This document shows, one piece after another, positions 1 through 64,000 of a stretch of DNA of 64,000 nt. The stretch lies in the sequence record SRR31156797_401; one strand, written 5' to 3'. Positions within the stretch are counted from its first letter, which is position 1. Each line of letters begins with the position of its first letter. The notes under the pieces are model-generated. The model was not told the DNA's origin. It did not search any database and worked only from the letters and a program-made list of their open reading frames with translations. A program made the translations under genes and the position numbers.

Positions 1-177
1 TACCATCTTCTTCAGTATTTTGGCAGTAAATATAGCCTACTATGATTCACTACCGAAAACTTTAAACCTGACACCGCCTGAACTGATGAGAAATCCAGGC
101 TAATGGCTGTTAAATGTTCAATTGCTCCCAAAAGGGGCTGTAAACGCCATTATGCTGGCGTCTACGCAGGTCCTCAG

Positions 178-1677
178 CTATTCGTCCTCTTTTGCCCAAT
201 TCATTGCCCGCTTAACCGCTTTGGTCCACTCCCCATACAGCCGAGTACGTTCTTCATTGCCCATTCTCGGGGTAAACACTTTATCAACAGTCTGGCCTGT
301 GAAGCATGCTTCAGGACGTGACCAATAGCCTACAGCCAGCCCAGCCATATAGGCGGCACCTAAGCTGGTTGCTTCGGTTACCGAAGGACGGACAACCTCA
401 GCATCAAGAATATCTGCCTGAAATTGCATTAAAAAATTATTTGCAGAAGCCCCGCCATCTGAGCTTAGTCGCTTGATATCCACGCCAGAGTCCTGCTCCA
501 TGGCCCCGATAAAATCCTTCATCGAATAAACAATACCCTCCAGGGTAGCTCGCACCAGGTGACTGCGCCTTGTTCCCCGAGTAATACCGATGATCATGCC
601 GCGAGCGTACGAATCCCAATACGGTGCTGATAAACCGGCCAGAGCGGGAACAAAGTAGACGCCGCCGTTATCATCCACGGAAGTTGCCATGGCTTCGGTC
701 TCCTTGGAATCCGCAATCATTTTGGTGCCATCTCGTAACCATTGCACAGCCGAACCGGTCACAGCCGCATATCCCTCAAGCCCGTAGGTTGTCTCTCCGT
801 TCATCCGCCAGGCAATAATGGTATTGAGGCCGTTTTGAGAAATCTCAGGCTTTGGCCCGATATTCATATCCAGGAATGTGCCTGTACCATGCGTAACTTT
901 TACTGTTCCTGGCTCAATACATCCTTGTGCAAAAAGCGCTGCATGCTGGTCGGCAATGGCACCGGTGATGGGAATTTCCGCATCCAAAAAGTTCGTATCA
1001 CTCACCCCGTAATCACCAGAGTCGGCACGCACCTCGGGGAACAAGCTCAAGGGTAAACCAAGAAAATGCAACCATTCGCTGTACCACTCATCATTAAGCA
1101 GATCATACGCACCGGTTACAGAGGCATTAGATGCTGAGATAGCGTGGGTCTTTCCACCGGTGAGCTTATAGATCAACCAGGAATCGATGGTTCCAAATGA
1201 GAGTTCGCCTGCCTGGGCACGCTTTTTAAAACCTGGTACATTATCCATCATCCAACGCAGGCTCAGAGAGGAGTAAACCGGAGCAAGAGCCCAACCTGTC
1301 CGACTGTAAGTCTTCTCTGCCCATTCATCCCTAACCTGCTCAACAAAATCGGCTGCGCGGGTATCTTGCCAGACAATTGCCCTCGTTACAGGCTTACCCG
1401 TCTCTTTGTCCCAGACAACGGTTGTTGCACGCTGGTTGGTAATACCTATAGCGGCAATATCAGTTGCCTGCAGACTAGCTTTTACCAGGGCCTGCCTGGC
1501 CATGTCCACTGTCTTAGTCCAAATTTCCTCTGCATCGTGTTCAACCCGATCGGTAGCAGGATGGTACTGCTCGAACTCCGTGTATGCCTGGGATATAATA
1601 CTGCTGTCCTGATCTACGATAAGTGCTCTTGTACCGGTGGTACCTTCATCTATTACAAGGATATACTTTTCTGACAT
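178..1677 (-). CDS. glpK: FGGY-family carbohydrate kinase, glycerol kinase-like but with a divergent substrate pocket
   Basis: Motifs IDEGTTG, GITNQR, IVWQD, FGTIDSWL, ADQHAALF, HGTGTF, GLSAPYWD, RATLEGI and DGGA. The likely start is ATG 1677 (MSEKY) behind GAGGG; the ORF track starts at 1695. Confidence 0.8.
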   Translation of the reverse strand: MSEKYILVIDEGTTGTRALIVDQDSSIISQAYTEFEQYHPATDRVEHDAEEIWTKTVDMARQALVKASLQATDIAAIGITNQRATTVVWDKETGKPVTRAIVWQDTRAADFVEQVRDEWAEKTYSRTGWALAPVYSSLSLRWMMDNVPGFKKRAQAGELSFGTIDSWLIYKLTGGKTHAISASNASVTGAYDLLNDEWYSEWLHFLGLPLSLFPEVRADSGDYGVSDTNFLDAEIPITGAIADQHAALFAQGCIEPGTVKVTHGTGTFLDMNIGPKPEISQNGLNTIIAWRMNGETTYGLEGYAAVTGSAVQWLRDGTKMIADSKETEAMATSVDDNGGVYFVPALAGLSAPYWDSYARGMIIGITRGTRRSHLVRATLEGIVYSMKDFIGAMEQDSGVDIKRLSSDGGASANNFLMQFQADILDAEVVRPSVTEATSLGAAYMAGLAVGYWSRPEACFTGQTVDKVFTPRMGNEERTRLYGEWTKAVKRAMNWAKEDE

Positions 1678-1730
1678 TTTTTCCCTCTTGCTCAAAGATT
1701 ATGATTTCAACTCCCATTGTCCGGTACGGA

Positions 1731-2618
1731 CTAGAACGGCATGGAAATAGTATAGAGACCGAGATTGCCGCCAATAATCGACACACTTGTCATCGTTGCT
1801 ATCGTGGCTGCAGGTGGATCAATGTGGGTATCACCATGGGCCTGAAAAGTGTTGGCAAAGAACTCGCTGAGTATTGCTGTACAAACACCGAAGACTGTTC
1901 CAACAAGCAAGCTGCCGCTTGCCAACGCTGTTATCGCAGCAACAAGGGTAATATGATGGGTAACCGGTGCTTTCAGACCAAAAAACAAAAGCAACAGGCT
2001 CATTGCGGAAACGGCAAACCCAAACAATGCTCCACCGTTTTCAGCGCCGAGCAACAACGCAACGTATGCTGACAGGATTCCAGCGCCGAGACCTATCATC
2101 AATCGTTGAGAAAACTGGCTTTGCCAGGGAACCCACTGCGATTCCAGCGGCGGAGAGTATCGCTTAACACCCTCTTCAACCTTACCGAACAAACCGTTAC
2201 CCCAGATAACCCGAGCGATGATTGCTGAAACAACAACAGAGAGTGCCACCGTATCTGTCCAAGGAAAACTGACAAGACTAAAACAATACTGAAGCAGGAA
2301 ACCGATGATGCCGAAGATACCGCCGACCAGGAGAACATCAGGGCTGTTCAGCCCCATAAGGCTGCTTACAATATCTTTCCCTGATTCAATTTTTCCTTTC
2401 TTGGCTGCATAGGCAGCGGCAGCAACACCCGACGCAAAACCGCCGACATGCGGACCAAACGCTGCACCAAGAGGTATACTTAACAGATCAGCACCTGTTG
2501 CCCGGGCTCCTACCCCTACAATGATCATAAAGCCTAGCAGGACAAATGCCCAAAGTCCCCCTAATGCAGCTCCGAAAATACCTCCACCGAATGCCACGAG
2601 TAAACTTGCTATCTCCAT
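1731..2618 (-). CDS. Uncharacterised Gly/Ala-rich integral membrane protein, putative permease (~295 aa)
   Basis: About 10 hydrophobic segments with conserved-looking GPHVGGF, PVTHHITL and THIDPPA motifs. Start ATG 2618 follows a strong GAGGGGAG RBS; the upstream part of the track ORF (to 2762) looks non-coding. Confidence 0.75.
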   Translation of the reverse strand: MEIASLLVAFGGGIFGAALGGLWAFVLLGFMIIVGVGARATGADLLSIPLGAAFGPHVGGFASGVAAAAYAAKKGKIESGKDIVSSLMGLNSPDVLLVGGIFGIIGFLLQYCFSLVSFPWTDTVALSVVVSAIIARVIWGNGLFGKVEEGVKRYSPPLESQWVPWQSQFSQRLMIGLGAGILSAYVALLLGAENGGALFGFAVSAMSLLLLFFGLKAPVTHHITLVAAITALASGSLLVGTVFGVCTAILSEFFANTFQAHGDTHIDPPAATIATMTSVSIIGGNLGLYTISMPF

Positions 2619-2890
2619 AACTCCCCTCATGCTTGTAATTGTTGACGATTGAATAATCAATTGAAGCTCCCCCTCGTACAAATCATTCAATCTCTTTGGA
2701 TGTCGGCAACTTGGATTGGCGGCAAAATCGTTTGGAGTCCCCCCTGTTCTTGACAAGACCATTGCAGATGGTTTAAATGGAAATGAGCGAACGCACCTGT
2801 CTTACACGTCCCTGCCGACTAGGTGGGCGTTTTGATATCAAGTTCCTTTGTTGCAGCAAAGTTACTTGACCAGTACGTTATCTCGATCCC

Positions 2891-2921
2891 AAGCCAGACA
2901 GCAATGTCTGGCTTTTTTTTT
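2891..2921 (+). terminator. Intrinsic terminator-like hairpin
   Basis: AAGCCAGACA-GCAA-TGTCTGGCTT followed by a long T run on the + strand. Confidence 0.7.
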
Positions 2922-2958
2922 ACGCTTTTATCCCTTTAGACTGTCATCCTCTAAAAAC

Positions 2959-3693
2959 TTATTTTACAAGAACAACCGCCAACGAATACAAATCACCTCG
3001 ATTGTAGCATTCTGCATATTTTAAAGGAGTACCTTCATCGGAATACAATACTCTCTCTCCATATAGGATGGGGCTGCCTGCATCGACCCTCAAAATATCA
3101 GCTATTTCCTCAGACGCGATCTTAGCCTCCAGTCGCTCAACAACATTCGCCACGCTGAATCCCATTTTCTCTATCGCCTGCCAAACATGCTGTTTTTCCA
3201 ATCCAAGGGATTCTGATTCGGCCTCAACAAGCGTTGGGAAATACTTAACCGGTAAATATGCATCATGATAAGTAATAGGAATGCCATCCACAGAACGTAA
3301 GGTTGTCAGCCGTACAAGTTGTTCTCCGACTTGAATATTAAGAGATTTGGCAGACTTCTCACACGCTGAAACAATTTCTTTTTTCAGGACAATTGACTCG
3401 GGATTGCGACCTTCAAGGCGACAGGTGGAAAAAAAATCAGTGAGATGCGTATGGTTACGCTTAAAAATGGATTGACTGACAAAAGTGCCGATACCATGCC
3501 TCCGATAAATCAATCCGGCATCAACCAAATCGTCCAGACTCTTTCTTATGGTCATCCGGCTTACGCCAAATTGTAACGCGAGTTGCGTCTCAGGTGGCAA
3601 CTTCTCGCCAGATGGAAGCTCCCCGGATCTGATCTGCTCAATTAACTGCTCTCTGGCTTGAATATAGCGAGGTACGCCTCTTGTACTGATCAT
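2959..3693 (-). CDS. GntR-family regulator, HutC/UTRA subfamily
   Basis: N-terminal wHTH (KLPPETQLALQFGVSRMTIRKSL...GIGTFV) plus a C-terminal UTRA-like domain; 244 aa. Confidence 0.93.
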   Translation of the reverse strand: MISTRGVPRYIQAREQLIEQIRSGELPSGEKLPPETQLALQFGVSRMTIRKSLDDLVDAGLIYRRHGIGTFVSQSIFKRNHTHLTDFFSTCRLEGRNPESIVLKKEIVSACEKSAKSLNIQVGEQLVRLTTLRSVDGIPITYHDAYLPVKYFPTLVEAESESLGLEKQHVWQAIEKMGFSVANVVERLEAKIASEEIADILRVDAGSPILYGERVLYSDEGTPLKYAECYNRGDLYSLAVVLVK

Positions 3694-3766
3694 CGATTTT
3701 GAATTCCTATCGTATCGGGAGTTGTTTTGTTATGAGCCTTACCCTTTTGCCATTGACACAAAGACC

Positions 3767-3788
3767 TATAGATGTCTATACATCTATA
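3767..3788. promoter_or_regulatory. Palindromic operator, probable GntR/HutC autoregulatory site
   Basis: TATAGATGT-CTAT-ACATCTATA is a perfect 9-bp inverted repeat. Its core GTCTATAC fits the HutC-type GT-N-TA-N-AC consensus, ~75 bp upstream of the GntR start. Confidence 0.7.
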
Positions 3789-4077
3789 CCCCTAGCATAG
3801 CATTCGCAAACTAGCAATCCTTTTTTTCACAACAAACACATTATTTTGGACAGATAGGAGACAACAGCCCGATCTTATTGCAGGGGAAGTTGATGCATGA
3901 AGGGGAATATAATGACTCGCTGACAAGTTCTTTAGGCAAAAAAAGCTGGCAACAAAGTCTATTTCCCCCTAGCAGATTAGTTGAGGGAACTACTTCTGTC
4001 TCTTTTTTAAAAAAAGGACCAGGTTGAGCATGGCTACATCAAAAAGCTCCACGCCTTAATTCCACGCCTATTGCAAG

Positions 4078-4995
4078 CTAATCTTGTTGTAGTCGTTCTA
4101 TAAGTTGAGGAACGAAATCATTTATGTCGGCCACAACCATAACATCAGCGACCCTGGCTATGGGAGCGTCCCTGTCGGTATTAATTGCGACTACAAAGGA
4201 GGCATTCTTCGTTCCGCCAAGATGCTGAGCAGCACCGGAGATACCACATGCGATGTAAAGTTTGGGAGATACACTCTGCCCCGTTGTACCAACTTGACGA
4301 CGGTACTCCATCCAATCAGCATCCACCACCGGGCGACTCGCTCCATGTTCCCCACCGAGCACTTCAGCTAGCTTGGCAATCAATTCAACATTCTCCGGCT
4401 TGCCCATACCACGCCCACCACTAACGATGACCTCCACCTTACTTAAATCAACACAGCTCTCATCGACCTCTTCATAACCGAGAAACTCTATCTGCCCGTG
4501 TTCATAACAGTCAATATGCACCACGTGAGGGGTAACGGCAGAAGATTCTGTTGGTTTGAAGGCACCGGGCTGAACTGTCACTACAGCGGTATCGGTTTTC
4601 ACCTCTACCTCTCTTCTCAACTTATAATTGCACGAAGGTACAACCAGTTTCCCATCAACATAATCCACCACCTCTGAAACCTGTGCCGCCTTGAGAACAA
4701 AAGCGATACGCGGGGCAAGATCCCAGCCATAGCTGGAGTGACTCAACACGACCATATCTGGGTGCTCTTTTTCAATCACCTTCAGCAACAGTCTCCTGTG
4801 GGCATCCGGATTATATTCACTATGCTTTATCGCATCTGCCAGGTAGAGAGTTCCCTCATACTGCGGCAGAGAAGTAGGATCACCGACCATAAACATAGCA
4901 TGCGCAGCACCTACTTTCTCTGCAAAGCCGATGATATCACTTACGCCTGCTTGGACCATTCCTTTTCTATATTCAGCAACAAGTAATGCTTTCAT
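4078..4995 (-). CDS. etfA: Electron transfer flavoprotein alpha subunit
   Basis: VSGGRGMG, GASRPVVD, QVGTTGQSVSPKLYIACGISGAAQHLGG, AINTDRDAPI. Confidence 0.95.
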   Translation of the reverse strand: MKALLVAEYRKGMVQAGVSDIIGFAEKVGAAHAMFMVGDPTSLPQYEGTLYLADAIKHSEYNPDAHRRLLLKVIEKEHPDMVVLSHSSYGWDLAPRIAFVLKAAQVSEVVDYVDGKLVVPSCNYKLRREVEVKTDTAVVTVQPGAFKPTESSAVTPHVVHIDCYEHGQIEFLGYEEVDESCVDLSKVEVIVSGGRGMGKPENVELIAKLAEVLGGEHGASRPVVDADWMEYRRQVGTTGQSVSPKLYIACGISGAAQHLGGTKNASFVVAINTDRDAPIARVADVMVVADINDFVPQLIERLQQD

Positions 4996-5004
4996 AACGT
5001 TAGC

Positions 5005-5778
5005 CTATCCCAAAACAGAGGTTTTCGTTTTCATTATCCGGACTAACTTCTCAGCCACAGTTCCCGGTTCCCCTTCAAGAACAACAGCCATACCTCTTCT
5101 CTCTGGGAAATAAAGCCTAGCGGTCTGCTGTCTGGCTTCACAGGTTATCAGGGACGAGACAGGGATGGTGAGAAGTTCCTTCTTCTTGGCTTTCATAATA
5201 TTGGGAAAAGTGGGATAGCGTGGAGTATTCAATCCTAGCTGGCAGGTTACCAGCGCAGGCGTGGTCAAAACCACATTGGCTCTGATGCCGCCTTCAAGTT
5301 CACGCTTAACCTCAATACGATTATTACTGTAAGAAAAATCAACGACCGTTGTAACGCTCGGTATGGAAAGCATCTCACCGACAAATACCCCAACCTGGGC
5401 ACTACCACGATCCTGTGATTGCATGCCGGTAAAGATAAGATCGAAGTCCTTATCCCCGGCATACCCAGCGATGATGCCGGCTATGGTAAAAGGCTCCCTG
5501 ATGCAAGCATCATCATCGGCAACATGGATACCTCTGTCACACCCTATGGCAAGGCCTTTCTTTATGGCCTCCTTGACCCTTTCCGGTCCAACGGATAACA
5601 CAGTGATGTCTGTGTCCTTAACCTGCTCCTTAACGCGTACCGCTTGTTCGACCGCATACTCATCATACTCGTTCATCCGCCAGGCCAGGTCACCGGTATC
5701 ATACCAAAGGCCATTGGCTGCGATCTCGAATTTGGAATTCATATCCGGAACCTGCTTTATGCAGACTAAAATTTTCAT
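5005..5778 (-). CDS. etfB: Electron transfer flavoprotein beta subunit
   Basis: MKILVCIKQVPD, MNEYDEYAVEQA, GMQSQD, RELEGG, NTPRYP. Confidence 0.95.
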   Translation of the reverse strand: MKILVCIKQVPDMNSKFEIAANGLWYDTGDLAWRMNEYDEYAVEQAVRVKEQVKDTDITVLSVGPERVKEAIKKGLAIGCDRGIHVADDDACIREPFTIAGIIAGYAGDKDFDLIFTGMQSQDRGSAQVGVFVGEMLSIPSVTTVVDFSYSNNRIEVKRELEGGIRANVVLTTPALVTCQLGLNTPRYPTFPNIMKAKKKELLTIPVSSLITCEARQQTARLYFPERRGMAVVLEGEPGTVAEKLVRIMKTKTSVLG

Positions 5779-5797
5779 GTTACCCCTAAATATTTTA

Positions 5798-7798
5798 TCA
5801 CGTAGACCCTAAACGTTCGACCAGTACTTCAGTGATATCCTTTGGGTCCAGAGTTCCCTCTGCACTTGCCCCCTTTATGCCATCCTCAAACATGGTTAGA
5901 CAAAAAGGGCAGTTAGAAAGCAAAAATGGTGTCTCGGTTGCCATTGCCATTGTGACCCGCTTTAGGTTGATGCGCTCTCCTGTCTTTTCCTCAGCCAGAA
6001 TCCGCCCCCCGCCTGCACCACAGCAGAAGGAATGATCTCGGTTATTCTGCATCTCAACAAGCTGCCCGCCTGCAACCTTAATCAGCTTGCGTGGTATCTC
6101 ATACATATCGTTGTAGCGACCAAGATAGCAGGAGTCGTGATAGGTACAGGAAAAACCATCTTTGTTAATTTTCAGCCTACCGGCCGCAATCAGCTGCTCA
6201 AGGAAAACGGTATGCGGCAACACCTCGGCCTCAAGCCCAAAATCACGGTAATCCTTTTGCAGAGTATTAAAACAGTGGGGACAGGTAGTGACAATTTTAT
6301 TAATGCCATAGGTGTTCACTCGTTCGATATTTTCCATGGCAAGGTTTTGGTACAGGTATTCGTTGCCCAGCTTGCGCATCGGCTCACCACAACATTTCTC
6401 TTCCTTGCCTAAAATTCCCACCTTAACACCTGCAGCTTGGCAGAGTTTTACAAAACTCTGCGCAACCCGTATATTGCGACTGTCAAAGGAGCCATAGCAG
6501 CCTACAAAATATAAGATATCCACGTGGGAATCTTCGGTTAGCGGTGTTATTCCTAGTGCATTTGCCCATTCCCCCCGTGAAGCAAATCCATTTCCAAGAG
6601 GGTTTCCGTCTACTTCGGTTTCTTCCATGGCAGCCATGACCTCCTCACCAGGGAATTCACCTTCCATAAGTACCAGGCCACGCCGCATCTCAATAATTTT
6701 ACTGACATGTTCAATCGAGGCTGGGCACTTTTCCTCACAAGCCCGGCAGGTCGTACAGGCCCAGATCGCATCTTTTCCTATAGTTTCAATGAGCCCGGCC
6801 TTTGGAGTACAGAAGGCAATATCTCCAATCTGTTTAATCACCTTCATTGGGGAAAGCTGTTTACCTGTATCCCATGCAGGGCAGCTATCTTGACATCGTT
6901 TGCACAGAGTGCAGGCATCGGCATCAAAGATATCCTTCCAGCTCAGGTCTTGGACAGACGAAGCACCAAATTTTTCGGCATCCTCGTCCTCAAGATCAAT
7001 ACTGATCAGCTTGCCCTTTGGGCCACAGTCGGCAAACAAGTAATTGGTGCTAGTGGTAAGAATATGGCGAAACTTAGTCGTAGGAAGAAGACCTATGCTC
7101 ACCATCACCATCAAAAGATGGAGCCACCACATGAATCCATGCAAAGTCCTTAAGCCCTCTGCACCCAAAGGCGCTATCATATTGGCGACAACCAGGCCAA
7201 TGGGTGACCAGGCTGCAACCGGTGTCCCCAACTCTGTTACGGCCATCCTTGCGCCCTCGACAACAAAGCCGCTAACCAAAATCATGAAAAAAAGGCCATG
7301 CATGACACCATCTTCCCACTGCGATTCAAGGCCTTCCGGTTTACATATATAACGCCTGATAAAGAGCAACCCTAGCATGATGATCGCAAGCAGCCCTGCA
7401 AGATCAAGGGTGATCGAAAAAATACTATAGAAGGGACCTGTAAGAAAAGTAAAACCAAACAACGGATCTGTAAAATCTACCTGGATGAAAATCAGGATGG
7501 TCCCAATAAAAAGCAGCAAAAAGCACCAAAAAAGAGCAGCATGCAGCAATCCAGGCCATTTACCCTGCAAAACTTTTTTCTGCAGCAAGACATTCTTAAA
7601 CATCTCGCCAATCCTGAGCCAAATATCATCTGTGCGTTTCAAGGCCTGCCCTTGCCTGTAAGCTCTCAAACGATTCAAGAAGGTCCGTCCAAGCACTGTA
7701 CCTGCTGCAATAACCAGCAGGTACATCGGTACCAGAGTCAAGGCCCCGTGACCGACGTTCCAGTATATTTCGCGCGTAAATTCCAAATTACACTCCAA
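5798..7798 (-). CDS. Membrane-anchored Fe-S/CCG oxidoreductase (NarI-like TM domain + 2x[4Fe-4S] + 2 CCG domains); probable ETF:quinone oxidoreductase
   Basis: N-terminal TM helices with His residues (LLHAAL, WWLHLL, KFRHIL), CTLCKRCQDSCP, CTTCRACEEKCP, EKCCGEP...TTCPHC and HDSCYLGR...FCCGAGG...NCPFC. Directly upstream of etfBA. Confidence 0.88.
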   Translation of the reverse strand: MECNLEFTREIYWNVGHGALTLVPMYLLVIAAGTVLGRTFLNRLRAYRQGQALKRTDDIWLRIGEMFKNVLLQKKVLQGKWPGLLHAALFWCFLLLFIGTILIFIQVDFTDPLFGFTFLTGPFYSIFSITLDLAGLLAIIMLGLLFIRRYICKPEGLESQWEDGVMHGLFFMILVSGFVVEGARMAVTELGTPVAAWSPIGLVVANMIAPLGAEGLRTLHGFMWWLHLLMVMVSIGLLPTTKFRHILTTSTNYLFADCGPKGKLISIDLEDEDAEKFGASSVQDLSWKDIFDADACTLCKRCQDSCPAWDTGKQLSPMKVIKQIGDIAFCTPKAGLIETIGKDAIWACTTCRACEEKCPASIEHVSKIIEMRRGLVLMEGEFPGEEVMAAMEETEVDGNPLGNGFASRGEWANALGITPLTEDSHVDILYFVGCYGSFDSRNIRVAQSFVKLCQAAGVKVGILGKEEKCCGEPMRKLGNEYLYQNLAMENIERVNTYGINKIVTTCPHCFNTLQKDYRDFGLEAEVLPHTVFLEQLIAAGRLKINKDGFSCTYHDSCYLGRYNDMYEIPRKLIKVAGGQLVEMQNNRDHSFCCGAGGGRILAEEKTGERINLKRVTMAMATETPFLLSNCPFCLTMFEDGIKGASAEGTLDPKDITEVLVERLGST

Positions 7799-8290
7799 TG
7801 CTCATACAAGTGCTTCCATTAAAAATTTCCGAAAAAATCGACTGATGCTGTCAAAAAGCTCACAAGTAAATGCCCCTGCCGGACACGACTCTCTCTCAAC
7901 CAAAACACATTGTGTTCTTTCAAGATACAACCCCTATAATTTCCACATTGATTGAAAAACAAATCGGATAACAAAAAAGTGAAAGAGTTTCGGAATACGA
8001 TCCAGCTCTTTTTCAATGATACCGAACTTCAATCATTCCTATTACAGTGACAACGAACCAAACAAATCACAACCACCAAATTAAATCCAAAAAAATGTTC
8101 CATTTTAATGTGGATCCGGCGTCATTATGACGATAGGCGCCAGGAAAACTTCTAAAAAAAATGATCTTGCCTGGTACGTTTCTGCTGGTACAATGAAAGT
8201 GCCTACAAAAAATACTGACCACCATACTTCAAACTATCCGTCCCTTTCTTTTATAAGGTTCATAACGAGGCTTGCCCTCCTTGCTTCCCC

Positions 8291-10816
8291 ATGCATCTGC
8301 CGCAATTACCTATACATACCGTTATTCCTGAGTTAAAGAATGCGCTCCGCAACGGCTCTGCCGTACTGGCTGCGCCACCCGGTTCCGGCAAAACCACCAT
8401 TGTCCCTCTGGCCCTTCTTGAAGAGCCATGGCTACAGAACAAGAAAATACTTATCCTGGAGCCGAGACGGCTGGCAACCCGGGCTGCAGCCTCCAGAATG
8501 GCGACCCTTTTAGGCGAATCGGTCAGTCATACCGTTGGCTACCAGATACGCTTTGACCGACGAGTATCTCCAGCTACCCGAATTGAAGTCGTTACCGAAG
8601 GAATCTTGACCAGACGAATCCAGACAGATACGGAACTCCAAGACATAGGGCTTGTCATATTTGATGAGTTCCACGAACGCTCTATCCACGCAGACTTGGC
8701 TCTTGCCCTCTGCCTGGATCTTTGCCAGCTCCGCGAGGATCTGCGAATCCTGGTCATGTCTGCCACCCTGGATACTGATCCCATTGCCGAGTTGCTGGGT
8801 AATGTGCCGGTTATACGAGGAGAAGGCAGAACCCATCCAGTCAATATTGACTACCTCCCGCAGCTGACCACTGGAAGAATAGCCGACACAACAGCTGCAG
8901 GCACACGCCGTGTGTTCAAAGAACACCCAGGCGACATCCTCGTTTTTCTGCCCGGTGCAGGTGAAATAAATGACGTTGCCAGACAACTCAAAAATGATCC
9001 CGCACTCGACAGCACCATCATTGCACCGCTCTATGGCAATCTTTCCCAAAAAGAACAGGACCAGGCTATCACGCCTGATCCTACCGGGCGTAGACGAATC
9101 ATCCTCTCTACCTCCATTGCGGAAACCAGTCTAACCATTGAAGGTATCAGCTGGGTGGTTGACAGCGGTTGGTCACGACGACCTCAATTTCACCCAGGCA
9201 GTGGTCTGTCTCGGCTGACAACTGTTCGCGTTTCGAAAGCGGTGGCAGAACAACGTACCGGCAGAGCAGGAAGACTGGGGCCAGGTCACTGCTTGCGGCT
9301 TTGGACCAAAGAAGAACAATACAGCCTGGCACCCTTTCATCCACCAGAGATAGTGGACACTGATCTGGCACATCTGGCTCTTGAACTCGCCCTATGGGGA
9401 GTGCAAGAACCAGCCGAGTTACTCTGGCTCACTCCGCCTCGTCAGGGAGGGTACCAGCAGGCAAAGGAGCTCCTCTATTCCCTCGGTGCTTTAACCGACT
9501 CCGGCAGAATAACTGCAACTGGCAAACAACTGGCGGGCTTGGCCGTCCACCCCCGGCTTGGTCACATGCTGCTTAAAGGAAAAGAAAGGGGCCAGGCAAC
9601 ACTGGCCTGCGATCTGGCGGCACTCCTGTCAGAAAGAGATATCCTGAAAAACGCTGATACGAGAACCGCTGACCTGCAAGACAGGTTGCGCCTGCTCACA
9701 CTATGGCGGCAGAAAAAAACTACAGCAGTAAGAAATAAAGCCGGCGATCCTGGAGCATGCAGCCGGGTCGATAAAAATGCACGAACCTGGCTGCAGCGGC
9801 TACACGAGCAAAGAAGGCCTTATGATCCGGACAAGGCAGGTATTTTGCTGGCCTTTGCCTATCCGGACAGAGTTGCTCGCCGCCGCCATGGCAAACAGGA
9901 AAGTTACCTCATGGCATCTGGCCGGGGTGCAATGCTCCCTAAATTTGATCCTTTATCGGTCAACGAATACATTGTCGCTCCCCACCTTGACGCTGGCAGT
10001 AAACAGGGAAGGATCTTTCTGGCAGCACCATTATCGCTTCCTGAACTGCGCAAACACCATAACAGCTTGTTGACTAAAAAGACCTCTGTATACTGGGATA
10101 ACGACACAGCACGAGTCATTGCCGTTGACCGCCTCTGCCTGGGCGCCATTGTAGTGGAAGAGCACCCCGCAAAAAAGGCATCCCAAGACCAGGTCATCAA
10201 AGCCCTTTTGAGCGGCATTAGAAATATGAGCATAAGCTGCCTTCCCTGGAATAAAGAGTCACGGCAACTCCAAGCCAGGATAAACTGCCTCCGCAGTTGG
10301 CAACCCGATGGGCCCTGGCCCGACCTTAGTGACAACCAACTAAACGATGATCTTTCCTGGCTTACGCCTTACCTTACAGGTATCAACAAAGCAGAGCAGT
10401 TCAAGCAACTCAACTTACAAGAAATTTTCATGACCATCCTAGGATGGAAAAACCAGCAACGCTTAAAACATCTTGCCCCCACTACCCTCACTGTTGCCAG
10501 CGGTTCCAGGGTGCGGCTTCGTTATCAACAAGATGAACCGCCCCTGCTTGCCGTTCGCATTCAGGAAATGTTTGGCATGCAGGAAACACCTACTATATGC
10601 GATGGCAAGATCCCCGTTTTACTCCATCTTCTCTCCCCTGCCCAGCGACCCATTCAGGTGACGACTGACCTGGCCGGATTTTGGCAGCGGACCTACCCGG
10701 AAGTAAAAAAAGAACTCAAGGGAAGATACCCCAAACATTTCTGGCCGGATGATCCCCTGGCAGCTATTGCCACCAGACGAACCAAGAAAACTATGAAAAA
10801 ACCGGAAAACTTATGA
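8291..10816 (+). CDS. hrpB: ATP-dependent RNA helicase HrpB
   Basis: APPGSGKTT, LEPRRLA, DEFHER, MSATL, TSIAETSLTIEG, QRTGRAGR and the C-terminal LLSPAQRPIQVT...GRYPKHFWP. Confidence 0.96.
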   Translation: MHLPQLPIHTVIPELKNALRNGSAVLAAPPGSGKTTIVPLALLEEPWLQNKKILILEPRRLATRAAASRMATLLGESVSHTVGYQIRFDRRVSPATRIEVVTEGILTRRIQTDTELQDIGLVIFDEFHERSIHADLALALCLDLCQLREDLRILVMSATLDTDPIAELLGNVPVIRGEGRTHPVNIDYLPQLTTGRIADTTAAGTRRVFKEHPGDILVFLPGAGEINDVARQLKNDPALDSTIIAPLYGNLSQKEQDQAITPDPTGRRRIILSTSIAETSLTIEGISWVVDSGWSRRPQFHPGSGLSRLTTVRVSKAVAEQRTGRAGRLGPGHCLRLWTKEEQYSLAPFHPPEIVDTDLAHLALELALWGVQEPAELLWLTPPRQGGYQQAKELLYSLGALTDSGRITATGKQLAGLAVHPRLGHMLLKGKERGQATLACDLAALLSERDILKNADTRTADLQDRLRLLTLWRQKKTTAVRNKAGDPGACSRVDKNARTWLQRLHEQRRPYDPDKAGILLAFAYPDRVARRRHGKQESYLMASGRGAMLPKFDPLSVNEYIVAPHLDAGSKQGRIFLAAPLSLPELRKHHNSLLTKKTSVYWDNDTARVIAVDRLCLGAIVVEEHPAKKASQDQVIKALLSGIRNMSISCLPWNKESRQLQARINCLRSWQPDGPWPDLSDNQLNDDLSWLTPYLTGINKAEQFKQLNLQEIFMTILGWKNQQRLKHLAPTTLTVASGSRVRLRYQQDEPPLLAVRIQEMFGMQETPTICDGKIPVLLHLLSPAQRPIQVTTDLAGFWQRTYPEVKKELKGRYPKHFWPDDPLAAIATRRTKKTMKKPENL

Positions 10817-11721
10817 GAAAAATTGCTTTCGGCTATTCAACCCGCTGCAACATCCGCTGCTCCCACTGCGTTGCCGCAGGAGATACTCCTGACTCCAGTA
10901 AAATGGAACTGACCAAAGCCAAAGACATTATCCGCGAAATGGCCAAGGCAGAGGTCAAGGGAATCAGCTTTACCGCTGGAGAGCCTTTTATATATTTTGA
11001 GGACCTCCTGGAACTGATCGACCTCTGCTCTGAGCACAACATCTATACCCGAGTGGTGACCAACAGCTCCTGGGCCAAAACACCTGAACAGGCCATCGAA
11101 AAGATGCACCAGCTCAAACAATGCGGCCTTTGCCAGCTTCGCCTGAGCTACAGCAGGTGGCATCAACAGCATGTACCCAAGCAACAGGTACTGTATGCGG
11201 ATAAAGCCTGTACGGAAACAGGGATTGATTCTTTTATTTCTTTTGTTACTGATTTCTCAGAACAAGACGATCCTTTCGAACAGTACCTACGAGACAATAA
11301 TTTAAAGTTTTTTCCAGAACCAGTTATCTACGCAGGGCGGGCTGAGGAATTCAGCCAACAGCCTCTTTTCACCGACTATCAGGACAATTGCTGCCAGATG
11401 AACCCTTACCTTGCCCCAGACCTGACCATGTATGCCTGCTGCGATGCGGGCAGCCATTTCAGCACCACAAACTTTTTCAAACTCGGTAATCTTAAAGACT
11501 GGTCAGTGGACCAACTGCTCTCCAAAAGTGAAACCAATACTCTTTATAACTGTATACGTACCATGGGGGTCACTCCCATCGCCTCCCAAGTGGGGATGAA
11601 ATCAAGAGATATTGTAACGTATAGGAAATGCAGCTTATGTAAAAAAATATTCAACGATCCAGAAACGTTACAAGCTTTACGAAAAGATGCGGCAGGTGCC
11701 CTGCTCCAATGGCACAGATGA
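10813..11721 (+). CDS. Radical SAM protein with a C-terminal Cys-rich (SPASM/twitch-like) region
   Basis: CNIRCSHC (CxxxCxxC), FTAGEP, VVTN; later NCC, ACC and KCSLC. ATGA overlap with the hrpB stop. Confidence 0.88.
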   Translation: MRKIAFGYSTRCNIRCSHCVAAGDTPDSSKMELTKAKDIIREMAKAEVKGISFTAGEPFIYFEDLLELIDLCSEHNIYTRVVTNSSWAKTPEQAIEKMHQLKQCGLCQLRLSYSRWHQQHVPKQQVLYADKACTETGIDSFISFVTDFSEQDDPFEQYLRDNNLKFFPEPVIYAGRAEEFSQQPLFTDYQDNCCQMNPYLAPDLTMYACCDAGSHFSTTNFFKLGNLKDWSVDQLLSKSETNTLYNCIRTMGVTPIASQVGMKSRDIVTYRKCSLCKKIFNDPETLQALRKDAAGALLQWHR

Positions 11722-11767
11722 AGCGAAGTTGCCTGATCCGTATCTTCTACTTTAATCCGCAAAAGCT

Positions 11768-12610
11768 ATGAAACTACACCACTTAAGAAATGCTACCTTT
11801 ATAATTGAGTCAGGTCCTCACTTCATCCTTGTCGACCCCATGCTGGGCAACAAAGAATCGTTGCCACCTTTTGCCTTCTTTCGACATAAGGCAACCCGAA
11901 ACCCAACCGTTTCTCTGCCTGAAAATGCCTCTCTCCTCTTTGATAAGGTAACCGCCTGCCTAATTACCCACAGCAGGACATTTGGAATTAAAGCACTCCA
12001 GCATACCGACCACCTTGATGGTGCAGGAGAAAGTTTCCTCAAATCCGCCAGCATCCCGGTTACCTCATCCAAAAAAGATGGTCCTTATTTACAAAAACAG
12101 GGACTATCAGTCGAAAACGGGCTGGTTCCGTGGAGTCCAAGTCCGTACAAAGGCGGCCAGATAACAGCCATACCAGCCCAACATGGGTACGGCTGGGTCC
12201 ATCACTTCATGGCCAATGGCGTGGGGTTCTTTATAGAATTACCAGACGAGCCATCGTTGTATATCAGCGGAGACACAATCTTTACGCCTGAGGTAAAACG
12301 TGTCCTCACTCAACTACAGCCAGATATTACAGTGGTAGCAACAGGCACTGCATGCCTGGACGTTGGCGACTCCCTGCTGATGAAGCCCAAAGAAATCCTA
12401 TCTTTTATACAAACAGCATCTGGAAAGGTTATTGCCAACCACATGGAAGCTCTCAACCATTGTCCGATCACCCGAACCAAACTCAAACAAATGCTCACAG
12501 ACGCAGGTCTTCTTGAAAAGGTCTGGATACCTGAAGACGGAGAGACCCTCACCACCGCAACAAAAGCACAAAAACAGGCCCACGTTCAACAAACGCTCGC
12601 AAAAAGGTGA
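11768..12610 (+). CDS. Metallo-beta-lactamase-fold hydrolase
   Basis: LRNAT, ILVDPML, ITH...HTDH, PAQHG, YISGDT, NHMEALNHC. Confidence 0.88.
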   Translation: MKLHHLRNATFIIESGPHFILVDPMLGNKESLPPFAFFRHKATRNPTVSLPENASLLFDKVTACLITHSRTFGIKALQHTDHLDGAGESFLKSASIPVTSSKKDGPYLQKQGLSVENGLVPWSPSPYKGGQITAIPAQHGYGWVHHFMANGVGFFIELPDEPSLYISGDTIFTPEVKRVLTQLQPDITVVATGTACLDVGDSLLMKPKEILSFIQTASGKVIANHMEALNHCPITRTKLKQMLTDAGLLEKVWIPEDGETLTTATKAQKQAHVQQTLAKR

Positions 12611-12748
12611 CAGTCTGAGAAAAATCACTATCTTTGCCTCGCCAACCCGTACTCCAACAAAAACCACCCACTCCTGAAACCTTTACAAACCAGACAAAAA
12701 AAGCAAGAGCCAGAACCACGCCATGACCAAATGCCACGCGCAACCAGA

Positions 12749-12788
12749 CACCCCCCTTTAAAACACCCCCCTGTCTCCACCACCCCCC
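12749..12788. repeat. Three direct CACCCCCC repeats
   Basis: CACCCCCC at 12749, 12764 and 12781, just upstream of a TTGACA at 12809. Confidence 0.7.
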
Positions 12789-13049
12789 AGTATCAAAAAA
12801 ATTTACACTTGACATAAGCTGGTATTATAGAGTTAATTCTTGGACTCAACCTGACACGGGTCAGAACGCCTCATCTTTTTTTCCAATTCTCCAGTTTCCA
12901 AAAGGGTCGCTCACTGAGCGATAAACCATGCAGGGCTATACAGCGCTTGCAAAGGAAACATATCGAGGCAATCAGGGGAGCAGGTTACGCTTTCCGTTCT
13001 TCTGCATCCAAAAAGTTGCAACATTAATCACCATCACCAGGGAATCAGC

Positions 13050-13331
13050 ATGGCATTCTGGCGAGAGCCTCTCGACGCTCAAGAAATCCAGGTAACAAAA
13101 GGGATTGTCTATATCATTGAAGACAGGTGCAAGGGATGCGGGTACTGCATAGAGTTCTGCCCCAAAGATATTCTTGCCTTTGCCGACAAGTTCAACAATA
13201 AAGGGTATCATCCCCCTTTTGCCGTTAAGCCCGATGACTGTGTGAATTGCCATTATTGCGAAATCATCTGTCCGGAGTTTGCCATTTACTCAGCAGAAGA
13301 TCCTCAGTCATCACCTACGGTAACCCTGTAG
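13050..13331 (+). CDS. korD: 2x[4Fe-4S] ferredoxin-like delta subunit of 2-oxoacid:ferredoxin oxidoreductase
   Basis: CKGCGYCIEFCP and CVNCHYCEIICPEFAI; first gene of the delta-alpha-beta-gamma set. Confidence 0.88.
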   Translation: MAFWREPLDAQEIQVTKGIVYIIEDRCKGCGYCIEFCPKDILAFADKFNNKGYHPPFAVKPDDCVNCHYCEIICPEFAIYSAEDPQSSPTVTL

Positions 13332-13367
13332 ACATTTATCAATATCCAGTAATTCCAGGGACTGATT

Positions 13368-14513
13368 ATGAAACCAGCAGTACTGACAGGCGAACATTAC
13401 ATAACAGGTGACGTTGCCTGCGCCGAAGGAGCTATTGCCGCAGGATGCAAGTTCTTCGGAGCCTATCCCATTACCCCCGCAACCGAAGTTGCCGAACATA
13501 TGGCAGAACGCCTGCCTGATGTTCAAGGCACCTTCATCCAGATGGAGGATGAAATCGCTGCCATTGCCTCCATCCTTGGAGCTGCATGGACAGGAACCAA
13601 AAGTATGACCTCTACTTCGGGGCCAGGATTCAGCCTGATGATGGAAAACCTTGGCCTGGGAGTCTGCACCGAAACACCATGCGTGATAATTAACGTACAG
13701 CGCACCGGACCATCAACCGGACTACCTACTCTTACCGGCCAGGGAGACATGATGCAGGCCAGGTGGGGATCCCATGGTGACTACGAAATTATCGCACTGG
13801 CCCCCGCATCTCCCCAGGACTGTTTTTACCACACCATCCTTGCCTTTAATCTCAGCGAGAAATACCGAGTCCCTGTACTTGTAATGGCAGATGAAATCGT
13901 TGGCCACATGAGTGAAAAGGTTGTTATTCCAGAAGCTTCTGAAATCAAACTGATTGATCGCCCGAAGCCTAGGGGCAGAAAGGATCGATTCAAACTGTAC
14001 GAGCCAGGCCCAAACGGAGTTGCACCTATGCCAGCCATTGGGGACGGGTACAACGTACATGTTACTGGCCTGACCCACGACGAACGCGGCTACCCCGCCA
14101 TGAGTGTCGAAGCCCAGGAACAGATGATGACCAACCTTAAGGGTAAAATTCGCAATAACCTTGACGACATCATCGAAACCGAAGAGTACCGGATGGACGA
14201 TGCTGACATTGTTATTGTCTCTTACGGCATTTCAGTGCGTACTGGACTGACTGCAGTCGACGAGGCAAGAAAGCTTGGCTACAAAGCTGGTCTGCTGAGG
14301 CTGGTGACAGTCTGGCCCTTTCCGGAACAGATGATTAGAGATATAGCCGAGCGCGTGCGAGGCCTTATCACTGTTGAAATCAACCTGGGCCAGGTTCACT
14401 ACGAGGTCGAACGGTGTGCAGGCGGAAAAGCTCCAGCCTACCTTGTCGGCAGTGCAGGCGGAAAAATAATTCACCCGGACAAGGTTATCGAACTGATTAA
14501 GGAGACCTTCTGA
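13368..14513 (+). CDS. korA: 2-oxoacid:ferredoxin oxidoreductase alpha subunit (Kor-type; substrate unproven)
   Basis: YPITPATE, QMEDEIAA, TSGPGFSLMME, VQRTGPSTGLPT, EINLGQ. Confidence 0.92.
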   Translation: MKPAVLTGEHYITGDVACAEGAIAAGCKFFGAYPITPATEVAEHMAERLPDVQGTFIQMEDEIAAIASILGAAWTGTKSMTSTSGPGFSLMMENLGLGVCTETPCVIINVQRTGPSTGLPTLTGQGDMMQARWGSHGDYEIIALAPASPQDCFYHTILAFNLSEKYRVPVLVMADEIVGHMSEKVVIPEASEIKLIDRPKPRGRKDRFKLYEPGPNGVAPMPAIGDGYNVHVTGLTHDERGYPAMSVEAQEQMMTNLKGKIRNNLDDIIETEEYRMDDADIVIVSYGISVRTGLTAVDEARKLGYKAGLLRLVTVWPFPEQMIRDIAERVRGLITVEINLGQVHYEVERCAGGKAPAYLVGSAGGKIIHPDKVIELIKETF

Positions 14514-14516
14514 GCA

Positions 14517-15368
14517 ATGACAAAAAATCCCAAAAAGTATAATAAACAACCAGTCCACCCCCTAGACGATCTTATTCGCACCGACCGAATCCCCCATATA
14601 TGGTGCTCGGGGTGCGGTATTGGCACGGTGTTTTCTTCCTGCTTAAAGGCTATCAAGGCTACAGAGATCCCTTACAACCGGTTCACCATGGTCTCAGGTA
14701 TCGGTTGCTCAGCCAGGGGAGCTGGTTATGTCAATCTCGACTCCTTCCACACCACTCATGGCAGAGCCATTCCCTTTGCCAGCGGGATCAAGATGGCAAA
14801 TCCAGACCTGAAGGTTATTGTCTTCAGCGGAGATGGTGATCTATTTGCCATTGGCGGCAACCATTTTATCCATGCTGCCAGGCGCAACATGGATATCACC
14901 GTTGTCTGCGTGAACAATCTCACCTACGGGATGACCGGTGGTCAGGTAGCAGCCACCACCCCCAACAACGCGAACACAACAACAACCCCGTTCGGCAATC
15001 CGGATTCGCCTTTCAACCTACCGCTGATGGCCTATGCTTCTGGCGCGTCCTACATTGCCAGATGGACAATTCTCCACACCAGGGAACTCACGGACTCCAT
15101 CAACGAAGCCATAAATAAAAAGGGATTTTCATTTATCGAAGCTCTCTCCCCCTGCCCGATCAATTACGGTCGCAGAAACAAGGAAAAGCCCCTTGACACC
15201 CTGAAGCTGTACCAAGAAAAGACCATTATTAAAAATGGCGCTGACCCTGCAAAAGCTGATATCGATTTTGAACGTGGAGTCATCCTGGGCAAATTCGTTG
15301 ATACAGACCGAAACACCTGTGACGACATGTACGCCTCTAAATGTCACCGTCCCTGCTCTGACGATTAA
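14517..15368 (+). CDS. korB: 2-oxoacid:ferredoxin oxidoreductase beta subunit (TPP-binding)
   Basis: WCSGCG, SGIGCS, HGRA, GDGD...NNLTYGMTGGQ, SPCP. Confidence 0.92.
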   Translation: MTKNPKKYNKQPVHPLDDLIRTDRIPHIWCSGCGIGTVFSSCLKAIKATEIPYNRFTMVSGIGCSARGAGYVNLDSFHTTHGRAIPFASGIKMANPDLKVIVFSGDGDLFAIGGNHFIHAARRNMDITVVCVNNLTYGMTGGQVAATTPNNANTTTTPFGNPDSPFNLPLMAYASGASYIARWTILHTRELTDSINEAINKKGFSFIEALSPCPINYGRRNKEKPLDTLKLYQEKTIIKNGADPAKADIDFERGVILGKFVDTDRNTCDDMYASKCHRPCSDD

Positions 15369-15404
15369 ATCTCCTCTCACCAATACGCCTGCTGACAAAG
15401 TACT

Positions 15405-16013
15405 ATGAATGACCAGGAAAAAAACACCATTGCGCAAACAGAAATCATTGTCACCGGATTTGGCGGCCAGGGCATTATCCTTGCCGGAAAAATCCTGGGT
15501 ATGGCTGCTTCCCTTGGCGACCATAAGGAAAGCACACTGGTACAGGCCTACGGCCCAGAATCCAGAGGTGGTGCATGCAACGCACAAGTAATCATTTCCG
15601 AGACCCCCATCCATTATCCCTATGTGCAGTATCCTGATATTCTGATAGCGATGTCCCAGGCCGGTTACGATAAATTTGCCGGCCAGATATCTGAAAACAG
15701 CATTCTGCTGATCGACCAGGATCTGGTACCGACCATTAATGCACCCTGTCCTGCCTACACAATCTCCTCGACAAGGATGGCAGAAAAGCTAGGACATAAA
15801 ATGATGGCGAATATCATCATGGTTGGTTTTACAACGGCAATTACCCAGCTTGTCTCCAGCAATTCTGCCCAGGAGATGATTGCTAAATCAGTCCCTAAAG
15901 GCACGGAAGAAAAAAACATCGCAGCCTTTACCAAAGGCTATGATTACGGCCTCTCTACCCTAAAGGGCCGGGAAAGAAAGGCCGCCGGTCAGGCAGGAGC
16001 CATTGTAGAATGA
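15405..16013 (+). CDS. korC: 2-oxoacid:ferredoxin oxidoreductase gamma subunit
   Basis: GFGGQGIILAG, YGPESRGG, ANIIMVG. Confidence 0.92.
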   Translation: MNDQEKNTIAQTEIIVTGFGGQGIILAGKILGMAASLGDHKESTLVQAYGPESRGGACNAQVIISETPIHYPYVQYPDILIAMSQAGYDKFAGQISENSILLIDQDLVPTINAPCPAYTISSTRMAEKLGHKMMANIIMVGFTTAITQLVSSNSAQEMIAKSVPKGTEEKNIAAFTKGYDYGLSTLKGRERKAAGQAGAIVE

Positions 16014-19000
16014 AACGCGCAAAAGAACGTTTACAAAGAGTTATAGTTATTGGTGCCACCCCGGAAGGCATTGCAGCAACCAATAAGCTTGGAGAACTGG
16101 GCGTACCGGTAACCCTGATCGAGTCTGAGCCGGATATCGACCACAAGCTGACTGCTGACAGGTTCCGGCTCCGCTCCGGCCTTAGCTTTAATTATGCCTA
16201 CCGACCAGGACTGATAAGGATCATGCGCAACAGCGCCATCCGAAGCATCCTGCCTGCCAGAATCAGCTCCATCAAACATACACCTCAAGGGTTCAGTGTC
16301 CGGGCGGTACAGGAACAGACCTTTATTGACCCTGATAAATGTACCCTTTGCGGCAAGTGCGCTGCAACCTGCCCGGTAACCACCTGTGAAGGCCTCAGCC
16401 CCATCACTTTTCACTCTCGAGTAGCGCTCCCCGGTCGCCCCTTTATCGACAAACGACAACAGCCCCTCTGCCAGGCAAATTGCCCGCTGGGAGTCAATGC
16501 CCAGGGATATGTTGCCCTGGCAGCCCAGGGGAGATACCAGGAGGCACTGGACCTGATCCGTGAACAAAACGTGCTGCCTGGAATCTGCGGCCGTATCTGC
16601 ACCCACCCCTGCGAAGATGCCTGCCGAAGGGGTGAGATTGACGAGGCCGTGTCAATACGGGCTATTAAACGATTTGTTGCCGACTACGTAGAAGGTGACA
16701 GCAAAGAGGCCTCTACAGCAGCCCCTATCACTGCTCCCCAGAAAAGAGCTGAGAAGATAGCTATTATCGGCTCCGGGCCTGCAGGCCTCGCAGCGGCGGC
16801 AGAACTTGCCAAGTTCGGTTACGCGGTAACAATATTTGAAAAAGAGACAGCAATCGGCGGCATGCTTCGTTATGGCATAGGTTCACACCGCCTACCGGAA
16901 ACAATTCTCAACCGGGAACTGGAATACATAAAACGTCTTGGCGTAAACATTGTGAACGATAGCAAGGTAGCTCTTGAAGACGACCTTGCATCCTTGCAAG
17001 AACAGTACCAGGCAGTCATCGTCGGTACCGGTACCTGGTATGACCGAAAGCTTGGCGTTCCCGGTGAGGATCTGTCTGGTATTGAAGGGTGTATTTCTTT
17101 TCTGGGAAGTGAGAAGGTGCACAACATTGATAAACTCAATGAAAAAATAGCTGTTATCGGTGACGGTAACTCGGCCTTTGACCTTGCCCGAACCTTAACC
17201 AGATTAGGGGCCGAGGTGACACTTGTATCCTGGTTTGGTAAGGACCAAATACCTGCCGATCCAGATGAAGTCCGGGAGGCAATAGAAGAGGGCATAACGA
17301 TTATTGACCAAACCCAGGTTACCGGGTTCATAGGCGAAAACAATCGGTTTACAGCACTTGAGTGCAGGAAAACAAAACAAGGAAAACCAGATACAAATGG
17401 TATCGCCTGGCCGGTACTTGACGACCAACATGCTCCTTCTGCCCTGGAATTTGATCGGGCCTTTGTGGCCGTAGGCCAGGTTGGTGGTTTTTCTCCGGAC
17501 AATACGACCCTCCCCTTTAAGATCACTGACCATGGTTTTATCGCCACTGATGCGGCTCAAAGAACGTCAACCAACGCACTGTATGCCGCAGGAGATGCCG
17601 TTTCTGGCCCCTCATCGGTTGTACACGCCATGGCCTCTGGCAAGCGGGCTGCGGCTGCAATCCATGAAGATCTTAGTGGCGAGACGGTCCTCTCCCCTCT
17701 AACCCGTCCCGAGCAAAAAGATTTCACCTCTATCCCACCAGACATCGCTTGGCATAAACGTCCGGAGATGGCTGAAAAAGAAGCGGGAGAAAGGGAGAAA
17801 GATTTCACAGAGGTAGCGCTTGGCCTCTCCAAACAGCAAGTAGAGGAAGAAGCACAACGATGCCTCCAATGTGGTGCCTGTTCCGAATGTTTTCAATGCA
17901 TTGAGGCCTGCGGTGCACTCAAAGCCATCGACCACATACAGCATGAACAGGAAATCAAGGAACAGGGAGGCGTTCTTATTGTAGCCGACCCTGCCATGGC
18001 TACCAACATCAAGGGGGAAGATGTTATTAGAGCATACGGCCCCAGGGCTGCCCGTGCCGATGTTAACGACATGACCGTGCGAGGCTTTGCCGCCGCCGGC
18101 AAAGCAATGCTGCTTCTTAGCGACACCGCTAGAAAGAAAACCAAAGGCCACGGTCTTGCCTTTGCCATGCCTGATGCGGGCCTCTCACCCGAATCGAGAA
18201 TCGGTGTTTTCGTCTGTCGCTGCAACGACTCTCTTGGCTGGATGGATGGAATGACCACCCACCTCAAGGAACAAGAGACAATCGACCCTGCAATTGTCCA
18301 CATTGAGGAACTCACCTCTGCCTGCGTCAGCGAAGGAATTGATGCCATAATAAAAGCCACCCGGGAAAAAGACCTGACCAGGATTGTACTCGGGTCTTGT
18401 GTCTGCTGCCCGCTCAACTTTGTGTGCAGCTCATGTACAGATCAGCGCAGCCGCCTCAAAGACAAACTCTTCCATGGCACAGGAATCAGCAGGTCCATGG
18501 TGGAGACTTCCAACCTGCGCGGAGAGATATTACGCCTGGTAAAAAGCAACCCTCAGCTCGCCATGAAAAGGTTCCAGGGGCTGCTCCACCGGTCAATAGA
18601 AAGGGCAAAAATTCTCAAGCCCTTACCTGCTGTTGACCGTAACTATAACTTCACGGCAGCTGTTATCGGTAATTCTGAGGCTACACTTACCAGTGCCGTA
18701 CACCTTGCCAAAACAGGGCATGATGTCTTTCGCTTCGGCACCAGGGAACAACCTCTCACCGAACCAACACCAAATGATAACATTCATAGTTTTACAGGTT
18801 GGGATGTTAAAGCACTCAGCGGTACCATTGGTGACTTTCAAATTTTGATTGAATCCGGCCAGGAGCGCCAAGTGATAAGGGCCGGGACAGTTATCCTCGG
18901 TGATAAAGCACGACGGAGCCTCCCTTATACCCATCAAGAGGGCCTCCCAACCTGCAACATAGAGCCGCTCCTGCAGCAAAAAGGGGTCGCAGGTATTCCC

Positions 19001-19408
19001 TTTGCCTATCCGTGCGCCACTTCCGTTCCGGGACTCTTTCTTGCTGAACCACCCGGTATCAACGTTTCCAAACTTAAAAAAGGCGCTGCAGCAGCGATAA
19101 TGGCAGCATCGGCCCTGCCTAGAGGTCCAAGGCAAAGTAAAGGGTTTACTGTGGTTGTCAATCAGAAACTCTGCCGGGGATGCGGTCGGTGCTCAACCGT
19201 CTGCCCGTACCATGCCGTCACCTTTCATCAAAACCAAACCGGCGGCTGGCAGTCCTCCGTGGACGAAGCTATCTGCAAGGGTTGTGGCAACTGCATTTCT
19301 GTCTGCCCAACCGGAGCTGCCGACAGCCCCTATCGAAACCGAGAATACCTTGAGCAGACCCTCGAAGAAATATTAAGCAACCAGGACATCCATGACCATG
19401 CACAATAA
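16010..19408 (+). CDS. HdrL-like multidomain flavoprotein: degenerate HdrA modules surrounding a GltD/NfnB-like pyridine-nucleotide oxidoreductase, with several Fe-S sites
   Basis: CTLCGKCAATCP; GltD-like CQANCP...CGRICTHPCEDAC, IIGSGPAG, GGMLRYGI, VIGDGNSA, AAGDAVSGP; EAQRCLQCGACSECFQC; HdrA N-terminal-like RIGVFVCRC; C-terminal CRGCGRCSTVCP and CKGCGNCISVCP. Confidence 0.85.
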   Translation: MKRAKERLQRVIVIGATPEGIAATNKLGELGVPVTLIESEPDIDHKLTADRFRLRSGLSFNYAYRPGLIRIMRNSAIRSILPARISSIKHTPQGFSVRAVQEQTFIDPDKCTLCGKCAATCPVTTCEGLSPITFHSRVALPGRPFIDKRQQPLCQANCPLGVNAQGYVALAAQGRYQEALDLIREQNVLPGICGRICTHPCEDACRRGEIDEAVSIRAIKRFVADYVEGDSKEASTAAPITAPQKRAEKIAIIGSGPAGLAAAAELAKFGYAVTIFEKETAIGGMLRYGIGSHRLPETILNRELEYIKRLGVNIVNDSKVALEDDLASLQEQYQAVIVGTGTWYDRKLGVPGEDLSGIEGCISFLGSEKVHNIDKLNEKIAVIGDGNSAFDLARTLTRLGAEVTLVSWFGKDQIPADPDEVREAIEEGITIIDQTQVTGFIGENNRFTALECRKTKQGKPDTNGIAWPVLDDQHAPSALEFDRAFVAVGQVGGFSPDNTTLPFKITDHGFIATDAAQRTSTNALYAAGDAVSGPSSVVHAMASGKRAAAAIHEDLSGETVLSPLTRPEQKDFTSIPPDIAWHKRPEMAEKEAGEREKDFTEVALGLSKQQVEEEAQRCLQCGACSECFQCIEACGALKAIDHIQHEQEIKEQGGVLIVADPAMATNIKGEDVIRAYGPRAARADVNDMTVRGFAAAGKAMLLLSDTARKKTKGHGLAFAMPDAGLSPESRIGVFVCRCNDSLGWMDGMTTHLKEQETIDPAIVHIEELTSACVSEGIDAIIKATREKDLTRIVLGSCVCCPLNFVCSSCTDQRSRLKDKLFHGTGISRSMVETSNLRGEILRLVKSNPQLAMKRFQGLLHRSIERAKILKPLPAVDRNYNFTAAVIGNSEATLTSAVHLAKTGHDVFRFGTREQPLTEPTPNDNIHSFTGWDVKALSGTIGDFQILIESGQERQVIRAGTVILGDKARRSLPYTHQEGLPTCNIEPLLQQKGVAGIPFAYPCATSVPGLFLAEPPGINVSKLKKGAAAAIMAASALPRGPRQSKGFTVVVNQKLCRGCGRCSTVCPYHAVTFHQNQTGGWQSSVDEAICKGCGNCISVCPTGAADSPYRNREYLEQTLEEILSNQDIHDHAQ

Positions 19409-21008
19409 AGAGTCCTCACCTATTAAAATTATTTTATTCCTCTGCAACTGGGGAGCCCATGCTGCCTATCAAACCCTGCAGGATGAACAGCGCCCCATCC
19501 CGGATGAAGTGCATATGGTTCGAATTCCCTGTACAGGAAGAATCGACCGTGCCCTGCTGCTCAAAGCATTTGCCATGGGGGGGGACGGGGTAGCCCTTGT
19601 CGGTTGTGATCCGGGCACCTGTAGATATGGTACAGGAACTGCCACAGCGCAGCGCAACACCAAAGACACAGGGATGATTCTGGACCTTATGGGTCTTGGC
19701 AGCGAAAGGCTGCGTTTTGCATCTTTTCTGCCGGACGAATCAGATAACCTGCTGCTCTTTCTCGAAACCTTCCTCCAGGACCTCCAACAACGGGGTAAAA
19801 CCAGTATCCAACCTGCACCAGGAGCGCACCCGGTCGACAACATCCCAATGAGTGCAGGAGCGGAGCTGCAGAAACTGATTGCCACCCATGACATTTATGC
19901 CTGCCAGGATTGCGGAAAATGTTCTTCTGCCTGTCCTCTCGCCCTGATAGGCAAACCTTTTTCAGCACGCGGCATCGCCACTGCAGCCATTACAGGTAAC
20001 CTCAATGATGCCGGGGTTAAGGAAAATGTATGGTCCTGCCTGACCTGCGGTTTATGCTTTGAGCGGTGTCCTTCTGCTGTCAACTTTCCTGAATTTATTA
20101 AAGAGCTACGCCATCTTTACAAACAAAACGACAAACATGGCGACGAAACCCATGGTGGTTTTCTTCACGCGCTGATGCGTTCCATGGCTTCGCCTGAGCT
20201 GACTCCCAACAGGTGGCAGAACATCCCCAAGGAGCTGCAGGTCGACCAGAAGAGCAACATCCTCTTTTATGGTGGGTGCGCGCCTTATTATGACATTTTT
20301 TTCAACAAACACCTGGATGTACAAACAGAAAAAATCCTGTTTGATGCCATCAGACTGCTCAACTTCTTTGACGTCCACCCACGGTTGCTCAAAGATGAAC
20401 GCTGCTGCGGTCACGATCTGCTCTGGTCTGGCGACAACGAATATTTCCTTGAAATTGCACGCCTCAATGTCGACAAATTAAACAGCCTTGGCATTGACAC
20501 CATGATCACTTCCTGTCCCGAGTGCTACATGACATTTAACACAACCTATCCGGCACACGGATTGGAACTTAATTTCAAGGTTATACACTTGTACGAATTC
20601 CTTGAAAAAGAGATTGACCGCTCTGCGGTCAGCTTCAAGCCATTGGATAAAAACATTACTTTCCAGGATTCCTGTCGCCTCACTCGCCTTGAAGGCAAGC
20701 CCGAGTTGCCCCGTCTGCTGCTGGAGCGGCTCGCTCCTGAGTCTTTTCAAGAGATGCAGGAATCTGGTAAAGCCGCTGTCTGTTGCGGCAATAGTGCATG
20801 GACCGGATGCGATGCATACAGCAAGGCAATGCAGGTAAAGCGCCTGGAGCAGGCCCGGGATACGGGAGCGGATCTCCTGGTTACAGCCTGCCCCAAATGC
20901 CAGATCCATCTCAAATGTGCCATGGAAGATCCATTACGGCTCAACAAGTTATCTATCGACATGCAGGATCTCACCAGCGTGATCGCGCAAAGTATCAGCT
21001 GGAAATAA
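19392..21008 (+). CDS. MvhD-like [2Fe-2S] domain fused to an HdrD-like region (2x[4Fe-4S] + two CCG domains)
   Basis: FLCNW, RIPCTGR, GCDPGTCRY, ERL; CQDCGKCSSACP, CLTCGLCFERCP; ERCCGH...SCPEC; QDSC...VCCGN...ACPKC. Confidence 0.9.
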   Translation: MTMHNKESSPIKIILFLCNWGAHAAYQTLQDEQRPIPDEVHMVRIPCTGRIDRALLLKAFAMGGDGVALVGCDPGTCRYGTGTATAQRNTKDTGMILDLMGLGSERLRFASFLPDESDNLLLFLETFLQDLQQRGKTSIQPAPGAHPVDNIPMSAGAELQKLIATHDIYACQDCGKCSSACPLALIGKPFSARGIATAAITGNLNDAGVKENVWSCLTCGLCFERCPSAVNFPEFIKELRHLYKQNDKHGDETHGGFLHALMRSMASPELTPNRWQNIPKELQVDQKSNILFYGGCAPYYDIFFNKHLDVQTEKILFDAIRLLNFFDVHPRLLKDERCCGHDLLWSGDNEYFLEIARLNVDKLNSLGIDTMITSCPECYMTFNTTYPAHGLELNFKVIHLYEFLEKEIDRSAVSFKPLDKNITFQDSCRLTRLEGKPELPRLLLERLAPESFQEMQESGKAAVCCGNSAWTGCDAYSKAMQVKRLEQARDTGADLLVTACPKCQIHLKCAMEDPLRLNKLSIDMQDLTSVIAQSISWK

Positions 21009-21029
21009 TCATATAAGCGGAGAATTCCC

Positions 21030-23459
21030 ATGACCCCAACCAACCCTCGTCAAAAATCCGCAGGGGACGAAGCTACGCCCCGCATAGGTGTCTATGTATG
21101 CCATTGCGGACTCAATATAGCCCAATCTGTAAACTGCCCACAGGTAGCAGAAACAGCCTCTGCAGCCAACGACGTTGTTCTGTCCAAGGATATTACCTAT
21201 GCCTGCTCTGAGCCAGGCCAGCAGGAAATAAAGCAGGACATTCTTGACAATCAGCTGGATCGGGTTGTTATCGCTTCCTGCTCTCCCCGGCTACATGAGC
21301 CAACCTTTAAGCAGATGGTGCAGGATGCAGGGCTTAATCCCTACATGATGGAAATGGCCAACCTGCGGGAACAGTGCTCTTGGGTGCATATGAACGATGT
21401 CGAGAATGCCACCCGCAAGGCAGAAACCCTGGTGGACATGGCGGTTTCCAGAGTACGTCATCTTGCCCCACTGACAGAAGAAACCATGCCTCTCATCAAA
21501 AAGACCATGGTCATTGGCGGTGGTATTGCCGGAATCCAGGCTGCCCTAGATCTTGCAGACTGTGGCTATGAGGTCACCTTGGTGGAAAAGCAACCTTCCA
21601 TCGGTGGAATGATGGCTCGGCTGGACAAGACCTTTCCAACCATGGACTGCTCGATCTGAATACTCGGTCCTAAGATGACGGATGCCGGTCGGCATCCAAA
21701 AATAAAGCTCCTGACCTTAAGTGAGGTCGTGGATGTGAAAGGCTATGTCGGTAATTTTGATGTTAAAATTATCAAAAAGGCAAAATATGTTGACGAGACC
21801 GCCTGTACGGCCTGCGGCGATTGTGCCACGGTCTGCCCTGTGGTACGTCCAGATGAATTTGACATGGGACTTGCTTCGCGTAAGGCCATCTACAGCCCGT
21901 TTCCCCAAGCTGTCCCATCGTCCTACCTTATCAATATTAATGAGTGCTTGGGACACAATCCGGCGGTTTGCTCAAAATGTATTGATGTATGTGATAAAAA
22001 ATGCATCAATTTCCATATGTCAGATGAGGAAATTACTGAGCATGTTGGCTCTATTATTGTCGCCACCGGATTGGAGCCCTATGACCCCACCGAACTTGAC
22101 GAATACGGGTACACCCGATTTGAAAACGTATTGACCAGCCTTGAGTTCGAGCGCCTGGTCAACGCCGGAGGACCATCAAAAGGCAACCTGGTTCGACCGA
22201 CAGACAGGAAAACACCGAAATCGGTCGGCTTCATTCAGTGCGTCGGTTCAAGGTCGCTCAGGAAAGGGGAGGAATACTGTTCCAACATCTGCTGCATGAA
22301 CACCATCAAGTCCACTTTGGTGCTCAAAGAGCATTACCCGGACATGGAAGTCAAGGTGTTTTATATTGATATCCGTGCCTTTGGTAAAGGATTTGAGGAC
22401 CTGTATACCAGGAGCCGCAGGTTAGGGGTCAAGTTCATACGAGGCCTGCCAGGATCTCTTGAAGAAACAGCAGATAATACCATGCGAGTTGCCGTTGAAA
22501 ACTCAGCCACCGGCAAACTGGAATTCCATGAACTGGATATGCTGGTACTCGCCTTAGGTGTACAACCAGCACCCAGCACCCAACGGCTCCAAGAAATCAT
22601 GGGGCTGCAGCTGACTCCAGACGGATTCTATCTGGAAGCCCATCCGAAGCTGCAGCCGGTGGATGCCGCCACCCGTGGTATTTTCTATGCCGGATGCGCC
22701 GAAGGTCCAAAAGACATAAAGGAAAGTGTTACCCAGGCTTCGGCTGCAGCTGTCAGGGCAATCCGCCTGATGCATAAAGGCGAAATCACCTCTGAACCAA
22801 TCACCTCAGAGATTGTGGTTGAGAAATGCAAAGCCTGCGGAAAATGTGCAGAGGTTTGCCCTTATAATGCAATTTCGGTTGATGTCAAAAACAAGAAGCC
22901 AGCGGTGGTTAATTCAGCGGCGTGTGCCGGTTGCGGTACCTGTGCAGCAGAATGCCACTTTGATGCCATTATCATGAACCATTACACTGACCAGCAGATT
23001 CTCGGTCAGGTGGACGCCATGCTCACCACTGAGCCGGAAACCAAAATACTGGTCTTTGCCTGCAACTGGTGTTCCTATGCTGGGGCAGATTACGCAGGTG
23101 TAGGCAGGTTGCAGTATCCTGCCAATGCGCATTTGGTGAGAGTAATGTGTTCGGGAAGAGTAGATGAGAAATTCATCTGGGAAGGATTTCGCGGCGGGGC
23201 ACCGGTGGTGCTTGTCAGCGGTTGCCACATTGGTGACTGCCACTACATCGATGCCAATCACTGGACCGAAAAGAGGGTAACGAAACTGCACAAAAAAATG
23301 AAACGGCTCGGCATCCGACCGGAAAGGCTGCAACTGGAGTGGATCAGTGCGGCTGAGGGTATCCGCTTTGCAGACAAAATGAAGGAGATGGAAGCATTAA
23401 GAAAGAGTGTCTCTGCCGAGGAGATCGAAGACACCATAGAACTGCTGACAAAACTGTGA
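21030..23459 (+). CDS. hdrA: Selenocysteine-containing HdrA with C-terminal MvhD fusion (809 aa, U210)
   Basis: The track ORFs 21030..21659 and 21675..23459 are in frame. The junction reads LDKTFPTMDCSI-TGA-ILGPKMTD, where HdrA normally has DKTFPTxDCxxC-I-L-x-P-K-M, and a SECIS-like hairpin follows. Intact GGGIAG, QCVGSR, YCSNICC and GPKDI; C-terminal CNWCSY, CSGR and GCHIGDCHY. Confidence 0.93.
21680..21697 (+). promoter_or_regulatory. Bacterial SECIS element for hdrA
   Basis: GGATGCC-GGTC-GGCATCC perfect hairpin; the loop begins 27 nt after TGA 21657-21659. Confidence 0.85.
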
Positions 23460-23605
23460 GCCTGCTGAAAACATTGCTTCAATAAAAAAAAGAGGTATAT
23501 TTCTTTTATTAGCGAAGGCAAGCGAGGCTCATGGCCTCTTTCTTGCTTCTCTCTGTCCACAAGGCAGGGTTGAAAACAGACTCATTTAAACTGACATTAC
23601 AAACA

Positions 23606-23782
23606 ATGATAAAAAAAGAACTACTTGATATACTTGCCTGCCCCAAATGCAAGGGACCGGTAGAGAGTGATGAACAACAAAGCAGCCTCATCTGTCGTAA
23701 CTGTAGACTGGTCTACCCTGTTAAAGATGATATTCCTATCATGCTGATCGACGAGGCCACCTCCCTTGAGGAAACCAACTGA
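23606..23782 (+). CDS. Trm112/YcaR-family small zinc-ribbon protein
   Basis: LLDILACPKCKG...LICRNCRLVYPVKDDIPIMLIDEA; start ATG 23606 (the track start at 23531 is too long). Confidence 0.9.
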   Translation: MIKKELLDILACPKCKGPVESDEQQSSLICRNCRLVYPVKDDIPIMLIDEATSLEETN

Positions 23783-23816
23783 CAGTTGGTTGACAGGTAA
23801 CTACTTTTTAGTAAAC

Positions 23817-23849
23817 AAAAAAGCCCCGGTCATTGACCGGGGCTTTTTT
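23817..23849. terminator. Bidirectional intrinsic terminator
   Basis: AAAAAAGCCCCGGTC-ATT-GACCGGGGCTTTTTT between convergent genes. Confidence 0.9.
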
Positions 23850-23873
23850 GTTTGATCAACCCAACACTTTTTC

Positions 23874-26327
23874 TCAGGGCGTTATCCCCATTTCTTTTTC
23901 TTTCTTGGCAATCTCCAACCTGGTTTTGACCACCGTATCAGAAACCAAGCTAATAGAGTCAATCCCCTCCTCTACCAAAAAAGTGGCAAAGTCAGGAAAG
24001 TCAGAAGGTCCCTGACCACAGATACCTATCTTCTTGCCCCGCCTTTTAGCGGTCTTAATCACCATCTTGATCAAGGTCTTAACTGCCTCATTGCGCTCAT
24101 CATAGATATGTGAAACCAGGTCAGAATCACGGTCCAAGCCAAGGGTCAACTGGGTCAAATCGTTTGACCCTATGGAAAAACCGTCAAATACATCGGCAAA
24201 GGCGTCAGCGGAAATAACATTCGACGGAATTTCGCACATCACATAGACCTCAAGCCCGTTTTCTCCCTGCACAAGCCCGAATTCCCGCATCACTTCAATC
24301 ACTCGCCGTCCCTCTTCTGGGGTTCGACAAAACGGGACCATCAGTTTGATATTGTCAAGCCCCATATCATTCCTTGCCTTGAGCAGAGCTTTACATTCGA
24401 GTTCAAAAGCGACTTTATACCTGGAGTCATAATAGCGGGATGCTCCGCGCCATCCGATCATTGGATTTGATTCCTCAGGCTCATAGAGATAACCGCCGAT
24501 CAAATTGGCATATTCATTGGATTTAAAGTCCGAGAGACGGACAATAACATCTCTTGGGTAGAATCCGGCAGCAATTCTTCCAACTCCCTCTGCCAGCTTG
24601 TCGATAAAATACTGGCGTTTGTCGTCAGATGAGTAGGCACTTGTTTTGTAATTGATATCCTCGATCACATCCCATATTTCATCATCATCCTTGGCCTCTT
24701 CGCATAACTCCTCGTAATTATAAAGCGCCAGCGGATGAATACCAATATGGGAGTTAATAATGAACTCCTCACGAGCCAGCCCCACCCCTTCGTTGGGAAT
24801 CTGTCCCTCGACAAAGGCCTTTTCCGGCAGACCAACGTTCATCATCACCTTGGTCCGGGTAGCTGGAATATTTTCAAGATCCAGAGTCTCTATGCTAAAA
24901 TCAAGCAACCCTTCATAGATGTACCCGGTCTCTCCCTCAGCGCATGAGGCCGTTACCTCCTGACCATCCTTGACCACCTCGGTACCGTCTTCTGTACCGA
25001 TAACACACGGAATCCCAAGCTCTCGTGAAATAATAGCAGCATGGCAGGTTCTCCCACCACGATTGGTGACAATGGCACTGGCTATTTTCATGATCGGCTC
25101 CCAATCCGGATCGGTCATGTCTGTAACCAGAATTTCACCTGCCTGAAAGTCATGCATCTGACTCACATCATGCAGGATTCGCGTCTTCCCCTTACCGATC
25201 TTGGCGCCAACGGCCTGCCCAGTGGTTAAAACCGGCCCCTTCTCTTTAATGAGATAGGTTTCCAAAACTTTTTTACTTGCCTGGGAATGCACGGTCTCTG
25301 GACGGGCCTGTACAATAAAGAGACCCCCTGTACCTACAGTTTCACCATCGCCATCTTTAGCCCATTCAATATCCATAGCGCGGCCATAGTGCTCCTCAAT
25401 AATGCATGCCCAGCGGGAAAGCTGCAGTATTTCGTCATCACTCAACACATAGCTGCCCCTTTCTAGAGCAGTCGTATCCACATTGATGACCGATTCTTCA
25501 GCATCAGGATCCTGGTTGTAGATCATCTTGATCTCTTTAGTGCCAACCCGTTTACCGACTATGGGCCGTTTCCCCTGCTTGAGCGTTGGTTTGAACACAT
25601 AGTATTCATCAGGGTTCACCGCTCCCTGAACCACATTTTCCCCAAGCCCCCACGCTGCAGTCAAAAAGACAGCATCCTTAAAGCCAGACTCTGTATCGAT
25701 CGAAAATAAAACCCCAGAAGAAGCAGAATCGGAACGCACCATTTTCTGGACAACAATGGAAAGATACACATCAAACTGGCTAAACCCTTTGTCATGGCGG
25801 TAGGAAATGGCCCGATTGGTAAAAAGAGAGGCAAAGCAGCGCTTACAGGCATCAATAAGTGCCTCAGGTCCGCGAATATTAAGGTAGGTATCCTGCTGCC
25901 CTGCAAAAGAGGCATCTGGCAGATCCTCGGCAGTTGCCGACGAGCGAACCGCTACATCGACATCTTCCCCATACTGCTCTTCCATCTTTCGATACGCGGC
26001 AATGATGGCCTCACGCAAATCATTGGGAAAAGCGGCATTGCGAATGATCTCCCGCACCTTTGCCCCACGCTCCTGGAGGTTATGCAAATCGTGGGTATCG
26101 AGATCTGCAAGCGTTTCTCTGATAGCACTTTCAAGTCCTGCGTCCTTCAACAGGTGTTGATAGGCATAGGCGGTGATGGCGTACCCATTGGGCACCACCA
26201 CCCCCTGAGCATCCAGATTGCGGTACATTTCTCCAAGGGAGGCGTTTTTTCCGCCAACCATGGGCACATCGTTAATGCCTATTTCATCAAACCAGAGAAT
26301 AAGTTCCTTCTCGTGTCCTTTTTCCAT
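23874..26327 (-). CDS. ppsA: Phosphoenolpyruvate synthase
   Basis: VGGKNASLGEM, AVRSSATAEDLPDASFAGQQ, phospho-His loop GGRTCHAAIISRELG, MCEIPSN, FSIGSNDLTQ, GICGQGPSD. Confidence 0.97.
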   Translation of the reverse strand: MEKGHEKELILWFDEIGINDVPMVGGKNASLGEMYRNLDAQGVVVPNGYAITAYAYQHLLKDAGLESAIRETLADLDTHDLHNLQERGAKVREIIRNAAFPNDLREAIIAAYRKMEEQYGEDVDVAVRSSATAEDLPDASFAGQQDTYLNIRGPEALIDACKRCFASLFTNRAISYRHDKGFSQFDVYLSIVVQKMVRSDSASSGVLFSIDTESGFKDAVFLTAAWGLGENVVQGAVNPDEYYVFKPTLKQGKRPIVGKRVGTKEIKMIYNQDPDAEESVINVDTTALERGSYVLSDDEILQLSRWACIIEEHYGRAMDIEWAKDGDGETVGTGGLFIVQARPETVHSQASKKVLETYLIKEKGPVLTTGQAVGAKIGKGKTRILHDVSQMHDFQAGEILVTDMTDPDWEPIMKIASAIVTNRGGRTCHAAIISRELGIPCVIGTEDGTEVVKDGQEVTASCAEGETGYIYEGLLDFSIETLDLENIPATRTKVMMNVGLPEKAFVEGQIPNEGVGLAREEFIINSHIGIHPLALYNYEELCEEAKDDDEIWDVIEDINYKTSAYSSDDKRQYFIDKLAEGVGRIAAGFYPRDVIVRLSDFKSNEYANLIGGYLYEPEESNPMIGWRGASRYYDSRYKVAFELECKALLKARNDMGLDNIKLMVPFCRTPEEGRRVIEVMREFGLVQGENGLEVYVMCEIPSNVISADAFADVFDGFSIGSNDLTQLTLGLDRDSDLVSHIYDERNEAVKTLIKMVIKTAKRRGKKIGICGQGPSDFPDFATFLVEEGIDSISLVSDTVVKTRLEIAKKEKEMGITP

Positions 26328-26608
26328 TTGTTTTCCTCACTTCATTATGTCTTACAGCACCTTCCATCCGAATTAAAACAATACCTTGCAAACTACTTTC
26401 CATTCTGTCAAATACCATATGCACAAAAGAGCTATTGAGATTTCGTCAGGTGCAAAAAAAAAGCTAAACACACCTGCTCCACATAGAGCGACAACCCATA
26501 TATTGCCATTCCTCCAGTGAAGCATTATACTCCAATCTCGATAGCACACATACAACCAAAATACTCGACTAAAATGGAGTTTAACGCCACATTCAAAGAG
26601 GTATTGAC

Positions 26609-28369
26609 ATGATGAGTAATAAGGAACAAGCAGCTGCCATTGCAGAGCGTTACACTGTCCCCGACAATCATGCGGCCAGTGACTATTTTGCGGCGCTTAA
26701 TGAATTAGTCCAGCAAAGAAAGGCAGCACAAAGCGAACAGGATATAGCATCCTGGCAAACCGAAATAGATGCTGTCTACGCACTGCTTGAAGATGAAATA
26801 CTCACCAACCCCTCTCTTCCGGTAAGTGAAGTAAAATTCGGCACTTCAGGTTGGCGGGGAACACTTGGCAAAGACATCTTTCTCAAGTCTGTCGCTACCG
26901 TTACCTGTGCGATCTTAAACCTTTACAAAGAAGGACAAGAGAATCTCGAAATCTTTACAGCACTGGGAAATCTGGATTTTGCCACAATGCAGCAACGCGG
27001 ATGTGTTATTGGCTTTGACAACCGTTTTGGCGGCGAACTCCTTGCCCTGGCAGCGGCTAACGTACTGAGCGCAAACAAGGTGAAGGTTTTTTATGCCGGA
27101 GAATCTACCACCGGCGCCCTCTCCGCCTCTGTCCTCCAGCACCAAGCAGCATTTTCCATCAACCTGACCCCCAGCCACAACCCCATGCAGTATGGCGGCT
27201 TCAAATTCAATGCTGCGGATGCAGGTCCTGCGGCAGCTGTACTTACAGATGCCATCACCGATACTGCCAACCAGTATCTAACAGCAGGTACCAATCCATA
27301 CCTGCAGGGAATAATTGACTTACAGACCCCACTGACAGAACTCGCAGATATCATAAAAGAAGATGCCCTGGAAAGCTGGCAGCAACTGGTGCAACAAAAT
27401 GAAAACAAGCATGGCATAGTATACAAGCAGCTCCTAGCAAACCTGGCTGCCAACGAGAATCTTGTCGTTTGTGTTGATGCTGTACATGGCGCTTCGCGAG
27501 ACTACATACCCCGACTTCTCGGCGAGCCTCCACAGCAAAGGCTCCTCCTTCTTCGCGATACTCCTGATCCGACCTTTGACGGTATCGCCCCTGAACCATC
27601 ATCTGCTAATATGCAGCCGGTGCTTGCTGCTCTGAAAGCACAAACGGCGCCCTTAAAAATTGGTGCTATTATTGATCCGGACGGAGATCGAATTCGCTTT
27701 ACCGACGGTGACATTGAAATCTCTATGAACCAATTCGGTGCCATGGCATACCACTTTGTGCATGAGGTCAAACAAAAAAAGGGGATGGTCGCCAAAACCG
27801 TTGCCACCAGTAATTTGGCTAACGGTATCGCCACCAAACTGGGAGAAGATATTTTTGAACCCAGGGTTGGTTTCAAGGAATTCAAACCGGCCATGGGAAA
27901 AGCGCTCGTTTTTTTTGAAGAATCAGACGGCATTTCCATCATTGGCCACACCCCTGAAAAAGATGCCTTTATCGGCCTGATTCTGGCCATCGATATGGTG
28001 CTCACCCTTGGCATTTCACTGGGGCAATACCTCAATCAGATAGAAAACTCTTTCGGACATTACTATCCTGACCGGGATGGTATTGCGGTTAGCCAGAGCG
28101 GTCAGGAGCTGCTTAACACCCTGCAACAACTGGAAAGATACAAGCGAAATAAGGAAATTATTGTAGGGGGATATCCTAAAAGAATTGAACAGGTTATTGA
28201 TATTGATGGACGCAAGATGATTTTTGAGGATGGTTCGTGGATAATGATCCGCCCTTCCGGAACAGAACCCAAGGTCCGGTTTTATGTCGAGGCAAGAGAT
28301 GCTCAGGAAACAGCATTACTTACAAAAAGTGCACATTCAATGCTTGCCGAAATAGGACTCCTGCCATAG
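26609..28369 (+). CDS. Phosphoglucomutase/phosphomannomutase family protein
   Basis: KFGTSGWRG, TPSHNP, DPDGDR, FEESDG, IRPSGTEPK. Confidence 0.92.
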   Translation: MMSNKEQAAAIAERYTVPDNHAASDYFAALNELVQQRKAAQSEQDIASWQTEIDAVYALLEDEILTNPSLPVSEVKFGTSGWRGTLGKDIFLKSVATVTCAILNLYKEGQENLEIFTALGNLDFATMQQRGCVIGFDNRFGGELLALAAANVLSANKVKVFYAGESTTGALSASVLQHQAAFSINLTPSHNPMQYGGFKFNAADAGPAAAVLTDAITDTANQYLTAGTNPYLQGIIDLQTPLTELADIIKEDALESWQQLVQQNENKHGIVYKQLLANLAANENLVVCVDAVHGASRDYIPRLLGEPPQQRLLLLRDTPDPTFDGIAPEPSSANMQPVLAALKAQTAPLKIGAIIDPDGDRIRFTDGDIEISMNQFGAMAYHFVHEVKQKKGMVAKTVATSNLANGIATKLGEDIFEPRVGFKEFKPAMGKALVFFEESDGISIIGHTPEKDAFIGLILAIDMVLTLGISLGQYLNQIENSFGHYYPDRDGIAVSQSGQELLNTLQQLERYKRNKEIIVGGYPKRIEQVIDIDGRKMIFEDGSWIMIRPSGTEPKVRFYVEARDAQETALLTKSAHSMLAEIGLLP

Positions 28370-28399
28370 AGTTAACCGGAAATATTGATCAAAAGAAGT

Positions 28400-28408
28400 T
28401 GTTATAAT
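28400..28408 (+). promoter_or_regulatory. Extended -10 promoter candidate for nifU-nifS-thyX
   Basis: TGTTATAAT (TGn + TATAAT) ~75 bp upstream of the nifU ATG. Confidence 0.5.
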
Positions 28409-28482
28409 GGCTGACAGGCTTATGCTACGCTCGTCAAACCTCTTTTGTTCGACACAAAAACAACAACTTAGAGATTTACACC

Positions 28483-29319
28483 ATGTGGGAATATACGGAT
28501 AAGGTTCAAGAACACTTCATTAACCCTAAAAATGTGGGAGAGGTTAAAGGTGCTGACGGCATCGGCAATGTCGGCTCTCTGGCATGTGGGGATGCGCTCA
28601 AGTTAACGATTAAAATAGATGAAAACAATATAATCACCGACGCAAAGTTCAAGACTTTTGGCTGTGCGTCTGCCATTGCCAGTTCTTCAGTATTAACCGA
28701 AATGCTGAAAGGTATGCCGCTGGAAGAAGCCAAGCATATCACCAATGACGATATTGCTCAGGCGCTTGGCGGCCTGCCAAAAGAAAAAATGCACTGTTCA
28801 GTCATGGGCCGAGAGGCACTGGAGGCAGCCATTGCAGACTACACTGGTGCTATTCTCCCCATGGCACAAGGTGAGGTAGTCTGTGATTGTTTCGGCATCA
28901 CAGACCTGGAAGTCATTCGTGCTGTTAAAGAAAACAATCTGCGCTCAGTGGAAGAAATCACCAACTTTACCAAAGCAGGGGGCGGCTGCGGTAAGTGTGA
29001 AGACACCCTCCGTTCTCTTTTAGTAAAGACAGTGGAAGACCTGCCAACCTCCAAGGAGGAACCGGCAAAACAGAAACGAATGACCACCCTCCAGAAAATT
29101 AAGAAGATTGAAGAGGTGCTGGAAAGGGAAATAAAGCCGACCCTGAAAAAGGATGGCGGCAGCATAGAACTTATAGATGTTGATGGTGATTTTGTCACAG
29201 TTTCTCTACGCGGAGCGTGTTCAGGTTGTCATTCATCTCAGACGACGCTCAAGGAATATGTTGAGAAAAAACTGCGTGAGCAGGTTCTCGACACGCTTAT
29301 AGTAGAGGAGGAAAAATAA
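28483..29319 (+). CDS. nifU: Fe-S cluster scaffold NifU (IscU + BFD-like + Nfu domains)
   Basis: ACGD, FGCASA, PKEKMHCS; VCDCFG...GGGCGKC; DGGSIEL...GACSGC. Confidence 0.95.
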   Translation: MWEYTDKVQEHFINPKNVGEVKGADGIGNVGSLACGDALKLTIKIDENNIITDAKFKTFGCASAIASSSVLTEMLKGMPLEEAKHITNDDIAQALGGLPKEKMHCSVMGREALEAAIADYTGAILPMAQGEVVCDCFGITDLEVIRAVKENNLRSVEEITNFTKAGGGCGKCEDTLRSLLVKTVEDLPTSKEEPAKQKRMTTLQKIKKIEEVLEREIKPTLKKDGGSIELIDVDGDFVTVSLRGACSGCHSSQTTLKEYVEKKLREQVLDTLIVEEEK

Positions 29320-30500
29320 TGCAGTGCAATACCGACAACGTTGTTTACATGGATAACAATGCAACCACTCGAATTGCACCGGAAGTGGTCGATGCCATGA
29401 TGCCGTTTCTTACCGACTTCTATGGCAACCCCTCTTCCATGCATACTTTTGGTGGGCAGGTAGGCCAAGCAGTCGAGCAGGCACGCAGTTCTGTCGCTAA
29501 CCTCATTGGTGCCGATGCAAGTGAAATTGTATTTACCAGCTGTGGTACAGAAAGCGACTCAACGGCAATCCTCTCTGCTCTGCAAACCTACCCTGAAAAA
29601 CGCCACATAGTGACCACCCGAGTCGAACACCCAGCAGTCAAGAGCCTATGTGAAAACCTGGACAACCTCACCGGCCACAAACACAGGGTAACATGGCTCA
29701 AAGTTGAGGCTGACGGCACGCTCGACATGGAGGAGTATAAAGCTAGCCTTTCAGACGACACTGCCATTGTCAGCGTCATGTGGGCCAACAATGAAACCGG
29801 TGTTATTTTTCCGGTGGAAGAAATGGCCAAGATAGCCAAAGAGCGTGGCATCCTTTTTCACACGGATGGTGTTCAGGCGGTTGGTAAAATCCCAATGAAC
29901 CTACGCGATACCGACATTGATTTCCTTTCCATGTCTGGACATAAACTGCATGCCCCAAAAGGGGTTGGAGTTCTTTATGTTGCTAAAGGGACACCGTTTA
30001 TTCCGTTTATGAATGGCGGCCATCAGGAACATGGTCGACGAGGGGGGACTGAAAATGTTGCATCCATCGTCGGCCTTGGTGCTGCCTGCGACTTAGCGGC
30101 AGCAAATATGGAAGAGGAAAACACAAGAGTACGCGCTTTGCGTGACAAACTTGAGCAGAGACTGCTCTCAGCTGTGCCTAAGTCTCTTTTAAACGGCAAC
30201 AAAGAAAACCGGCTGCCCAACACCTCAAACATCAGTTTCGAGTATGTGGAGGGTGAGGCAATCCTGCTCCACATGAATCAGTACAACATTTGCGCATCCT
30301 CTGGATCTGCCTGTACATCAGGATCACTTGAGCCTTCCCACGTACTGCGCGCCATGGGCGTACCCTTTACTGCGGCGCATGGGTCAATCCGTTTTAGCCT
30401 CTCCACCTATAATACCGAGGAAGATGTCGATTTTGTGGTAGAAAAGATGCCTGCTATCATCGAAAACCTGCGAGAGATGTCCCCTTTCTGGGAAGAATAA
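29319..30500 (+). CDS. nifS: Cysteine desulfurase NifS
   Basis: YMDNNATT, FTSCGTES, HTDGVQ, SGHKLH, SSGSACTS; TAATG overlap with nifU. Confidence 0.95.
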   Translation: MQCNTDNVVYMDNNATTRIAPEVVDAMMPFLTDFYGNPSSMHTFGGQVGQAVEQARSSVANLIGADASEIVFTSCGTESDSTAILSALQTYPEKRHIVTTRVEHPAVKSLCENLDNLTGHKHRVTWLKVEADGTLDMEEYKASLSDDTAIVSVMWANNETGVIFPVEEMAKIAKERGILFHTDGVQAVGKIPMNLRDTDIDFLSMSGHKLHAPKGVGVLYVAKGTPFIPFMNGGHQEHGRRGGTENVASIVGLGAACDLAAANMEEENTRVRALRDKLEQRLLSAVPKSLLNGNKENRLPNTSNISFEYVEGEAILLHMNQYNICASSGSACTSGSLEPSHVLRAMGVPFTAAHGSIRFSLSTYNTEEDVDFVVEKMPAIIENLREMSPFWEE

Positions 30501-30524
30501 CCTTTTATAATACAACAATTTTTT

Positions 30525-31457
30525 ATGTTCATTACCAAGCCTTCATACACGATCCTTCATGAACTTGATAGGCAGAGTCTCCCGGTTCGCATCGAGTACA
30601 GTGGCAGAATATGCTACAAAAGTGAAGACAGAATAGATGAGACCTCCGCCATTCCTTTTGTGCGCAAAATGGCGGAGTACGGACACAATTCTGTTTTAGA
30701 AATGGGTGTCGTCACCTTCAGGTTATCAGGACTGAGCAGAGAGCAGGTTACAGCCTTTTTCCACAGCCAGCCAAAATACCTGAACATTGAAATCGAACCA
30801 AACAATGCGATCCTTGTTACCGGTTCGATTCGTGGGTACCGGGAAATGTTTGTCAACCATAAGCAAAATGCTGTGACTCTGGCACTGACGAAGTTCCTTG
30901 CTGCCAGGCACCCCTATTTTTTCGAGACCGTTTGCCAACCAGAAAAAATTGAGGCACCGGAAAATATCTCAGTTGAAAAAATTGAACTGGAACAAGTGGA
31001 TAAATTTGAAAAAGATCAACTTGCCTTGCACCGCTATCTAGGGGTTCGTTTTATTGTTAACCGGGCAGTCACCCATGAACTTGTCCGCCATCGCCCATGT
31101 GCTTTTCTCCAGGAAAGTCAGCGATACTGCAGGTACTCGGCTGACAAATTCGGCAATGAAGTGACCTTCATCCAGCCCCTTTTCTACCAGGAAGACAGCG
31201 CTGAATTCAAGCAATGGAAGCAAGCCATGGAGGCCACAGAAAAGATTTATCTGGAACTCCTGGAAACCTCTAGCCCGCAGGCTGCTCGGACAGTTTTGCC
31301 CAATGCCTGCAAAACAGAAATCATTGTCTATACCAATCTTGCCGAGTGGCGTCATATCCTTGCCCTGCGAACACCAAAAAATGCAGACCCGTCCATGCGG
31401 GAAGTAATGATACCACTGCAACAGGAATTACAGGGGCTTTACCCTGCTATTTTCTAG
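30525..31457 (+). CDS. thyX: FAD-dependent thymidylate synthase with a partial internal duplication
   Basis: GRICY, GHNSVLE, RHRPCAFLQESQRY (RHRx7S), ARTVLPNA, EWRHILALR. Confidence 0.92.
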   Translation: MFITKPSYTILHELDRQSLPVRIEYSGRICYKSEDRIDETSAIPFVRKMAEYGHNSVLEMGVVTFRLSGLSREQVTAFFHSQPKYLNIEIEPNNAILVTGSIRGYREMFVNHKQNAVTLALTKFLAARHPYFFETVCQPEKIEAPENISVEKIELEQVDKFEKDQLALHRYLGVRFIVNRAVTHELVRHRPCAFLQESQRYCRYSADKFGNEVTFIQPLFYQEDSAEFKQWKQAMEATEKIYLELLETSSPQAARTVLPNACKTEIIVYTNLAEWRHILALRTPKNADPSMREVMIPLQQELQGLYPAIF

Positions 31458-31471
31458 ATCTATCTTTAATG

Positions 31472-31517
31472 GAGCCCATTGCCCCCTAGGAGTACATTTT
31501 CGGTTATGGGCTCTTTT
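31472..31517 (+). terminator. Possible terminator after thyX
   Basis: GAGCCCAT...ATGGGCTC inverted repeat followed by TTTT; the 26-nt loop is unusually large. Confidence 0.4.
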
Positions 31518-31589
31518 GCTTTGCTTACCGCCCTTAGGTTCAACTTCGTCCCCTCACAGACAGGCAACGCCGAAGAATGATTCCTTTTT

Positions 31590-31618
31590 TTGACCATATT
31601 GTTCTTTTATAGTAAGAT
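31590..31618 (+). promoter_or_regulatory. Sigma70-type promoter candidate for pilB
   Basis: TTGACC-17 nt-TAAGAT. Confidence 0.5.
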
Positions 31619-31695
31619 ACCAATAAAGTGTTCAACTTCTGTATGGAGTACACAATGTGCTGTCTTCAAATTACTAGTTTTTACGCGATGTAAGA

Positions 31696-33939
31696 ATGGC
31701 TACCAAACCTGCGAAAAATCAAAACTCACAACAGCGTTCTCACATGAAACGGACAGTCAAGGACCAGTCTGGTGCGGGAAAGCTGAAGATTGGAGAGCTG
31801 CTCAGTAAAGCAGGCTACATAACTTCAGGACAATTTGAAGACGCTAAAGTTACACAAAAGAAGACAGGTGAGCGACTCGGACGAATTCTGCTTGAAAGCG
31901 GGGTCATTGAACGTGACACCATCGCTAACTTTCTTAGCAGAAATTACAATTACACGATGGTTAACATCGAGGATGAGCCTCCGAGTCAAGAAGCCCTCGC
32001 CCTTGTTCCCTATGAAGTGGCAAAAGAATATCTTGCTTTTCCCCTAAGGGTCGCCGGCAATACCCTGCAGGTCACAATGACCGAGCCCACCGATACGGTG
32101 GAAGTGGAAGAGCTGCAGGATAGAGTCAACCGGGGACTGAATGTCTGCGTCTCTACCGCCAAAGACATCATCGATGCCTATAAAAAATATTACAAAATCG
32201 ATGACGAGGAATACAATTCCTTTTTCAAATTCGACCAGGAAGAAGAGCAAGAGGAAGTAACCCAGGTTGATGACTTTGGGGCTCTTGTCTCTGACGCTGC
32301 TGAAGACTTTGAAATTGAAAGCAGTGTTGATACTGAGGATGGGTTTGATCAATTTTCAGCCTCAGATGCTCCTATCATCAAGCTTGTTAACGGAATACTT
32401 GTCAAAGCCGTTCAGGAAGGGGTCAGTGATATTCACATAGAGCCTTTCGAAAAGACCATGCAGGTCCGTTACCGCAAAGACGGCTCCCTGTTCAAATCCA
32501 TGAACCTGCCACTAACCATCAAAAATGCGATGGTGGCAAGGATCAAGATCCTATCAGATTTAAATATTACAGAAAGACGCGTTCCCCAGGATGGCCGTAT
32601 CAAAATGCGACTGGGCCGTAATAGAGCGGTTGATTTTCGTGTTTCCACCCTGCCACTGCTCCACGGAGAGGGTATTGTTCTTCGTATCCTCGACAAGAGT
32701 TCACTTAATGTTGACCTTACAAAGCTGGGTTTCACTCATGATACCTTTGCCACCCTGCGGCGTTGTCTCAAAAGGCCGCAGGGGCTGCTGCTTGTAACCG
32801 GTCCAACAGGCTCCGGTAAAACCGTAACACTTTATTCGGCTCTCAACTCTCTCAACACAGAGGATATCAAAATCCTTACGGCTGAAGATCCGGTTGAGTT
32901 TAACTTTAAAGGAATCAATCAGGTAAATGTCAACACCGAAGTTGGCATGACCTTTGCCGCAGCCTTGAAAGCCTTCCTTCGCCAGGATCCTGACATCATT
33001 ATGGTAGGTGAAATTCGAGACTATGACACCGCTGAAATAGCCATGAAGGCCGCCATGACCGGTCACCTTGTTTTCTCTACTTTGCATACCAATGACTCAC
33101 CATCAACTGTCAGCCGTATGGTTGATATTGGCGTCCCCGCATACATCTTAGCCTCCTCGCTGACAATGGTTCTCTCCCAACGACTGGGACGGAGACTTTG
33201 CGTTCAATGCAGAGAACCAGCAGAATACCCCAAACAGGAGCTACTCAGCGTCGGCTTTCGTGAAAATGAACTCGATGAGCTTAAACTCTTCAAAGCTAAA
33301 GGGTGTGCAGAATGTAACGGTCTCGGCTATAAGGGCAGGGTCGGCTTCTTTGAACTCATGGAAATTACCGATGATGTTGCCCAGGCTATTCAGGCTGAGG
33401 TTGCAGAAGAGCAGTTAAGAAAAATTGCCATGCAAGAAGGAATGTACACCCTGCGTGAGGCGGCTCTACAAAAAGCACGAGAAGGGGTCACCAGCCTGGA
33501 AGAAGTGCTCCGTCGTACGGTTGCCCATGAAGACAGTCTCCCTGCCTACCTCGTCAATCCAGATGTGGAAGAATATGAAGATGGTGATGTAATCATCCAG
33601 GAATCGAACAAGGATAAGGATTTTTTCAAACTTGTTCGCGGCAAAGTCGCTGTGTTACGGGGAGGCAAAAAAATTGCAGAGATCACTGAACCAGGAGAAT
33701 ACTTTGGCGAGATGGCATCTATACTCGAAGAAACCCGTTCAGCATCCATTATTTCAGCAGGACGCTGCACCATCAAGAGATATCCTGGTGACAAGCTGAA
33801 CGAACTCATAGAAAAATATCCTGAAGTTTCCAAACACCTCTTTAAAACTCTCGTTGAACGTTTACAAAAAACCGATCGAATAGTGGTTCAACTGGCCGGT
33901 GGCAGTAAAAAACGTCCTCAAGTAGTCCGTCGCGCATGA
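31696..33939 (+). CDS. pilB: Type IV pilus assembly ATPase PilB with N-terminal MshEN and C-terminal cyclic-nucleotide-binding domains
   Basis: SDIHIEP, ERRVPQDGRI, GPTGSGKT, AEDPVE, LRQDPDIIMVGEIRD, TGHLVFSTLHTN, tetra-Cys zinc site; C-terminal GEYFGEMA...RSA. Confidence 0.93.
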   Translation: MATKPAKNQNSQQRSHMKRTVKDQSGAGKLKIGELLSKAGYITSGQFEDAKVTQKKTGERLGRILLESGVIERDTIANFLSRNYNYTMVNIEDEPPSQEALALVPYEVAKEYLAFPLRVAGNTLQVTMTEPTDTVEVEELQDRVNRGLNVCVSTAKDIIDAYKKYYKIDDEEYNSFFKFDQEEEQEEVTQVDDFGALVSDAAEDFEIESSVDTEDGFDQFSASDAPIIKLVNGILVKAVQEGVSDIHIEPFEKTMQVRYRKDGSLFKSMNLPLTIKNAMVARIKILSDLNITERRVPQDGRIKMRLGRNRAVDFRVSTLPLLHGEGIVLRILDKSSLNVDLTKLGFTHDTFATLRRCLKRPQGLLLVTGPTGSGKTVTLYSALNSLNTEDIKILTAEDPVEFNFKGINQVNVNTEVGMTFAAALKAFLRQDPDIIMVGEIRDYDTAEIAMKAAMTGHLVFSTLHTNDSPSTVSRMVDIGVPAYILASSLTMVLSQRLGRRLCVQCREPAEYPKQELLSVGFRENELDELKLFKAKGCAECNGLGYKGRVGFFELMEITDDVAQAIQAEVAEEQLRKIAMQEGMYTLREAALQKAREGVTSLEEVLRRTVAHEDSLPAYLVNPDVEEYEDGDVIIQESNKDKDFFKLVRGKVAVLRGGKKIAEITEPGEYFGEMASILEETRSASIISAGRCTIKRYPGDKLNELIEKYPEVSKHLFKTLVERLQKTDRIVVQLAGGSKKRPQVVRRA

Positions 33940-34721
33940 AAAAAATATCAGTATATATTATTGCCTATAATGAAGCCGAGAAAATTGAGGCTGCTATCAA
34001 TTCTGTTCTCTGGGCAGACGAGATCATCCTTGCTGATTCCTACAGCCAGGATGATACAGCCGCAATCGCAGAAAGGCTAGGAGCTCGAGTTATCCAAATC
34101 CCCTTTCAGGGTTTTGGTGATTTACGCAACAAAGGCATGGCGGCTTGTTCGTACGACTGGATTTTTTCCCTTGATTCCGATGAACGCTGCACTCCGGAAG
34201 CCCGGGATGAGATCCTCAAAGCCGTGGAAAACCCCACAGCAGAAGCATATTATATTCCAAGGCGCAATTTTTTTATGGGCCGCTGGATAAAATATTCCGG
34301 TTTTTATCCTGACTATCGACAGCCGCAGCTCTTCAAAAAAGGGACATTAGAGTTTAAAAATGATCCTGTCCATGAAGAATATACCATTTTATCAAAAATG
34401 CCGGTTGGCTACCTCACCCACCCAATATGGCAATTTCCATATAAAAACTTGGAAGAAGTAGCCCATAAAGCCAACAAATATTCAACCTTGGGTGCAGAAA
34501 AACTGCAAAATAAATCCCGAAAAGCAACTATGTTCAAAGCTGTGGCACGGGGACTGTGGTCATTTTTCCACATGTATTTTCTCAAGCGAGGTATTCTCGA
34601 CGGGTGGCCGGGATTTATCATTGCCTTTGGCAATTTTGAAGGGACTTTTTACAAATACGCCAAGCTTTATGAACTACAGAGCGACTGGCACTCTCCTCCT
34701 TCCCCACCCTTAACAAAATAA
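33936..34721 (+). CDS. GT2 glycosyltransferase (WaaE/KdtX-like)
   Basis: IIAYNEA, DSYSQD, FSLDSDE, YPDY...LF, VHE, GILDGWPGF; ATGA overlap with pilB. Confidence 0.88.
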   Translation: MKKISVYIIAYNEAEKIEAAINSVLWADEIILADSYSQDDTAAIAERLGARVIQIPFQGFGDLRNKGMAACSYDWIFSLDSDERCTPEARDEILKAVENPTAEAYYIPRRNFFMGRWIKYSGFYPDYRQPQLFKKGTLEFKNDPVHEEYTILSKMPVGYLTHPIWQFPYKNLEEVAHKANKYSTLGAEKLQNKSRKATMFKAVARGLWSFFHMYFLKRGILDGWPGFIIAFGNFEGTFYKYAKLYELQSDWHSPPSPPLTK

Positions 34722-34906
34722 AGTAACTGTTCGGCAGTACCTTAGGAAATCTGCGCTTACCTTTTGCGCACGATCAGGCAGAAAAACATAGCATAACTTT
34801 GCTTATCCACCCTGCTTGTACACATCTCGGGCACAGCACTGCTAACCAATTACCGATCAAGGGTAAGGTCAGGTTATTTGCTATTCGAAGTTACAAAAAA
34901 ATCTCG

Positions 34907-35704
34907 TTAACGGAGATGATGGCTCATGCCTTTATCGCACCACACACTTTTATCTATAATTGTCCGGTGCAGAATGGAGTCATTAATTGCCAGTCTATCT
35001 CTTGTATTCATCGGGTGAAAGAGATGATATCCCAAAGCGTAAAATTTGACATTCTGCCGAACAACTCCTGAATTAAGCAGCCTTGCAGTGAATTCTGAAT
35101 CCTCACGCCCCCAGCCTACAAATTCTTCATTAAAACCATTTATTTTTATCGCATTATCTCGCCAAAATGCGAAGTTACAAGTTTTAACTCCTTTCAATCG
35201 CGTACACTGAAACGAAAATATTTTTGCAAGCATACTGGAACGGATACCATTTTTTCGATTTTCAACCCCTTTGCTGAAGAGGTGCAAAGACTCCATTCCT
35301 TTACTAAAAATATCCGCCGAAACCTGCTTGTTAAGCAACACCCTTGTTCCCTGGACAAAACAGTTCCTTCTCGCAAAGCTGCAGTGATCACTTATAAAAT
35401 GCTTTTCAAGGATTATATCCCCGTCAATCAGGATCACATAATTACCGCGCGCTTTGGCTATGGCCTTATTACGACTTTTCGCCAGACGAAACCCTTTATC
35501 TTCATGCCAGGAGTGAATCACGTCAAAAGGTGCTGACTGCTGAATTTTCTTCACAACTTGAGCGGTTGTTTCCCCTGAGCCATCATCGGCTACAATAATC
35601 TCAAAGGGATGGCTCGTTTGCGCAAGAGCGCTTTTCAGAGACACCTCCAGTGCCTGCGGCCAATTATACGTGGTAACAATCAGACTTACCTGCAACTCAT
35701 CCAT
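34907..35704 (-). CDS. GT2 glycosyltransferase
   Basis: IVTTYNWP, VADDGS, SRNKAI, IDGD, NGFNEEFVGWGREDSE. Confidence 0.9.
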   Translation of the reverse strand: MDELQVSLIVTTYNWPQALEVSLKSALAQTSHPFEIIVADDGSGETTAQVVKKIQQSAPFDVIHSWHEDKGFRLAKSRNKAIAKARGNYVILIDGDIILEKHFISDHCSFARRNCFVQGTRVLLNKQVSADIFSKGMESLHLFSKGVENRKNGIRSSMLAKIFSFQCTRLKGVKTCNFAFWRDNAIKINGFNEEFVGWGREDSEFTARLLNSGVVRQNVKFYALGYHLFHPMNTRDRLAINDSILHRTIIDKSVWCDKGMSHHLR

Positions 35705-35713
35705 TATATTCCC

Positions 35714-36793
35714 TTACATACCAATAAGTTTAACAACAGCCCCATAAACCTGCTCCACAGATATCCCTTTCATGCAAGACATATGGGAACATGTTCTTTG
35801 TCGACAACAAAGACACTCGACCCCTGGAGCCTGTAGTACATGATGCGCAACGTTGTATGGCCCAACCCTTTCCGGATGAGTTGGCCCAAAAAGTGCTGCT
35901 ACCGGAGTTTTTACCATAGCAGCTATATGCATAGGTCCGGAATCCAGCCCAACATACACAGCTGCCTCCTCGATCAACGCCACAGAGTCTTCTAGACTCA
36001 GCGCCCCTGCAGCTACAATTGTTTTATTTGCCATGATCGAGGTGATAGAGGCAATATAGCTCTGGTCATTTGCACTTCCCCCAAAAACAACCGCAACTCC
36101 AGAATCAATGAGCTGGTCAGCCAGCAGCGCCCATTTTTTTACCGGCCAAAATTTAGTTTCCCACCGGGCTGCAGGGTTTGCATAAGCAAACCGCTGACCA
36201 CTCATAACGCCGTGTGTCTCAAGAAAGCTGCCTGCCCTTACTCGGTCTTCGGGGCTAGTACACATATAGAAATCTTTTTCCGACACAGGGCATTGCAAAT
36301 GCTCGCAAAAAAGAAGATTTTTGTCCAAGGCATGCTCTATCATATCTGGTACAAGAACATGTTCATGCTGAAACAGGGTGTTCAACTCCCTGGCATCTGC
36401 AAAACCCAGTCGGATACCTTTGGGGTTTGTTAACGCTAACACACCGCTGCGAAAGGAGGCGTGCAAATCAAGTGTAATATCAAACGGAAAGGCCCTGAAT
36501 ACTTTTTTTAATAAAGCCAGGGTACGTATCGTTGCAATAAAAGCCTTGCCATAAACACCGCGTTGCGCCTGAGGATCACTGGTGGCAGGAATATGAATTG
36601 GGTACACACGATCCACAGCATCGTCTCTTTCCAGGATGCCTGCAAATCCCTGTTCAACGATCCAGCCGACACAACAGTTCGGATAATGTCGTTTTATGGC
36701 ATGTGCTACAGGCAATGTGTGTACAATATCCCCCAAAGAGCTCTGCTTAATAAACAAAATACGTTTGTTATTCAAATCCATCCCTGCTCTCAT
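35714..36793 (-). CDS. GT9 LPS heptosyltransferase (WaaC/WaaF-like)
   Basis: IKQSSLGDIVHTLP, LDLH, TKFWP, GLDSGPMHIAA, LFGPT. Confidence 0.92.
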   Translation of the reverse strand: MRAGMDLNNKRILFIKQSSLGDIVHTLPVAHAIKRHYPNCCVGWIVEQGFAGILERDDAVDRVYPIHIPATSDPQAQRGVYGKAFIATIRTLALLKKVFRAFPFDITLDLHASFRSGVLALTNPKGIRLGFADARELNTLFQHEHVLVPDMIEHALDKNLLFCEHLQCPVSEKDFYMCTSPEDRVRAGSFLETHGVMSGQRFAYANPAARWETKFWPVKKWALLADQLIDSGVAVVFGGSANDQSYIASITSIMANKTIVAAGALSLEDSVALIEEAAVYVGLDSGPMHIAAMVKTPVAALFGPTHPERVGPYNVAHHVLQAPGVECLCCRQRTCSHMSCMKGISVEQVYGAVVKLIGM

Positions 36794-37848
36794 CCCACTG
36801 CCCCGGCAAACTGCTTCAAGGCCTCGATGTGCTGCCCAGTCTTAAGGCCATGATTTGCTGCAAAACCGGGGGCGATTGCCTTCGGCCGTAACCCCTTGAT
36901 AGTATCAATGAGGGTTTGTGGACGATTATCAGGTATTACAACCCCGTTTTCAGCCCCTAGAAGCTCTGCAGCCCCAACAGAGGCTGTTACTACAACAGGG
37001 GTGCCGCTTTCCAAGGCTTCCACAACAACCAATCCAAATGGTTCATAGTGCGAGGGAAGAACCATATAGTCTACGGCGCTATACAGGGAGGACATGTTGT
37101 CCACATATCCTATAAAACGGACATTGTCTGATGACCCACTCTTTTTCGGGCCTCGACTGCCTACAATTATTAACTCGTGTTGGGAGGGGTCAAGGGTTGC
37201 ATATGCGGCAAGCAGCTCATGCAGCCCTTTTCGTTGATGACTCATGGAAGGAAAAAGAAGGGTAAGTTTATCCGAATTGATTCCATACGCTTTCTGTACG
37301 TGTTCACGCTCTGCTGCACTTACCGTGGAAAAACGTTTTTCATTAACCGGGGGGTATACAACCCTCACTTTGTTTTGAGTGATAGGATAATGGCGTTCAA
37401 TCTCTGCCTGTATAGAATTCGAATGAGCGACTATCCGAGGTACGGTTGCAAACATGTGTGTTTCAAAACTATTTTCAATGACATCATGCCCCCTCCGATA
37501 CCAGTTCTGACTTCGCCTGGTTAACACCGACTGAGGATGCACACCACCGACAATAGCAATATCCTGGCAACCAGTACGGGTCAAACTTAAGGAAAGATCA
37601 TATTCAGAGCGCAGAAAATGACGATTATACTTATATAAAAAAGCATATTTCCGGAGACGCCGCGGCAAAAAAGACAGTGTTGTTTTATGGAAAGTACAAT
37701 CGTACCCCCTTGCAAGTTCCCTGTCTATTTCATAGGCATGGACATGTACTTCGTCACCGGCATCCAAGAATCCTTGCACAAGTGTAAGGAGGTACGACTC
37801 CATACCGCCTGATTTACTGAACTGATTATGGATAAGGGCAACTTTCAT
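36790..37848 (-). CDS. GT4 glycosyltransferase (WaaG/WabG-like)
   Basis: GGMESY, RKG, PSHYEPFGLVVVEALESGTPV; start ATG 37848 avoids overlap with the upstream gene. Confidence 0.9.
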   Translation of the reverse strand: MKVALIHNQFSKSGGMESYLLTLVQGFLDAGDEVHVHAYEIDRELARGYDCTFHKTTLSFLPRRLRKYAFLYKYNRHFLRSEYDLSLSLTRTGCQDIAIVGGVHPQSVLTRRSQNWYRRGHDVIENSFETHMFATVPRIVAHSNSIQAEIERHYPITQNKVRVVYPPVNEKRFSTVSAAEREHVQKAYGINSDKLTLLFPSMSHQRKGLHELLAAYATLDPSQHELIIVGSRGPKKSGSSDNVRFIGYVDNMSSLYSAVDYMVLPSHYEPFGLVVVEALESGTPVVVTASVGAAELLGAENGVVIPDNRPQTLIDTIKGLRPKAIAPGFAANHGLKTGQHIEALKQFAGAVG

Positions 37849-37858
37849 CGGCTGATAC

Positions 37859-38734
37859 CTAGATGATGGTTCGATAGAGTCTGTAGGCAATTCTATACTG
37901 GTCAAGCTTCATCTGGTTCCTGAGTTTTTGTTTGGGCAGAGAAGGCAAACACAACAAGCAAAAAATTCGCCACGCTGCCTGTATTGAACGAGCCCACCCA
38001 ATTTTCCGTTGCACGTTTATAGAGTAATGTTTGATTAAAAACTGTACTTCTGCTTTTATTTTTTTTTCAAAAACCGATAAGGGATCAACGTTTCGTTCGC
38101 TTTGCCCTTCCAAATGAGTTATTGCCGCTTCATGTATGAAACCAATCTCCGACCCAGCCTTTCGTATGCGCAGACACAGGTCAATATCCTCTCCATACAG
38201 GAAAAATTCCTCATCAAAACCACTGATACTGTCCATAACACTTTTACGGACAACCATCCCTGCCCCCAAAACCCAGGCAATATTACCGGGTAAGGTAGCA
38301 AACAACCCCTTGCTGTAATGCCCACCAGGATAATCATGCTCGATGGTATTATGATCTTGCCCTTGGCAGGTGATCATTTTCACCCCGCCCAATCCAACGG
38401 AGCTTTGGTGGTGCATGTATTCTCTAATATTTACCAGACACTTTGGATGTAAGACTGTATCTGGATTAAGCAAAAACAACAAATCACTGTCGCATCTAGC
38501 TACAGCCTGATTGTTTGCAGTACCAAACCCAACATTATTTTGATTGGCAATCAGCTCAACCTGTGAATAATCCTGCTTTATCACAGCAACACTGTTGTCG
38601 GTCGAGTTGTTGTCAACCACAAATACCCTCTGCCAATGATCGCTCTGTTCCATCACAGAGTTAAGGCAGGCAGGTAAAAGGTCTGCGGTATTATAATTAA
38701 CGATTATAATGGACAGCGATGGTAAATCAGACAT
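37859..38734 (-). CDS. GT2 glycosyltransferase (WbbL-like)
   Basis: IIVNYN, VDNNSTD, GFGTANN, LLNPD, FDEEFFLYGEDIDLC. Confidence 0.9.
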   Translation of the reverse strand: MSDLPSLSIIIVNYNTADLLPACLNSVMEQSDHWQRVFVVDNNSTDNSVAVIKQDYSQVELIANQNNVGFGTANNQAVARCDSDLLFLLNPDTVLHPKCLVNIREYMHHQSSVGLGGVKMITCQGQDHNTIEHDYPGGHYSKGLFATLPGNIAWVLGAGMVVRKSVMDSISGFDEEFFLYGEDIDLCLRIRKAGSEIGFIHEAAITHLEGQSERNVDPLSVFEKKIKAEVQFLIKHYSINVQRKIGWARSIQAAWRIFCLLCLPSLPKQKLRNQMKLDQYRIAYRLYRTII

Positions 38735-38844
38735 ATCTCATCGGTTTTAATCTACAATAAACAGCCGCACTTCTACTCAAAAAGAGCTTTTGCTCCACTC
38801 AAGCAAGGGGACAGGAAGACTTTTTGGTTTGCGAAAAATGCCTC

Positions 38845-40041
38845 TCAACAGTTATCCGGTGGTTTTTTATACAGCACGGCGGCAAAAAGTGAGAAAAAAA
38901 AGGTAGACTGATAGACAACAAGGTATGATTCTGTCAACATAATTACCAAGAAGAAAACTGGAAATGCAGACCTCATCCGCTGCAGTCCGTCTTTTTGTTC
39001 CCGCGCCTGCCTGAACTGGAGGAAAAAAGCAGACAACATAATCAGCAAACCAACAGCACCGAACCGGGTACCAACAAGAAAATATTGATTATGGGGGTTA
39101 TCTGTAGGTGATATTTTTGGAGACCGTTGCTGGTTGACTTTGGAGTACTCAACATCAAAGTCACCGGTGCCGACACCCAGCAATGGATAGGCTTTCATAA
39201 TCTCATACGAGTTACGCCAGTACAACAAACGCAGCCCTACAGAGGTGTTGGGGTTCTGTTCAAACTGGGCTATTTCATTGCGGGCAAGATCAACCCTGCT
39301 TCTAAACTGAGGACTCCAGGAATACCCTGCGTAAAAAAGAAGTGGCAGTAAAATTGCGGTTCCACAAACAGCCACGATCAAATTTTTTCGAAACTTCTGT
39401 AACAGAAAAAGAAAAATCAGCACAAAAAAGACTAACTGGCCCCCTCTCCCTTCGGTGATAAACATGTTAAAAAACATCACACCCAGCAAGGAGAAACCTA
39501 ACCCTTTATAAATGAGCCTGCCCTTCCCCCAAAACAGTTCATGGGCAAGCATATAAATAGCAATGGCAAGCAGGGGATTATATACCACATGAAAGGTTTT
39601 CTTAGTGATATGTTGCGGGGTAACATCAGCATAGTGAAGTAAATCAAACCAGGCCAGATACGTCATGCTCATTGCGACGGTCATGCCTGCTATAAAAGCG
39701 CCTATATACCACCGCCTTTTATTATAAACAACAAGCGTCATAAAAAGGGGCATGAGCATGAGTTTCCACATTTTCCCCAAAAATGACAGACCGGACTTGA
39801 CGTCATCACTCCATAAAAGCCCTACAACCATAAGCCCAATGTAGGCAAGTACCGCCAAACAGACCTCATTTCCCCTCACCTCGGTCAACTTCTCTTTAAA
39901 CCGCCCGTCAATAACCCCGCCAAGCAGGATAAGACAGGCAAGTACCGAAATCACGGATGTTGAAAGGGGGAGAAAAAATGCCAGTAACAGCATGCAATAA
40001 AAATTTATTTGTTGCACACGCTGGGAAAAAGATGGCCTCAT
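38845..40041 (-). CDS. O-antigen ligase family protein
   Basis: Multi-TM; TEGRGG, SVGLRL, GVGTGDF, NPHNQY. Confidence 0.88.
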   Translation of the reverse strand: MRPSFSQRVQQINFYCMLLLAFFLPLSTSVISVLACLILLGGVIDGRFKEKLTEVRGNEVCLAVLAYIGLMVVGLLWSDDVKSGLSFLGKMWKLMLMPLFMTLVVYNKRRWYIGAFIAGMTVAMSMTYLAWFDLLHYADVTPQHITKKTFHVVYNPLLAIAIYMLAHELFWGKGRLIYKGLGFSLLGVMFFNMFITEGRGGQLVFFVLIFLFLLQKFRKNLIVAVCGTAILLPLLFYAGYSWSPQFRSRVDLARNEIAQFEQNPNTSVGLRLLYWRNSYEIMKAYPLLGVGTGDFDVEYSKVNQQRSPKISPTDNPHNQYFLVGTRFGAVGLLIMLSAFFLQFRQAREQKDGLQRMRSAFPVFFLVIMLTESYLVVYQSTFFFSLFAAVLYKKPPDNC

Positions 40042-40057
40042 AGCGCTACGTCCTTAT

Positions 40058-41788
40058 TCATGCTGCATATTGCAATGAATACAGAGCTTTATATTCGCCA
40101 TCACATGCCAGCAATTCTTCATGGGTTCCAGCCTCTACCAGCCATCCGTTTTTCAGGACAATAATTCGATCTGCATTTTTAATGGTCGAAAGCCGGTGGG
40201 CAATAACAATGGTCGTTCTATTCTGCATCAGATTTTCAAGCGCATACTGGACCTTTTGCTCCGATTCTGTATCTAGTGCGGATGTTGCTTCATCCAAAAT
40301 AAGGATGGGCGCATTTTTAAGTAAAGCTCTAGCTATGGATATCCGCTGCTGTTGCCCGCCGGACAACCTGGCTCCAGACTCGCCAACAATGGTGTCAAGA
40401 CCATAGGGTAATTCATTTATAAAATCAAGGGCATAGGCAGAACGGGCCGCCTCCATAATTTCGTCATCGGAGCAGCCTTCAACGCCATACCCTATGTTGT
40501 AGCGCACAGTATCATTAAAAAGGATGGTTTGTTGGGTGACCAACGCGATCTGGCTGCGCAGTGAGTGCAGGGTAACCTCTTCAATATTTGTTCCGTCTAT
40601 TCGTAGGGAACCCGATGTGACATCGTAAAATCGGGGAATGAGATTGGCCAACGTACTTTTTCCGCCGCCACTGGGACCTACCACGGCAAGGACCTCGCCT
40701 CTCTTGACCTCCAGTTTAATATTATGGAGAACCGGATCATCATCCCCATACCTAAAGGTAATATTATCAAATTCAATACTCCGTGAGAATGGAGGCATGG
40801 GCAGAGCCCCTGCCTTTTCTCTGATATCAAGATCTATATCCAGCAGAGTAAAAATTCGCTCTGCTGCAGCCATTCCCGATTGAATAGTTGAATTGATTCT
40901 ACTAACACCTTTCACTGGCTCATAAAGCATTATCAAAGCCGTAAGAAAGGACATAAACGTTCCCGGAGTGGAGTTGCCATTAAGCACCTGCATGCCTCCA
41001 AACCAGATAATAAGAGCCATCCCAATTCCGCCAAGAAATTCCACCATAGGGTGGGATAAGCAACGGAATTTGGTTTCACTCATTAAAATATCAAAAAGCC
41101 GCTGCATATGAGATGCAAATCGGTTTTTCTCATATTTTTCCATGCAAAAGGCTTTAACAATCCGAGTACCTGCTATGGTCTCATGCAGTTGATTGGTAGA
41201 CACTCCCAAGTGAGTTTGATAGCGAGTACTGATATTGCGGAATTTTTTACCAAAGACAGTAATAGGCACTGCAGCCATGGGAATAAATATTAAAGAGACA
41301 AACGCCAAGCGCCAGTCCATATAAAAAATAACGCCGAGCAACCCAATAACCGTAAAAAAATTCCGCAACAGATGAATGAGGGCATGGGAAACTGACCCCT
41401 GGAGCATGCTGACATCATTAACAATTCTTGAAATCAACTCTCCTGTGGCATTTTTATGAAAGAAGCTCAAACTCAGATCATTGAGGTGGCTGTAGATAGC
41501 AACGCGCAAATCGCGGATGACATTTTGCCCAACCCACTCAAGCAGGTATGAATAAACAAAGTAAAAAACCCCTTTAATAAAAAAAAGTAACAGTAGGGCA
41601 ATGGGCAATATATTGAGCAGAGTGGCGTCTTTATTAAAAAATATTTCATCCAGCAATGGCTTCACCATGTACGCCTGGGCTGCATTAAAACCAGCAACAA
41701 CGATCATGGCACCCATAGCAATGAACAATTTCATCCTGTATGGTTTGAGTACATGGCCAAGCCGTAAAACAATTTCTTTAGAAGTCAT
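40058..41788 (-). CDS. msbA: Lipid A export ABC transporter MsbA
   Basis: Six-TM domain plus GPSGGGKST, LSGGQQQR, ILDEATSALD and IAHRLST; lies in an LPS cluster. Confidence 0.88.
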   Translation of the reverse strand: MTSKEIVLRLGHVLKPYRMKLFIAMGAMIVVAGFNAAQAYMVKPLLDEIFFNKDATLLNILPIALLLLFFIKGVFYFVYSYLLEWVGQNVIRDLRVAIYSHLNDLSLSFFHKNATGELISRIVNDVSMLQGSVSHALIHLLRNFFTVIGLLGVIFYMDWRLAFVSLIFIPMAAVPITVFGKKFRNISTRYQTHLGVSTNQLHETIAGTRIVKAFCMEKYEKNRFASHMQRLFDILMSETKFRCLSHPMVEFLGGIGMALIIWFGGMQVLNGNSTPGTFMSFLTALIMLYEPVKGVSRINSTIQSGMAAAERIFTLLDIDLDIREKAGALPMPPFSRSIEFDNITFRYGDDDPVLHNIKLEVKRGEVLAVVGPSGGGKSTLANLIPRFYDVTSGSLRIDGTNIEEVTLHSLRSQIALVTQQTILFNDTVRYNIGYGVEGCSDDEIMEAARSAYALDFINELPYGLDTIVGESGARLSGGQQQRISIARALLKNAPILILDEATSALDTESEQKVQYALENLMQNRTTIVIAHRLSTIKNADRIIVLKNGWLVEAGTHEELLACDGEYKALYSLQYAA

Positions 41789-41860
41789 TTATAGATAAAT
41801 AAACAGTTAAGAGTATAAAGAATAAATTCTGCAAATACGTCGACAGCGATATCCAGTCGA

Positions 41861-42742
41861 TCAATGAGCAGCCATTTTAACAAGTTGCTTAAAGCATCGC
41901 TCAACCCTGCCGGTCGAAAGAAGATACTTCCAGTAATGCTGACGTAAGTGACTACCAATAAAGTTGACTCTTGGCATTACCACCCTAACATGACCCCATC
42001 CGGGCTGCCACAGCCGGGCCTTCTTTTTTCTTCCGTGAATACTCAGGGTAGGGATGCCGAGACAGGAAGCGAGATGGCCGCCGCCGGAATCATTTCCGAT
42101 AAAGTAACCGGACTCATAAAGATAGGCTGCGCAGTCTGCGATAGTTGCAAAACCAATCAGTGGAAAAGCATTGTTAATAACCGCCCGCCACTCCTCTCTC
42201 TCAGGTTTACTCATAATAAATACCGGTTCAAAACCTGCTTTTTGTAAGCGATCACCAAGTTGCACAAATCTCTCAGGCACCCAATTCTTACTCACCTCCG
42301 CACTGGTAGGATGAATGCATATCCGTTTTTCATGTTTTCTCCAGTTTAATCCTGGTGGCGGGGTGATGCCGTTTTCTAAAACAGGTTCATAACGGGGGAA
42401 AACATGACGACAAACCACCTGCATGTTTTCGACTTGCGTCATTTCAGCCTGCTGCAAGGAAATATAATCCATCTGTCTGCGCGCCACGTCGTTATCTGCT
42501 GTACGCTGCATATTGCCAGACCAGAAAAAAAGTGTATACGCCCCCAGTTCCTCAGAAAAATCTTCCAACGGCAATGAACGTTCAACCCGATGTTGCGGAA
42601 ACCAATCCTGTAACTGATAGATAACATCGCTGTACACAGTGGTGGTATAGCCATGAAGGTGTGCATTGTAAAGCAGCACCATTTCAACAAGATTGTCTCC
42701 GAGGCCTTGACCGCCCACCAGTGCAATTGCATCTTCAGCCAT
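41861..42742 (-). CDS. GT9-family (heptosyltransferase-like) protein
   Basis: GLGD, IHPTS...KNW, IGNDSGGGHLAS. Confidence 0.82.
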   Translation of the reverse strand: MAEDAIALVGGQGLGDNLVEMVLLYNAHLHGYTTTVYSDVIYQLQDWFPQHRVERSLPLEDFSEELGAYTLFFWSGNMQRTADNDVARRQMDYISLQQAEMTQVENMQVVCRHVFPRYEPVLENGITPPPGLNWRKHEKRICIHPTSAEVSKNWVPERFVQLGDRLQKAGFEPVFIMSKPEREEWRAVINNAFPLIGFATIADCAAYLYESGYFIGNDSGGGHLASCLGIPTLSIHGRKKKARLWQPGWGHVRVVMPRVNFIGSHLRQHYWKYLLSTGRVERCFKQLVKMAAH

Positions 42743-42799
42743 TAAAAAATTCCTCTACTACAACTTCTCTCTGGCCTGCTAAGAAAAATGGGCTTCACC

Positions 42800-45091
42800 T
42801 CAAGCAAGTCCTTCATTGTAATTTCCATCGAGCTTTTTCTGTCCTTCTTTTCTACCATGGAGCCACGCTGCTGCATCGGCCAGCCCCTTATGCATATTGC
42901 CCCCTTCAAGATCGATGACAAAATAGTTAACTCCCATAGCCATCATTTCCCGGACATACGGAAAAAGAACAAATGGTACATCAGAACGGACACAGGTCAA
43001 ATCCCTTTTACGTTCAATGTTATAGGCCTCTCCCCTGGGACTGACAACATTTTTTCGAGTCTGCAAATGGGCAGCGTTAAGCTTGGCTGTAAAAAGGGCT
43101 GGTTTGCCAAATACATACATGCCAACCTGAGTGGTTGAATATCGTTGTTCCAGCTGCTCCATGCTTTTCCTGGCAGCAAGTACTTGCTGCAGTGTATCTC
43201 TGTCGGTTTCCAGAGAGAAAAGCATGCCTTGGATGTCATGCTCCCACCCGTGCACAAGGCCCGCATTATTTAGGACATTTACCGTATAGTCAGCGTACAG
43301 CTTGATAGCCGGTTCTGCAGAAAGGGACGAGAACAGGTTCACTTGTGAGATATGACCAATCTGGAAACGGCAGAACCCCATTGCGACCATATCCTTCACG
43401 CGCTTTCTATACCACTGCATATCCTTTTGATGAATAACAGGCGGCAGCATCCATATTAACTGCGGATAAAGGGCGGCAGCTTTGTTACCCATTGCTAAAA
43501 TTTGCTGACACGACTTTTCCTGTAAAAACACAAGCAGTTTTGTCGGCCGTACAGGATATCGCTGTCTAGCCGAGGGCAGCTCACTGCACCGCAACCACCA
43601 CTGTGGTTGCTGCTGTCTCTTGGAAGATGATGAGGAACGCTTTGATTTACCACGGGAACCAGCGCTATCCTGCACACCACTCGCATGCCGCCCCTGATTC
43701 CATCCCACCGACCGCAGTATCCTGTCGACCTTTAATCCATCGGCTTTCAACTTCTTGACTGACCGGCTGGGGGAGTGTACAAGGCCTTTGCCTTTAATCT
43801 CTTTTTTCCGACTTGCTTTCACATCAACCTGAAAAAGCAATCCCTGGGTTATTTTCTGCTGTTTCCCCTTTTTGTTCAAGGGCGGAAGCCCTATGATCAC
43901 GCTCTGCCCTTTTTTGGCCTCGCGAACTTGGTGATTGCTGCGAGTCATAAACTGCAGTGTAAAACTCTCACGTACATCACTTGACTCGTCCTGAAAACGC
44001 AACCGGTCACCGACACTCACATCGCATCGGAGTGCTACAGAACAAGCCGGTCTGGTTTCCCTCTGGTCTTTCCGCCTTCTGAGCACTTTTGCTTTGCCTG
44101 CAAAAACGCCTGCAACTCCAACCAAATGGGGTTTAACAATCTCTTCATGACTGCCAACAAAAAAACCGCGAGTCCGTTTTCTGCTCATAGCCTGATCAAG
44201 CAACATATTTGCCTCTTTTTGCACCCGGCCCTTCTCCTGAACAGATCCTTGAAGATTATCCAGACACAACCGATAAGCACGAACAGTCTTTCGTACATAT
44301 TCAACGGATTTCAAACGCCCTTCGATTTTCAGACTCACCACTCCAAAATGTGCCAGCTTATCGAGAAAGTCAATCCCACAGAGATCGTTCATGGAAAAGA
44401 GAAACAACCCTTGCTGCCCCTTTCCGGCCCCACTCCCCTTGGTCTGCTTAGGTGTCTGTAAACGATAATGCCGACGACACGGCTGCACACATTGCCCCCT
44501 GAGACTTGATTTACCGCCATGCATGCTTGAAAACATACAGAGCCCCGAGTAACTGAAGCACATGGCACCATGGATAAATATTTCGAGATTCGCTTTACTC
44601 TCTCGGCTAATCACACCAATTTCATCGAGGGAAAGTTCCCGAGCCAGAACTACCCTTTCAAATCCCTGATTTGTAAAATAATCAGCACCTACTGCATTAT
44701 GAACCGACATAAGGGTAGAAGCATGGAGAGGGAGTTCTGGAAAATACTTCTTCGCAAGAAAAGCAATCCCCAAGTCCTGGACGATCAATGCATCCGGCTC
44801 TATAGCTGCCAAGACGGAAAGTGTTTCCACTGCCTGTCGCACTTCCTGTTCTTTTACCAGACTGTTCATGGCAACATAAAGCCGCTTGCTGGCATCATGC
44901 GCATGCTGGGTCATTGTGCCTATATCGGCAAGGGAAAAATCGCGCCGTAAAGACCTTGCATTAAACCCAGGAGCACCGACATAAACGGCATCTGCCCCCT
45001 CTTCAAGTGCGGCCTCAAAGGCTGAAAAGGTACCTGCAGGTGCGAGCAGCTCCATGGGAGCCTGCTTCGCTAAAGATGATTTACTATGCAT
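42800..45091 (-). CDS. Peptidase U32-family Fe-S protein, long RlhA-like form (probable RNA hydroxylase)
   Basis: ELLAPAG, GADAVYVG, HAST, RVVLARELS, FIHGAMCFSYSGLC...RGQCVQPCR, LKIEGR. Confidence 0.88.
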   Translation of the reverse strand: MHSKSSLAKQAPMELLAPAGTFSAFEAALEEGADAVYVGAPGFNARSLRRDFSLADIGTMTQHAHDASKRLYVAMNSLVKEQEVRQAVETLSVLAAIEPDALIVQDLGIAFLAKKYFPELPLHASTLMSVHNAVGADYFTNQGFERVVLARELSLDEIGVISRESKANLEIFIHGAMCFSYSGLCMFSSMHGGKSSLRGQCVQPCRRHYRLQTPKQTKGSGAGKGQQGLFLFSMNDLCGIDFLDKLAHFGVVSLKIEGRLKSVEYVRKTVRAYRLCLDNLQGSVQEKGRVQKEANMLLDQAMSRKRTRGFFVGSHEEIVKPHLVGVAGVFAGKAKVLRRRKDQRETRPACSVALRCDVSVGDRLRFQDESSDVRESFTLQFMTRSNHQVREAKKGQSVIIGLPPLNKKGKQQKITQGLLFQVDVKASRKKEIKGKGLVHSPSRSVKKLKADGLKVDRILRSVGWNQGRHASGVQDSAGSRGKSKRSSSSSKRQQQPQWWLRCSELPSARQRYPVRPTKLLVFLQEKSCQQILAMGNKAAALYPQLIWMLPPVIHQKDMQWYRKRVKDMVAMGFCRFQIGHISQVNLFSSLSAEPAIKLYADYTVNVLNNAGLVHGWEHDIQGMLFSLETDRDTLQQVLAARKSMEQLEQRYSTTQVGMYVFGKPALFTAKLNAAHLQTRKNVVSPRGEAYNIERKRDLTCVRSDVPFVLFPYVREMMAMGVNYFVIDLEGGNMHKGLADAAAWLHGRKEGQKKLDGNYNEGLA

Positions 45092-45140
45092 GAAAAGTTC
45101 TTAAAAAATAAGCCTGCTGCTTGATGGCGTACACCAGCCT

Positions 45141-46607
45141 TCAGGGACCGCCAGTAAGCAGAAGAGGTTGGATATCGAGAGAGGGAAGGGGAAGAATAAA
45201 ATAAAAATTATTACCTTGAGACGTTGGTTCATAACCAGCTTCTCCACCATGCATTTCCACGACATGGCGGATAAAGGAAAGTCCGTGGCCGGTTCCCGGG
45301 ATTTGATTGCTGCCTGCCCCCCTAACACCTTCCTGGAACAGACTGTTTCCTTCTTCTTTATCCATACAGGGACCAGTGGTAAAGACGTTAAACTTTATAC
45401 TGTTATGACCGGGTTCGGGGTAGTTTTTGAGTATTTCACGCCCGTACGCCATAGCCTTACGATGTGCGCCCTTATCATCAACAATCTCCCTGGTATACTT
45501 GGCGGCATTGGAAAAGAGATTCGCATAAACCTGGGCGAGCAAGCCAATATCAACATAGATAGAAATTTCCTCCTGCTCCATATTATCAGGCTTGTCGACG
45601 CTTACATTGGCCGCCTTGAGTCTGCTGGCGTAGTGTTCCAGCTGCGGTTGGATAACGTCTTTTTCAACAAAACACTGTTTGGGGTGCAAAACAAGGTGCC
45701 CTCTTTCAAAATGTTCTTTTCGAAAAAGACTTTCCAGAAATAAACTAGTGTTGGAGTGATGCTTAACCATCTCCTGATGATAAGCAAAAAGACTATTTTG
45801 CATCTCTGCTAAAGCACTATAACAGCTTTCGCAATCGCCAGGATCTGGATTTTTTTCCATCGCCCGCTGCATATGCTCCTGAAGACCTGTTATCTCCTCA
45901 ATTTTTTTTCTAAGTTGATTAAAGATATGCTTGAAGTACATATTAGGCACGATGATATTGTGCTCAATATCAACAACAAGGGCATTGATAAACTTGAGGT
46001 GCTGGACATTCTGACGGGCAATGAGCCGATTATCCAAATTATAGCCAATCCGATTGGCATACTTGGTAAAAAAGAACCTGTCAGCTTCAGAAAGCTCTCC
46101 TCCTGCACGGAGCTCATACATACCGAGTGTATGCCCTTCACCGCAGGATCCGTTTAAATCATTCCAGAGGGTTGTTTGTCTTTGCGGCCTACAAAGTGCA
46201 GCTGCACTTCCAGTAGGCTTAAAAGGTTGTTTACTGTAAATCGGGATGATATAAGAACCTGCCCTTTCATAAGGGGTTTCATGCATTTCTACTGGATAGG
46301 CCGCAGGTTCAGGTTCCTTTAAAACTCCCCGTTCACTGGAGCAGACCAGAAAAAGCCCCTCGTTTGTTCCCTTGCACACATATAAGGCACTTGACACCCC
46401 GAGCATTGCGTAAGGAACGGAGATGCAGACACGGTAAAAATCTTCGAGAGAATCATACTCCTGGGCAAGATCGAAAAAAGCCTTTAAAAAGTCATTATGA
46501 TACTGAGCGAAGTTGTATTGTGTATAACTCTTTGTCTTATCGTGCACACGTTCGCACACCTGTTGCAGGTCATGTGGTATCGCGTTTTTTTTTGATGGCT
46601 CATTCAT
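45141..46607 (-). CDS. Atypical cytoplasmic sensor histidine kinase
   Basis: EHN putative H-box, QVYANLFSNAAKY N-box, GTGHGL G2 box, VEMHGG; no obvious TM segment. Start uncertain (46607-46655). Confidence 0.75.
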   Translation of the reverse strand: MNEPSKKNAIPHDLQQVCERVHDKTKSYTQYNFAQYHNDFLKAFFDLAQEYDSLEDFYRVCISVPYAMLGVSSALYVCKGTNEGLFLVCSSERGVLKEPEPAAYPVEMHETPYERAGSYIIPIYSKQPFKPTGSAAALCRPQRQTTLWNDLNGSCGEGHTLGMYELRAGGELSEADRFFFTKYANRIGYNLDNRLIARQNVQHLKFINALVVDIEHNIIVPNMYFKHIFNQLRKKIEEITGLQEHMQRAMEKNPDPGDCESCYSALAEMQNSLFAYHQEMVKHHSNTSLFLESLFRKEHFERGHLVLHPKQCFVEKDVIQPQLEHYASRLKAANVSVDKPDNMEQEEISIYVDIGLLAQVYANLFSNAAKYTREIVDDKGAHRKAMAYGREILKNYPEPGHNSIKFNVFTTGPCMDKEEGNSLFQEGVRGAGSNQIPGTGHGLSFIRHVVEMHGGEAGYEPTSQGNNFYFILPLPSLDIQPLLLTGGP

Positions 46608-46667
46608 AATATATGATTGCATTAAGGGGCATGCATTACGGCCTGCACTTATCAAACAGCTTGGCTT

Positions 46668-47201
46668 TCAGGATTGTGATAAAACGACTTCGTTGTTTTC
46701 TCCACTTTCTTTAAGCAGCACATCAACTCGTTCATTCTTTGCCGCATTCACCGTCATCCCTACATAATCAGGCTGAATGGGAAGTTCTCTGCCGCCACGA
46801 TCCACAAGAACAGCAAGTTGGATGGAGCGAGGCCGTCCATAATCCATGATTGCATCCATGGCAGCCCGTATGGTTCTGCCTGTAAAAACAACATCATCAA
46901 CAAGGATAACTGTCTGCTCTTCAAGAGCAAAATCAATTTCTGATTTTTTAACGATCGGATTCTGGGATATCAGGCTCCAATCATCACGGTAAAGTGTGAT
47001 ATCGAGATTACCTGTGGGAAGCAAAACTTGTTCATGATCACGGATATTTCGATGAATGCGTTCTGCCAGAAAAACACCACCTGTATGAATTCCTACAAGA
47101 GCAAGTTGTTCGACGCCATGGTTACGTTCTACTATTTCAAGACTTATACGGTCAAGGCTTCTATCAATATCCCTGCCTGTCATAATGGTTTGCGCTGCCA
47201 T
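46668..47201 (-). CDS. pyrR: Pyrimidine regulatory protein / uracil phosphoribosyltransferase
   Basis: LDITLYRDD, VILVDDVVFTGRTIRAA, VDRGGRELPIQPDYVG. Confidence 0.95.
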   Translation of the reverse strand: MAAQTIMTGRDIDRSLDRISLEIVERNHGVEQLALVGIHTGGVFLAERIHRNIRDHEQVLLPTGNLDITLYRDDWSLISQNPIVKKSEIDFALEEQTVILVDDVVFTGRTIRAAMDAIMDYGRPRSIQLAVLVDRGGRELPIQPDYVGMTVNAAKNERVDVLLKESGENNEVVLSQS

Positions 47202-47203
47202 GC

Positions 47204-47779
47204 CTACACCCTGTTCCAGAAATAATCGATTCCTTTGCTGTCAACCAGATTAATCGCTGCCGGAAAGGCCTCGCACTCCACCTCAAAAACTTTGGCTGCT
47301 ATGTCGTCCGGAGTATCTTCATAGTCAAGAGAGATGCAGCGCTGCAGTACAATCGGCCCCTGATCATACTCTTCATTGGCAAAATGTACGGTACACCCGC
47401 TGACGGTACATCCTTTTGCCTTAACAGCTTCATGCACATAATGTCCATAGTACCCCTTACCGCAAAATGAAGGGATGAGTGCAGGATGAATGTTAAGCAC
47501 AGCTCTTTCCAGCCCTTGAGGTGGGGCATACAATTTCAAATAGCCTGCTAAAACGACGAGATCGATATCGTAGTCTTTCAATATATCGTTTATAGCAATG
47601 TTGTCCTGTGCATAAAAGGCTGGGTATCCATATTTCTCAGCCTTCTCCAAGCCAAGTACAGAAGCAACATTGGACACCACTACCTGAATATCAGCCTGCA
47701 GTAATCCTTTTTCAATCTGCTGATGAAAATTATCCAATGTCCGCCCACTTCCAGACAGCAAAACTGCCATCTTCTGCAT
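47204..47779 (-). CDS. purN: Phosphoribosylglycinamide formyltransferase
   Basis: LLSGSG, VVLAGY, LNIHPALIP, GCTVHF, YDQGPI. Confidence 0.92.
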   Translation of the reverse strand: MQKMAVLLSGSGRTLDNFHQQIEKGLLQADIQVVVSNVASVLGLEKAEKYGYPAFYAQDNIAINDILKDYDIDLVVLAGYLKLYAPPQGLERAVLNIHPALIPSFCGKGYYGHYVHEAVKAKGCTVSGCTVHFANEEYDQGPIVLQRCISLDYEDTPDDIAAKVFEVECEAFPAAINLVDSKGIDYFWNRV

Positions 47780-48402
47780 TATTTTTCTCCTGTGAAAAAT
47801 GCTTCAGAAGCAGGATCAACACTGCTCATCCAGTCTGCAATAGCCTTATCATATGCTGTGGTCAACGCAAAAACCTTACCTGCCAGGTAAAAACGAGTGG
47901 CAAGTTTTGTATCGCCATACTCTTGTAACTCGGAGAGCACAAGCGAGTAGTCAGCAGGGTCAACAATCACAGTTACATCGTTAAAATTTTTAGCTGCTGC
48001 CCTCAGCAGGGTCGGCCCACCAATATCAATATTTTCTATCGCATCAACAAAACTGCACCCCTCCCCTGCAATTGTTTTTTCAAAGGCATACAGGTTAACA
48101 GCAACAATGTCGATGGAACGTATACCGTGGTCAGCACACTGCTGCTGATGATCAGCGTTATTGCGCTGGTGCAGAATACCGCCATGAACCATAGGGTGGA
48201 GGGTTTTTACCCGTCCATCCAACATCTCAGGAAAACCAGTAAATTCTGAGACATCCGTCACTTGGATGCCACTTCCACGCATTTTACTTGCTGTCCCACC
48301 TGTGGAAAGAATTTCAACACCCAGGGCAACCAATGCCTGCGCAAATTCTTCAATCCCACTTTTATCGGTTAAGCTGATAAGTGCACGCTTACCGTTTTCC
48401 AT
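47779..48402 (-). CDS. purH: Stand-alone IMP cyclohydrolase (PurH N-terminal domain only, ~207 aa)
   Basis: [57 protein letters not shown]; ends before the transformylase domain. Start ATG 48402 after AAGGAG. Confidence 0.88.
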
Positions 48403-48469
48403 ATATTTTCTCCTTAGTACAATTTTATCCCGGCAATTTTCCAACCTATCAACACTGACTGAAGGATAA

Positions 48470-48850
48470 TTATTGCTTTTTCAAAAATTGACGAATCTTT
48501 CTACGGTCTCTTTTATCAGGTCTACGGTCTGGTTTTCCAGCAGGAGCAGTGATTAGTCGCCGCTCTTCCTTAACCTGTTCTCTTTTGGCTATCGACTCCT
48601 GGCTTTCCTCATAGAGCAGGCGGGCAACGCTTGCAGGTCCGCGACGGTCATGCAGGCCCATAATCGTTACCACAAAGGTCAGCGCTCCTTTACGAATCTC
48701 CAGGACATCGCCTTCCTGCACGGTCCGCGAGGGCTTGACCCGCTGACCGCTTAGATGCACATGCCCACCACTGACTGCTTTAGCGGCCAAAGATCTTGTT
48801 TTAAAAAAACGGGCTGCCCACAGCCACTTGTCTATTCGGACTTTACCCAC
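48470..48850 (-). CDS. hslR: Ribosome-associated heat-shock protein Hsp15 (S4 domain)
   Basis: [32 protein letters not shown]. Confidence 0.95.
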
Positions 48851-49124
48851 AGCAGTGAAAACCTATTATATATAATTAAAAGGTTTGTTTTTACCACACT
48901 TTCAATTATCCATCAAACAAAGAACAGACATGACCTGAGAGTACCTGCTCTCATCCCAATCCGCTTGGCTCTATGCAAAAAAATATTAATTCTCCTTCAA
49001 GGATATTGCCGGAGCTGGCAAAATACAGTATGTGCAACAATTATTGATCCTCACTAGCGAGCAAAAAAGTGTCAAAACTTTTTTATTACTTTTTTCGAAC
49101 ACGATCCCATTTACAATAATCAGT

Positions 49125-49874
49125 ATGACCCTACAGACCGTCGGCATCCACAATTTAACCCGTCCTATTTCCATCAAGACGAAAACAGGGGTCACCCAGC
49201 AGACCGTCGCCACTATTGATCTTGATGCACTTCTACCTCACGATCGTTCAGAATCATGCGTTGAGGTTATGATGCCACTTCTTGCTGAGTACGCAGAAGA
49301 TATTCATGTTGGTGTATTCCCGGATCTCCTGCTCACAGTTCGTGAACAGCTCCAGGCAAAGGAAGCACGCCTGGCAATGACGTTTCCCTATTTTATCAAT
49401 AAAACCGCGCCTGTTTCAACGACCTCAAGCTTGATGGAGTACCAGTGTACCCTTACAGGAACCTCGGCAAAAACTAAATCTCCCCTCATCCGGGTATTGG
49501 TCCCGGTTACAACCCTCTGCCCATGTTCAAAGGAAATAAGTACGGCTGGGGCGCATAACCAAAGAGCAGAAGTAGCCCTGACAGTTCAACCCAATGGGTT
49601 TACCTGGCTGGAAGACCTTATAACGCTTGTCGAGGAAAGCGGTTCTTGTCAACTCTATTCACTACTGAAGCGCCCCGACGAAAAATATGTGACAGAGAGG
49701 GCCTACGAAAACCCTATGTTTGTTGAAGATGTAGCAAGAATGGTCGCACTAAAAACACGTAATCTTAAAAACATAGAATGGTTTTCTGTGGGAGTGGAAA
49801 GTTTCGAATCGATCCACAAACATAGTGCCTACGCCTATATTGACAGCACCGACCTCCGCAATGCATCGAACTGA
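49125..49874 (+). CDS. folE2: GTP cyclohydrolase type IB (FolE2) homologue with a divergent N-terminal motif
   Basis: FPYF..K.APVS, PVTTLCPCSKEIS, GAHNQR, LLKRPDEKYVTE, NPMFVED, ESIHKHSAYA; likely start ATG 49125. Confidence 0.85.
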   Translation: MTLQTVGIHNLTRPISIKTKTGVTQQTVATIDLDALLPHDRSESCVEVMMPLLAEYAEDIHVGVFPDLLLTVREQLQAKEARLAMTFPYFINKTAPVSTTSSLMEYQCTLTGTSAKTKSPLIRVLVPVTTLCPCSKEISTAGAHNQRAEVALTVQPNGFTWLEDLITLVEESGSCQLYSLLKRPDEKYVTERAYENPMFVEDVARMVALKTRNLKNIEWFSVGVESFESIHKHSAYAYIDSTDLRNASN

Positions 49875-50027
49875 ATCATTTGCCGATATATGTCACCCAA
49901 AATACAGACCGGCCAGCGCTTCACTTTTCAATCAATGCCTCTCTGACTCCTAATAATTCTTTTTTATTCCGCGCCGTCACTTTCCATGGTAAAATAATCA
50001 AAAATCAGTACTTTTCGGAATATATTA

Positions 50028-50489
50028 ATGGTTACCGAGCTACGAAAATCAGTCAGAAATCCGGATTACCTGCCAGTAACAGTTAACGCCATAAATAGTG
50101 TAGACGGCGCATTACTCGCTGGTCCTTTCTCCACCCGTATTATAGATATTTCTTCCCACGGTGCCTGCCTGCTCACGACCCAGGTCATTAAAGATCGATA
50201 TCATATTTTTCATACCGTTCAGGATCACGCATCTCATTTGCTAGAACTGACCATTAATCTACCGCCTGATCTCATTGACTACACTCTCGTCGCCCGCCCC
50301 GTCTGGATGAATATTTTCCGCCAACAGGAAATAAGCGCATTCAAACTTGGAATAGAATTCATAGAGAGCCTAGAAGGGAAAAAAATGCGGAATATAAGAA
50401 AATCACTCATGAAAGATCAGGAAAAAAGAGGCACTTGGTGGGCTCGAGCGTGCTCAACAATGAATATAACTACATCACGTAAAAAATAA
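50028..50489 (+). CDS. PilZ-domain protein
   Basis: RKSVR (RxxxR) and DISSHG (DxSxxG); RPVW...LGIEF. Confidence 0.8.
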   Translation: MVTELRKSVRNPDYLPVTVNAINSVDGALLAGPFSTRIIDISSHGACLLTTQVIKDRYHIFHTVQDHASHLLELTINLPPDLIDYTLVARPVWMNIFRQQEISAFKLGIEFIESLEGKKMRNIRKSLMKDQEKRGTWWARACSTMNITTSRKK

Positions 50490-50518
50490 CCCTTCCAGTA
50501 ATGACGGGAAAATATGGC

Positions 50519-52108
50519 CTAAGACACCTTTACCGAAGGAAGAGCATAGACTACCATTGGCTCTTCAATCCCCCTGAGCCTCATTTCACCCCATTTTTCC
50601 ACATGAAAAAGGTGCTGCACATCATTACGTACTGACTCTGTCAGGTATATCTGACACTGGGTTGACTCTGCCGCTAATCGTTGCGCAATATTGACCTCAT
50701 TACCAATAACGGTATAGTCAAAACGCCTTGAAGAGCCAACATTCCCCAAAAAAACGTCACCCCTGGTAATCCCTATCCCCAAATCGATATTACAAAAGAC
50801 ATCACTTCTGTTTTGCCACCGCAGGTGAATTTCTTTAAACTTTTGCCTAATCATCAATGCTGCTTCTACCGCAGCACGATTAGCGTCTTTATTGGTAACA
50901 GGAGCACCAAACATTGCCAAGACCGCATCGCCCATGAACTTATCGACAGTTCCCTGTTGCTGAAAGATAGTATCTGTAAAAATATTAAAAAAATCATTGA
51001 GAAAAGCACGAAGCCGATCCAATTCAAGTTGCTGGACCAAGGCTGTAAAATTTCGGATATCGGCAAAAAGGATGGTTACTTTCCGAATATCTCCCAACTC
51101 CATAAGCTCCGTTTCTCCTACCAGCAGGAGCTGAGCCACTTCCGGTGCCATATACTGCTCAAGCAGGGTCCTTGTGCGTGTAACTTCTTCAACCTGCCGG
51201 AGTGCGCGCACATTTTCCAAGGCCATGGCAGCCTGGCCGCAAACAACACTGACCACCTCTTTATCTGCCTCTGAAAACCGTTCATCTGTTCCAGTCTGGC
51301 TGATGTTCAACACCCCAATAATGTTCTCCCTGATAATAAGCGGGCAGGATATTGCAGAGACAATCTCAGCCCTTTTTAAAAACGGAGAAAAAATTGTGGT
51401 TTCCTGGTTTTCCTTATTTAAAATAACTGGCTTTCCATGTTTAAAAACCCAACCCGCAATGTGCTCACCTTTAGCTATCCGGACAGAGTTGGCCAACTCC
51501 AAATCCATCCCTCTAGAGGCTGCAATGTGCAGGCTTGCCTGTTTTTCATCATAAAGAAGAATTGACATATGTGAAGAACCGGTCAATTCGGCAATACTAT
51601 CAAGTACGCCTTCCAAAACTTCCTGCTCAGTGGTTGAAGAAAGAAACTGTTCGCCAAGGCTGTACAGAGGAAGCAATGTCTTTAGACGGATATTCTCGTC
51701 GTCCTTTTTTTTACGATCAATAGACTGCTTAACCATGGAGCAAAGATGTTCAGGCAGGACAGGCATTTCAAGGATACCTGAGAAGCCTGCAGAAACTGAG
51801 GCATCAAGCAGATCATTATTAACAGATGATGTTAACAAAACACCAGAGAGGCCGGGAAAATGTTTTCGTAAATCGACAAAGGCTTCAATGCCATTGACGC
51901 TGGTAGAGTCCTCGATCAGAGCTATGCTGACCTCATGATCTTTGCAAATTTGGGCGGCTTCCCTTCTCTCTGCACAGGCAATAACAGTATACTCGCTGAG
52001 TGCTGAGCAAAGGCTCGCCGCACTCACGGAATCGTTGCTCAACAGCAGAATAATCATTTTCATAAGCAGTATGGTGAGATATGCGCTAATATGGTTAAAT
52101 AATACCAC
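50519..52108 (-). CDS. Class III adenylate cyclase with pseudo-receiver and GAF domains
   Basis: LFADIRNFT, DKFMGDA, GNVGS..RFDYTVIGNEVNIAQRL; GAF segment IAGWV...PL...IIGVLNI. The true start may be 52063 or 52057. Confidence 0.9.
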   Translation of the reverse strand: MVLFNHISAYLTILLMKMIILLLSNDSVSAASLCSALSEYTVIACAERREAAQICKDHEVSIALIEDSTSVNGIEAFVDLRKHFPGLSGVLLTSSVNNDLLDASVSAGFSGILEMPVLPEHLCSMVKQSIDRKKKDDENIRLKTLLPLYSLGEQFLSSTTEQEVLEGVLDSIAELTGSSHMSILLYDEKQASLHIAASRGMDLELANSVRIAKGEHIAGWVFKHGKPVILNKENQETTIFSPFLKRAEIVSAISCPLIIRENIIGVLNISQTGTDERFSEADKEVVSVVCGQAAMALENVRALRQVEEVTRTRTLLEQYMAPEVAQLLLVGETELMELGDIRKVTILFADIRNFTALVQQLELDRLRAFLNDFFNIFTDTIFQQQGTVDKFMGDAVLAMFGAPVTNKDANRAAVEAALMIRQKFKEIHLRWQNRSDVFCNIDLGIGITRGDVFLGNVGSSRRFDYTVIGNEVNIAQRLAAESTQCQIYLTESVRNDVQHLFHVEKWGEMRLRGIEEPMVVYALPSVKVS

Positions 52109-52369
52109 TTAGTAAACTCAGAGGCAAGCAGTGCAGAAATTCCCCTTTCCTAAGCCAAGCAGTTGTTACATATATTGCTAACCCGTTTTGCATGCGGTTC
52201 AGCCTTTGAGATAATTAAGCCCGAGCAAACATTGAGGTTCTTTTATCGTTGCGCCATATCGCTTCACTCCCTCCGTGGTCATACTGGACGCTGGATTGTG
52301 ACAGCATTTGACTGATCGAAAAAAGGATACCTAATAAATAATACAATATTTACTTCTTTTATACTAACA

Positions 52370-53503
52370 ATGACCAAAACACTTTCTGCTAAACACCTTT
52401 TCGCAGTATTCTGCCTGCAGCTTATCCTTCTCACAACAGTCCATGCAGAAGAAGTGCCCAACCTGCTGATTTTATACTCTAATGATATCCAAGGGGAACT
52501 CAAGCCCTGTGGCTGAGGGAGCAATAAATTGGGCGGTCTGTCCAAACGCATCACCCTTGTGAACCAACTATCAAACACAACCAATACCCCGTTAGTGATT
52601 GACAGTGGCAATCTTTTTTTTAAACCCGGAATTTCTAAGCATACAAATTCTTCGGCTGCGCAAACAAAAGCTACAATAATAGCACAAACATTTCTTGCTG
52701 GCCAAAATGCCGTTGCCGCAATAGGTCGCAATGATCTCATTGCAGGCCCTTCTTTTTTAAAAAATCTAGAAAAAAATCATTCCATCCAGTTTCTCTCGGC
52801 AAATCTCGCTGAAGCAGATACCGAGACGCTCCTCTTCCAGCCCTTTACCACCAAAAAAATAGGCGAACTTCATATCGGTATCATCGGTCTCACCGGCTTG
52901 CCCCTGCCCCCCTTTCCAAATGCTCCACTTTCGCTCCTTTCCTGGGAAAAAGTTTTACCCAAACTCCTCGAACGACTCGGGTCGCAAGTCGACATGATCG
53001 TACTCCTCTCTAATCTCCCCTCACATGAAAACATAAAAATAGCCCAAAATTTCGATGCTATTAATATCATTTTCCAATCTGGAAATACCACTAAGGGAAA
53101 CGTTCCTCCAAACATAATCAGTAATACCCTCGTCTGCCAAACCACAACCAGAGGGAGGTATCAGGGAGTGCTTGAAATCAAGTGGAACGAATCTCGAAAA
53201 TGGAAAGTGCATGCCCCAACAAAAAGGGAACTCAATCAGATAAAGGCTCAACTGGAGCAGGTTAACCAAAAGATACTGGAGAGTGAACAGGAACACCCTG
53301 AGAAAGCCAGGCAAGATATTCGTTTGAAGGGACTACAGAGACTCAAGCAAAGACTGGCAGGTAAGCAGGAGCAATTACAACAACAGGCAAACAATAGCAA
53401 TAGTTCCGGAGCAACCTATAGCAACCGTTTTATTGCCCTCTCTTCCCAAGTGGAAGAAGACCAACGAACAGGAGAACTGATACGGGCAGCAAAGCTCAGA
53501 TAA
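52370..53503 (+). CDS. Secreted UshA/5'-nucleotidase-like selenoprotein (377 aa, C-G-U at 47-49)
   Basis: ATG 52370 gives a signal-peptide-like N-terminus and LLILYSNDIQGELKPCG, then TGA 52514-52516 in frame with GSNKLGGLSKR... (track ORF from 52529). Followed by a SECIS-like hairpin. UshA-like IDSG, AIGRND, FLSAN and IGIIGLT. Confidence 0.87.
52529..52545 (+). promoter_or_regulatory. Bacterial SECIS element for the UshA-like gene
   Basis: TTGGGC-GGTCT-GTCCAA hairpin (one G-U pair); the loop begins 18 nt after the TGA and shares GGTC with the hdrA SECIS. Confidence 0.78.
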
Positions 53504-53518
53504 AGACCGCACGCTCAC

Positions 53519-53554
53519 AAAAAAAAAGGGCATATCCTAACGGATATACCCTTT
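53519..53554 (-). terminator. Intrinsic terminator of ppaC, possibly bidirectional
   Basis: Minus strand: AAAGGGTATATCC-GTTA-GGATATGCCCTTT followed by a long T run. Confidence 0.85.
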
Positions 53555-53585
53555 ACAACAACAAACTCAACTACTAATAAAAAAA

Positions 53586-54506
53586 TTAGCAGCCGAATGT
53601 TTTCTGCAGATTAGGAACGGTCTGCTTCTTACGACTCATCATACCATCAATCCACATGGTATTATCAGCAAGTTTTGCGTCAAATGCCTTTTCAACAAGC
53701 TCTGGCTCATCGGAAAGCACTACCAGATCAGTTCCTTCCTTCACAACATCGGTCAGCATCAACAAGATAGAGTGACGACCGTCAGCTTTCATTTCTTCCA
53801 TGGCTTTCATCAGGTCACCACGCATATCTTCAACCTGATCCAATGCTGCCAGTTCGAGCTGACCAACACCAACTTTTTTACCGTTCATGTCAAAATCTTT
53901 GTAATCACGGTTCAACAGATCCATGGCAGGAACGCCAGCTACAGCGCTTTTTGCTTTCAGCATATCCATGAACAGTCCATCAGTATCAGTTACCCCTGCG
54001 ATGGTTGCCAGTTCAGCAACTGCTTTCTTATCTGCATCTGTACAGGTCGGGGACTTGAAATTAACAGTATCGCTTAAAATCGCTGCCAGCATCAGACCAG
54101 CAACCTTAGGATCTACCGCTACTCCGTCCAGGTCATAGAGTACCTTTAAAACTGTTCCTGTACAACCTACAGGCATATTACAGAAAAAAATCGGGCTATT
54201 GGTGGTTACATCGCCAATTTTATGATGGTCAACAACGGCTACGACTTCACCATCACTGAGATTATCAGGAGCCTGATTCAAATCACTGTGGTCAACCAAA
54301 GCAACCTGCTTGCCAGCCGCGTCGGTCATCATTTCCGGCATAGCAACGCCAAAGCGCTCTAATACTGTAACGGTCTCGGGATTTGCTTCACCCTGCATAA
54401 CCGGGATATAGTCTTCGCCTTTTGCTTTCATCAATTCAGCATAGGCAATAGCAGCGGTTACGGAGTCGGTATCCGGACTTTTGTGACCAAAAACATAAAC
54501 AGACAT
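53586..54506 (-). CDS. ppaC: Manganese-dependent inorganic pyrophosphatase (family II)
   Basis: GHKSPDTDS, LVDH, VDHH, PVGCT, AILSDT..FKSPT, DYKDF, MSRKKQ. Confidence 0.96.
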   Translation of the reverse strand: MSVYVFGHKSPDTDSVTAAIAYAELMKAKGEDYIPVMQGEANPETVTVLERFGVAMPEMMTDAAGKQVALVDHSDLNQAPDNLSDGEVVAVVDHHKIGDVTTNSPIFFCNMPVGCTGTVLKVLYDLDGVAVDPKVAGLMLAAILSDTVNFKSPTCTDADKKAVAELATIAGVTDTDGLFMDMLKAKSAVAGVPAMDLLNRDYKDFDMNGKKVGVGQLELAALDQVEDMRGDLMKAMEEMKADGRHSILLMLTDVVKEGTDLVVLSDEPELVEKAFDAKLADNTMWIDGMMSRKKQTVPNLQKTFGC

Positions 54507-54602
54507 AGCTTAATTTCCTCCAAGAGACTTAAGTAGATGACACAGTAATTGTGCACTTTATTTCCTATTCCAAATGGAATATTGAAACAATAAAATTGAT
54601 CG

Positions 54603-54631
54603 ATATTATAACGTTCACTTATAAGCGTCAA
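54603..54631 (-). promoter_or_regulatory. Sigma70-type promoter candidate for ppaC
   Basis: Minus strand TTGACG-17 nt-TAATAT, with an overlapping TATAAT at 15-nt spacing. Confidence 0.55.
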
Positions 54632-54801
54632 GGAGAAAAACAGAACCAAAGGTCAATAAAGATATTTACTTGTTATTTTAGATACTAACCGTCTTCGATT
54701 TACCTTAAAACCTTTTTTCTTACCCACATTAGCAGCAATCTGCTAAAGTAGGCACAAGTAAAATCAATCCTATTGTCGCTTAATCCAGCACCCCTGAAAA
54801 T

Positions 54802-55746
54802 ATGCCAAACTCAGATAACAAACACATAAAAAGGAAAAAACCACTTACCTTCAAACGATACGGCATAGCACTGATAATTATTGCCGGCATCATTTTTGCG
54901 ATTCTTTTTACTAAAAGCAAGGATCCTTGGCAGCATCAAAAAATCAAACCGCAATCACCACCCTCACAACCTATCGTCTCTCATTCTAATCCCTCACCGC
55001 AACAAGCCCCGGACGTAACCTCACAAAAGCAGGTTGCCGAAGAAACAGCTCTCCAGCAACAACCTGTCTCATCAAGCGCAGCAACAAGGGCTGCCTTACC
55101 CGTCGATCAACAACCAGATAAAGCCCTCCAATGTGAAAAACTTGCAGTCGAGCTGCACCAATTCTTTTCCACACTGGATAGCAAACCATATATTGAGAGC
55201 TTTGGTCTACAGACCTCACTCCAAACCCACTTTATTAAGCTTATCGATTCACTTCTCAATAATCCCCCGACAGTCTCCAGAGAAACAGATGATCTCTATA
55301 CCCTTTTAACCAACATGGCTCACTTTTTTCGTATCATAGGCAAAGACAACATCCTGCTTATTAAAAGTATTCTGGATAGGGAAAGAGACGTAATCGAAGA
55401 TATCGGGCTTGCTCTATACACCTGGATAACTTCAGCTGATTGCAGGAGTGATCATTTTTCCCTGAAAGCTCCACTTGACAAGTCGTATGAGTATGCGGGT
55501 TTTTTCCTCAATACCATGGGAGGGCGCTCCTACCTCTTCCGGCGCGATTCGAGATCAAGACTTCTCGTCAACTATTATGCTGTTCTTATTGTTGATATGG
55601 CTAATACTATTGGCATCAACCGCCATGGAATTAGCATCCCGGAAGCCCTGCCTCTACTGATCGACGAAATAGAAACATCCAACCAACTTATATATAAGGA
55701 ACTTTATTTGGACCGCCTGTACCAACTGTTAGAGTCTTACCAATAA
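54802..55746 (+). CDS. Hypothetical membrane-anchored protein
   Basis: Basic N-terminus, one TM helix, a Pro/Gln/Ser-rich linker and a helical domain with FFLNTMGGRSYLFRR; 314 aa, followed by a terminator. Confidence 0.8.
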   Translation: MPNSDNKHIKRKKPLTFKRYGIALIIIAGIIFAILFTKSKDPWQHQKIKPQSPPSQPIVSHSNPSPQQAPDVTSQKQVAEETALQQQPVSSSAATRAALPVDQQPDKALQCEKLAVELHQFFSTLDSKPYIESFGLQTSLQTHFIKLIDSLLNNPPTVSRETDDLYTLLTNMAHFFRIIGKDNILLIKSILDRERDVIEDIGLALYTWITSADCRSDHFSLKAPLDKSYEYAGFFLNTMGGRSYLFRRDSRSRLLVNYYAVLIVDMANTIGINRHGISIPEALPLLIDEIETSNQLIYKELYLDRLYQLLESYQ

Positions 55747-55784
55747 AAAAGGCAGGCCTGAAGTACAAGACCTGCCGCTTTTTT
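55745..55784. terminator. Bidirectional terminator
   Basis: AAAAAA-GGCAGG...CCTGCC-GC-TTTTTT between convergent genes. Confidence 0.7.
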
Positions 55785-55804
55785 ATTTGAGCATGCTTAT
55801 TAAA

Positions 55805-56515
55805 TTAATCGCGGCTCCCCCCAAAAAAACGAAGCAGCATAAGGAACAAATTAATAAAATCAAGGTACAGAGCAAGGGCGCCTATAATCGCACCTTTTTG
55901 TATGGCTGATTCTCCTTGCTCCATAATCCCCTGCTCGCCCATTGTCTTAATTTTCTGCACATCATAGGCAGTCAGTCCGACAAACACTAGCACACCGATT
56001 ACGGAAATAGCCCAGTAAAGGCTGGAGCTCTGTAAGAAAATATTGACGATTGAAGCCAATATAATCCCAATCAATCCCATAAACATAAAAGAACCCATAC
56101 CAGAAAGGTCCCGTTTGGTAACCATACCATAAACAGCCATGGCACCAAACATGCCAGCAGTAATAAGGAAGGTGCTGCCAATGGAAGCCCTGGTATAGGC
56201 TAGAAAGATAGTTGAAAGGGTCAGCCCATTTAACACGGAGTAACCTATAAACAATGCTGTAGCTGTTCCGGATTGAATCTTTTCTATTCTGGCCGAGAGG
56301 TAAAAAACCATTCCCAGTTCTGCCAAGATGAGCACAATGAAAAGCGGGCTGCTGGCAATGGCCAAAGCGAGGCCTGTCTGTGCGGTAAAGTAGGCCAAAA
56401 CCCCGGTTACAGCCAGGCCTATCGCCATCCAGTTAAAGACCTTGGCAAGAAAAATGGTTGAAGCTTCATGCCTGGCCTTGGCCAGGGTCATTGTATTTGT
56501 TGCTTGTGTTTGCAT
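55805..56515 (-). CDS. Bax inhibitor-1/YccA-family membrane protein
   Basis: Seven TM segments, TKRDLS, GLTAYDVQKIK, GALALYLDFINLFL; start ATG 56515 after AAGGAG. Confidence 0.93.
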   Translation of the reverse strand: MQTQATNTMTLAKARHEASTIFLAKVFNWMAIGLAVTGVLAYFTAQTGLALAIASSPLFIVLILAELGMVFYLSARIEKIQSGTATALFIGYSVLNGLTLSTIFLAYTRASIGSTFLITAGMFGAMAVYGMVTKRDLSGMGSFMFMGLIGIILASIVNIFLQSSSLYWAISVIGVLVFVGLTAYDVQKIKTMGEQGIMEQGESAIQKGAIIGALALYLDFINLFLMLLRFFGGSRD

Positions 56516-56701
56516 GTATTCCAACTCCTTTGTCACTCGATTTACACAGTTAATTTACTTTTCAACATCCACAGTCATTACCTGACTGATCTTATCTAAT
56601 ATTTCCTTCTTAGAGTAACCATTTTATGGAAGAAAACAACGCTATCATTTTTTTACAAACATAGAATCGTTGAACACTCCTTGGCCACCCTACTCTACAT
56701 A

Positions 56702-58132
56702 TCAATACGCACCCTTACCGCTGAACATGCATTGTATGGTTTTGGCAATGATAACCAAATCAGTTCTCAATGAATAATTTAACACATACCAATCGTCAAG
56801 TTCCACCCGTTCCTGGTAATTTTCCATATCACTGCGCTTGATAACTTGCCAAGGACCGGTAATACCAGGTTTCATGGAACAATACCTGCCAGCACTCTGC
56901 TCACCATTACCCTTATAATACTCCTGCAGCTCTTTGCCAACGATAGGACGAGCGCCGACCACACTCATTTCCCCTTTAAGCACATTAAAAAATTGGGGTA
57001 ATTCATCCAGACTTGTACGCCGCAAAAATCCTCCGATTCGGGTGATTCGAGGATCATATTTCAACTTGTAGTGCTGTTCCCATTCGGTCAGCAAGTCGGC
57101 ATCTTCAGCTAAAAGACGTTCCAACTGTTGTTCCGCATCTGACACCATTGTTCTGAACTTTAAACAGGAAAAACTTCGCCCAGTGGCCATAATCCTTCTG
57201 TGTCGATAAAAAACAGGCCCACGACTATCCAGTTTAATAGCAATAGCCAACAAAAGGAACAAGGGGCTGCCAAGTACCAACACAAGGGATGAAAAGATAA
57301 CATCAAAAGTTCTTTTCCATTGCCTTTCAGGGTTAAAATTGAGAACAATCATCTCCCCTAGAGATTGTATCTCAGCATGATGCAAGCCGAATATATAGAG
57401 GTCCGGCACCAGCAGAATTTGAGCCCCAAGGTCCCTACAATTTTGTAAAATGTCAAATATTTTTCTTTCTGCTCTCATGGGTAGGGCTATATAGACGTAA
57501 TCCACATCATGTTGAACCAAAAACGTCTCGACATCACTTATCTTGCCTAAGAGCGGTTTTTTCAAAGGAGCAAGTACTTCCTGCTTATCAAGCTTATCAT
57601 CAAAGAAGCCGATTATTTCAATCCCCGCCCAGGGAATATTTTCCAGTTCCTTTGCCATCCGTATCCCTAAATCACCGGCACCAACAATCACGGCATGGCG
57701 GATATTTTTCCCCTGTGTCCGGTAAAACCGAAGCAACTTTCTGACAAAGAAATGGCTCAAAAAAATCAGAAACGGAGTTGTGAGGCTTAGCAGGATAAAT
57801 ACCGTTCTCGAGTAAGCAATCGAGATTTTAAATATGAAGAAATAAAACAGGAGGAAACCAATCACCGTCCCCCAGGCCTGTAAAATTACCAGAAATTCGC
57901 GATAATATTTCCATCCCCGCCATGAGCGATAGAGCTGAAAAGAATGAAAACTGAAAAATGAACAGAGAAAAAGCACAATCTCCAGGTGGGTATAATATGG
58001 TGACCAAGGCACATTGTACAGCCACACATAAAACCAGAGAAAAAAGCAGACCAGCACGCAATCAAAAATGTGCAGGAATCGATAAACAACAGAACTGCGT
58101 TCGCGCAGATTCCAAGAAAGAATTGGTGACAT
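56702..58132 (-). CDS. Initiating undecaprenyl-phosphate sugar phosphotransferase (WbaP/WcaJ family)
   Basis: Four N-terminal TM segments, IVGAG domain, KRTFD, KFRTM, DPRIT..G.FLRRTSLDELPQ, KPGITG.WQV. Confidence 0.93.
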   Translation of the reverse strand: MSPILSWNLRERSSVVYRFLHIFDCVLVCFFLWFYVWLYNVPWSPYYTHLEIVLFLCSFFSFHSFQLYRSWRGWKYYREFLVILQAWGTVIGFLLFYFFIFKISIAYSRTVFILLSLTTPFLIFLSHFFVRKLLRFYRTQGKNIRHAVIVGAGDLGIRMAKELENIPWAGIEIIGFFDDKLDKQEVLAPLKKPLLGKISDVETFLVQHDVDYVYIALPMRAERKIFDILQNCRDLGAQILLVPDLYIFGLHHAEIQSLGEMIVLNFNPERQWKRTFDVIFSSLVLVLGSPLFLLLAIAIKLDSRGPVFYRHRRIMATGRSFSCLKFRTMVSDAEQQLERLLAEDADLLTEWEQHYKLKYDPRITRIGGFLRRTSLDELPQFFNVLKGEMSVVGARPIVGKELQEYYKGNGEQSAGRYCSMKPGITGPWQVIKRSDMENYQERVELDDWYVLNYSLRTDLVIIAKTIQCMFSGKGAY

Positions 58133-58149
58133 GTATCAGTAACTGAGGG

Positions 58150-59085
58150 TTATTTCCACCAGCGATGGTGCATACTTAAAGTACGCGCAAAAGATCGCGG
58201 TAAAACTGAATATCTTCGGCCAAGCCCATATGCAAAATATTTCAATGCGTTACGAAATAGACTATGGAGAATGAGTATATATTTTTTTCTGTTGAAAAGA
58301 AAGGTAATCTCAGAAAGAACAAAACGTTTGCCGGCACCTGTGGGGGTACCAAAATGAGACACTAACGCCTGCTCAAAGGTATGGAGCACCCCGATATCAA
58401 AATAACGTTTCACATCCTGTACAAGGGTATAATTATGAGAGTGGTACACTTGGGCATCGCTGACATATTGCACACAAAAACCATGCTGCAGAAGCTTGAC
58501 AAGTGTACATGTGTCCTCACCAAAGAGAACATTATCTGGGAAAAATCCGACTTCAGCCAAAACATCCTTTCGATAGGCGGCACAAGAGTTTGAAATGAAG
58601 ATGGTCTTAAAGCCATAGACTTCCCGGTCATGCCAGCAACGAATATAGCCCTGTTCAGGATAATTATAAAATCGCAGATGCTTGCTTAGCAAAGTTGCAT
58701 CCAAATGAGGCAATTGTCGAGCATAGGTAACGGCTATTGATTCATTCAGCAAAAGAGGGGCAACAAGCTTTTCAAGAGTAGACGCATCTTTTGGTACAGC
58801 ATCCTGGGTCAAGTAGACAAGAATATCTCCTTGCGCGTGCATTGCGGCCATGGTTCGAGTGCCACCATGGTCAAATTCGTCATTGGGTATACTGATAACC
58901 CGCACACCATGACGTTGACAAAGTGATACTGTCTGGTCAGTTGAACCTGAATCAATGACAAGCACCTCGTGGATTGATAAAGACTGCACATCCAGCATAG
59001 CAAGAACATCTTCAATCCAAGGTTCGCCGTTAAAGGTGGGTATAATGACCGTAACCAAGCATTGCATTGTCAACTGATTCGCCAT
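58150..59085 (-). CDS. GT2 glycosyltransferase (rhamnosyltransferase-like)
   Basis: IPTFNG, IDSGSTD, FDHGGTR, LTQDA, YARQLP, FGED, VYHSHNY. Confidence 0.9.
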   Translation of the reverse strand: MANQLTMQCLVTVIIPTFNGEPWIEDVLAMLDVQSLSIHEVLVIDSGSTDQTVSLCQRHGVRVISIPNDEFDHGGTRTMAAMHAQGDILVYLTQDAVPKDASTLEKLVAPLLLNESIAVTYARQLPHLDATLLSKHLRFYNYPEQGYIRCWHDREVYGFKTIFISNSCAAYRKDVLAEVGFFPDNVLFGEDTCTLVKLLQHGFCVQYVSDAQVYHSHNYTLVQDVKRYFDIGVLHTFEQALVSHFGTPTGAGKRFVLSEITFLFNRKKYILILHSLFRNALKYFAYGLGRRYSVLPRSFARTLSMHHRWWK

Positions 59086-59094
59086 ACAAATAAA

Positions 59095-59931
59095 CTAAAC
59101 CTTAAAAACTCTAACCAAAAGCCACTTAAAAACTGCCCATACAATGTATATTGAAGGGTGCTTTTGATATAACACAATTTCATTTTTTGCTGACATTTCT
59201 CTTAAAAAGTAAGCGACATCAGCTCTTTTCTTACTCCACCCTCGGCAATGGTAGACAACTAAACGAGGATCATAAAAAATTTTCCAACCATGTTTTCGTA
59301 AACGTAGACTCAGTTCAATATCTTCTTTGTATAAAAAAAAGTCCGGATCAAAGATACCGCCTTCAGGTAAAGCCGCCTCTAGCAACGCTTCTTTTCGACA
59401 CACGAGAAACCCACCACAAGCGGCGGAGAGAAAGGTACTGTGATCATACTGTCCCGCATCTCGCTCGCCAAGCCCTCTGTCATACCAACGGCCATAAAAT
59501 TTTCGAAATATGCCAGTAGAGTCGATGAGGCCTGTCGGGAGGTTCCGCTCTATGTCATAATGAAGTAATTTTGCTGTTAAGCATGCCACCTGCGGCATTT
59601 GCTGTAAACGCAGTATTGCTTGTTCCAGGGTTAGCTGCTGCACAAAAAGATCAGGATTGATAAATGCAACGAACGTAGTTTCCGAAGGACATAAGGCAAA
59701 CCCAATATTGTTAGCTGCGGAAAACCCTATGTTTGATGTCCGATATAGAGTAACACGAATATTATCAGTATATTGATCCAGGTAATCAGAACATGACGAT
59801 CCGGAATCTACAATTATAATAGATAACGTGACACCATTCTGCAGCAATAGTCTATTGACACATTCATGAATAACTGCCTCTGAATTATGAGTTACAATTA
59901 TTGCAGCGACTGCTTCCATACAGCAGCTCAA
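59095..59931 (-). CDS. GT2 glycosyltransferase
   Basis: IVTHNS, VDSGS, GFSAANN, FINPD, FFLYKEDIELS. Confidence 0.88.
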   Translation of the reverse strand: MSCCMEAVAAIIVTHNSEAVIHECVNRLLLQNGVTLSIIIVDSGSSCSDYLDQYTDNIRVTLYRTSNIGFSAANNIGFALCPSETTFVAFINPDLFVQQLTLEQAILRLQQMPQVACLTAKLLHYDIERNLPTGLIDSTGIFRKFYGRWYDRGLGERDAGQYDHSTFLSAACGGFLVCRKEALLEAALPEGGIFDPDFFLYKEDIELSLRLRKHGWKIFYDPRLVVYHCRGWSKKRADVAYFLREMSAKNEIVLYQKHPSIYIVWAVFKWLLVRVFKV

Positions 59932-60980
59932 GTAAAAAAACGTTTATACAAATTGAAGCAGGCATTTCCTTTCCCCAGTGCACGACGCCGCCGCATAATA
60001 GAATCAAGCACTTCAATTTCACTTGCTTTCAGAATCTTATCGAGATCACTTATGGGCTTTTGTAATTTTTCTGGGTAAAGCAACCTATGTTTGCGACGCA
60101 TCGCGTATGCACTTCTTACTGCCTGCAGAACTCCATGTATATAAGGAATAAACTGTCTTTTTTTGACAACAAAACAAAACCACATGAACTGATAGAAGAA
60201 AAGCAGGAAAAAATATCTGAAAAACAATGAAAAAGGGTAATTCTTCAGTAATACAAAAAATGTATTACGGGTTGAGAGACGAACCGTAAGCGCATTAATT
60301 TTTGAACCTGATGTAGCACTTCCGATGTGATATACTAACGCAGCAGGAGCATACAAGCATTTCTGACCTTTAAAATTAGCCCGTAAATTAATATCTACAT
60401 CTTCCAAGTAAGCAAAAAAATCATTATCAAAAAGGCCTATTTTATCAAAAAACTCTTTTCTATATAACGCTGCCCCTGCACAGGCACCAAAAACGTGACG
60501 CATGGTACTGTAAATTGCAGCATCCTTTTCCATTGTTCCTAGTCTGTAGCCTACCCCACCTCGAAGGAAACCGTCTCCAGCACCATCTAGAATATCTCTA
60601 TTATAATAATTCAGCATTTTTGGGGAAAAGAAGGAATAGTCGCTATACTGCTCCGCGATGCTGATCAATTGCTCCAGACAATTTTCATCCAGTTCCGTGT
60701 CATTGTTGAGAAGGAAGACATAAGGATAAACATTTCGCCCTATGCCTGCATTGACAGCAGCACTAAACCCTCTATTTTCTGCAAAGGAAATACTTCGAAC
60801 CCAACTGTAATTATCGTTAAGCAGTTCTAAGGAGTTATCCACAGACCCATTATCAACAACCGTAACAATAAAGTCTGAAAAGGTTTGCGATTGAAGAGAG
60901 TCAAGACAAGGGCCAAGAAACTTCTCCCCGTTCCAATTGGGAATGACAATATTGACTAAAGCATCAGAAGAGGTCTTCAC
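59928..60980 (-). CDS. GT2 glycosyltransferase
   Basis: IPNWNG, VDNGSVD, GFSAAVN, LLNND, FFAYLEDVD. Confidence 0.9.
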   Translation of the reverse strand: MKTSSDALVNIVIPNWNGEKFLGPCLDSLQSQTFSDFIVTVVDNGSVDNSLELLNDNYSWVRSISFAENRGFSAAVNAGIGRNVYPYVFLLNNDTELDENCLEQLISIAEQYSDYSFFSPKMLNYYNRDILDGAGDGFLRGGVGYRLGTMEKDAAIYSTMRHVFGACAGAALYRKEFFDKIGLFDNDFFAYLEDVDINLRANFKGQKCLYAPAALVYHIGSATSGSKINALTVRLSTRNTFFVLLKNYPFSLFFRYFFLLFFYQFMWFCFVVKKRQFIPYIHGVLQAVRSAYAMRRKHRLLYPEKLQKPISDLDKILKASEIEVLDSIMRRRRALGKGNACFNLYKRFFT

Positions 60981-60992
60981 GAAACAAATACT

Positions 60993-61952
60993 CTACCCTT
61001 CAATATTGCCAGAATCATCATAAATGTCCCTCACAAAATAAATCGGTTTCCGTTGTGATTCATGATAGGTACGCACAACTAACTCTGCTAAAAGTCCCAT
61101 TGTAATAAATTGTACCCCCATAAAGATAAGTAATACAGCCATGAGCAACAGCGGTCTATTCGCAAGCCCGACCCCCAAAAACTGCCGCTGAATAATCATT
61201 ACAAAAGCTATACAAAATCCTAAAAAAGAGGAAACCACACCTACTGTTCCAAAGACATGAAGTGGGCGTGTCGCATAGCTCAGCAAAAACTTAACAGTCA
61301 TAAGGTCAAGAACGACCCTGATGGTTCTAGTAATACCATATTTAGATGTTCCAAAACGTCGTGCACGGTGGTTGACCTTCACTTCAGTAAAAGAAATGCC
61401 CATCCCGCTGGCAATAGCGGGGATAAAACGGTGCATTTCACCGTAAAGATTGATGTTACGAATAACGGTCTTCCGGAACGCTTTGAGTGTACACCCGTAA
61501 TCATGCAAGTTGACCCCGGTTACCCAAGAAATAATTTTATTGGCAATCTGGCTGGGAAGTTTTCGAGACCAAAACGGATCTTTCCTATCGTATCGCCACC
61601 CGGTAACAACGTCAAACCCTTCATTAAGCTTGTCAATCATCGTAGGGATATCATTGGGATCGTTTTGTAGATCACCATCCATTGTCACAATAATTTGTCC
61701 CGAAGCATTATCAAAACCAGCACTCATTGCTGCAGTTTGACCAAAATTCCGCCGGAGACTAACTACTTTAACTCTGGGATCTCCGGTTTGTATCTGAACA
61801 AGAGACTTAAGGGTCTTATCTGTGGATCCATCATCAATAAAAATAATTTCAGATTGGTAGTCCATTTTTGACAAAACACTACTGACTTCGTCATAAAGTA
61901 TACCAACATTTTCTTCTTCGTTAAACAACGGGATAACAAGTGAGATATCCAC
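60993..61952 (-). CDS. Polyprenol-phosphate glycosyltransferase (GtrB/ArnC/DPM-like GT2)
   Basis: IPLFNEEEN, DDGSTD, RRNFGQTAA, MDGDLQNDP, LHDYGC, EMHRFIP and two C-terminal TM helices; GTG start at 61952 after GGAG. Confidence 0.9.
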   Translation of the reverse strand: MDISLVIPLFNEEENVGILYDEVSSVLSKMDYQSEIIFIDDGSTDKTLKSLVQIQTGDPRVKVVSLRRNFGQTAAMSAGFDNASGQIIVTMDGDLQNDPNDIPTMIDKLNEGFDVVTGWRYDRKDPFWSRKLPSQIANKIISWVTGVNLHDYGCTLKAFRKTVIRNINLYGEMHRFIPAIASGMGISFTEVKVNHRARRFGTSKYGITRTIRVVLDLMTVKFLLSYATRPLHVFGTVGVVSSFLGFCIAFVMIIQRQFLGVGLANRPLLLMAVLLIFMGVQFITMGLLAELVVRTYHESQRKPIYFVRDIYDDSGNIEG

Positions 61953-62022
61953 TCCAACTCTCCATTCGTTTGTATGTAAACTTAGTTTATATGAACCCTG
62001 TTTATCTATCAATATGACATAG

Positions 62023-64000
62023 CTACTGCTGTGCAATATAGACATCAGGCCAACAATCATTTCCTGTGTGATGTGTAATTCGCTGAACAGACTCCCAGGG
62101 TGTTCCTATGACCCATAAAAAAATCTCATAGTCGGCTGAATCATGCTCATGCCCTCCTTTACTGGCACCGAAAACCAATACTCCTCCGTCATTGGATACT
62201 TTAGGGAAATATTCGTGACTGTAACTGCTTGGAGAGTCAAACCATTTCTTTATATCGAGAGTTACTGAATCTATAAAGAAAACTGCATTCTGCTGTTTTC
62301 CACCGTGGTCTATTTTATAGAGATAGTCCCCTGCCGAAGACCAGGTCAACTGACACCCCTGCCCAAGCTTGGTGAGATCTCCACCAGAATCCACTGTAAC
62401 CACAGCCCGCTCACTGCCGCGTAATGTCAGAGCAACCAGGTCATCATTCGGCATGACAGAGGGAGTTTCCAACCGCACTGTTTTCGGCAGCACACCGTTT
62501 TCACCGGTCTCCAATACCACAGTTTCCTGACCAGACGCAATATCTAGCTCAACCACCTTATAGCCTTCCCTTAAAAAATATACTGCTTGCCCATTATGAG
62601 ACCACGTCGGAAAGGTAGCGTTTCGAGCAAGTAATGACTCCACCCCGTCTACCAAATTCAACACATACACATCCCAGGCATGATGGTTACGCTGCGAAAC
62701 CCATGGAACATGTGACCTTGCAAAAACTACTTTTTCACCGTTCGGTGATATTCGTGGAAAATATTCTGCATGTGCGTGAGAAGTAAGCTGTATTATTTCT
62801 TGATCCTGGAAAGAGTATTTAAAAATATCATGATTCCCGTTCCTATTTGAGCTCCACACAATAAATCCATGTGTTTTTTCAAGCACTTCTGCAACAGGCT
62901 CATCATTTTTACGTTCTACAATCTGTCCAGTATCAGGTGGCCGAATCGCCCCCAGCTTCTTTACCTTTCTCAGCTGTGGCACTAACAGCAATAAACCTGC
63001 CACGAGCACAATCGCTGCAATAAGCGCAGAACGCTTAAAAAAACGATTTTTTAAAACAGGATCCGACACAGCAGTGCGGCTCGTTGTAAGAAGAAAAACA
63101 ACAAAAGCAATGCCGCCAAAAATATAATCGACAATTTGACTGACTATATGCAAGCCCAGCATCATAACAAGGGAAACAGATTTACTTGCTCCCAAGGCAA
63201 CCATTGCTAAGGTACCACCAGCCTCGTATGTCCCAAACCCCATAAACACAGGAAGAGGCAATGAAGCACCAGCTTCTGCACTGATCAAAGCAATAACAGC
63301 CGCTGCAGGATCATTCTGCACCATCGGAAAACTTACCGCGACACCAACGAACAAGGCGTATAAAGCAACATATTTGCCGATTCTTATACCGATTGATAAA
63401 AGTAACAGGCGCCATCCAATCGCTGCTTTCTTTGCTTCTTCCAAAGCAACAACGATTTTTTTTGCAAAAAGATTAAGCTTTTGCCCAACCCCCTTTTGAA
63501 AAAAAGCATACTGACTGAGTGTATCCGTAATAAGCCGGAAGACAGGGAGAAAAAACAGATAAAAACAAACCAGGATCACGCACAACAGACACAGAATGGG
63601 TACAAGCCATAAAAAATTTCCTGTTCCTAGCATCTGCACAAGAACAAGGCAAACAATGAGTATTGTTAAAGCGATAAGGTCAAAAACAAAACTAATAATA
63701 AGTGAAGAAAAACAGGTCGGCGCTGCAACAGCATATCCTCTGTTTAACATCGCAACATAACTTAACTCGCCAAGCCTAGCAGGCAACATGTCAACAAACA
63801 TATTCCTTGACGCTGTCACCAGAAAAAAATGAAAAAATGAGGGGACTTGTGCTTCGGAAGCGGCAACTATAACTCGATACCTGTAAGCTCTCAAGCTTGT
63901 ACGAAAGATTGAAGCGACAATATACAAAGCAACACAGCTAAAAGGTACTGCAGCAATAACAGCTAAAAGTTTTGGTAAAAAGGAGAGAGATATAGAGGAT
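62023..64000 (-). CDS. 5'-partial: lysylphosphatidylglycerol-synthase-type TM (flippase-like) domain fused to a TolB-like beta-propeller
   Basis: The frame stays open to the window edge. LPARLGE and P..GFGTYE in the TM domain; PD40-like WSSNRNGNHDIF, FPRISPNG, FPTWSHNG and FPKVSNDG. Confidence 0.8.
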   Translation of the reverse strand, partial: SSISLSFLPKLLAVIAAVPFSCVALYIVASIFRTSLRAYRYRVIVAASEAQVPSFFHFFLVTASRNMFVDMLPARLGELSYVAMLNRGYAVAAPTCFSSLIISFVFDLIALTILIVCLVLVQMLGTGNFLWLVPILCLLCVILVCFYLFFLPVFRLITDTLSQYAFFQKGVGQKLNLFAKKIVVALEEAKKAAIGWRLLLLSIGIRIGKYVALYALFVGVAVSFPMVQNDPAAAVIALISAEAGASLPLPVFMGFGTYEAGGTLAMVALGASKSVSLVMMLGLHIVSQIVDYIFGGIAFVVFLLTTSRTAVSDPVLKNRFFKRSALIAAIVLVAGLLLLVPQLRKVKKLGAIRPPDTGQIVERKNDEPVAEVLEKTHGFIVWSSNRNGNHDIFKYSFQDQEIIQLTSHAHAEYFPRISPNGEKVVFARSHVPWVSQRNHHAWDVYVLNLVDGVESLLARNATFPTWSHNGQAVYFLREGYKVVELDIASGQETVVLETGENGVLPKTVRLETPSVMPNDDLVALTLRGSERAVVTVDSGGDLTKLGQGCQLTWSSAGDYLYKIDHGGKQQNAVFFIDSVTLDIKKWFDSPSSYSHEYFPKVSNDGGVLVFGASKGGHEHDSADYEIFLWVIGTPWESVQRITHHTGNDCWPDVYIAQQ

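Follow-up and report, generated by a model that had tools for sequence, protein, structure and literature searches.

Many anaerobes keep genes for a 2-oxoacid:ferredoxin oxidoreductase (OFOR; kor genes) together with hdr genes, a pairing to which the literature already refers. A cluster designated HdrAL/POR in Syntrophobacter fumaroxidans (Sfum_0012-0018) was named in one sentence by Sedano-Nunez et al. (2018, PMC5947623) and, according to the passages of that paper concerning it, was undetected in all proteomes. In the tubeworm symbionts Ca. Endoriftia and the Escarpia symbiont, and in Thioflavicoccus mobilis, a korABCD-tfrAB-flxABCD-hdrABC rTCA cluster has been described (Rubin-Blum 2019, PMC6315080; Mitchell 2024, PMC11636981; also summarised in PMC13147460). 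The relevant passages of the first two papers propose that bifurcated NADH electrons pass straight to the OGOR, and report co-expression. For Desulfobacterium autotrophicum HRM2, an HdrL was described that joins an NAD(P)H module resembling glutamate synthase to an HdrA-like part, with MvhD next to it and selenoproteins in the system; the passages on this HdrL make no mention of kor (Strittmatter 2009, PMC2702500).

More distant relatives of the individual modules include MvhAGD-HdrABC of methanogens (5ODC and others) and HdrA2B2C2 of Methanosarcina (NF040770), for which the low-potential partner is free ferredoxin. In Nfn, the flavin of the NfnB module is the bifurcating flavin. In the methanogen Hdr-Fdh/Vhu-Fwd super-assemblies, the HdrA module passes low-potential electrons to a CO2-fixing enzyme via a ferredoxin-like subunit, without free ferredoxin.

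The locus studied here lies in a window of 64,000 nucleotides, the whole stretch of DNA that was analysed, whose open reading frame (ORF) list contains seven plus-strand genes at 13050..23459 in the order korD-korA-korB-korC, HdrL-like, mvhD-hdrD and Sec-hdrA-mvhD. Successive genes are separated by gaps of 36, 3, 36 and 21 nt or overlap by 4 and 17 nt. The gene content, coordinates, gaps and overlaps given in the preliminary description were all reproduced from the ORF list and Pfam/NCBIfam matches, as was its statement that hydrogenase and formate dehydrogenase are lacking, since no such domain was found by Pfam/NCBIfam in the cluster or the scanned flanking genes.

The four kor genes encode a complete set of OFOR subunits. 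KorD (delta, 13050..13331, 93 aa; Pfam Fer4 families, 2x[4Fe-4S]) has two CxxCxxCxxxCP motifs, at Cys 27/30/33/37 and 64/67/70/74, and an N-terminal FWRxPLD motif at residues 3-9; its top NCBIfam matches, OGOR_delta and OorD, were both under cut-off. KorA (alpha, 13368..14513, 381 aa; Pfam POR_N and PFOR_II) has a YPITP motif at residue 33 and scored 559.8 bits against NF006412 (cut-off 411). KorB (beta, 14517..15368, 283 aa; Pfam TPP_enzyme_C) is predicted to bind TPP and a [4Fe-4S] cluster, having a GDG...NN motif at residue 105 and Cys30/33/64, and its top NCBIfam match, the 2-oxoglutarate ferredoxin oxidoreductase beta subunit, was under cut-off. KorC (gamma, 15405..16013, 202 aa; Pfam POR) reached 197 bits against NF006323, under the cut-off of 235. 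The closest solved chains to KorA were 1yd7_A (401 bits), 8ys5_A, a 2-oxoglutarate synthase (272), and 6n2n_A (217), whereas PFOR and oxalate oxidoreductase structures gave less than 60 bits. Among the NCBIfam models, that for the 2-oxoglutarate synthase alpha subunit gave 384 bits and those for PorA, VorA and IOR at most 112. These matches point to 2-oxoglutarate as the probable Kor substrate.

The korC stop overlaps by 4 nt the start of the gene for the HdrL-like protein (16010..19408, 1132 aa; Pfam, NCBIfam and PDB matches, and BLASTP against the window's own HdrA), and the same ATGA-type overlap occurs in 59 of 119 related loci. The N-terminus of this protein is a degenerate HdrA-like piece with one Fe-S motif; it is followed at residues ~150-650 by an NfnB/GltD-like FAD/NAD(P)H module (Pfam, NCBIfam and PDB matches) and at ~720-1110 by an HdrA-like N-domain and a C-terminal ferredoxin domain. 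Residues 151-630 match 9bov_A, 8oh5_C, 9n5u_A and 5jca_L at 257-298 bits. Cys and Gly columns are invariant in the alignment, and the FAD and GxGxxA motifs are consistent with HdrL binding NAD(P)H. Which nucleotide it would use is uncertain because SWF stands where all four aligned solved homologues have YRR, both arginines being replaced. The AlphaFold model of HdrL was of too low a quality for use (pLDDT 58.6).

The MvhD-HdrD fusion (19392..21008, 538 aa) comprises an FlpD domain (13-133), an HdrC-like 2x[4Fe-4S] Fer4 region (170-230) and two HdrB-type CCG domains whose motifs are complete (C296...C378 and C428...C503), with PDB matches to MvhD and HdrC chains. The Sec-HdrA-MvhD fusion (21030..23459) scored 1190 bits against NF040770 (HdrA2; cut-off 1100), and matched 5odc_A at 761 bits over residues 16-665, with 5odc_D covering 668-787. 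The proposal that this HdrA is a selenoprotein agrees with a single in-frame TGA (21657..21659, plus strand), within the motif DCSIUILGPK, which joins ORFs 21030-21659 and 21675-23459 into an 809-aa frame. In the alignment with 5ODC chain A, the selenocysteine (U210) falls on Cys197, and all 63 related loci that could be read at this position have TGA there. A hairpin at 21680..21697 (plus strand), starting 23 nt past the TGA, with a 7-bp stem and a GGUC loop (-22.1 kcal/mol, z -2.4), is a candidate bacterial SECIS element. It is kept across related loci, with one pair changed on both sides from C-G to U-A.

The preliminary description regarded the locus as the strongest candidate for an undescribed system, which cannot be maintained given the naming of HdrAL/POR and the published proposal of a Kor + Flx-Hdr analogue, as set out in passages of PMC5947623, PMC6315080 and PMC11636981. 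Like the cluster in the window, the S. fumaroxidans cluster is described as having seven genes with an HdrA and HdrL module adjoining a 2-oxoacid:ferredoxin oxidoreductase; two Syntrophobacteraceae loci (L078 and L084) have the window's seven-gene order, and it is from such family relatives that orthology with S. fumaroxidans was deduced. The window copy comes from a different, Desulfogranum-like bacterium, its KorA and HdrL being 98% and 89% identical to those of D. marinum DSM 2058. The tubeworm-symbiont cluster, as described in the passages cited above, shares a four-subunit OGOR among HdrA, a CCG protein and an NAD(P)H-oxidising module. There, however, NADH enters through FlxABCD rather than an NfnB/GltD-like HdrL, whereas in the window HdrB and HdrC are fused as HdrD with an MvhD domain, and HdrA contains Sec as well as an MvhD of its own. 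The window cluster also lacks thiol:fumarate reductase, ATP-citrate lyase and pntAB, and its host is a Desulfobacterota anaerobe instead of an autotrophic gammaproteobacterium.

The HdrA, MvhD and HdrC-like parts and the complete CCG motifs match the methanogen Hdr systems; the cluster in the window differs in having no hydrogenase, F420 or CoM/CoB pathway, in HdrL being the donor module, and in an operon-encoded Kor as low-potential partner. Compared with the long form of HdrL (~1460 aa), that of the window is a short form (~1130 aa) in which the HdrA-like flavin domain is truncated and its GxGxxG degenerate. It shares with NfnAB, NfnABC and StnABC a whole NfnB-like FAD/NADPH module and two [4Fe-4S] sites, yet lacks an NfnA-like partner, has SWF for YRR and holds the module inside HdrA-like scaffolding. 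Chains of the PDB 7BKB series were among the HdrL/HdrA matches, and the Hdr-Fdh/Vhu-Fwd super-assemblies (compare PMC13518236) offer a precedent, though one of functional analogy only: the CO2-fixing enzyme is formylmethanofuran dehydrogenase there and an OFOR here.

The preliminary description had made its proposal dependent on conserved linkage between the kor and hdr genes. Such linkage was found in 45 of 46 loci, in two clades and in a second phylum. Among 80 loci found through HdrL, all four kor genes were present in 53/53 with at least 3.3 kb of upstream flank, mvhD-hdrD and hdrA in 52/53 with at least 4.6 kb downstream, and all seven genes in 45/46 where both flanks were long enough. 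In a second set, 40 loci fetched from 45 matches among 401 evenly sampled genomes of the phylum, kor genes were found upstream in 35/35; the downstream genes were found in 33/37 at more than 40% identity, and three of the four misses were present at 38-39%. Loci with all seven genes came from two divergent HdrL clades (33-36% HdrL identity between clades), and the sample of a second phylum had the full cluster in 3/5 loci. By comparison, kor genes lay within 6 kb in 0/72 long HdrL loci, and hdr genes were found in 0/20 loci of stand-alone Kor paralogues. These counts are not independent events: HdrL served to pick out many of the loci, or their genomes are related, and some contigs were fetched twice (for example L011/L109). 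Recurrence in well over 100 loci places the arrangement far beyond chance.

KorA of the linked loci formed one clade (73 rows, SH-aLRT 100) apart from 20 paralogues. The KorD motif W[RK]xP[LIVMF][DE] was present in 113/114 HdrL- or HdrABC-linked loci and 0/20 stand-alone paralogues, and was missing from three of the four loci of the subfamily that showed no hdr gene. Within the same subfamily, eight loci have korDABC-hdrA(MvhD), with hdrC-hdrB next in seven and the eighth ending at the contig end, and four have frdBA-like genes after kor, three of them with sucCD too. The order differs, hdrA being before or after kor, and the variants together point to HdrA as the constant partner of Kor. Because sister variants adjoin succinyl-CoA synthetase and fumarate-reductase-like genes, 2-oxoglutarate/succinyl-CoA is favoured as the substrate pair. 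Isolates with the cluster have NADP-isocitrate dehydrogenase (ICDH) in 4/5 cases and a second Kor in 5/5, so a 2-oxoglutarate synthase is not obviously needed. No conserved extra neighbour was found, the commonest shared family occurring in at most 9/72 upstream and 6/78 downstream flanks. As to DsrC, the disulfide partner suggested earlier, the flank family survey found no DsrC-like gene attached to the cluster, and dsrA, which was found in 37/45 cluster-bearing genomes against 200/401 of the whole sample, was not seen in the other 8/45 (read by eye; genome completeness may vary).

Based on these comparisons, we propose, with a probability of roughly one half, that the seven genes form one functional unit, in which a flavin-based bifurcating module takes electrons from NAD(P)H and serves both a 2-oxoglutarate synthase and a disulfide reductase. 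KorDABC, a four-subunit OFOR of the 2-oxoglutarate type, would work with a soluble module of three proteins: the short HdrL as NAD(P)H:FAD entry joined to HdrA-like scaffolding, MvhD-HdrD as CCG disulfide reductase and Sec-HdrA-MvhD, which would hold the bifurcating FAD with the selenocysteine beside it. In the likeliest mechanism, NAD(P)H, more likely NADH, would be oxidised on HdrL, and its electrons would travel through Fe-S clusters and the MvhD [2Fe-2S] centres as far as the flavin of HdrA. From there the high-potential electron would pass via the HdrC-like clusters and two noncubane CCG clusters to a disulfide (possibly of DsrC or another thiol carrier), and the low-potential electron via a ferredoxin domain to KorD, driving succinyl-CoA + CO2 to 2-oxoglutarate; the overall reaction would be reversible. 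With 2-oxoglutarate/succinyl-CoA + CO2 at about -500 mV, NAD(P)H at -320 mV and a heterodisulfide at about -140 mV, the potentials average correctly, so that bifurcation fits energetically. We infer the complex, electron path, nucleotide, disulfide, physiological direction and substrate from sequence comparison. The idea of the preliminary description that a 2-oxoacid, NAD(P)H and a disulfide are coupled fits the domains, with TPP, Fe-S and FAD/GxGxxA motifs intact and both CCG motifs complete. The proposal in print of an analogous Kor and Flx-Hdr system (in passages of PMC6315080 and PMC11636981) lends support to Kor-linked bifurcation. Points that count against the proposal are the absence of the orthologous S. 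fumaroxidans cluster from the published proteomes, the SWF stretch in HdrL, the lack of korC-hdrL fusions (0/119), the ICDH and second Kor of the isolates, and the 8/45 genomes in which dsrA was not seen.

A complex of the same composition might run oxidatively, passing electrons from 2-oxoglutarate to a disulfide (e.g., DsrC) and/or NAD(P)+ without free ferredoxin. It would thereby supply sulfite reduction, either by confurcation with a dithiol or as a ferredoxin-independent 2-oxoglutarate:DsrC/NAD(P)+ oxidoreductase. HdrA-MvhD exceeds the HdrA2 family cut-off, and in the HdrA2 enzyme of Methanosarcina reduced ferredoxin drives heterodisulfide reduction. The enrichment of dsrA would also suit this direction, as would the korDABC-hdrA-hdrC-hdrB variant, for which a 2-oxoglutarate-to-disulfide reaction is simplest because without HdrL there is no NAD(P)H entry, and ICDH in 4/5 isolates, by which 2-oxoglutarate can come oxidatively. 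Nevertheless, we consider oxidative operation in either form unlikely, since no bifurcating flavin is required to bring electrons of about -500 mV to NAD(P)+ or to a disulfide, dsrA went unseen in 8/45 genomes, and the frdBA-like and sucCD genes beside sister loci resemble reductive-branch clusters. The lack of detection in S. fumaroxidans proteomes, which in the passages of PMC5947623 concerns sulfate-reducing growth, also argues against it. A substrate other than 2-oxoglutarate (pyruvate, or a branched-chain or aromatic 2-oxoacid) appears very improbable: the published label POR for the S. fumaroxidans cluster implies pyruvate (PMC5947623, in the sentence naming it) and the beta, gamma and delta subunits fall under the cut-offs of 2-oxoglutarate-specific NCBIfam models, but the KorA scores (384 bits against at most 112; 8ys5_A and 6n2n_A at 272 and 217 against less than 60) and the sucCD and frdBA-like genes adjoining subfamily members speak for 2-oxoglutarate.

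It is also conceivable, albeit doubtful in our estimate, that there is no supercomplex and that Kor and HdrL/HdrD/HdrA are separate, co-regulated soluble enzymes linked by free ferredoxin, the Hdr module acting as a bifurcating NAD(P)H:ferredoxin/disulfide enzyme that would maintain the supply of reduced ferredoxin to Kor. The Kor enzyme is complete, with its four usual subunits and their motifs, fusions of Kor and Hdr genes (korC-hdrL) were found in 0/119 loci, and the variable gene order is easier to understand under co-regulation than with a fixed assembly line. Against this stand the 4-nt korC/hdrL overlap in 59/119 loci and the KorD N-terminal motif, which is confined to Hdr-linked loci and gone where the linkage is gone. 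The genomes moreover keep a second, unlinked Kor, suggesting that the linked one is specialised for its partner.

Two terminator candidates lie beyond hdrA. The nearer, a plus-strand hairpin with a T-rich tail at 23524..23538, 65 nt past the hdrA stop, came from a consensus scan that gave 16 sites where shuffles would lead one to expect 13.6, and is accordingly weak. The farther, at 23817..23849, is a strong bidirectional intrinsic terminator between the operon and a convergent PEP-synthase-like gene. It consists of A6, a 9-bp GC stem and T6, has sub-threshold Rfam matches on both strands, and folds at -48.3 kcal/mol (z -6.0), with 0/200 shuffles as good.

The seven co-directional open reading frames of the operon, all on the + strand, span 13050-23459 of the window. 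Successive genes are separated by gaps of 36, 3, 36 and 21 nt or overlap, by 4 nt at korC/hdrL and by 17 nt at hdrL/mvhD-hdrD. The preliminary description had reported seven tightly linked genes with two overlaps and gaps of 3-36 bp, and our ORF list gave identical values; the gene content it proposed (delta, alpha, beta and gamma subunits of a 2-oxoacid:ferredoxin oxidoreductase, OFOR or Kor, followed by an HdrL-like protein, MvhD-HdrD and a selenocysteine-containing HdrA-MvhD) matched the Pfam and NCBIfam assignments. It had also noted that hydrogenase and formate dehydrogenase genes were missing, and neither type was present among the flanking genes scanned. Upstream, beyond a 439-nt intergenic region, these flanking genes encode HrpB, a radical-SAM protein and one protein without a family match; downstream they comprise a convergent PEP-synthase-like gene and genes for phosphoglucomutase, NifU and NifS. 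A consensus scan found a weak terminator-like hairpin downstream of hdrA (23524-23538), and a near-perfect hairpin forming a very strong bidirectional terminator lies before the convergent PEP-synthase-like gene (23817-23849). On both strands the latter gave Rfam matches below threshold; these fall to unrelated leader and miRNA families and reflect the hairpin alone, and the Rfam scan of 12400-24000 returned no match above the gathering score. A scan for sigma-70 promoters was uninformative (11 sites against 11.0 expected).

To assess conservation of the kor-hdr linkage, we searched one-genome-per-species contigs with a profile built from an alignment of 17 HdrL orthologues and kept the best 80 loci among 558 relatives. 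These 80 loci came from Desulfogranum marinum DSM 2058, D. mediterraneum, D. japonicum, Desulfobulbus alkaliphilus, D. rhabdoformis and Desulforhabdus sp. TSK, and from metagenome-assembled genomes (MAGs) labelled Desulfobacteraceae, Syntrophobacteraceae and Desulfatiglandales, the closest named strain in the set being D. marinum DSM 2058 (HdrL 89% and KorA 98% identical). Within the best 80 of 558, all four kor genes were found in 53 of the 53 loci with at least 3.3 kb of upstream sequence, and mvhD-hdrD plus hdrA in 52 of the 53 with at least 4.6 kb downstream; the single miss (L035) lacked the C-terminal part of hdrA. All seven genes were present in 45 of the 46 loci of this set that had room on both sides.

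An even sample of 401 genomes from the phylum of the closest MAG, in which only two HdrL candidates were scored per genome, contained at least 24 genomes with a close HdrL (≥51% identity) and at least 21 with a divergent, full-length HdrL at 33-38%. Twenty loci were fetched for each of these two HdrL groups, some on the same contigs as members of the best-80 set (e.g., L011 and L109). The korDABC genes were present in all 35 sample loci with room upstream, and the downstream hdr genes were detected at >40% identity in 33/37; three of the four misses had mvhD-hdrD at 38-39% identity, and the fourth (L099) had no hdrA in 6.4 kb. Among 201 genomes sampled from a second phylum, to which a MAG titled Dehalococcoidales belongs, five had a KorA of the linked type. 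The seven-gene order was complete in three of these five loci, whose HdrL was 28-30% identical; in a fourth, kor genes occur with hdrA-like and hdrD-like genes, and the fifth was without hdr genes. The synteny survey therefore upheld the linkage across the close relatives, the divergent clade and the second phylum.

The linkage was specific to the short form of HdrL and to one type of Kor. Long "classic" HdrL genes (~1460 aa) had no kor within 6 kb in any of 72 loci, and plain korDABC loci of the KorA paralogue had no hdr genes within ~6 kb in any of 20. As a control, a scan with the alignment of the second HdrL clade picked up 80 loci, of which eight encoded a full-length short HdrL, all eight with kor upstream, and the other 72 were the long forms counted above. 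We also searched the flanks for an eighth gene that travels with the cluster, such as one for DsrC, thioredoxin or ferredoxin, and found none; any one flanking gene family was common to at most 9/72 upstream and 6/78 downstream flanks. Based on the lack of a shared flanking family, the seven genes are the whole conserved unit. The operon is real and deeply conserved.

The preliminary description considered the operon the strongest candidate in the window for an undescribed system, and this was not supported. The cluster has been named once in print, as HdrAL/POR (Sfum_0012-0018) in Syntrophobacter fumaroxidans, whose counterpart was not detected in the proteomes of that paper (PMC5947623). An analogous combination of Kor and Hdr, the korABCD/tfrAB/flxABCD-hdrABC cluster of tubeworm symbionts and Thioflavicoccus mobilis, was described as co-expressed and proposed as a direct shuttle from NADH to 2-oxoglutarate:ferredoxin oxidoreductase (OGOR) in PMC13147460, PMC6315080 and PMC11636981. 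Compared by its published description, the cluster of the Rubin-Blum 2019 type resembles the operon in that its kor genes are interspersed with hdrA, a gene for a CCG protein and a module oxidising NAD(P)H, but its FlxABCD, tfrAB, aclAB and pntAB (rTCA) features have no counterpart in 13050-23459 or the scanned flanks. HdrL was defined in D. autotrophicum, in a paper whose available text does not mention kor (PMC2702500). Our search of main texts brought up no biochemical work on a Kor-Hdr enzyme. The operon thus belongs to a kind already noticed and biochemically uncharacterised. What is new here is the extent and specificity of the linkage and the single Kor subfamily behind it, together with the anatomy of the short HdrL, the universal Sec codon and candidate SECIS in the Desulfobacterota clade, and an N-terminal motif of KorD.

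The subfamily became apparent from a KorA search of the 401 genomes, which, where no short HdrL had been detected in the genome, gave matches at 57-64% identity. Among 20 such loci fetched, four had a more divergent HdrL cluster, eight had the order korDABC-hdrA(MvhD), three had hdrA-korD-korA-korBC, three had no hdr gene in view and two were truncated. In seven of the eight korDABC-hdrA(MvhD) loci, hdrA was followed by genes for a 150-aa HdrC-like and a 300-aa HdrB-like protein with two CCG domains, the eighth ending at the contig end; loci of this type (L214, L215, L218-L221, L224 and L228) had no NAD(P)H module. In L215 the cluster is followed by a gene for an Fe-S carrier ATPase of the Mrp/NUBPL type and by a radical-SAM gene. 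After kor, the three hdrA-first loci encode an Fe-S protein and then a flavoprotein of fumarate-reductase type (FAD_binding_2), and the same pair occurs in L216, without hdr; sucCD also follow in L213, L222 and L216. The resulting sister arrangement (L213/L222/L227/L216) reads hdrA (665 aa, no MvhD)-korD-korA-fused korBC-Fe-S protein-flavoprotein-sucC-sucD and looks like a reductive C4-to-C5 branch of the TCA cycle tied to HdrA. Two NfnB/GltD-like proteins and a Sir2-family gene are encoded after sucCD in L213. In a maximum-likelihood tree built quickly from 93 KorA rows, the 73 subfamily rows grouped as a single clade (SH-aLRT 100) and the 20 paralogues fell outside it. Together, these loci and the KorA clade indicated that HdrA is the constant partner of one Kor subfamily, and that HdrL with MvhD-HdrD, or HdrC with HdrB, vary.

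The HdrL of the window is a 1132-aa flavoprotein, which we divided into three parts by BLASTP against the HdrA of the window and by PDB searches. Residues 8-124 resemble HdrA 156-272 and contain a Rossmann start, a degenerate GATPEG and one Fe-S motif. Residues 151-630 form a complete NfnB/GltD-like module (9bov_A, 298 bits; 8oh5_C, 286; 9n5u_A, 274; 5jca_L, 257), whose GSGPAG and GDGNSA motifs were invariant in the alignment of 17 HdrL orthologues. The third part is HdrA-like at residues 723-906 (HdrA 11-182) and 997-1099 (HdrA 539-642); the two segments are only ~90 residues apart, GxGxxG is missing and the dinucleotide motif is degenerate (IGxSEAT). The NfnB-like site is therefore the only clear flavin site of HdrL. 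In all four aligned solved homologues, the second glycine motif is followed by a YRR stretch, whose arginines bind the 2'-phosphate of NADPH. An invariant SWF takes its place in the short HdrL orthologues, so that NADH would be likelier than NADPH as the nucleotide of HdrL; the position reads AIETE in the second HdrL clade.

The HdrA-like N-domain also contains an invariant Cys-rich stretch at residues 797-809 (SCVCCPLNFVCSxC, or CVCCPL[ND]F...C..C in general form), which has no counterpart in HdrA and may represent an extra metal site. The AlphaFold model of HdrL was too poor to inform (mean pLDDT 58.6, pTM 0.38). As defined by Strittmatter (2009), HdrL joins a GltD-like NAD(P)H module to HdrA-like sequence, and MvhD comes next; this is the organisation found here, where MvhD forms the N-terminal domain of the following protein. 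The protein was considered as a long-form HdrL (~1460 aa, complete HdrA flavin domain) and rejected as such, its flavin domain being truncated.

The last gene of the operon is interrupted by one TGA (21657-21659), with a readthrough product of 809 aa. This HdrA-MvhD scored above the curated HdrA2 cut-off (NF040770, 1190 bits against 1100), and its residues 16-665 aligned with Methanothermococcus HdrA (5odc_A, 761 bits), its MvhD part with 5odc_D. The TGA codon falls at U210 (DCSI-U-ILGPK), the position of Cys197 in 5odc_A, and the FAD motif GGGIAG is present. A 7-bp hairpin with a GGUC loop, the candidate SECIS element, begins 23 nt past the TGA (-22.1 kcal/mol, z -2.4). Among the best 80 of 558 relatives, 69 had an N-terminal hdrA match at >50% identity, six of which stop short of the codon; TGA and hairpin were retained in all 63 loci readable there, and one pair of the hairpin was altered on both sides, from C-G to U-A. 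An in-frame TGA at a Cys position with a conserved hairpin is what marks a bacterial selenoprotein gene, and the hdrA of the operon shows both. Sec is not universal in the wider family: in the second phylum the position was TGT or TGC (Cys) in L249, L252 and L253 and TGA in one locus, and L215 has an hdrA ORF of 817 aa without interruption.

MvhD-HdrD (538 aa) combines MvhD, a ferredoxin domain and two Pfam CCG domains. We looked for two CX31-41CCX34-36CXXC motifs for noncubane [4Fe-4S] clusters and an HdrC-like 2x[4Fe-4S] part. Both CCG motifs were complete (C296/338/339/375/378 and C428/464/465/500/503), and there were two HdrC-like ferredoxin motifs as well as four Cys in the MvhD part. The first spacer of a CCG motif is usually 31-39 residues; that of the window's first motif, at 41, is slightly longer.

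Pfam matches covered all four Kor subunits, which are encoded together: a 93-aa 2x[4Fe-4S] delta subunit (KorD), an alpha subunit with POR_N and PFOR_II (KorA; 559.8 bits to NF006412, cut-off 411), a beta subunit that binds TPP (KorB) and a gamma subunit (KorC, POR). The TPP, YPITP and CxxCxxCxxxCP motifs define the cofactor sites of four-subunit OFORs, and all were intact (YPITP in KorA, GDG...NN with the Cys ligands in KorB and two CxxCxxCxxxCP in KorD). The best substrate-specific family models and the nearest solved relatives are 2-oxoglutarate enzymes, and members of the subfamily elsewhere adjoin sucCD and frdBA-like genes. Together, neighbours, family scores and nearest solved enzymes point to 2-oxoglutarate/succinyl-CoA as the probable substrate. 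We consider it very unlikely that another 2-oxoacid is used, although the beta, gamma and delta subunits fell under the NCBIfam equivalog cut-offs of the 2-oxoglutarate models.

We propose that the operon enzyme works by flavin-based bifurcation, to which we assign a probability of about one half. NAD(P)H would enter at the flavin of HdrL, and electrons would pass through Fe-S and MvhD centres to the Sec-flanked flavin of HdrA; from there one electron would reach a disulfide via the CCG clusters, and the other would travel by way of a ferredoxin domain to KorD and on to the TPP site for the carboxylation of succinyl-CoA. The potentials involved are ~-500 mV for 2-oxoglutarate synthase, ~-320 mV for NAD(P)H and ~-140 mV for the disulfide, values that balance for a bifurcation. 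The overall reaction would be reversible, and an oxidative physiological direction is conceivable, if improbable in our estimation. Every one of the five isolates with the cluster has a second KorA paralogue (46-49% identity), and an NADP-isocitrate dehydrogenase scored above cut-off in four of the five, so the operon is not the sole possible source of 2-oxoglutarate. With regard to the disulfide, dsrA scored above cut-off in 200/401 genomes of the sample overall; of the 45 that carry the cluster, 37 had it and in the other eight it was not found, as read by eye in genomes of unknown completeness; DsrC is therefore a plausible partner and not an obligatory one.

A further alternative is that Kor and Hdr are separate, co-regulated enzymes linked through free ferredoxin. 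We regard this as unlikely, and two kinds of evidence bear on it. As Rosetta-stone evidence we sought korC-hdrL fusions and found none in 119 loci; the korC stop and hdrL start overlap by 4 nt in 59 of these 119. In addition, linked KorD proteins begin M-x-[FY]-W-R-x-P-[LF]-D (residues 1-9 in the window). Counted as W[RK]xP[LIVMF][DE] before the first cluster motif, with 12 loci having no KorD within reach, this motif was present in 113 of 114 KorD linked to HdrL or HdrABC (the exception, L125, has WREPYD), in none of 20 stand-alone paralogues and in none of three hdrA-kor-frd loci, which have RKPLNL or RKPFNL instead. Of the four subfamily loci in which no hdr gene was in view, one had it (L216) and L211, L212 and L250 did not. 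These rows are phylogenetically related and partly duplicated and constitute a lead rather than a statistic; loss of the motif coincides with loss of linkage in about three lineages. Such a pattern of loss is what a docking peptide would be expected to show.

Bifurcation could, we tentatively speculate, occur in a ferredoxin-free supercomplex, a doubtful but specific model in which KorD would dock on the Hdr module via its N-terminal WRxPLD, and two potentially bifurcating FADs, one NfnB-like in HdrL and the other beside the Sec residue in HdrA, would act in series or in parallel, so that NADH alone would drive CO2 into 2-oxoglutarate and reduce a thiol carrier. If this speculation is correct, the supercomplex would be an Nfn/Hdr hybrid that turns a ferredoxin-dependent carboxylation into an NADH-dependent one. 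The wider question is how the low-potential electrons needed by 2-oxoglutarate synthase are supplied or disposed of in sulfate reducers and syntrophs living near the thermodynamic limit. An operon that hard-wires Kor to a bifurcating Hdr would provide a ferredoxin-independent NAD(P)H route between central carbon and a thiol/disulfide, possibly DsrC; similar logic has been proposed for the rTCA cycle of tubeworm symbionts. Cultured strains with the cluster include Desulfogranum marinum, D. mediterraneum, D. japonicum, Desulfobulbus rhabdoformis and Desulforhabdus sp. TSK, so the coupling idea is directly testable, and the KorD motif offers a concrete handle for mutagenesis.

Several other features of the window were observed. 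A small ORF on the + strand (23531-23782) lies between hdrA and the strong terminator and may be co-transcribed with the operon. Its C-terminal 58 residues carry CPxC...CxxC, and we take this part to resemble the Trm112/YcaR-type zinc-ribbon family. The ORF was retained 3' of hdrA only in L001, L010 and L011 (3/80, best 80 of 558 relatives) and is thus not in the conserved unit. About 5 kb downstream of the Fe-S-rich operon, a nifU-like gene (NifU_N, BFD and NifU) and a nifS-like class-V aminotransferase gene occupy 28483-30500 (+), a position conserved in close relatives only. On the - strand at 4078-7798, etfA/etfB-like genes adjoin a gene whose 666-aa product combines a ferredoxin part with two CCG domains and has TfrB as its best NCBIfam match, under cut-off; glpK and a gene for a GntR regulator lie close by. 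The region is a predicted second Hdr-like module of the window, recalling the hdrF-etfBA and glpAB loci of D. autotrophicum (PMC2702500).

Follow-up and report, generated by a model that had tools for sequence, protein, structure and literature searches.

An HdrA2-type gene interrupted by an in-frame UGA very probably encodes a selenoprotein, with a bacterial SECIS element inside its coding sequence

The locus considered here raises a simple question: do two neighbouring open reading frames (ORFs) that share a reading frame and are separated by a single TGA represent two genes, the remains of a broken gene, or one gene whose internal TGA is translated? The window analysed is a stretch of 64,000 nucleotides from the sequence record SRR31156797_401, and the two ORFs occupy positions 21030-21659 (209 aa) and 21675-23459 (594 aa) of its plus strand, with the TGA at 21657-21659 between them. 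When 21030-23459 is translated with this TGA as U, the frame runs through ...PTMDCSIUILGPKM... up to the terminal TGA, giving a product of 809 residues. Residues 18-799 of this product match the NCBIfam model of HdrA2 (NF040770) over positions 1-776 of 777 with 1190.4 bits, above the cut-off of 1100; the separate pieces are colinear and both stay below that cut-off, with 319 bits (model positions 1-192) and 841.1 bits (199-776). The original prediction, according to which an in-frame TGA joins the two ORFs into one gene that is neither a pair of genes nor a pseudogene, thus holds, the pieces being colinear halves of a full-length HdrA2. Its naming of the gene as HdrA was right as to the family, the actual type being HdrA2, i.e. 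HdrA fused to MvhD, and not plain HdrA. Indeed, residues 16-665 align to the crystallised HdrA chain 5odc_A (E = 9e-228) and the C-terminal part to MvhD chains (residues 668-787 to 5odc_D), with Pfam matches to Pyr_redox_2 (158-353), the Fer4 family (594-649) and FlpD (673-789). We conclude with high confidence that 21030-23459 holds one gene, encoding an HdrA2-type flavo-iron-sulfur protein in which the internal UGA is read as selenocysteine (Sec) by means of a SECIS element.

A Shine-Dalgarno-like GGAGA (21019-21023, plus strand), read from the sequence, precedes the ATG at 21030 by 6 nt, and the matches to L001, L019 and L025, the closest three loci from Desulfobulbaceae, begin at query residue 1. 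An alternative to a single gene is that the TGA is a true stop; the locus would then be a pseudogene, or else a gene naturally split into one part for a 209-aa N-terminal protein and another for a 594-aa protein beginning at Met216. Translation table 11 does call two ORFs here, and databases contain similar calls: 51 of the best 120 matches are annotated as C-terminal fragments of 574-607 aa, cut at or just after the TGA, with 47 of these 51 starting with MTDxGRHP at Met216. However, inspection of the sequence found no Shine-Dalgarno motif before the ATG of Met216 (21675-21677, plus strand), which we interpret as a false start used by gene callers for the C-terminal fragment. A true stop is also difficult to reconcile with a comparison of 79 related loci from Desulfobacterota (66-97% amino acid identity), as TGA occupies this codon in all of them, with both flanks conserved in frame. 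The cultured relatives Desulfobulbus elongatus (L029) and Desulfoprunum benzoelyticum (L025) are among those that share it. In a sample of the phylum, matches of at least 65% identity had one TGA each in nine full-length cases and one partial case and none in one further case, the TGA being counted anywhere in the match. Furthermore, the stop falls exactly on the position of Cys197 of HdrA, and it is followed by a covarying hairpin and frozen synonymous sites. A pseudogene would not be expected to keep both halves together with one specific stop codon. Termination at 21657-21659, whether in a pseudogene or in a split gene, is accordingly very improbable in our view.

The hairpin downstream of the TGA, at 21680-21697 of the plus strand, has a perfect stem and the structure GGAUGCC-GGUC-GGCAUCC, its stem starting 20 nt after the UGA. 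Published criteria for bacterial SECIS elements (PMC13188914) accommodate it in every respect, namely in the loop of 3-9 nt (here 4), the stem of 4-16 bp (here 7), the G at the first two loop positions (here GG), the 16-37 nt from UGA to loop (here 27) and the minimum free energy of -7.5 kcal/mol or lower (here -13 for the local hairpin folded alone). The z-score of the isolated hairpin is -3.82, with one of 200 shuffles folding as well; a 76-nt fold around the TGA is no better than shuffles (z = -0.75), so that only the local hairpin stands out. Searches against Rfam, with the whole window at the gathering threshold and with 21600-21760 at E up to 10, returned chance-level matches only and no SECIS family, no family of any kind reaching the threshold. 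The element resembles the SECIS of Escherichia coli fdhF, whose loop is GGUC, in having a short G+C-rich upper stem and a small loop starting with GGU. It differs in the greater distance between the UGA and the stem, which is 11 nt in fdhF, and in that a bulged U was not seen here.

The hairpin is kept in all 79 related loci, with 98.2% of the alignment cells paired across 80 sequences; the outermost pair is broken in nine of the 80, and in one of them pair 4 is mismatched (C-A). With TGA at the same codon and the hairpin present in every locus, their combination is beyond chance. Pair 6 of the stem occurs as CG in 37 sequences, UA in 36 and UG in seven, being unpaired in none, and the observed score was reached by none of 500 shuffles. 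On a tree inferred with the hairpin masked, the 5' base differs within eight supported independent pairs; the 3' base changes along with it in 7.2 of them on average and opposes it in none (sign test on compensatory changes, median p 0.0156). Synonymous sites of the hairpin are frozen too: third-position entropy is 0.10, 0, 0 and 0 bits at codons +8, +9, +10 and +12, respectively, 0.59 bits at +7, and 0.99 bits at +11, which is the covarying Arg codon and is only ever CGG or CGA; most flanking degenerate codons shown have about 0.7-1.9 bits, the lowest 0.43-0.51. Conserved, covarying and in line with the published bacterial consensus, the hairpin can be regarded as the bacterial SECIS element that it had been proposed to be. 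As a separate observation, residue 219 alternates between Ala and Val together with the synonymous change of the Arg221 codon, with SECIS pairing kept, which is a clean example of RNA structure dictating the choice of an amino acid.

By the established bacterial mechanism, the stem-loop, lying inside the coding sequence, would recruit SelB, which with Sec-tRNA(Sec) would decode the UGA at 21657-21659 as selenocysteine. A conserved frame as such would be explained by read-through alone, and the codon might then specify another amino acid: a reassigned code could make it Trp or Gly, and near-cognate suppression could place Cys or Trp there. Yet many other genes of the window end in TGA as a normal stop, as does the HdrA2 gene itself, and the code is therefore not reassigned. 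The hairpin, moreover, fits the SelB-binding consensus, and homologues have Cys at the aligned position, which is the residue that usually corresponds to Sec. Machinery for Sec insertion is likewise present in relatives: selA, selB and selD scored above the curated cut-offs in all five relatives' genomes searched, selD itself having one TGA, and tRNA-Sec (anticodon TCA) was found in four of the five. The closest relative (G001, with locus L001 about 90% identical to the window at the DNA level) is represented by a fragmented 3.3-Mb assembly in which selA is matched only in part, at the end of a contig, and no tRNA-Sec was found at the gathering score, the best match being a tRNA-Trp; a tRNA scan of the window found none. 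Given all this, we attach very little weight to a residue other than Sec.

The Sec reading is further favoured by another selenoprotein gene of the window. This gene, which is UshA-like and has a PCGU motif, lends support to Sec decoding in this organism; it scores 310.5 when read through and 250.7 when truncated, against a cut-off of 275. Scanning the window for in-frame TGA junctions gave 15 candidates, two of which are the Sec codons of the HdrA2 and UshA-like genes. Five of the 15 were examined individually. Among the rejected ones, the TGAs at 14511 and 46668 proved to be ordinary stops separating adjacent genes in the same frame, and that at 7802 on the minus strand, upstream of a membrane HdrD/HdrF-like gene, has nothing before it that convincingly resembles coding sequence or a Cys/Sec motif.

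One might also suspect a sequencing or assembly error in place of TGC or TGT. Nothing specific speaks for this, and the presence of TGA at the codon in 79 independent assemblies makes it scarcely credible. A separately built 395-nt contig from run X1 covers 21630-21900 with no differences, though it does not count as independent, as X1 may be the source sample; the whole stretch is also spanned by contigs from runs X3 and X5, which are about 90% identical. Among the rows listed in the contig comparison (four runs), no other letter occurs at 21657-21659, with the qualification that contigs drop rare variants.

With the codon read as Sec, its residue, U210, forms a CxxU motif (C207-S-I-U210) in the thioredoxin-reductase-like FAD domain, where its role can be suggested by homology. 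U210 aligns to Cys197 of 5odc_A within a gapless alignment block, and C is shown at this site in all 69 full-length homologues among the best 120 database matches, a display that may print U as C; the proposed placement of Sec at a Cys position is thereby supported. The original prediction also held that some HdrA proteins carry Sec here, and this agrees with the literature, in which HdrA is an established bacterial selenoprotein family, catalogued since 2006 (Zhang et al. 2006, PMC1794560; see also PMC2702500), and a structure of Methanococcus maripaludis HdrA is described with Sec at position 197, paired with Cys between cluster A3 and the FAD (PMC13518236). For the methanogen protein, one account regards Cys197/Sec197 as a ligand of the N-terminal [4Fe-4S] cluster of the partner protomer, and the other takes it for one member of a redox-active Cys-Sec pair that lies between the N-terminal cluster and the bifurcating FAD.

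Sec-containing HdrA has been reported from Syntrophobacter fumaroxidans (seven copies), Syntrophus aciditrophicus (four) and Desulfotalea psychrophila (PMC1794560), and HdrA1 and HdrA2 of Desulfobacterium autotrophicum are described as Sec-containing too (PMC2702500). These genes of Deltaproteobacteria/Desulfobacterota belong to the same family as ours and share with it an in-frame UGA and a bacterial SECIS within the coding sequence (PMC1794560, PMC2702500). As far as the description in PMC1794560 allows comparison, our gene differs in being the MvhD-fused (HdrA2) form and in its context, as that report stresses a glpC-hdrA-frhD-frhG-frhA hydrogenase operon and the gene here belongs to a 2-oxoacid:ferredoxin oxidoreductase-hdrL-mvhD/hdrCB-hdrA cluster. 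Methanogen HdrA (the 5ODC family, with the M. maripaludis Hdr-Vhu-Fwd complex described in PMC13518236) is alike over residues 16-665, including the placement of U210 on Cys197. It differs from our protein, in which MvhD is fused to HdrA, and the SECIS of our gene lies within the ORF rather than in the 3' UTR as in archaea, because the gene in the window is bacterial. HdrA2 of the Methanosarcina/Archaeoglobus type (NF040770) shares the HdrA-MvhD fusion architecture, as reflected by the score over the full model, but there Cys stands at the position taken by Sec210 here.

The Sec reading of this gene is thus right and not novel, since HdrA has been on the list of selenoprotein families for so long, and no new kind of biology is implied. 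A Sec-containing HdrA2 gene split by gene callers is an ordinary, long-known case that is still frequent; when homologues are stored in a form truncated at the TGA, the FAD domain and the active-site motif go unseen, and the proper record would be a single selenoprotein entry that notes a translation exception at 21657-21659. The gene marks the organism as a selenium user, in agreement with the second Sec gene of the window. The role of the Cys/Sec197 site is treated as an open question in the field of flavin-based electron bifurcation (PMC13518236), and D. elongatus and D. benzoelyticum are possible bacterial test systems for it.

The genes preceding hdrA, all on the plus strand, give some hints as to function. 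Directly upstream is a gene for an MvhD-HdrC-HdrB fusion of 538 aa (19392-21008), comprising FlpD, a 4Fe-4S dicluster and two CCG domains, which holds the same position in 73 of the 79 loci. It is preceded by an HdrL-like gene (16010-19408) present in 62 of them, which encodes 1132 aa with an NAD(P)-binding GltD-like module, an HdrA N-terminal domain and ferredoxin domains, a type described in PMC2702500. The cluster is headed by genes for the alpha, beta and gamma subunits of a 2-oxoacid:ferredoxin oxidoreductase (13368-16013; NF006412, NF007207 and NF006323), the gamma subunit gene lying upstream of hdrL in 56 of the 79 loci. Wherever the upstream sequence is long enough the gene order is constant, with the sole exception of locus L018.

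Judging from homology, HdrA2 together with the upstream MvhD-HdrCB and HdrL proteins is probably a flavin-based electron bifurcating or confurcating module. Such a module would connect three partners, namely ferredoxin supplied by the neighbouring oxidoreductase, NAD(P)H and a disulfide acceptor. The name HdrA2 is likewise given by homology, and a disulfide other than CoM-S-S-CoB is the more likely substrate, as the relatives are Desulfobacterota and not methanogens; the window shows no sign of a hydrogenase or of CoM/CoB metabolism, which likewise points to a physiological substrate probably different from that of methanogens. DsrC has been proposed in the literature as such a disulfide substrate. 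It is conceivable, if rather doubtful, that the whole cluster encodes one uncharacterised confurcating or bifurcating complex in which the reduction of a protein disulfide, e.g. that of DsrC, would be coupled to NAD(P)H and, via ferredoxin, to the oxidation of 2-oxoacids, with a C207/U210 selenylsulfide serving as the relay between the FAD and the N-terminal cluster. The nearest described parallel may be the HdrAL/POR cluster of S. fumaroxidans (Sfum_0012-0018), an Hdr-like set with pyruvate:ferredoxin oxidoreductase and HdrL, whose complex, according to the same report, was not detected in S. fumaroxidans proteomes (PMC5947623). Going by that description, its gene order is like the one here and the two would be equivalent. 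The same gene order as in the window is found in most of the related loci, among them one from a metagenome-assembled genome of Syntrophobacter (L022).

The in-frame TGA at 21657-21659 closes an upstream ORF of 209 aa (21030-21659, + strand) and is followed, in the same frame, by a second ORF of 594 aa (21675-23459, +), and an inverted repeat lies just downstream, as the original prediction described. When the TGA is translated as selenocysteine (Sec), the region 21030-23459 yields a single product of 809 residues terminated by a second TGA, with the codon embedded in the context ...KTFPTMDCSIUILGPKMTDAGRHP... and forming a CxxU motif (C207-S-I-U210). A GGAGA sequence is found 6 nt upstream of the ATG at 21030; direct reading of the sequence revealed nothing similar ahead of the ATG at 21675. 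The read-through protein scores 1190.4 bits against the NCBIfam model NF040770 (HdrA2; curated cut-off 1100 bits), covering model positions 1-776 of 777, whereas the separate pieces reach 319 bits (positions 1-192) and 841.1 bits (positions 199-776), each below the cut-off, with colinear and complementary matches. The proposal of one 809-aa CxxU protein is thus borne out, and on these model matches the two ORFs are one gene, not two. Its Pfam domains comprise an FAD/pyridine-nucleotide-disulfide oxidoreductase core, ferredoxin domains and a C-terminal FlpD (MvhD) domain, and a search of solved structures matches residues 16-665 to HdrA of PDB 5ODC (E = 9e-228) and residues 668-787 to the MvhD chain.

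The TGA is a constant feature of the related genes. We compared 79 loci (one genome per species, 66-97% identity, all from Desulfobacterota-type records), and a motif search recovered TGA at the aligned codon in 78 of them; the remaining locus (L009) also has TGA there and was missed solely because Phe replaces Leu two codons later, so that the total is 79/79. The nearest locus is approximately 90% identical to the window at the DNA level over 14 kb, and hence represents a related species rather than the window's own genome. Three other readings of the codon, namely a true stop marking a pseudogene or split gene, read-through with a residue other than Sec, and a sequencing error, are all contradicted by this conservation, as well as by the conservation of the frame on both sides of the TGA. 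The segment 21630-21900 is matched with 0 differences by contigs of one sequencing run, which is possibly the source sample and so not independent, and whose contigs may hide minor variants. In a separate, even sample of the phylum, 70 of 121 genomes gave a match at E 1e-150 or better. Counting TGA anywhere within the match, full-length matches of at least 65% identity carry one TGA in nine cases and none in one, and a partial match of 75% identity that runs off the end of its contig carries one; all seven full-length matches at 55-59% identity lack TGA.

The inverted repeat, GGATGCC-GGTC-GGCATCC at 21680-21697, places the stem 20 nt and the loop 27 nt from the UGA. Folded alone, it reaches -13 kcal/mol (z = -3.82), a value equalled by 1 of 200 shuffles; the overall fold of a 76-nt context is unremarkable compared with shuffles (z = -0.75). 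The SECIS of Escherichia coli fdhF has the same GGUC loop and a spacing of 11 nt. The bacterial SECIS consensus, as quoted in an excerpt of a 2026 review (PMC13188914), comprises a loop of 3-9 nt on a stem of 4-16 bp, G at each of the first two positions of the loop, and a UGA-to-loop distance of 16-37 nt with a minimum free energy of -7.5 kcal/mol or lower; the hairpin satisfies all four constraints quoted there. An Rfam search returned no family matching it.

Across 80 sequences (the window and the 79 loci) the hairpin is kept without indels and 98.2% of cells are paired on the named structure, with four pairs invariant, the outermost pair broken in nine sequences and pair 4 mismatched in one. 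Neither the observed pairing nor the covariation score was reached by any of 500 shuffles, and sliding the 3' arm reduces pairing to 24-58%. At pair 6, 37 sequences have C-G, 36 have U-A and seven have U-G, and in none is the pair open. Covariation here links the second base of codon 219, which is GCC (Ala) or GUC (Val), with the third base of the Arg221 codon, CGG or CGA, and so ties a protein change to a silent one. Residue 219 toggles between Ala and Val in step with the Arg221 codon (21684-21692 in the window, and the corresponding columns of the 79 loci), a SECIS base pair being kept, and the intermediates at this pair are U-G (7/80), never C-A (0/80). On a FastTree protein tree computed after masking of the Sec and hairpin codons, the minimum number of changes is 11 for the 5' base and 14 for the 3' base. 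Supported branches of this tree provide eight phylogenetically independent pairs, of which on average 7.2 show the 3' base following the 5' base and none shows it changing in the opposite sense (sign test, median p 0.0156). Judging from this pattern, RNA structure constrains the choice of amino acid at residue 219. Third-codon-position entropy is likewise low in the hairpin codons (0.59 bits at +7, 0.10 at +8, and 0 at +9, +10 and +12), and the covarying Arg codon (+11; 0.99 bits) is CGG or CGA only; most flanking degenerate codons shown have approximately 0.7-1.9 bits, the lowest 0.43-0.51. We infer that the hairpin functions as an RNA element, in agreement with its earlier reading as a SECIS, and this RNA constraint also speaks against all three rival readings of the TGA.

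The same holds for the position of the codon, which aligns with cysteine: in a gapless block, U210 corresponds to residue 197 of 5odc_A. According to part of one report (PMC9012536), each HdrA protomer supplies Cys197 as the ligand of its partner's N-terminal [4Fe-4S] cluster. In Methanococcus maripaludis this residue is Sec197, which was seen in a bond with a cysteine at a site between cluster A3 and FAD; in the text available, the authors of that 2026 study propose a thiol/selenol relay without settling on its exact role (PMC13518236). Of the best 120 protein-database hits, 69 are full-length, and every one of these has C at the site; the database tool may, however, render U as C, in which case some of them could be annotated Sec forms. 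Taken with the TGA-carrying loci, these proteins indicate that Sec and Cys forms both exist among relatives, as had been anticipated. By the established bacterial pathway, SelB with Sec-tRNA(Sec) would bind the SECIS loop as the ribosome arrives at the UGA, leading to insertion of Sec210; the C207/U210 pair would then probably work at the FAD/[4Fe-4S] junction of a putative Hdr-like module, electron-bifurcating or confurcating.

TGA serves as the normal stop of many genes in the window, which excludes a reassigned code and again contradicts the three rivals. A second selenoprotein gene, whose UshA-like product bears a signal peptide (52370-53503, +; TGA 52514-52516, motif KPCGU), scores 310.5 bits against NF041198 ('UshA-like (seleno)protein') when read through and 250.7 as the truncated ORF 52529-53503, only the former passing the cut-off of 275 bits. 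The protein is shorter than the model (positions 4-375 of 519), and a hairpin, UUGGGC-GGUCU-GUCCAA, begins 12 nt past its UGA, with a fold not better than shuffles. The ordinary TGA stops and this second gene support Sec decoding in the window's organism. A tRNA scan of the 64-kb window found no tRNA. In five Desulfobulbaceae genomes of relatives (G001-G005), selA, selB and selD all exceed the cut-offs, the selA match of G001 being partial at a contig end, and tRNA-Sec exceeds the gathering score in four (anticodon TCA confirmed by ARAGORN); in G001, a fragmented 3.3-Mb assembly, none did, the top hit being tRNA-Trp. Each selD gene (loci L090-L094) has one in-frame TGA, so SelD itself is a selenoprotein in these relatives, and two TGA-bearing copies occur in G003.

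HdrA has been a catalogued bacterial selenoprotein family since at least 2006: the accessible portion of that catalogue (PMC1794560) lists 16 Sec-HdrA genes, one of them in Desulfotalea psychrophila, a relative of the window's group, and the excerpted review repeats the assignment (PMC13188914). The original prediction was correct in both observation and interpretation, and the case is an ordinary one; the useful outcome is annotation, as the locus belongs there as one selenoprotein gene. Fragments of 574-607 aa make up 51 of the best 120 database hits, 47 of them beginning at the Met 15 nt past the TGA. Four sequencing runs, at least three of them metagenomes, contribute many contigs that pile up on approximately 120 nt (21597-21717); many stop precisely where the hairpin ends on its 3' side (21697), and loose ends past 21661 are other sequences following a TGA. 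This pile-up fits a situation in which many HdrA paralogues or relatives have the motif and the UGA in common, and sometimes the hairpin too.

The gene stands at the end of a cluster of co-directional genes (13368-23459, +) that begins with the alpha, beta and gamma subunits of a 2-oxoacid:ferredoxin oxidoreductase (13368-16013), followed by an HdrL-like protein of 1132 aa (16010-19408; HdrA N-terminal and ferredoxin domains joined to an NAD(P)-binding module of the GltD type) and an MvhD-HdrC-HdrB fusion of 538 aa (19392-21008). In a tblastn survey of the 79 loci (>50% query coverage) this gene order recurs, with MvhD-HdrCB preceding hdrA in 73, HdrL found in 62 and the gamma subunit in 56. 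Of the six loci without MvhD-HdrCB, five extend no more than approximately 1 kb upstream, and the sixth, L018, lacks it despite 6 kb. HdrL is defined, and Sec-containing HdrA and HdrL proteins of Desulfobacterium autotrophicum are listed, in a section of PMC2702500. The 'HdrAL/POR' set Sfum_0012-0018 of Syntrophobacter fumaroxidans is described, in the part of PMC5947623 consulted, as undetected in that study's proteomes; going by this description, the window's cluster probably corresponds to the same type. Another in-frame TGA (7802-7804), a short way upstream of an HdrD/CCG-type gene, was rejected as a further candidate, no convincing coding sequence preceding it. The product of that gene, 666 aa long, combines a hydrophobic N-terminal region with a C-terminal region of the HdrD/CCG type, and the gene lies beside electron-transfer flavoprotein alpha and beta genes (4078-7798, -), a set resembling the 'HdrF-EtfBA' arrangement of D. 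autotrophicum.

Follow-up and report, generated by a model that had tools for sequence, protein, structure and literature searches.

A gene at positions 52370 to 53503 of a 64,000-nucleotide stretch of DNA (record SRR31156797_401; hereafter the window) really does appear, judging from its own sequence and those of its relatives, to encode an exported selenocysteine (Sec) protein that open reading frame (ORF) callers cut at a UGA codon. The protein belongs to a known selenoprotein family that has been catalogued since 2008. This copy adds a short form to it: the four-haem tail usual in the family is missing, the gene occupies the position of the haem-bearing long forms as their orthologue, and it is under purifying selection. 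The best explanation for these observations, which we hold with moderate confidence, is an exported, Sec-decoded protein of the PCGU type with a nucleotidase-type fold devoid of metals, in which Cys47 and Sec49 form the working site and from which the haem domain has been lost. The gene and the parts of its product are as follows.

52370..53503, plus strand: complete UshA-like selenoprotein gene, short form; ATG at 52370, predicted Sec codon TGA at 52514-52516, stop codon TAA at 53501-53503; 377 residues
52370..52447, plus strand: signal-peptide-like N-terminus, residues 1-26, recognised by inspection; K3, K8, hydrophobic core LFAVFCLQLILLT, and V-H-A before E27
52454..53212, plus strand: alpha/beta domain of the 5'-nucleotidase (calcineurin-like) type, residues about 29-281, in which the metal-ligand motifs are degenerate; from Foldseek and profile searches
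52508..52516, plus strand: Cys47-Gly48-Sec49 motif (TGT GGC TGA); C47 is invariant and U/C49 nearly invariant in a 29-sequence alignment
52515..52558, plus strand: SECIS-like element; lower stem 52515-52519/52554-52558, upper stem 52529-52534/52540-52545, loop GGUCU at 52535-52539
53213..53392, plus strand: helical hairpin ('coiled-coil insert'), residues 282-341, with model helices 282-307 and 312-341
53411..53497, plus strand: last strand TYSNRFIAL (348-356) and C-terminal helix (365-376), from the model; in long forms a linker and then the four-haem domain follow

The default ORF list places two ORFs in the same frame of the plus strand, 52370..52516 (48 aa, ATG start) and 52529..53503 (324 aa, TTG start), with nothing between them except the TGA at 52514-52516 and four sense codons. 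The listed start, TTG 52529, is the Leu54 codon, and its offset of 159 nt from 52370 means that 53 codons are left out of the default call, as the first-pass annotation of this DNA had pointed out. That annotation also proposed a hidden selenoprotein gene split at this TGA. Read-through does join the 48- and 324-codon ORFs into a protein of 377 residues, MTKTLSAKHLFAVFCLQLILLTTVHA/EEVPNLLILYSNDIQGELKPCGUGSNKLGG..., with U49 as the sole recoded codon, and the elements that read-through had been said to restore (a signal-peptide-like start, the strand LLILYSND, and the segment ELKPCG-U-GSNKLGG) are all present in this translation.

The segment upstream of the TGA, on whose conservation the proposal depended, is conserved. 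At the DNA level, orthologues from a Desulfobulbus MAG (L001, 79% identity) and from Desulfogranum marinum DSM 2058 (L002, 65% identity) cover residues 1-377, are collinear from Met1, and read PCGUGS and PCGSGUGS, respectively. Comparison of three short forms over the first 55 codons gave dN values (0.09-0.18) well below the corresponding dS values (0.50-0.96). Whole-gene dN/dS among the three closest short forms was 0.24-0.28, a sign of purifying selection, which speaks for continued use of the haem-less protein. The nearest database proteins have 324 or 304 residues and start right behind the TGA, indicating that they were cut in the same way as the window ORF; the Desulfogranum marinum orthologue is publicly annotated as a 304-residue 'hypothetical protein' with a start 3' of the TGA.

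Several observations bear on whether the host decodes UGA as Sec. Genetic codes 4 and 25, in which TGA encodes Trp, were rejected because TGA ends 19 of the 47 long ORFs in the window as an ordinary stop. The window holds a second split gene, HdrA2 (21030-23459), in which read-through of a TGA at 21657-21659 yields ...MDCSIUILGP...; the product scores 1190 bits against a cut-off of 1100 (NF040770), and a 7-bp hairpin whose loop is GGUC lies behind the codon. The presence of this second selenoprotein gene suggests that the organism decodes UGA as Sec. SelB was detected over its cut-off in all four of the relatives' genomes that hold TGA homologues. There is no tRNA gene within the window.

The residue encoded at this position in homologues provides further support. 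The motif, which reads K-P-C47-G48-U49 in the window protein, is PCGU in all 30 fetched long-form loci and PCGC in 10 Cys forms, in which a TGC codon aligns with the TGA; a Cys or Sec is thus found where the first-pass annotation had expected one. Its further claim of a SECIS-like hairpin right after the TGA also stands. The upper hairpin (UUGGGC-GGUCU-GUCCAA, 52529-52545) has a 6-bp stem and begins 12 nt past the UGA, while the lower stem of the element takes in the bases directly 3' of the UGA. The folding energy is unremarkable (z -0.72, and z +0.36 on a wider stretch). No Rfam match reached the gathering score anywhere in the window, although Rfam may not model bacterial SECIS elements of this kind.

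Pairing in the 6-bp helix is well maintained (95.6% of cells pair across 34 TGA-bearing loci), and because the hairpin barely varies there is almost no covariation. Covariation was dropped as proof of the hairpin: one pair shows change on both sides, and the observed score was reached by 75 of 500 shuffles. Support was taken instead from the Leu-Gly-Gly-Leu codons, which form the 5' arm and loop: at their synonymous sites, the Sec forms were contrasted with the Cys forms. The spacer between UGA and hairpin is 12 nt in all 57 distinct Sec loci, and the Leu codon is CTG in 56 of them. The first Gly codon (Gly55) is GGC in 57/57 Sec loci versus 6/10 Cys forms; the second is GGT in 49 and GGG in 8 of the 57 Sec loci, versus GGT in 3/10 Cys forms. 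The Cys-form counts (n = 10) were made after the removal of two spurious off-target regex matches. Fisher tests of this codon contrast gave p-values of 3e-4 (first Gly codon) and 6e-4, which are merely indicative since the sequences are related. The Cys forms retain the same Leu-Gly-Gly-Leu amino acids as the Sec forms, and the synonymous sites of the hairpin are fixed solely where the TGA is present. Taken as comparative sequence evidence, these data indicate that the UGA at 52514-52516 is read as selenocysteine and that decoding is probably aided by the hairpin 12 nt downstream.

The protein also looks exported, with a predicted periplasmic location. Its n-, h-, and c-regions can be made out by inspection, with a 13-residue hydrophobic core after two lysines, and the structure model gives a helix at residues 8-19 and disorder at 20-27, at pLDDT values below 56. 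A hydrophobic N-terminal segment opens all 45 of the listed family ORFs. Since c-type haem motifs require export, their presence in the long forms supports the view that the family as a whole is exported.

Assignment to a family is straightforward. The protein matches the NCBIfam equivalog model NF041198 (UshA_like_PCGU, 'UshA-like (seleno)protein, PCGU') with 310.5 bits against a curated cut-off of 275 (E 1.9e-92), over positions 4-375 of the 519 in the profile; the find is not new because the family is already curated under a name that spells out the motif. Other NCBIfam matches fell far under their cut-offs (SoxB, 52 bits versus 550; UshA-like family 2, 44.4 versus 140; true nucleotidases, below 20 bits), and the 377-residue protein has no Pfam domain at E<=1, the 5'-nucleotidase C-terminal domain included. 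In the order to which Desulfogranum marinum belongs, 165 of 201 genomes carry an NF041198 match over the cut-off, and among the 150 matches listed nearly all contain exactly one in-frame TGA.

The family appears in print as 'COG0737, UshA-like, CxU', with 76 Sec sequences in an ocean survey (Zhang & Gladyshev, 2008; PMC2398784), and the same UshA-like CxU family is entered in the selenoprotein tables of two reviews (PMC9312934, PMC13188914). The entries for the family in these three sources give no function. A full-text literature search found no paper that studies a UshA-like PCGU protein and no experiment on any member. The first-pass annotation was therefore right that the protein is of a known UshA-like CxU/CxC kind that lacks an assigned function.

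The family model is 519 positions long because most family members have an additional C-terminal domain, at positions of about 390-519, that bears four CxxCH motifs. This haem domain is typical of the model, is not needed to pass the cut-off, and is absent from the window protein. Four CxxCH motifs were found in all 40 long forms examined (30 Sec, 10 Cys) and none in the five short forms (the window protein and L001-L004). In a profile search, the long-form tail matched cytochrome c554 (1bvb, 4e-17) and the haem regions of hydroxylamine oxidoreductase, and Pfam PF13435 was found in the haem tail of two database homologues. PDB entry 6i5b was rejected as a full-length relative, since the haem region alone matches. 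The lack of CxxCH motifs, together with a match confined to positions 4-375, led us to file the window protein as a short form. The gene ends exactly at the domain boundary, with 82 nt to the convergent pyrophosphatase gene.

A haem domain split off as a separate gene was looked for: neither the window nor L001 or L002 has an ORF with more than two CxxCH-like motifs, and there is no multihaem gene nearby in any of the three. In genomes G001-G004, the haem part of the profile gave only weak matches, at E 1e-8 or worse, and these lay within larger ORFs (454-813 residues). The window holds a single family copy, and G001-G004 hold short forms only. For 30 of the 201 genomes, the best E-value (1e-70 to 1e-92) falls in the range of verified short forms, making these candidate short forms by E-value.

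A quick maximum-likelihood tree was built from 67 distinct family proteins (45 long Sec, 10 long Cys, and 12 short Sec forms). The window protein groups with L001, L002, L046, and L057 (SH-aLRT 96) in a clade of five short forms nested among long forms. The tree is arbitrarily rooted, and L003 and L004 have long branches in it. Its well-supported branches require that the haem domain was lost at least three times independently. The window copy is thus a derived short form that has lost the C-terminal four-haem, cytochrome c554-like domain.

The neighbours of the window gene are the following.

50519..52108, minus strand: receiver/GAF/adenylate-guanylate cyclase protein, divergent upstream neighbour with no evident functional link
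53525..53554, no strand assigned: terminator-like hairpin lying between the selenoprotein gene and the convergent pyrophosphatase gene, with a T-run behind it on the minus strand
53586..54506, minus strand: Mn-dependent inorganic pyrophosphatase (DHH/DHHA2), convergent neighbour; NF003877, 406 bits against a cut-off of 283

Of 13 long-form loci tested, all have rarA/mgsA upstream on the same strand, and 8 have a DHH/DHHA2 pyrophosphatase gene downstream in convergent orientation. The order cyclase, short form, pyrophosphatase is found in the window, L001, L002, L046, and L057, and the order rarA, short form, pyrophosphatase in L003, L054, and L063. This shared synteny with the long-form loci identifies the window gene as their positional orthologue. 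The conserved neighbours (the cyclase and the pyrophosphatase, and rarA in relatives) have housekeeping or signalling roles and are uninformative on function. The Cys forms have other neighbours: yedF (TIGR03527, 'sulfurtransferase-like selenium metabolism protein'; 139-201 bits versus a cut-off of 110) lies directly upstream in four of nine Cys-form loci, and selD (TIGR00476; 373-377 bits versus 125) precedes yedF in two of the nine. All four yedF loci come from one Cys clade and thus represent about one evolutionary event, and this adjacency is absent from the window locus, which has no selenium gene. The yedF/selD adjacency would suit a protein that handles selenium or sulfur species, and we treat it as a hint that does not establish such a role.

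We next turn to the fold. An AlphaFold2 model computed from the 29-sequence alignment had a mean pLDDT of 84.6 and a pTM of 0.79. Foldseek searches of the PDB with this model returned 5'-nucleotidases throughout the list (3ivd, 4.5e-19; 2z1a, 1.2e-18; CD73 entries; UshA 1ush, 1.1e-15), with TM scores, normalised to the query, of 0.53-0.63. Searching the PDB with the alignment profile recovered these proteins from sequence as well (3ivd, 3.3e-26; 1ush, 2.8e-22), with a weaker match to SoxB (2wdc, 1.3e-12). The fold is therefore that of the N-terminal domain of 5'-nucleotidases, and the nucleotidase-type scaffold proposed from the sequence is borne out by the model.

The metal site is a different matter. 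The window protein has D39-I-Q41, G80-N81, G119-R-N-D122, and S214-N215 at the motifs (DxH, GD, GNHE/D, H, GHxH) that we take to be the metal ligands of calcineurin-like phosphoesterases, and it has no GHxH. An HMM alignment with 3ivd and 2z1a confirmed these substitutions, which the first-pass annotation had listed: the nucleotidase motifs NDLHAH, DAGD, GNHEF, and GHAH face the family consensus s-n-d-v-r-G, D-a-G-a, g-r-k-D-L, and s-g-n. Since the ligand motifs are degenerate across the family, the two-metal phosphoesterase centre has been lost family-wide and not in the window copy alone. In the 29-sequence alignment the only nearly invariant acidic residues are D78 and D122; other invariant or nearly invariant positions include C47, G48, U/C49, G55, G56, S143, and N145.

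Two further structural claims held as well. A C-terminal nucleotidase domain is indeed lacking, given the empty Pfam search and the end of the protein at residue 377, and the coiled-coil insert corresponds to the two predicted helices, with an equivalent segment in long forms, so that it is a family-wide trait. Lacking both the ligand motifs and the C-terminal domain, the window protein is no functional 5'-nucleotidase, and it is not SoxB.

What remains as a candidate working site is the pair Cys47 and Sec49, which lies in the loop after the first strand and comprises the sole family-invariant reactive residues. With the UGA at 52514-52516 read as selenocysteine, probably with help from the downstream hairpin, we propose that the resulting Cys47/Sec49 pair may either cycle as a redox-active selenenylsulfide or serve as the carrier of a bound atom of sulfur or selenium. 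In the periplasm, the pair could act on a small inorganic compound of one of these elements. In the long forms the four haems might feed or drain the Cys/Sec site; the short form would instead depend on a separate partner for the exchange of electrons or of the bound atom. On the whole we favour, as the inferred function, a periplasmic Cys/Sec redox or chalcogen-transfer site; the fusion of most members of the family to a four-haem domain speaks indirectly for the redox reading. A bolder version of this proposal, which we regard as unlikely, is that the PCGU family represents an unrecognised periplasmic chalcogen-handling enzyme of the sulfur-cycling Desulfobulbales, in which a gutted nucleotidase/SoxB-type pocket houses a Cys-Sec pair, wired to four haems, for binding sulfur or selenium atoms and for reducing them or passing them on. 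In the window lineage the catalytic module would then have been uncoupled from the haem wire and would use a separate partner or act as a pure sulfur/selenium carrier, and the Cys paralogues behind selD-yedF would point to selenium supply.

Other explanations must be weighed against a Cys/Sec redox or chalcogen-transfer site. One is that Cys47 and Sec49, together with the surviving acidic residues D39, D78, and D122, build a new metal site, making the protein a periplasmic metal-binding or metal-dependent enzyme. The near invariance of D78 and D122 and the position of C47 and U49 a few residues past motif I are in keeping with such a site, as is the place of this family among the few selenoprotein families listed without a thioredoxin-like fold (PMC2398784). 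However, five of the canonical ligand positions vary freely across the family, D39 is N in some members, no metal-transport genes adjoin, and the four-haem fusion fits electron transfer better than metal storage; we judge this alternative unlikely. About equally improbable, in our estimate, is a role in selenium acquisition, whereby the family would reduce or capture periplasmic selenium species and pass selenide towards YedF and SelD, with the window copy as a haem-less version. The Cys-form loci with yedF and selD are what suggests this idea, and a selenium-independent Cys copy beside selD would suit a scavenging system. Against it, that adjacency traces to about one event, the gene upstream of every Sec long form tested is rarA, and the window locus has no selenium gene of its own. 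Moreover, YedF and SelD are cytoplasmic, whereas the PCGU protein is predicted to be exported.

A more basic objection is that the TGA might be a true stop, giving a 48-residue peptide and a cytoplasmic 324-residue protein initiated at TTG 52529, or that the gene is the decaying remnant of a long form. The default call of two ORFs, the unexceptional energy of the hairpin, and, for a remnant, the missing cytochrome domain could all be read in this way. However, the 324-residue version would be without strand 1 and motif I, which are modelled at a pLDDT of 92 (residues 31-40), and conservation of the 48 upstream codons is seen in a dN far lower than dS. Cys codons stand opposite the TGA in homologues, and the TGA is kept together with the hairpin in the 57 distinct loci. 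The low whole-gene dN/dS among three short forms argues in turn against decay. We consider a true stop or a remnant very improbable, and return to the reading of a Sec-decoded, exported protein with a Cys47/Sec49 working site in what follows.

The practical value of this reading lies in annotation, since automatic gene prediction breaks the gene at the Sec codon and has left a cut-down 'hypothetical protein' in the nearest cultured relative. The family passes its cut-off in 165 of the 201 sampled genomes of the order, yet no function is assigned to it in the literature searched. Its haem-fused, haem-less, and Cys forms make up a natural set of variants that, together with the yedF/selD-linked paralogues, would allow a test of the Cys/Sec site. 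The window copy itself adds one more case of domain loss and no new principle.

Comparison with known systems places the window protein as follows. SoxB thiosulfohydrolase (TIGR04486; 2wdc), which acts on cysteine-bound sulfur species in the periplasm, is a distant superfamily relative and the best of the NCBIfam matches below cut-off (E 3.5e-14). It differs from the window protein in needing the two-metal site that the latter has lost; the score of 52 bits is far from the required 550, and the PDB profile match to SoxB is weaker than those to nucleotidases (1.3e-12 versus 3e-26). UshA-like family 2 shares the superfamily fold and, according to its entry in the table of PMC13188914, a Sec near the N-terminus, but its motif spacing is CxxU, and the window protein reaches 44.4 bits where 140 are needed. 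The 5'-nucleotidases, including UshA (3ivd, 2z1a, 1ush, CD73), have the same N-terminal fold and have the SANL and GG motifs in common with the window protein; there, however, DxH is replaced by D-I-Q, GD by G-N, and GNHE by G-R-N-D, and GHxH is absent. Relative to UshA, the window protein has no C-terminal substrate-binding domain and has gained a Cys-x-Sec pair. The closest likeness is to the NF041198 family itself, with which it shares the P-C-G-U motif, a signal-peptide-like N-terminus, a 5'-nucleotidase-type domain with degenerate motifs, the two-helix hairpin, and the SECIS-like hairpin at 12 nt; unlike the window protein, the long forms of that family carry a cytochrome c554-like C-terminal domain with four CxxCH motifs (40/40).

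The orthologue of the UshA-like PCGU selenoprotein in Desulfogranum marinum DSM 2058 departs from the family motif at its Cys/Sec pair.

L002:6001-7146, UshA-like PCGU orthologue (D. marinum locus)

It reads PCGSGUGS, with two extra residues separating Cys from Sec, and thus carries CxxxU instead of CxU. The hairpin still follows the UGA at a distance of 12 nt. In public annotation, the gene appears as a 304-aa 'hypothetical protein' that starts 3' of the TGA. P0011 is a metagenome-derived homologue of 381 aa whose database entry reads 'PCGW', with Trp in place of Sec. A related gene from Neomarinimicrobiota, L004:5914-7077, has TGA where P0011 has Trp, and the Trp is probably a product of gene calling with a code in which TGA specifies Trp.

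Certain family genes, including two from the survey of 201 genomes, carry not only the Sec TGA but also an early TAA or TAG, which falls at approximately profile position 390-440.

G147:C115:34194-35318, family gene with extra TAA/TAG
G092:C40:48265-49503, family gene with extra TAA/TAG

At a further locus, L068, another haem-domain-like piece lies downstream of the stop. In these genes (G147, G092, L068) the cytochrome tail seems to have been cut short recently.

Long Cys-form paralogues lie immediately downstream of yedF (TIGR03527) at four loci: L082 (G051:C18), L083 (G068:C23), L078 (G039:C201), and L079 (G096:C80). At L082 and L083, selD (TIGR00476) is additionally present upstream. Genomes G039 and G096 also encode a Sec form elsewhere.

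Two ORFs near the selenoprotein gene of the window gave no family matches in Pfam and NCBIfam searches.

50028-50489, + strand, ORF of 153 aa
54802-55746, + strand, ORF of 314 aa

Both have counterparts in D. marinum (83% and 71% identity, respectively), and the longer is also kept in L001, the Desulfobulbus MAG locus, and in the short-form locus L003.

The window holds a second selenoprotein gene. It is part of an Hdr/Mvh-like cluster that also has FlpD and CCG-domain genes, at 16010-21008.

16010-19408, + strand, pyridine nucleotide-disulfide oxidoreductase/ferredoxin fusion of 1132 aa, adjoining the HdrA2 gene
21030-23459, + strand, HdrA2 selenoprotein gene, Sec TGA 21657-21659

Weak NCBIfam matches of HdrA2 include a family named 'diclust_near_Sec'. 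The ORF caller splits the gene into two pieces (209 and 594 aa), and a GGAUGCC-GGUC-GGCAUCC hairpin lies 23 nt 3' of the UGA. With the TGA translated, the sequence reads …TMDCSIUILGPKM…, and the product is HdrA2: it scores 1190 bits with NF040770, whose cut-off is 1100.
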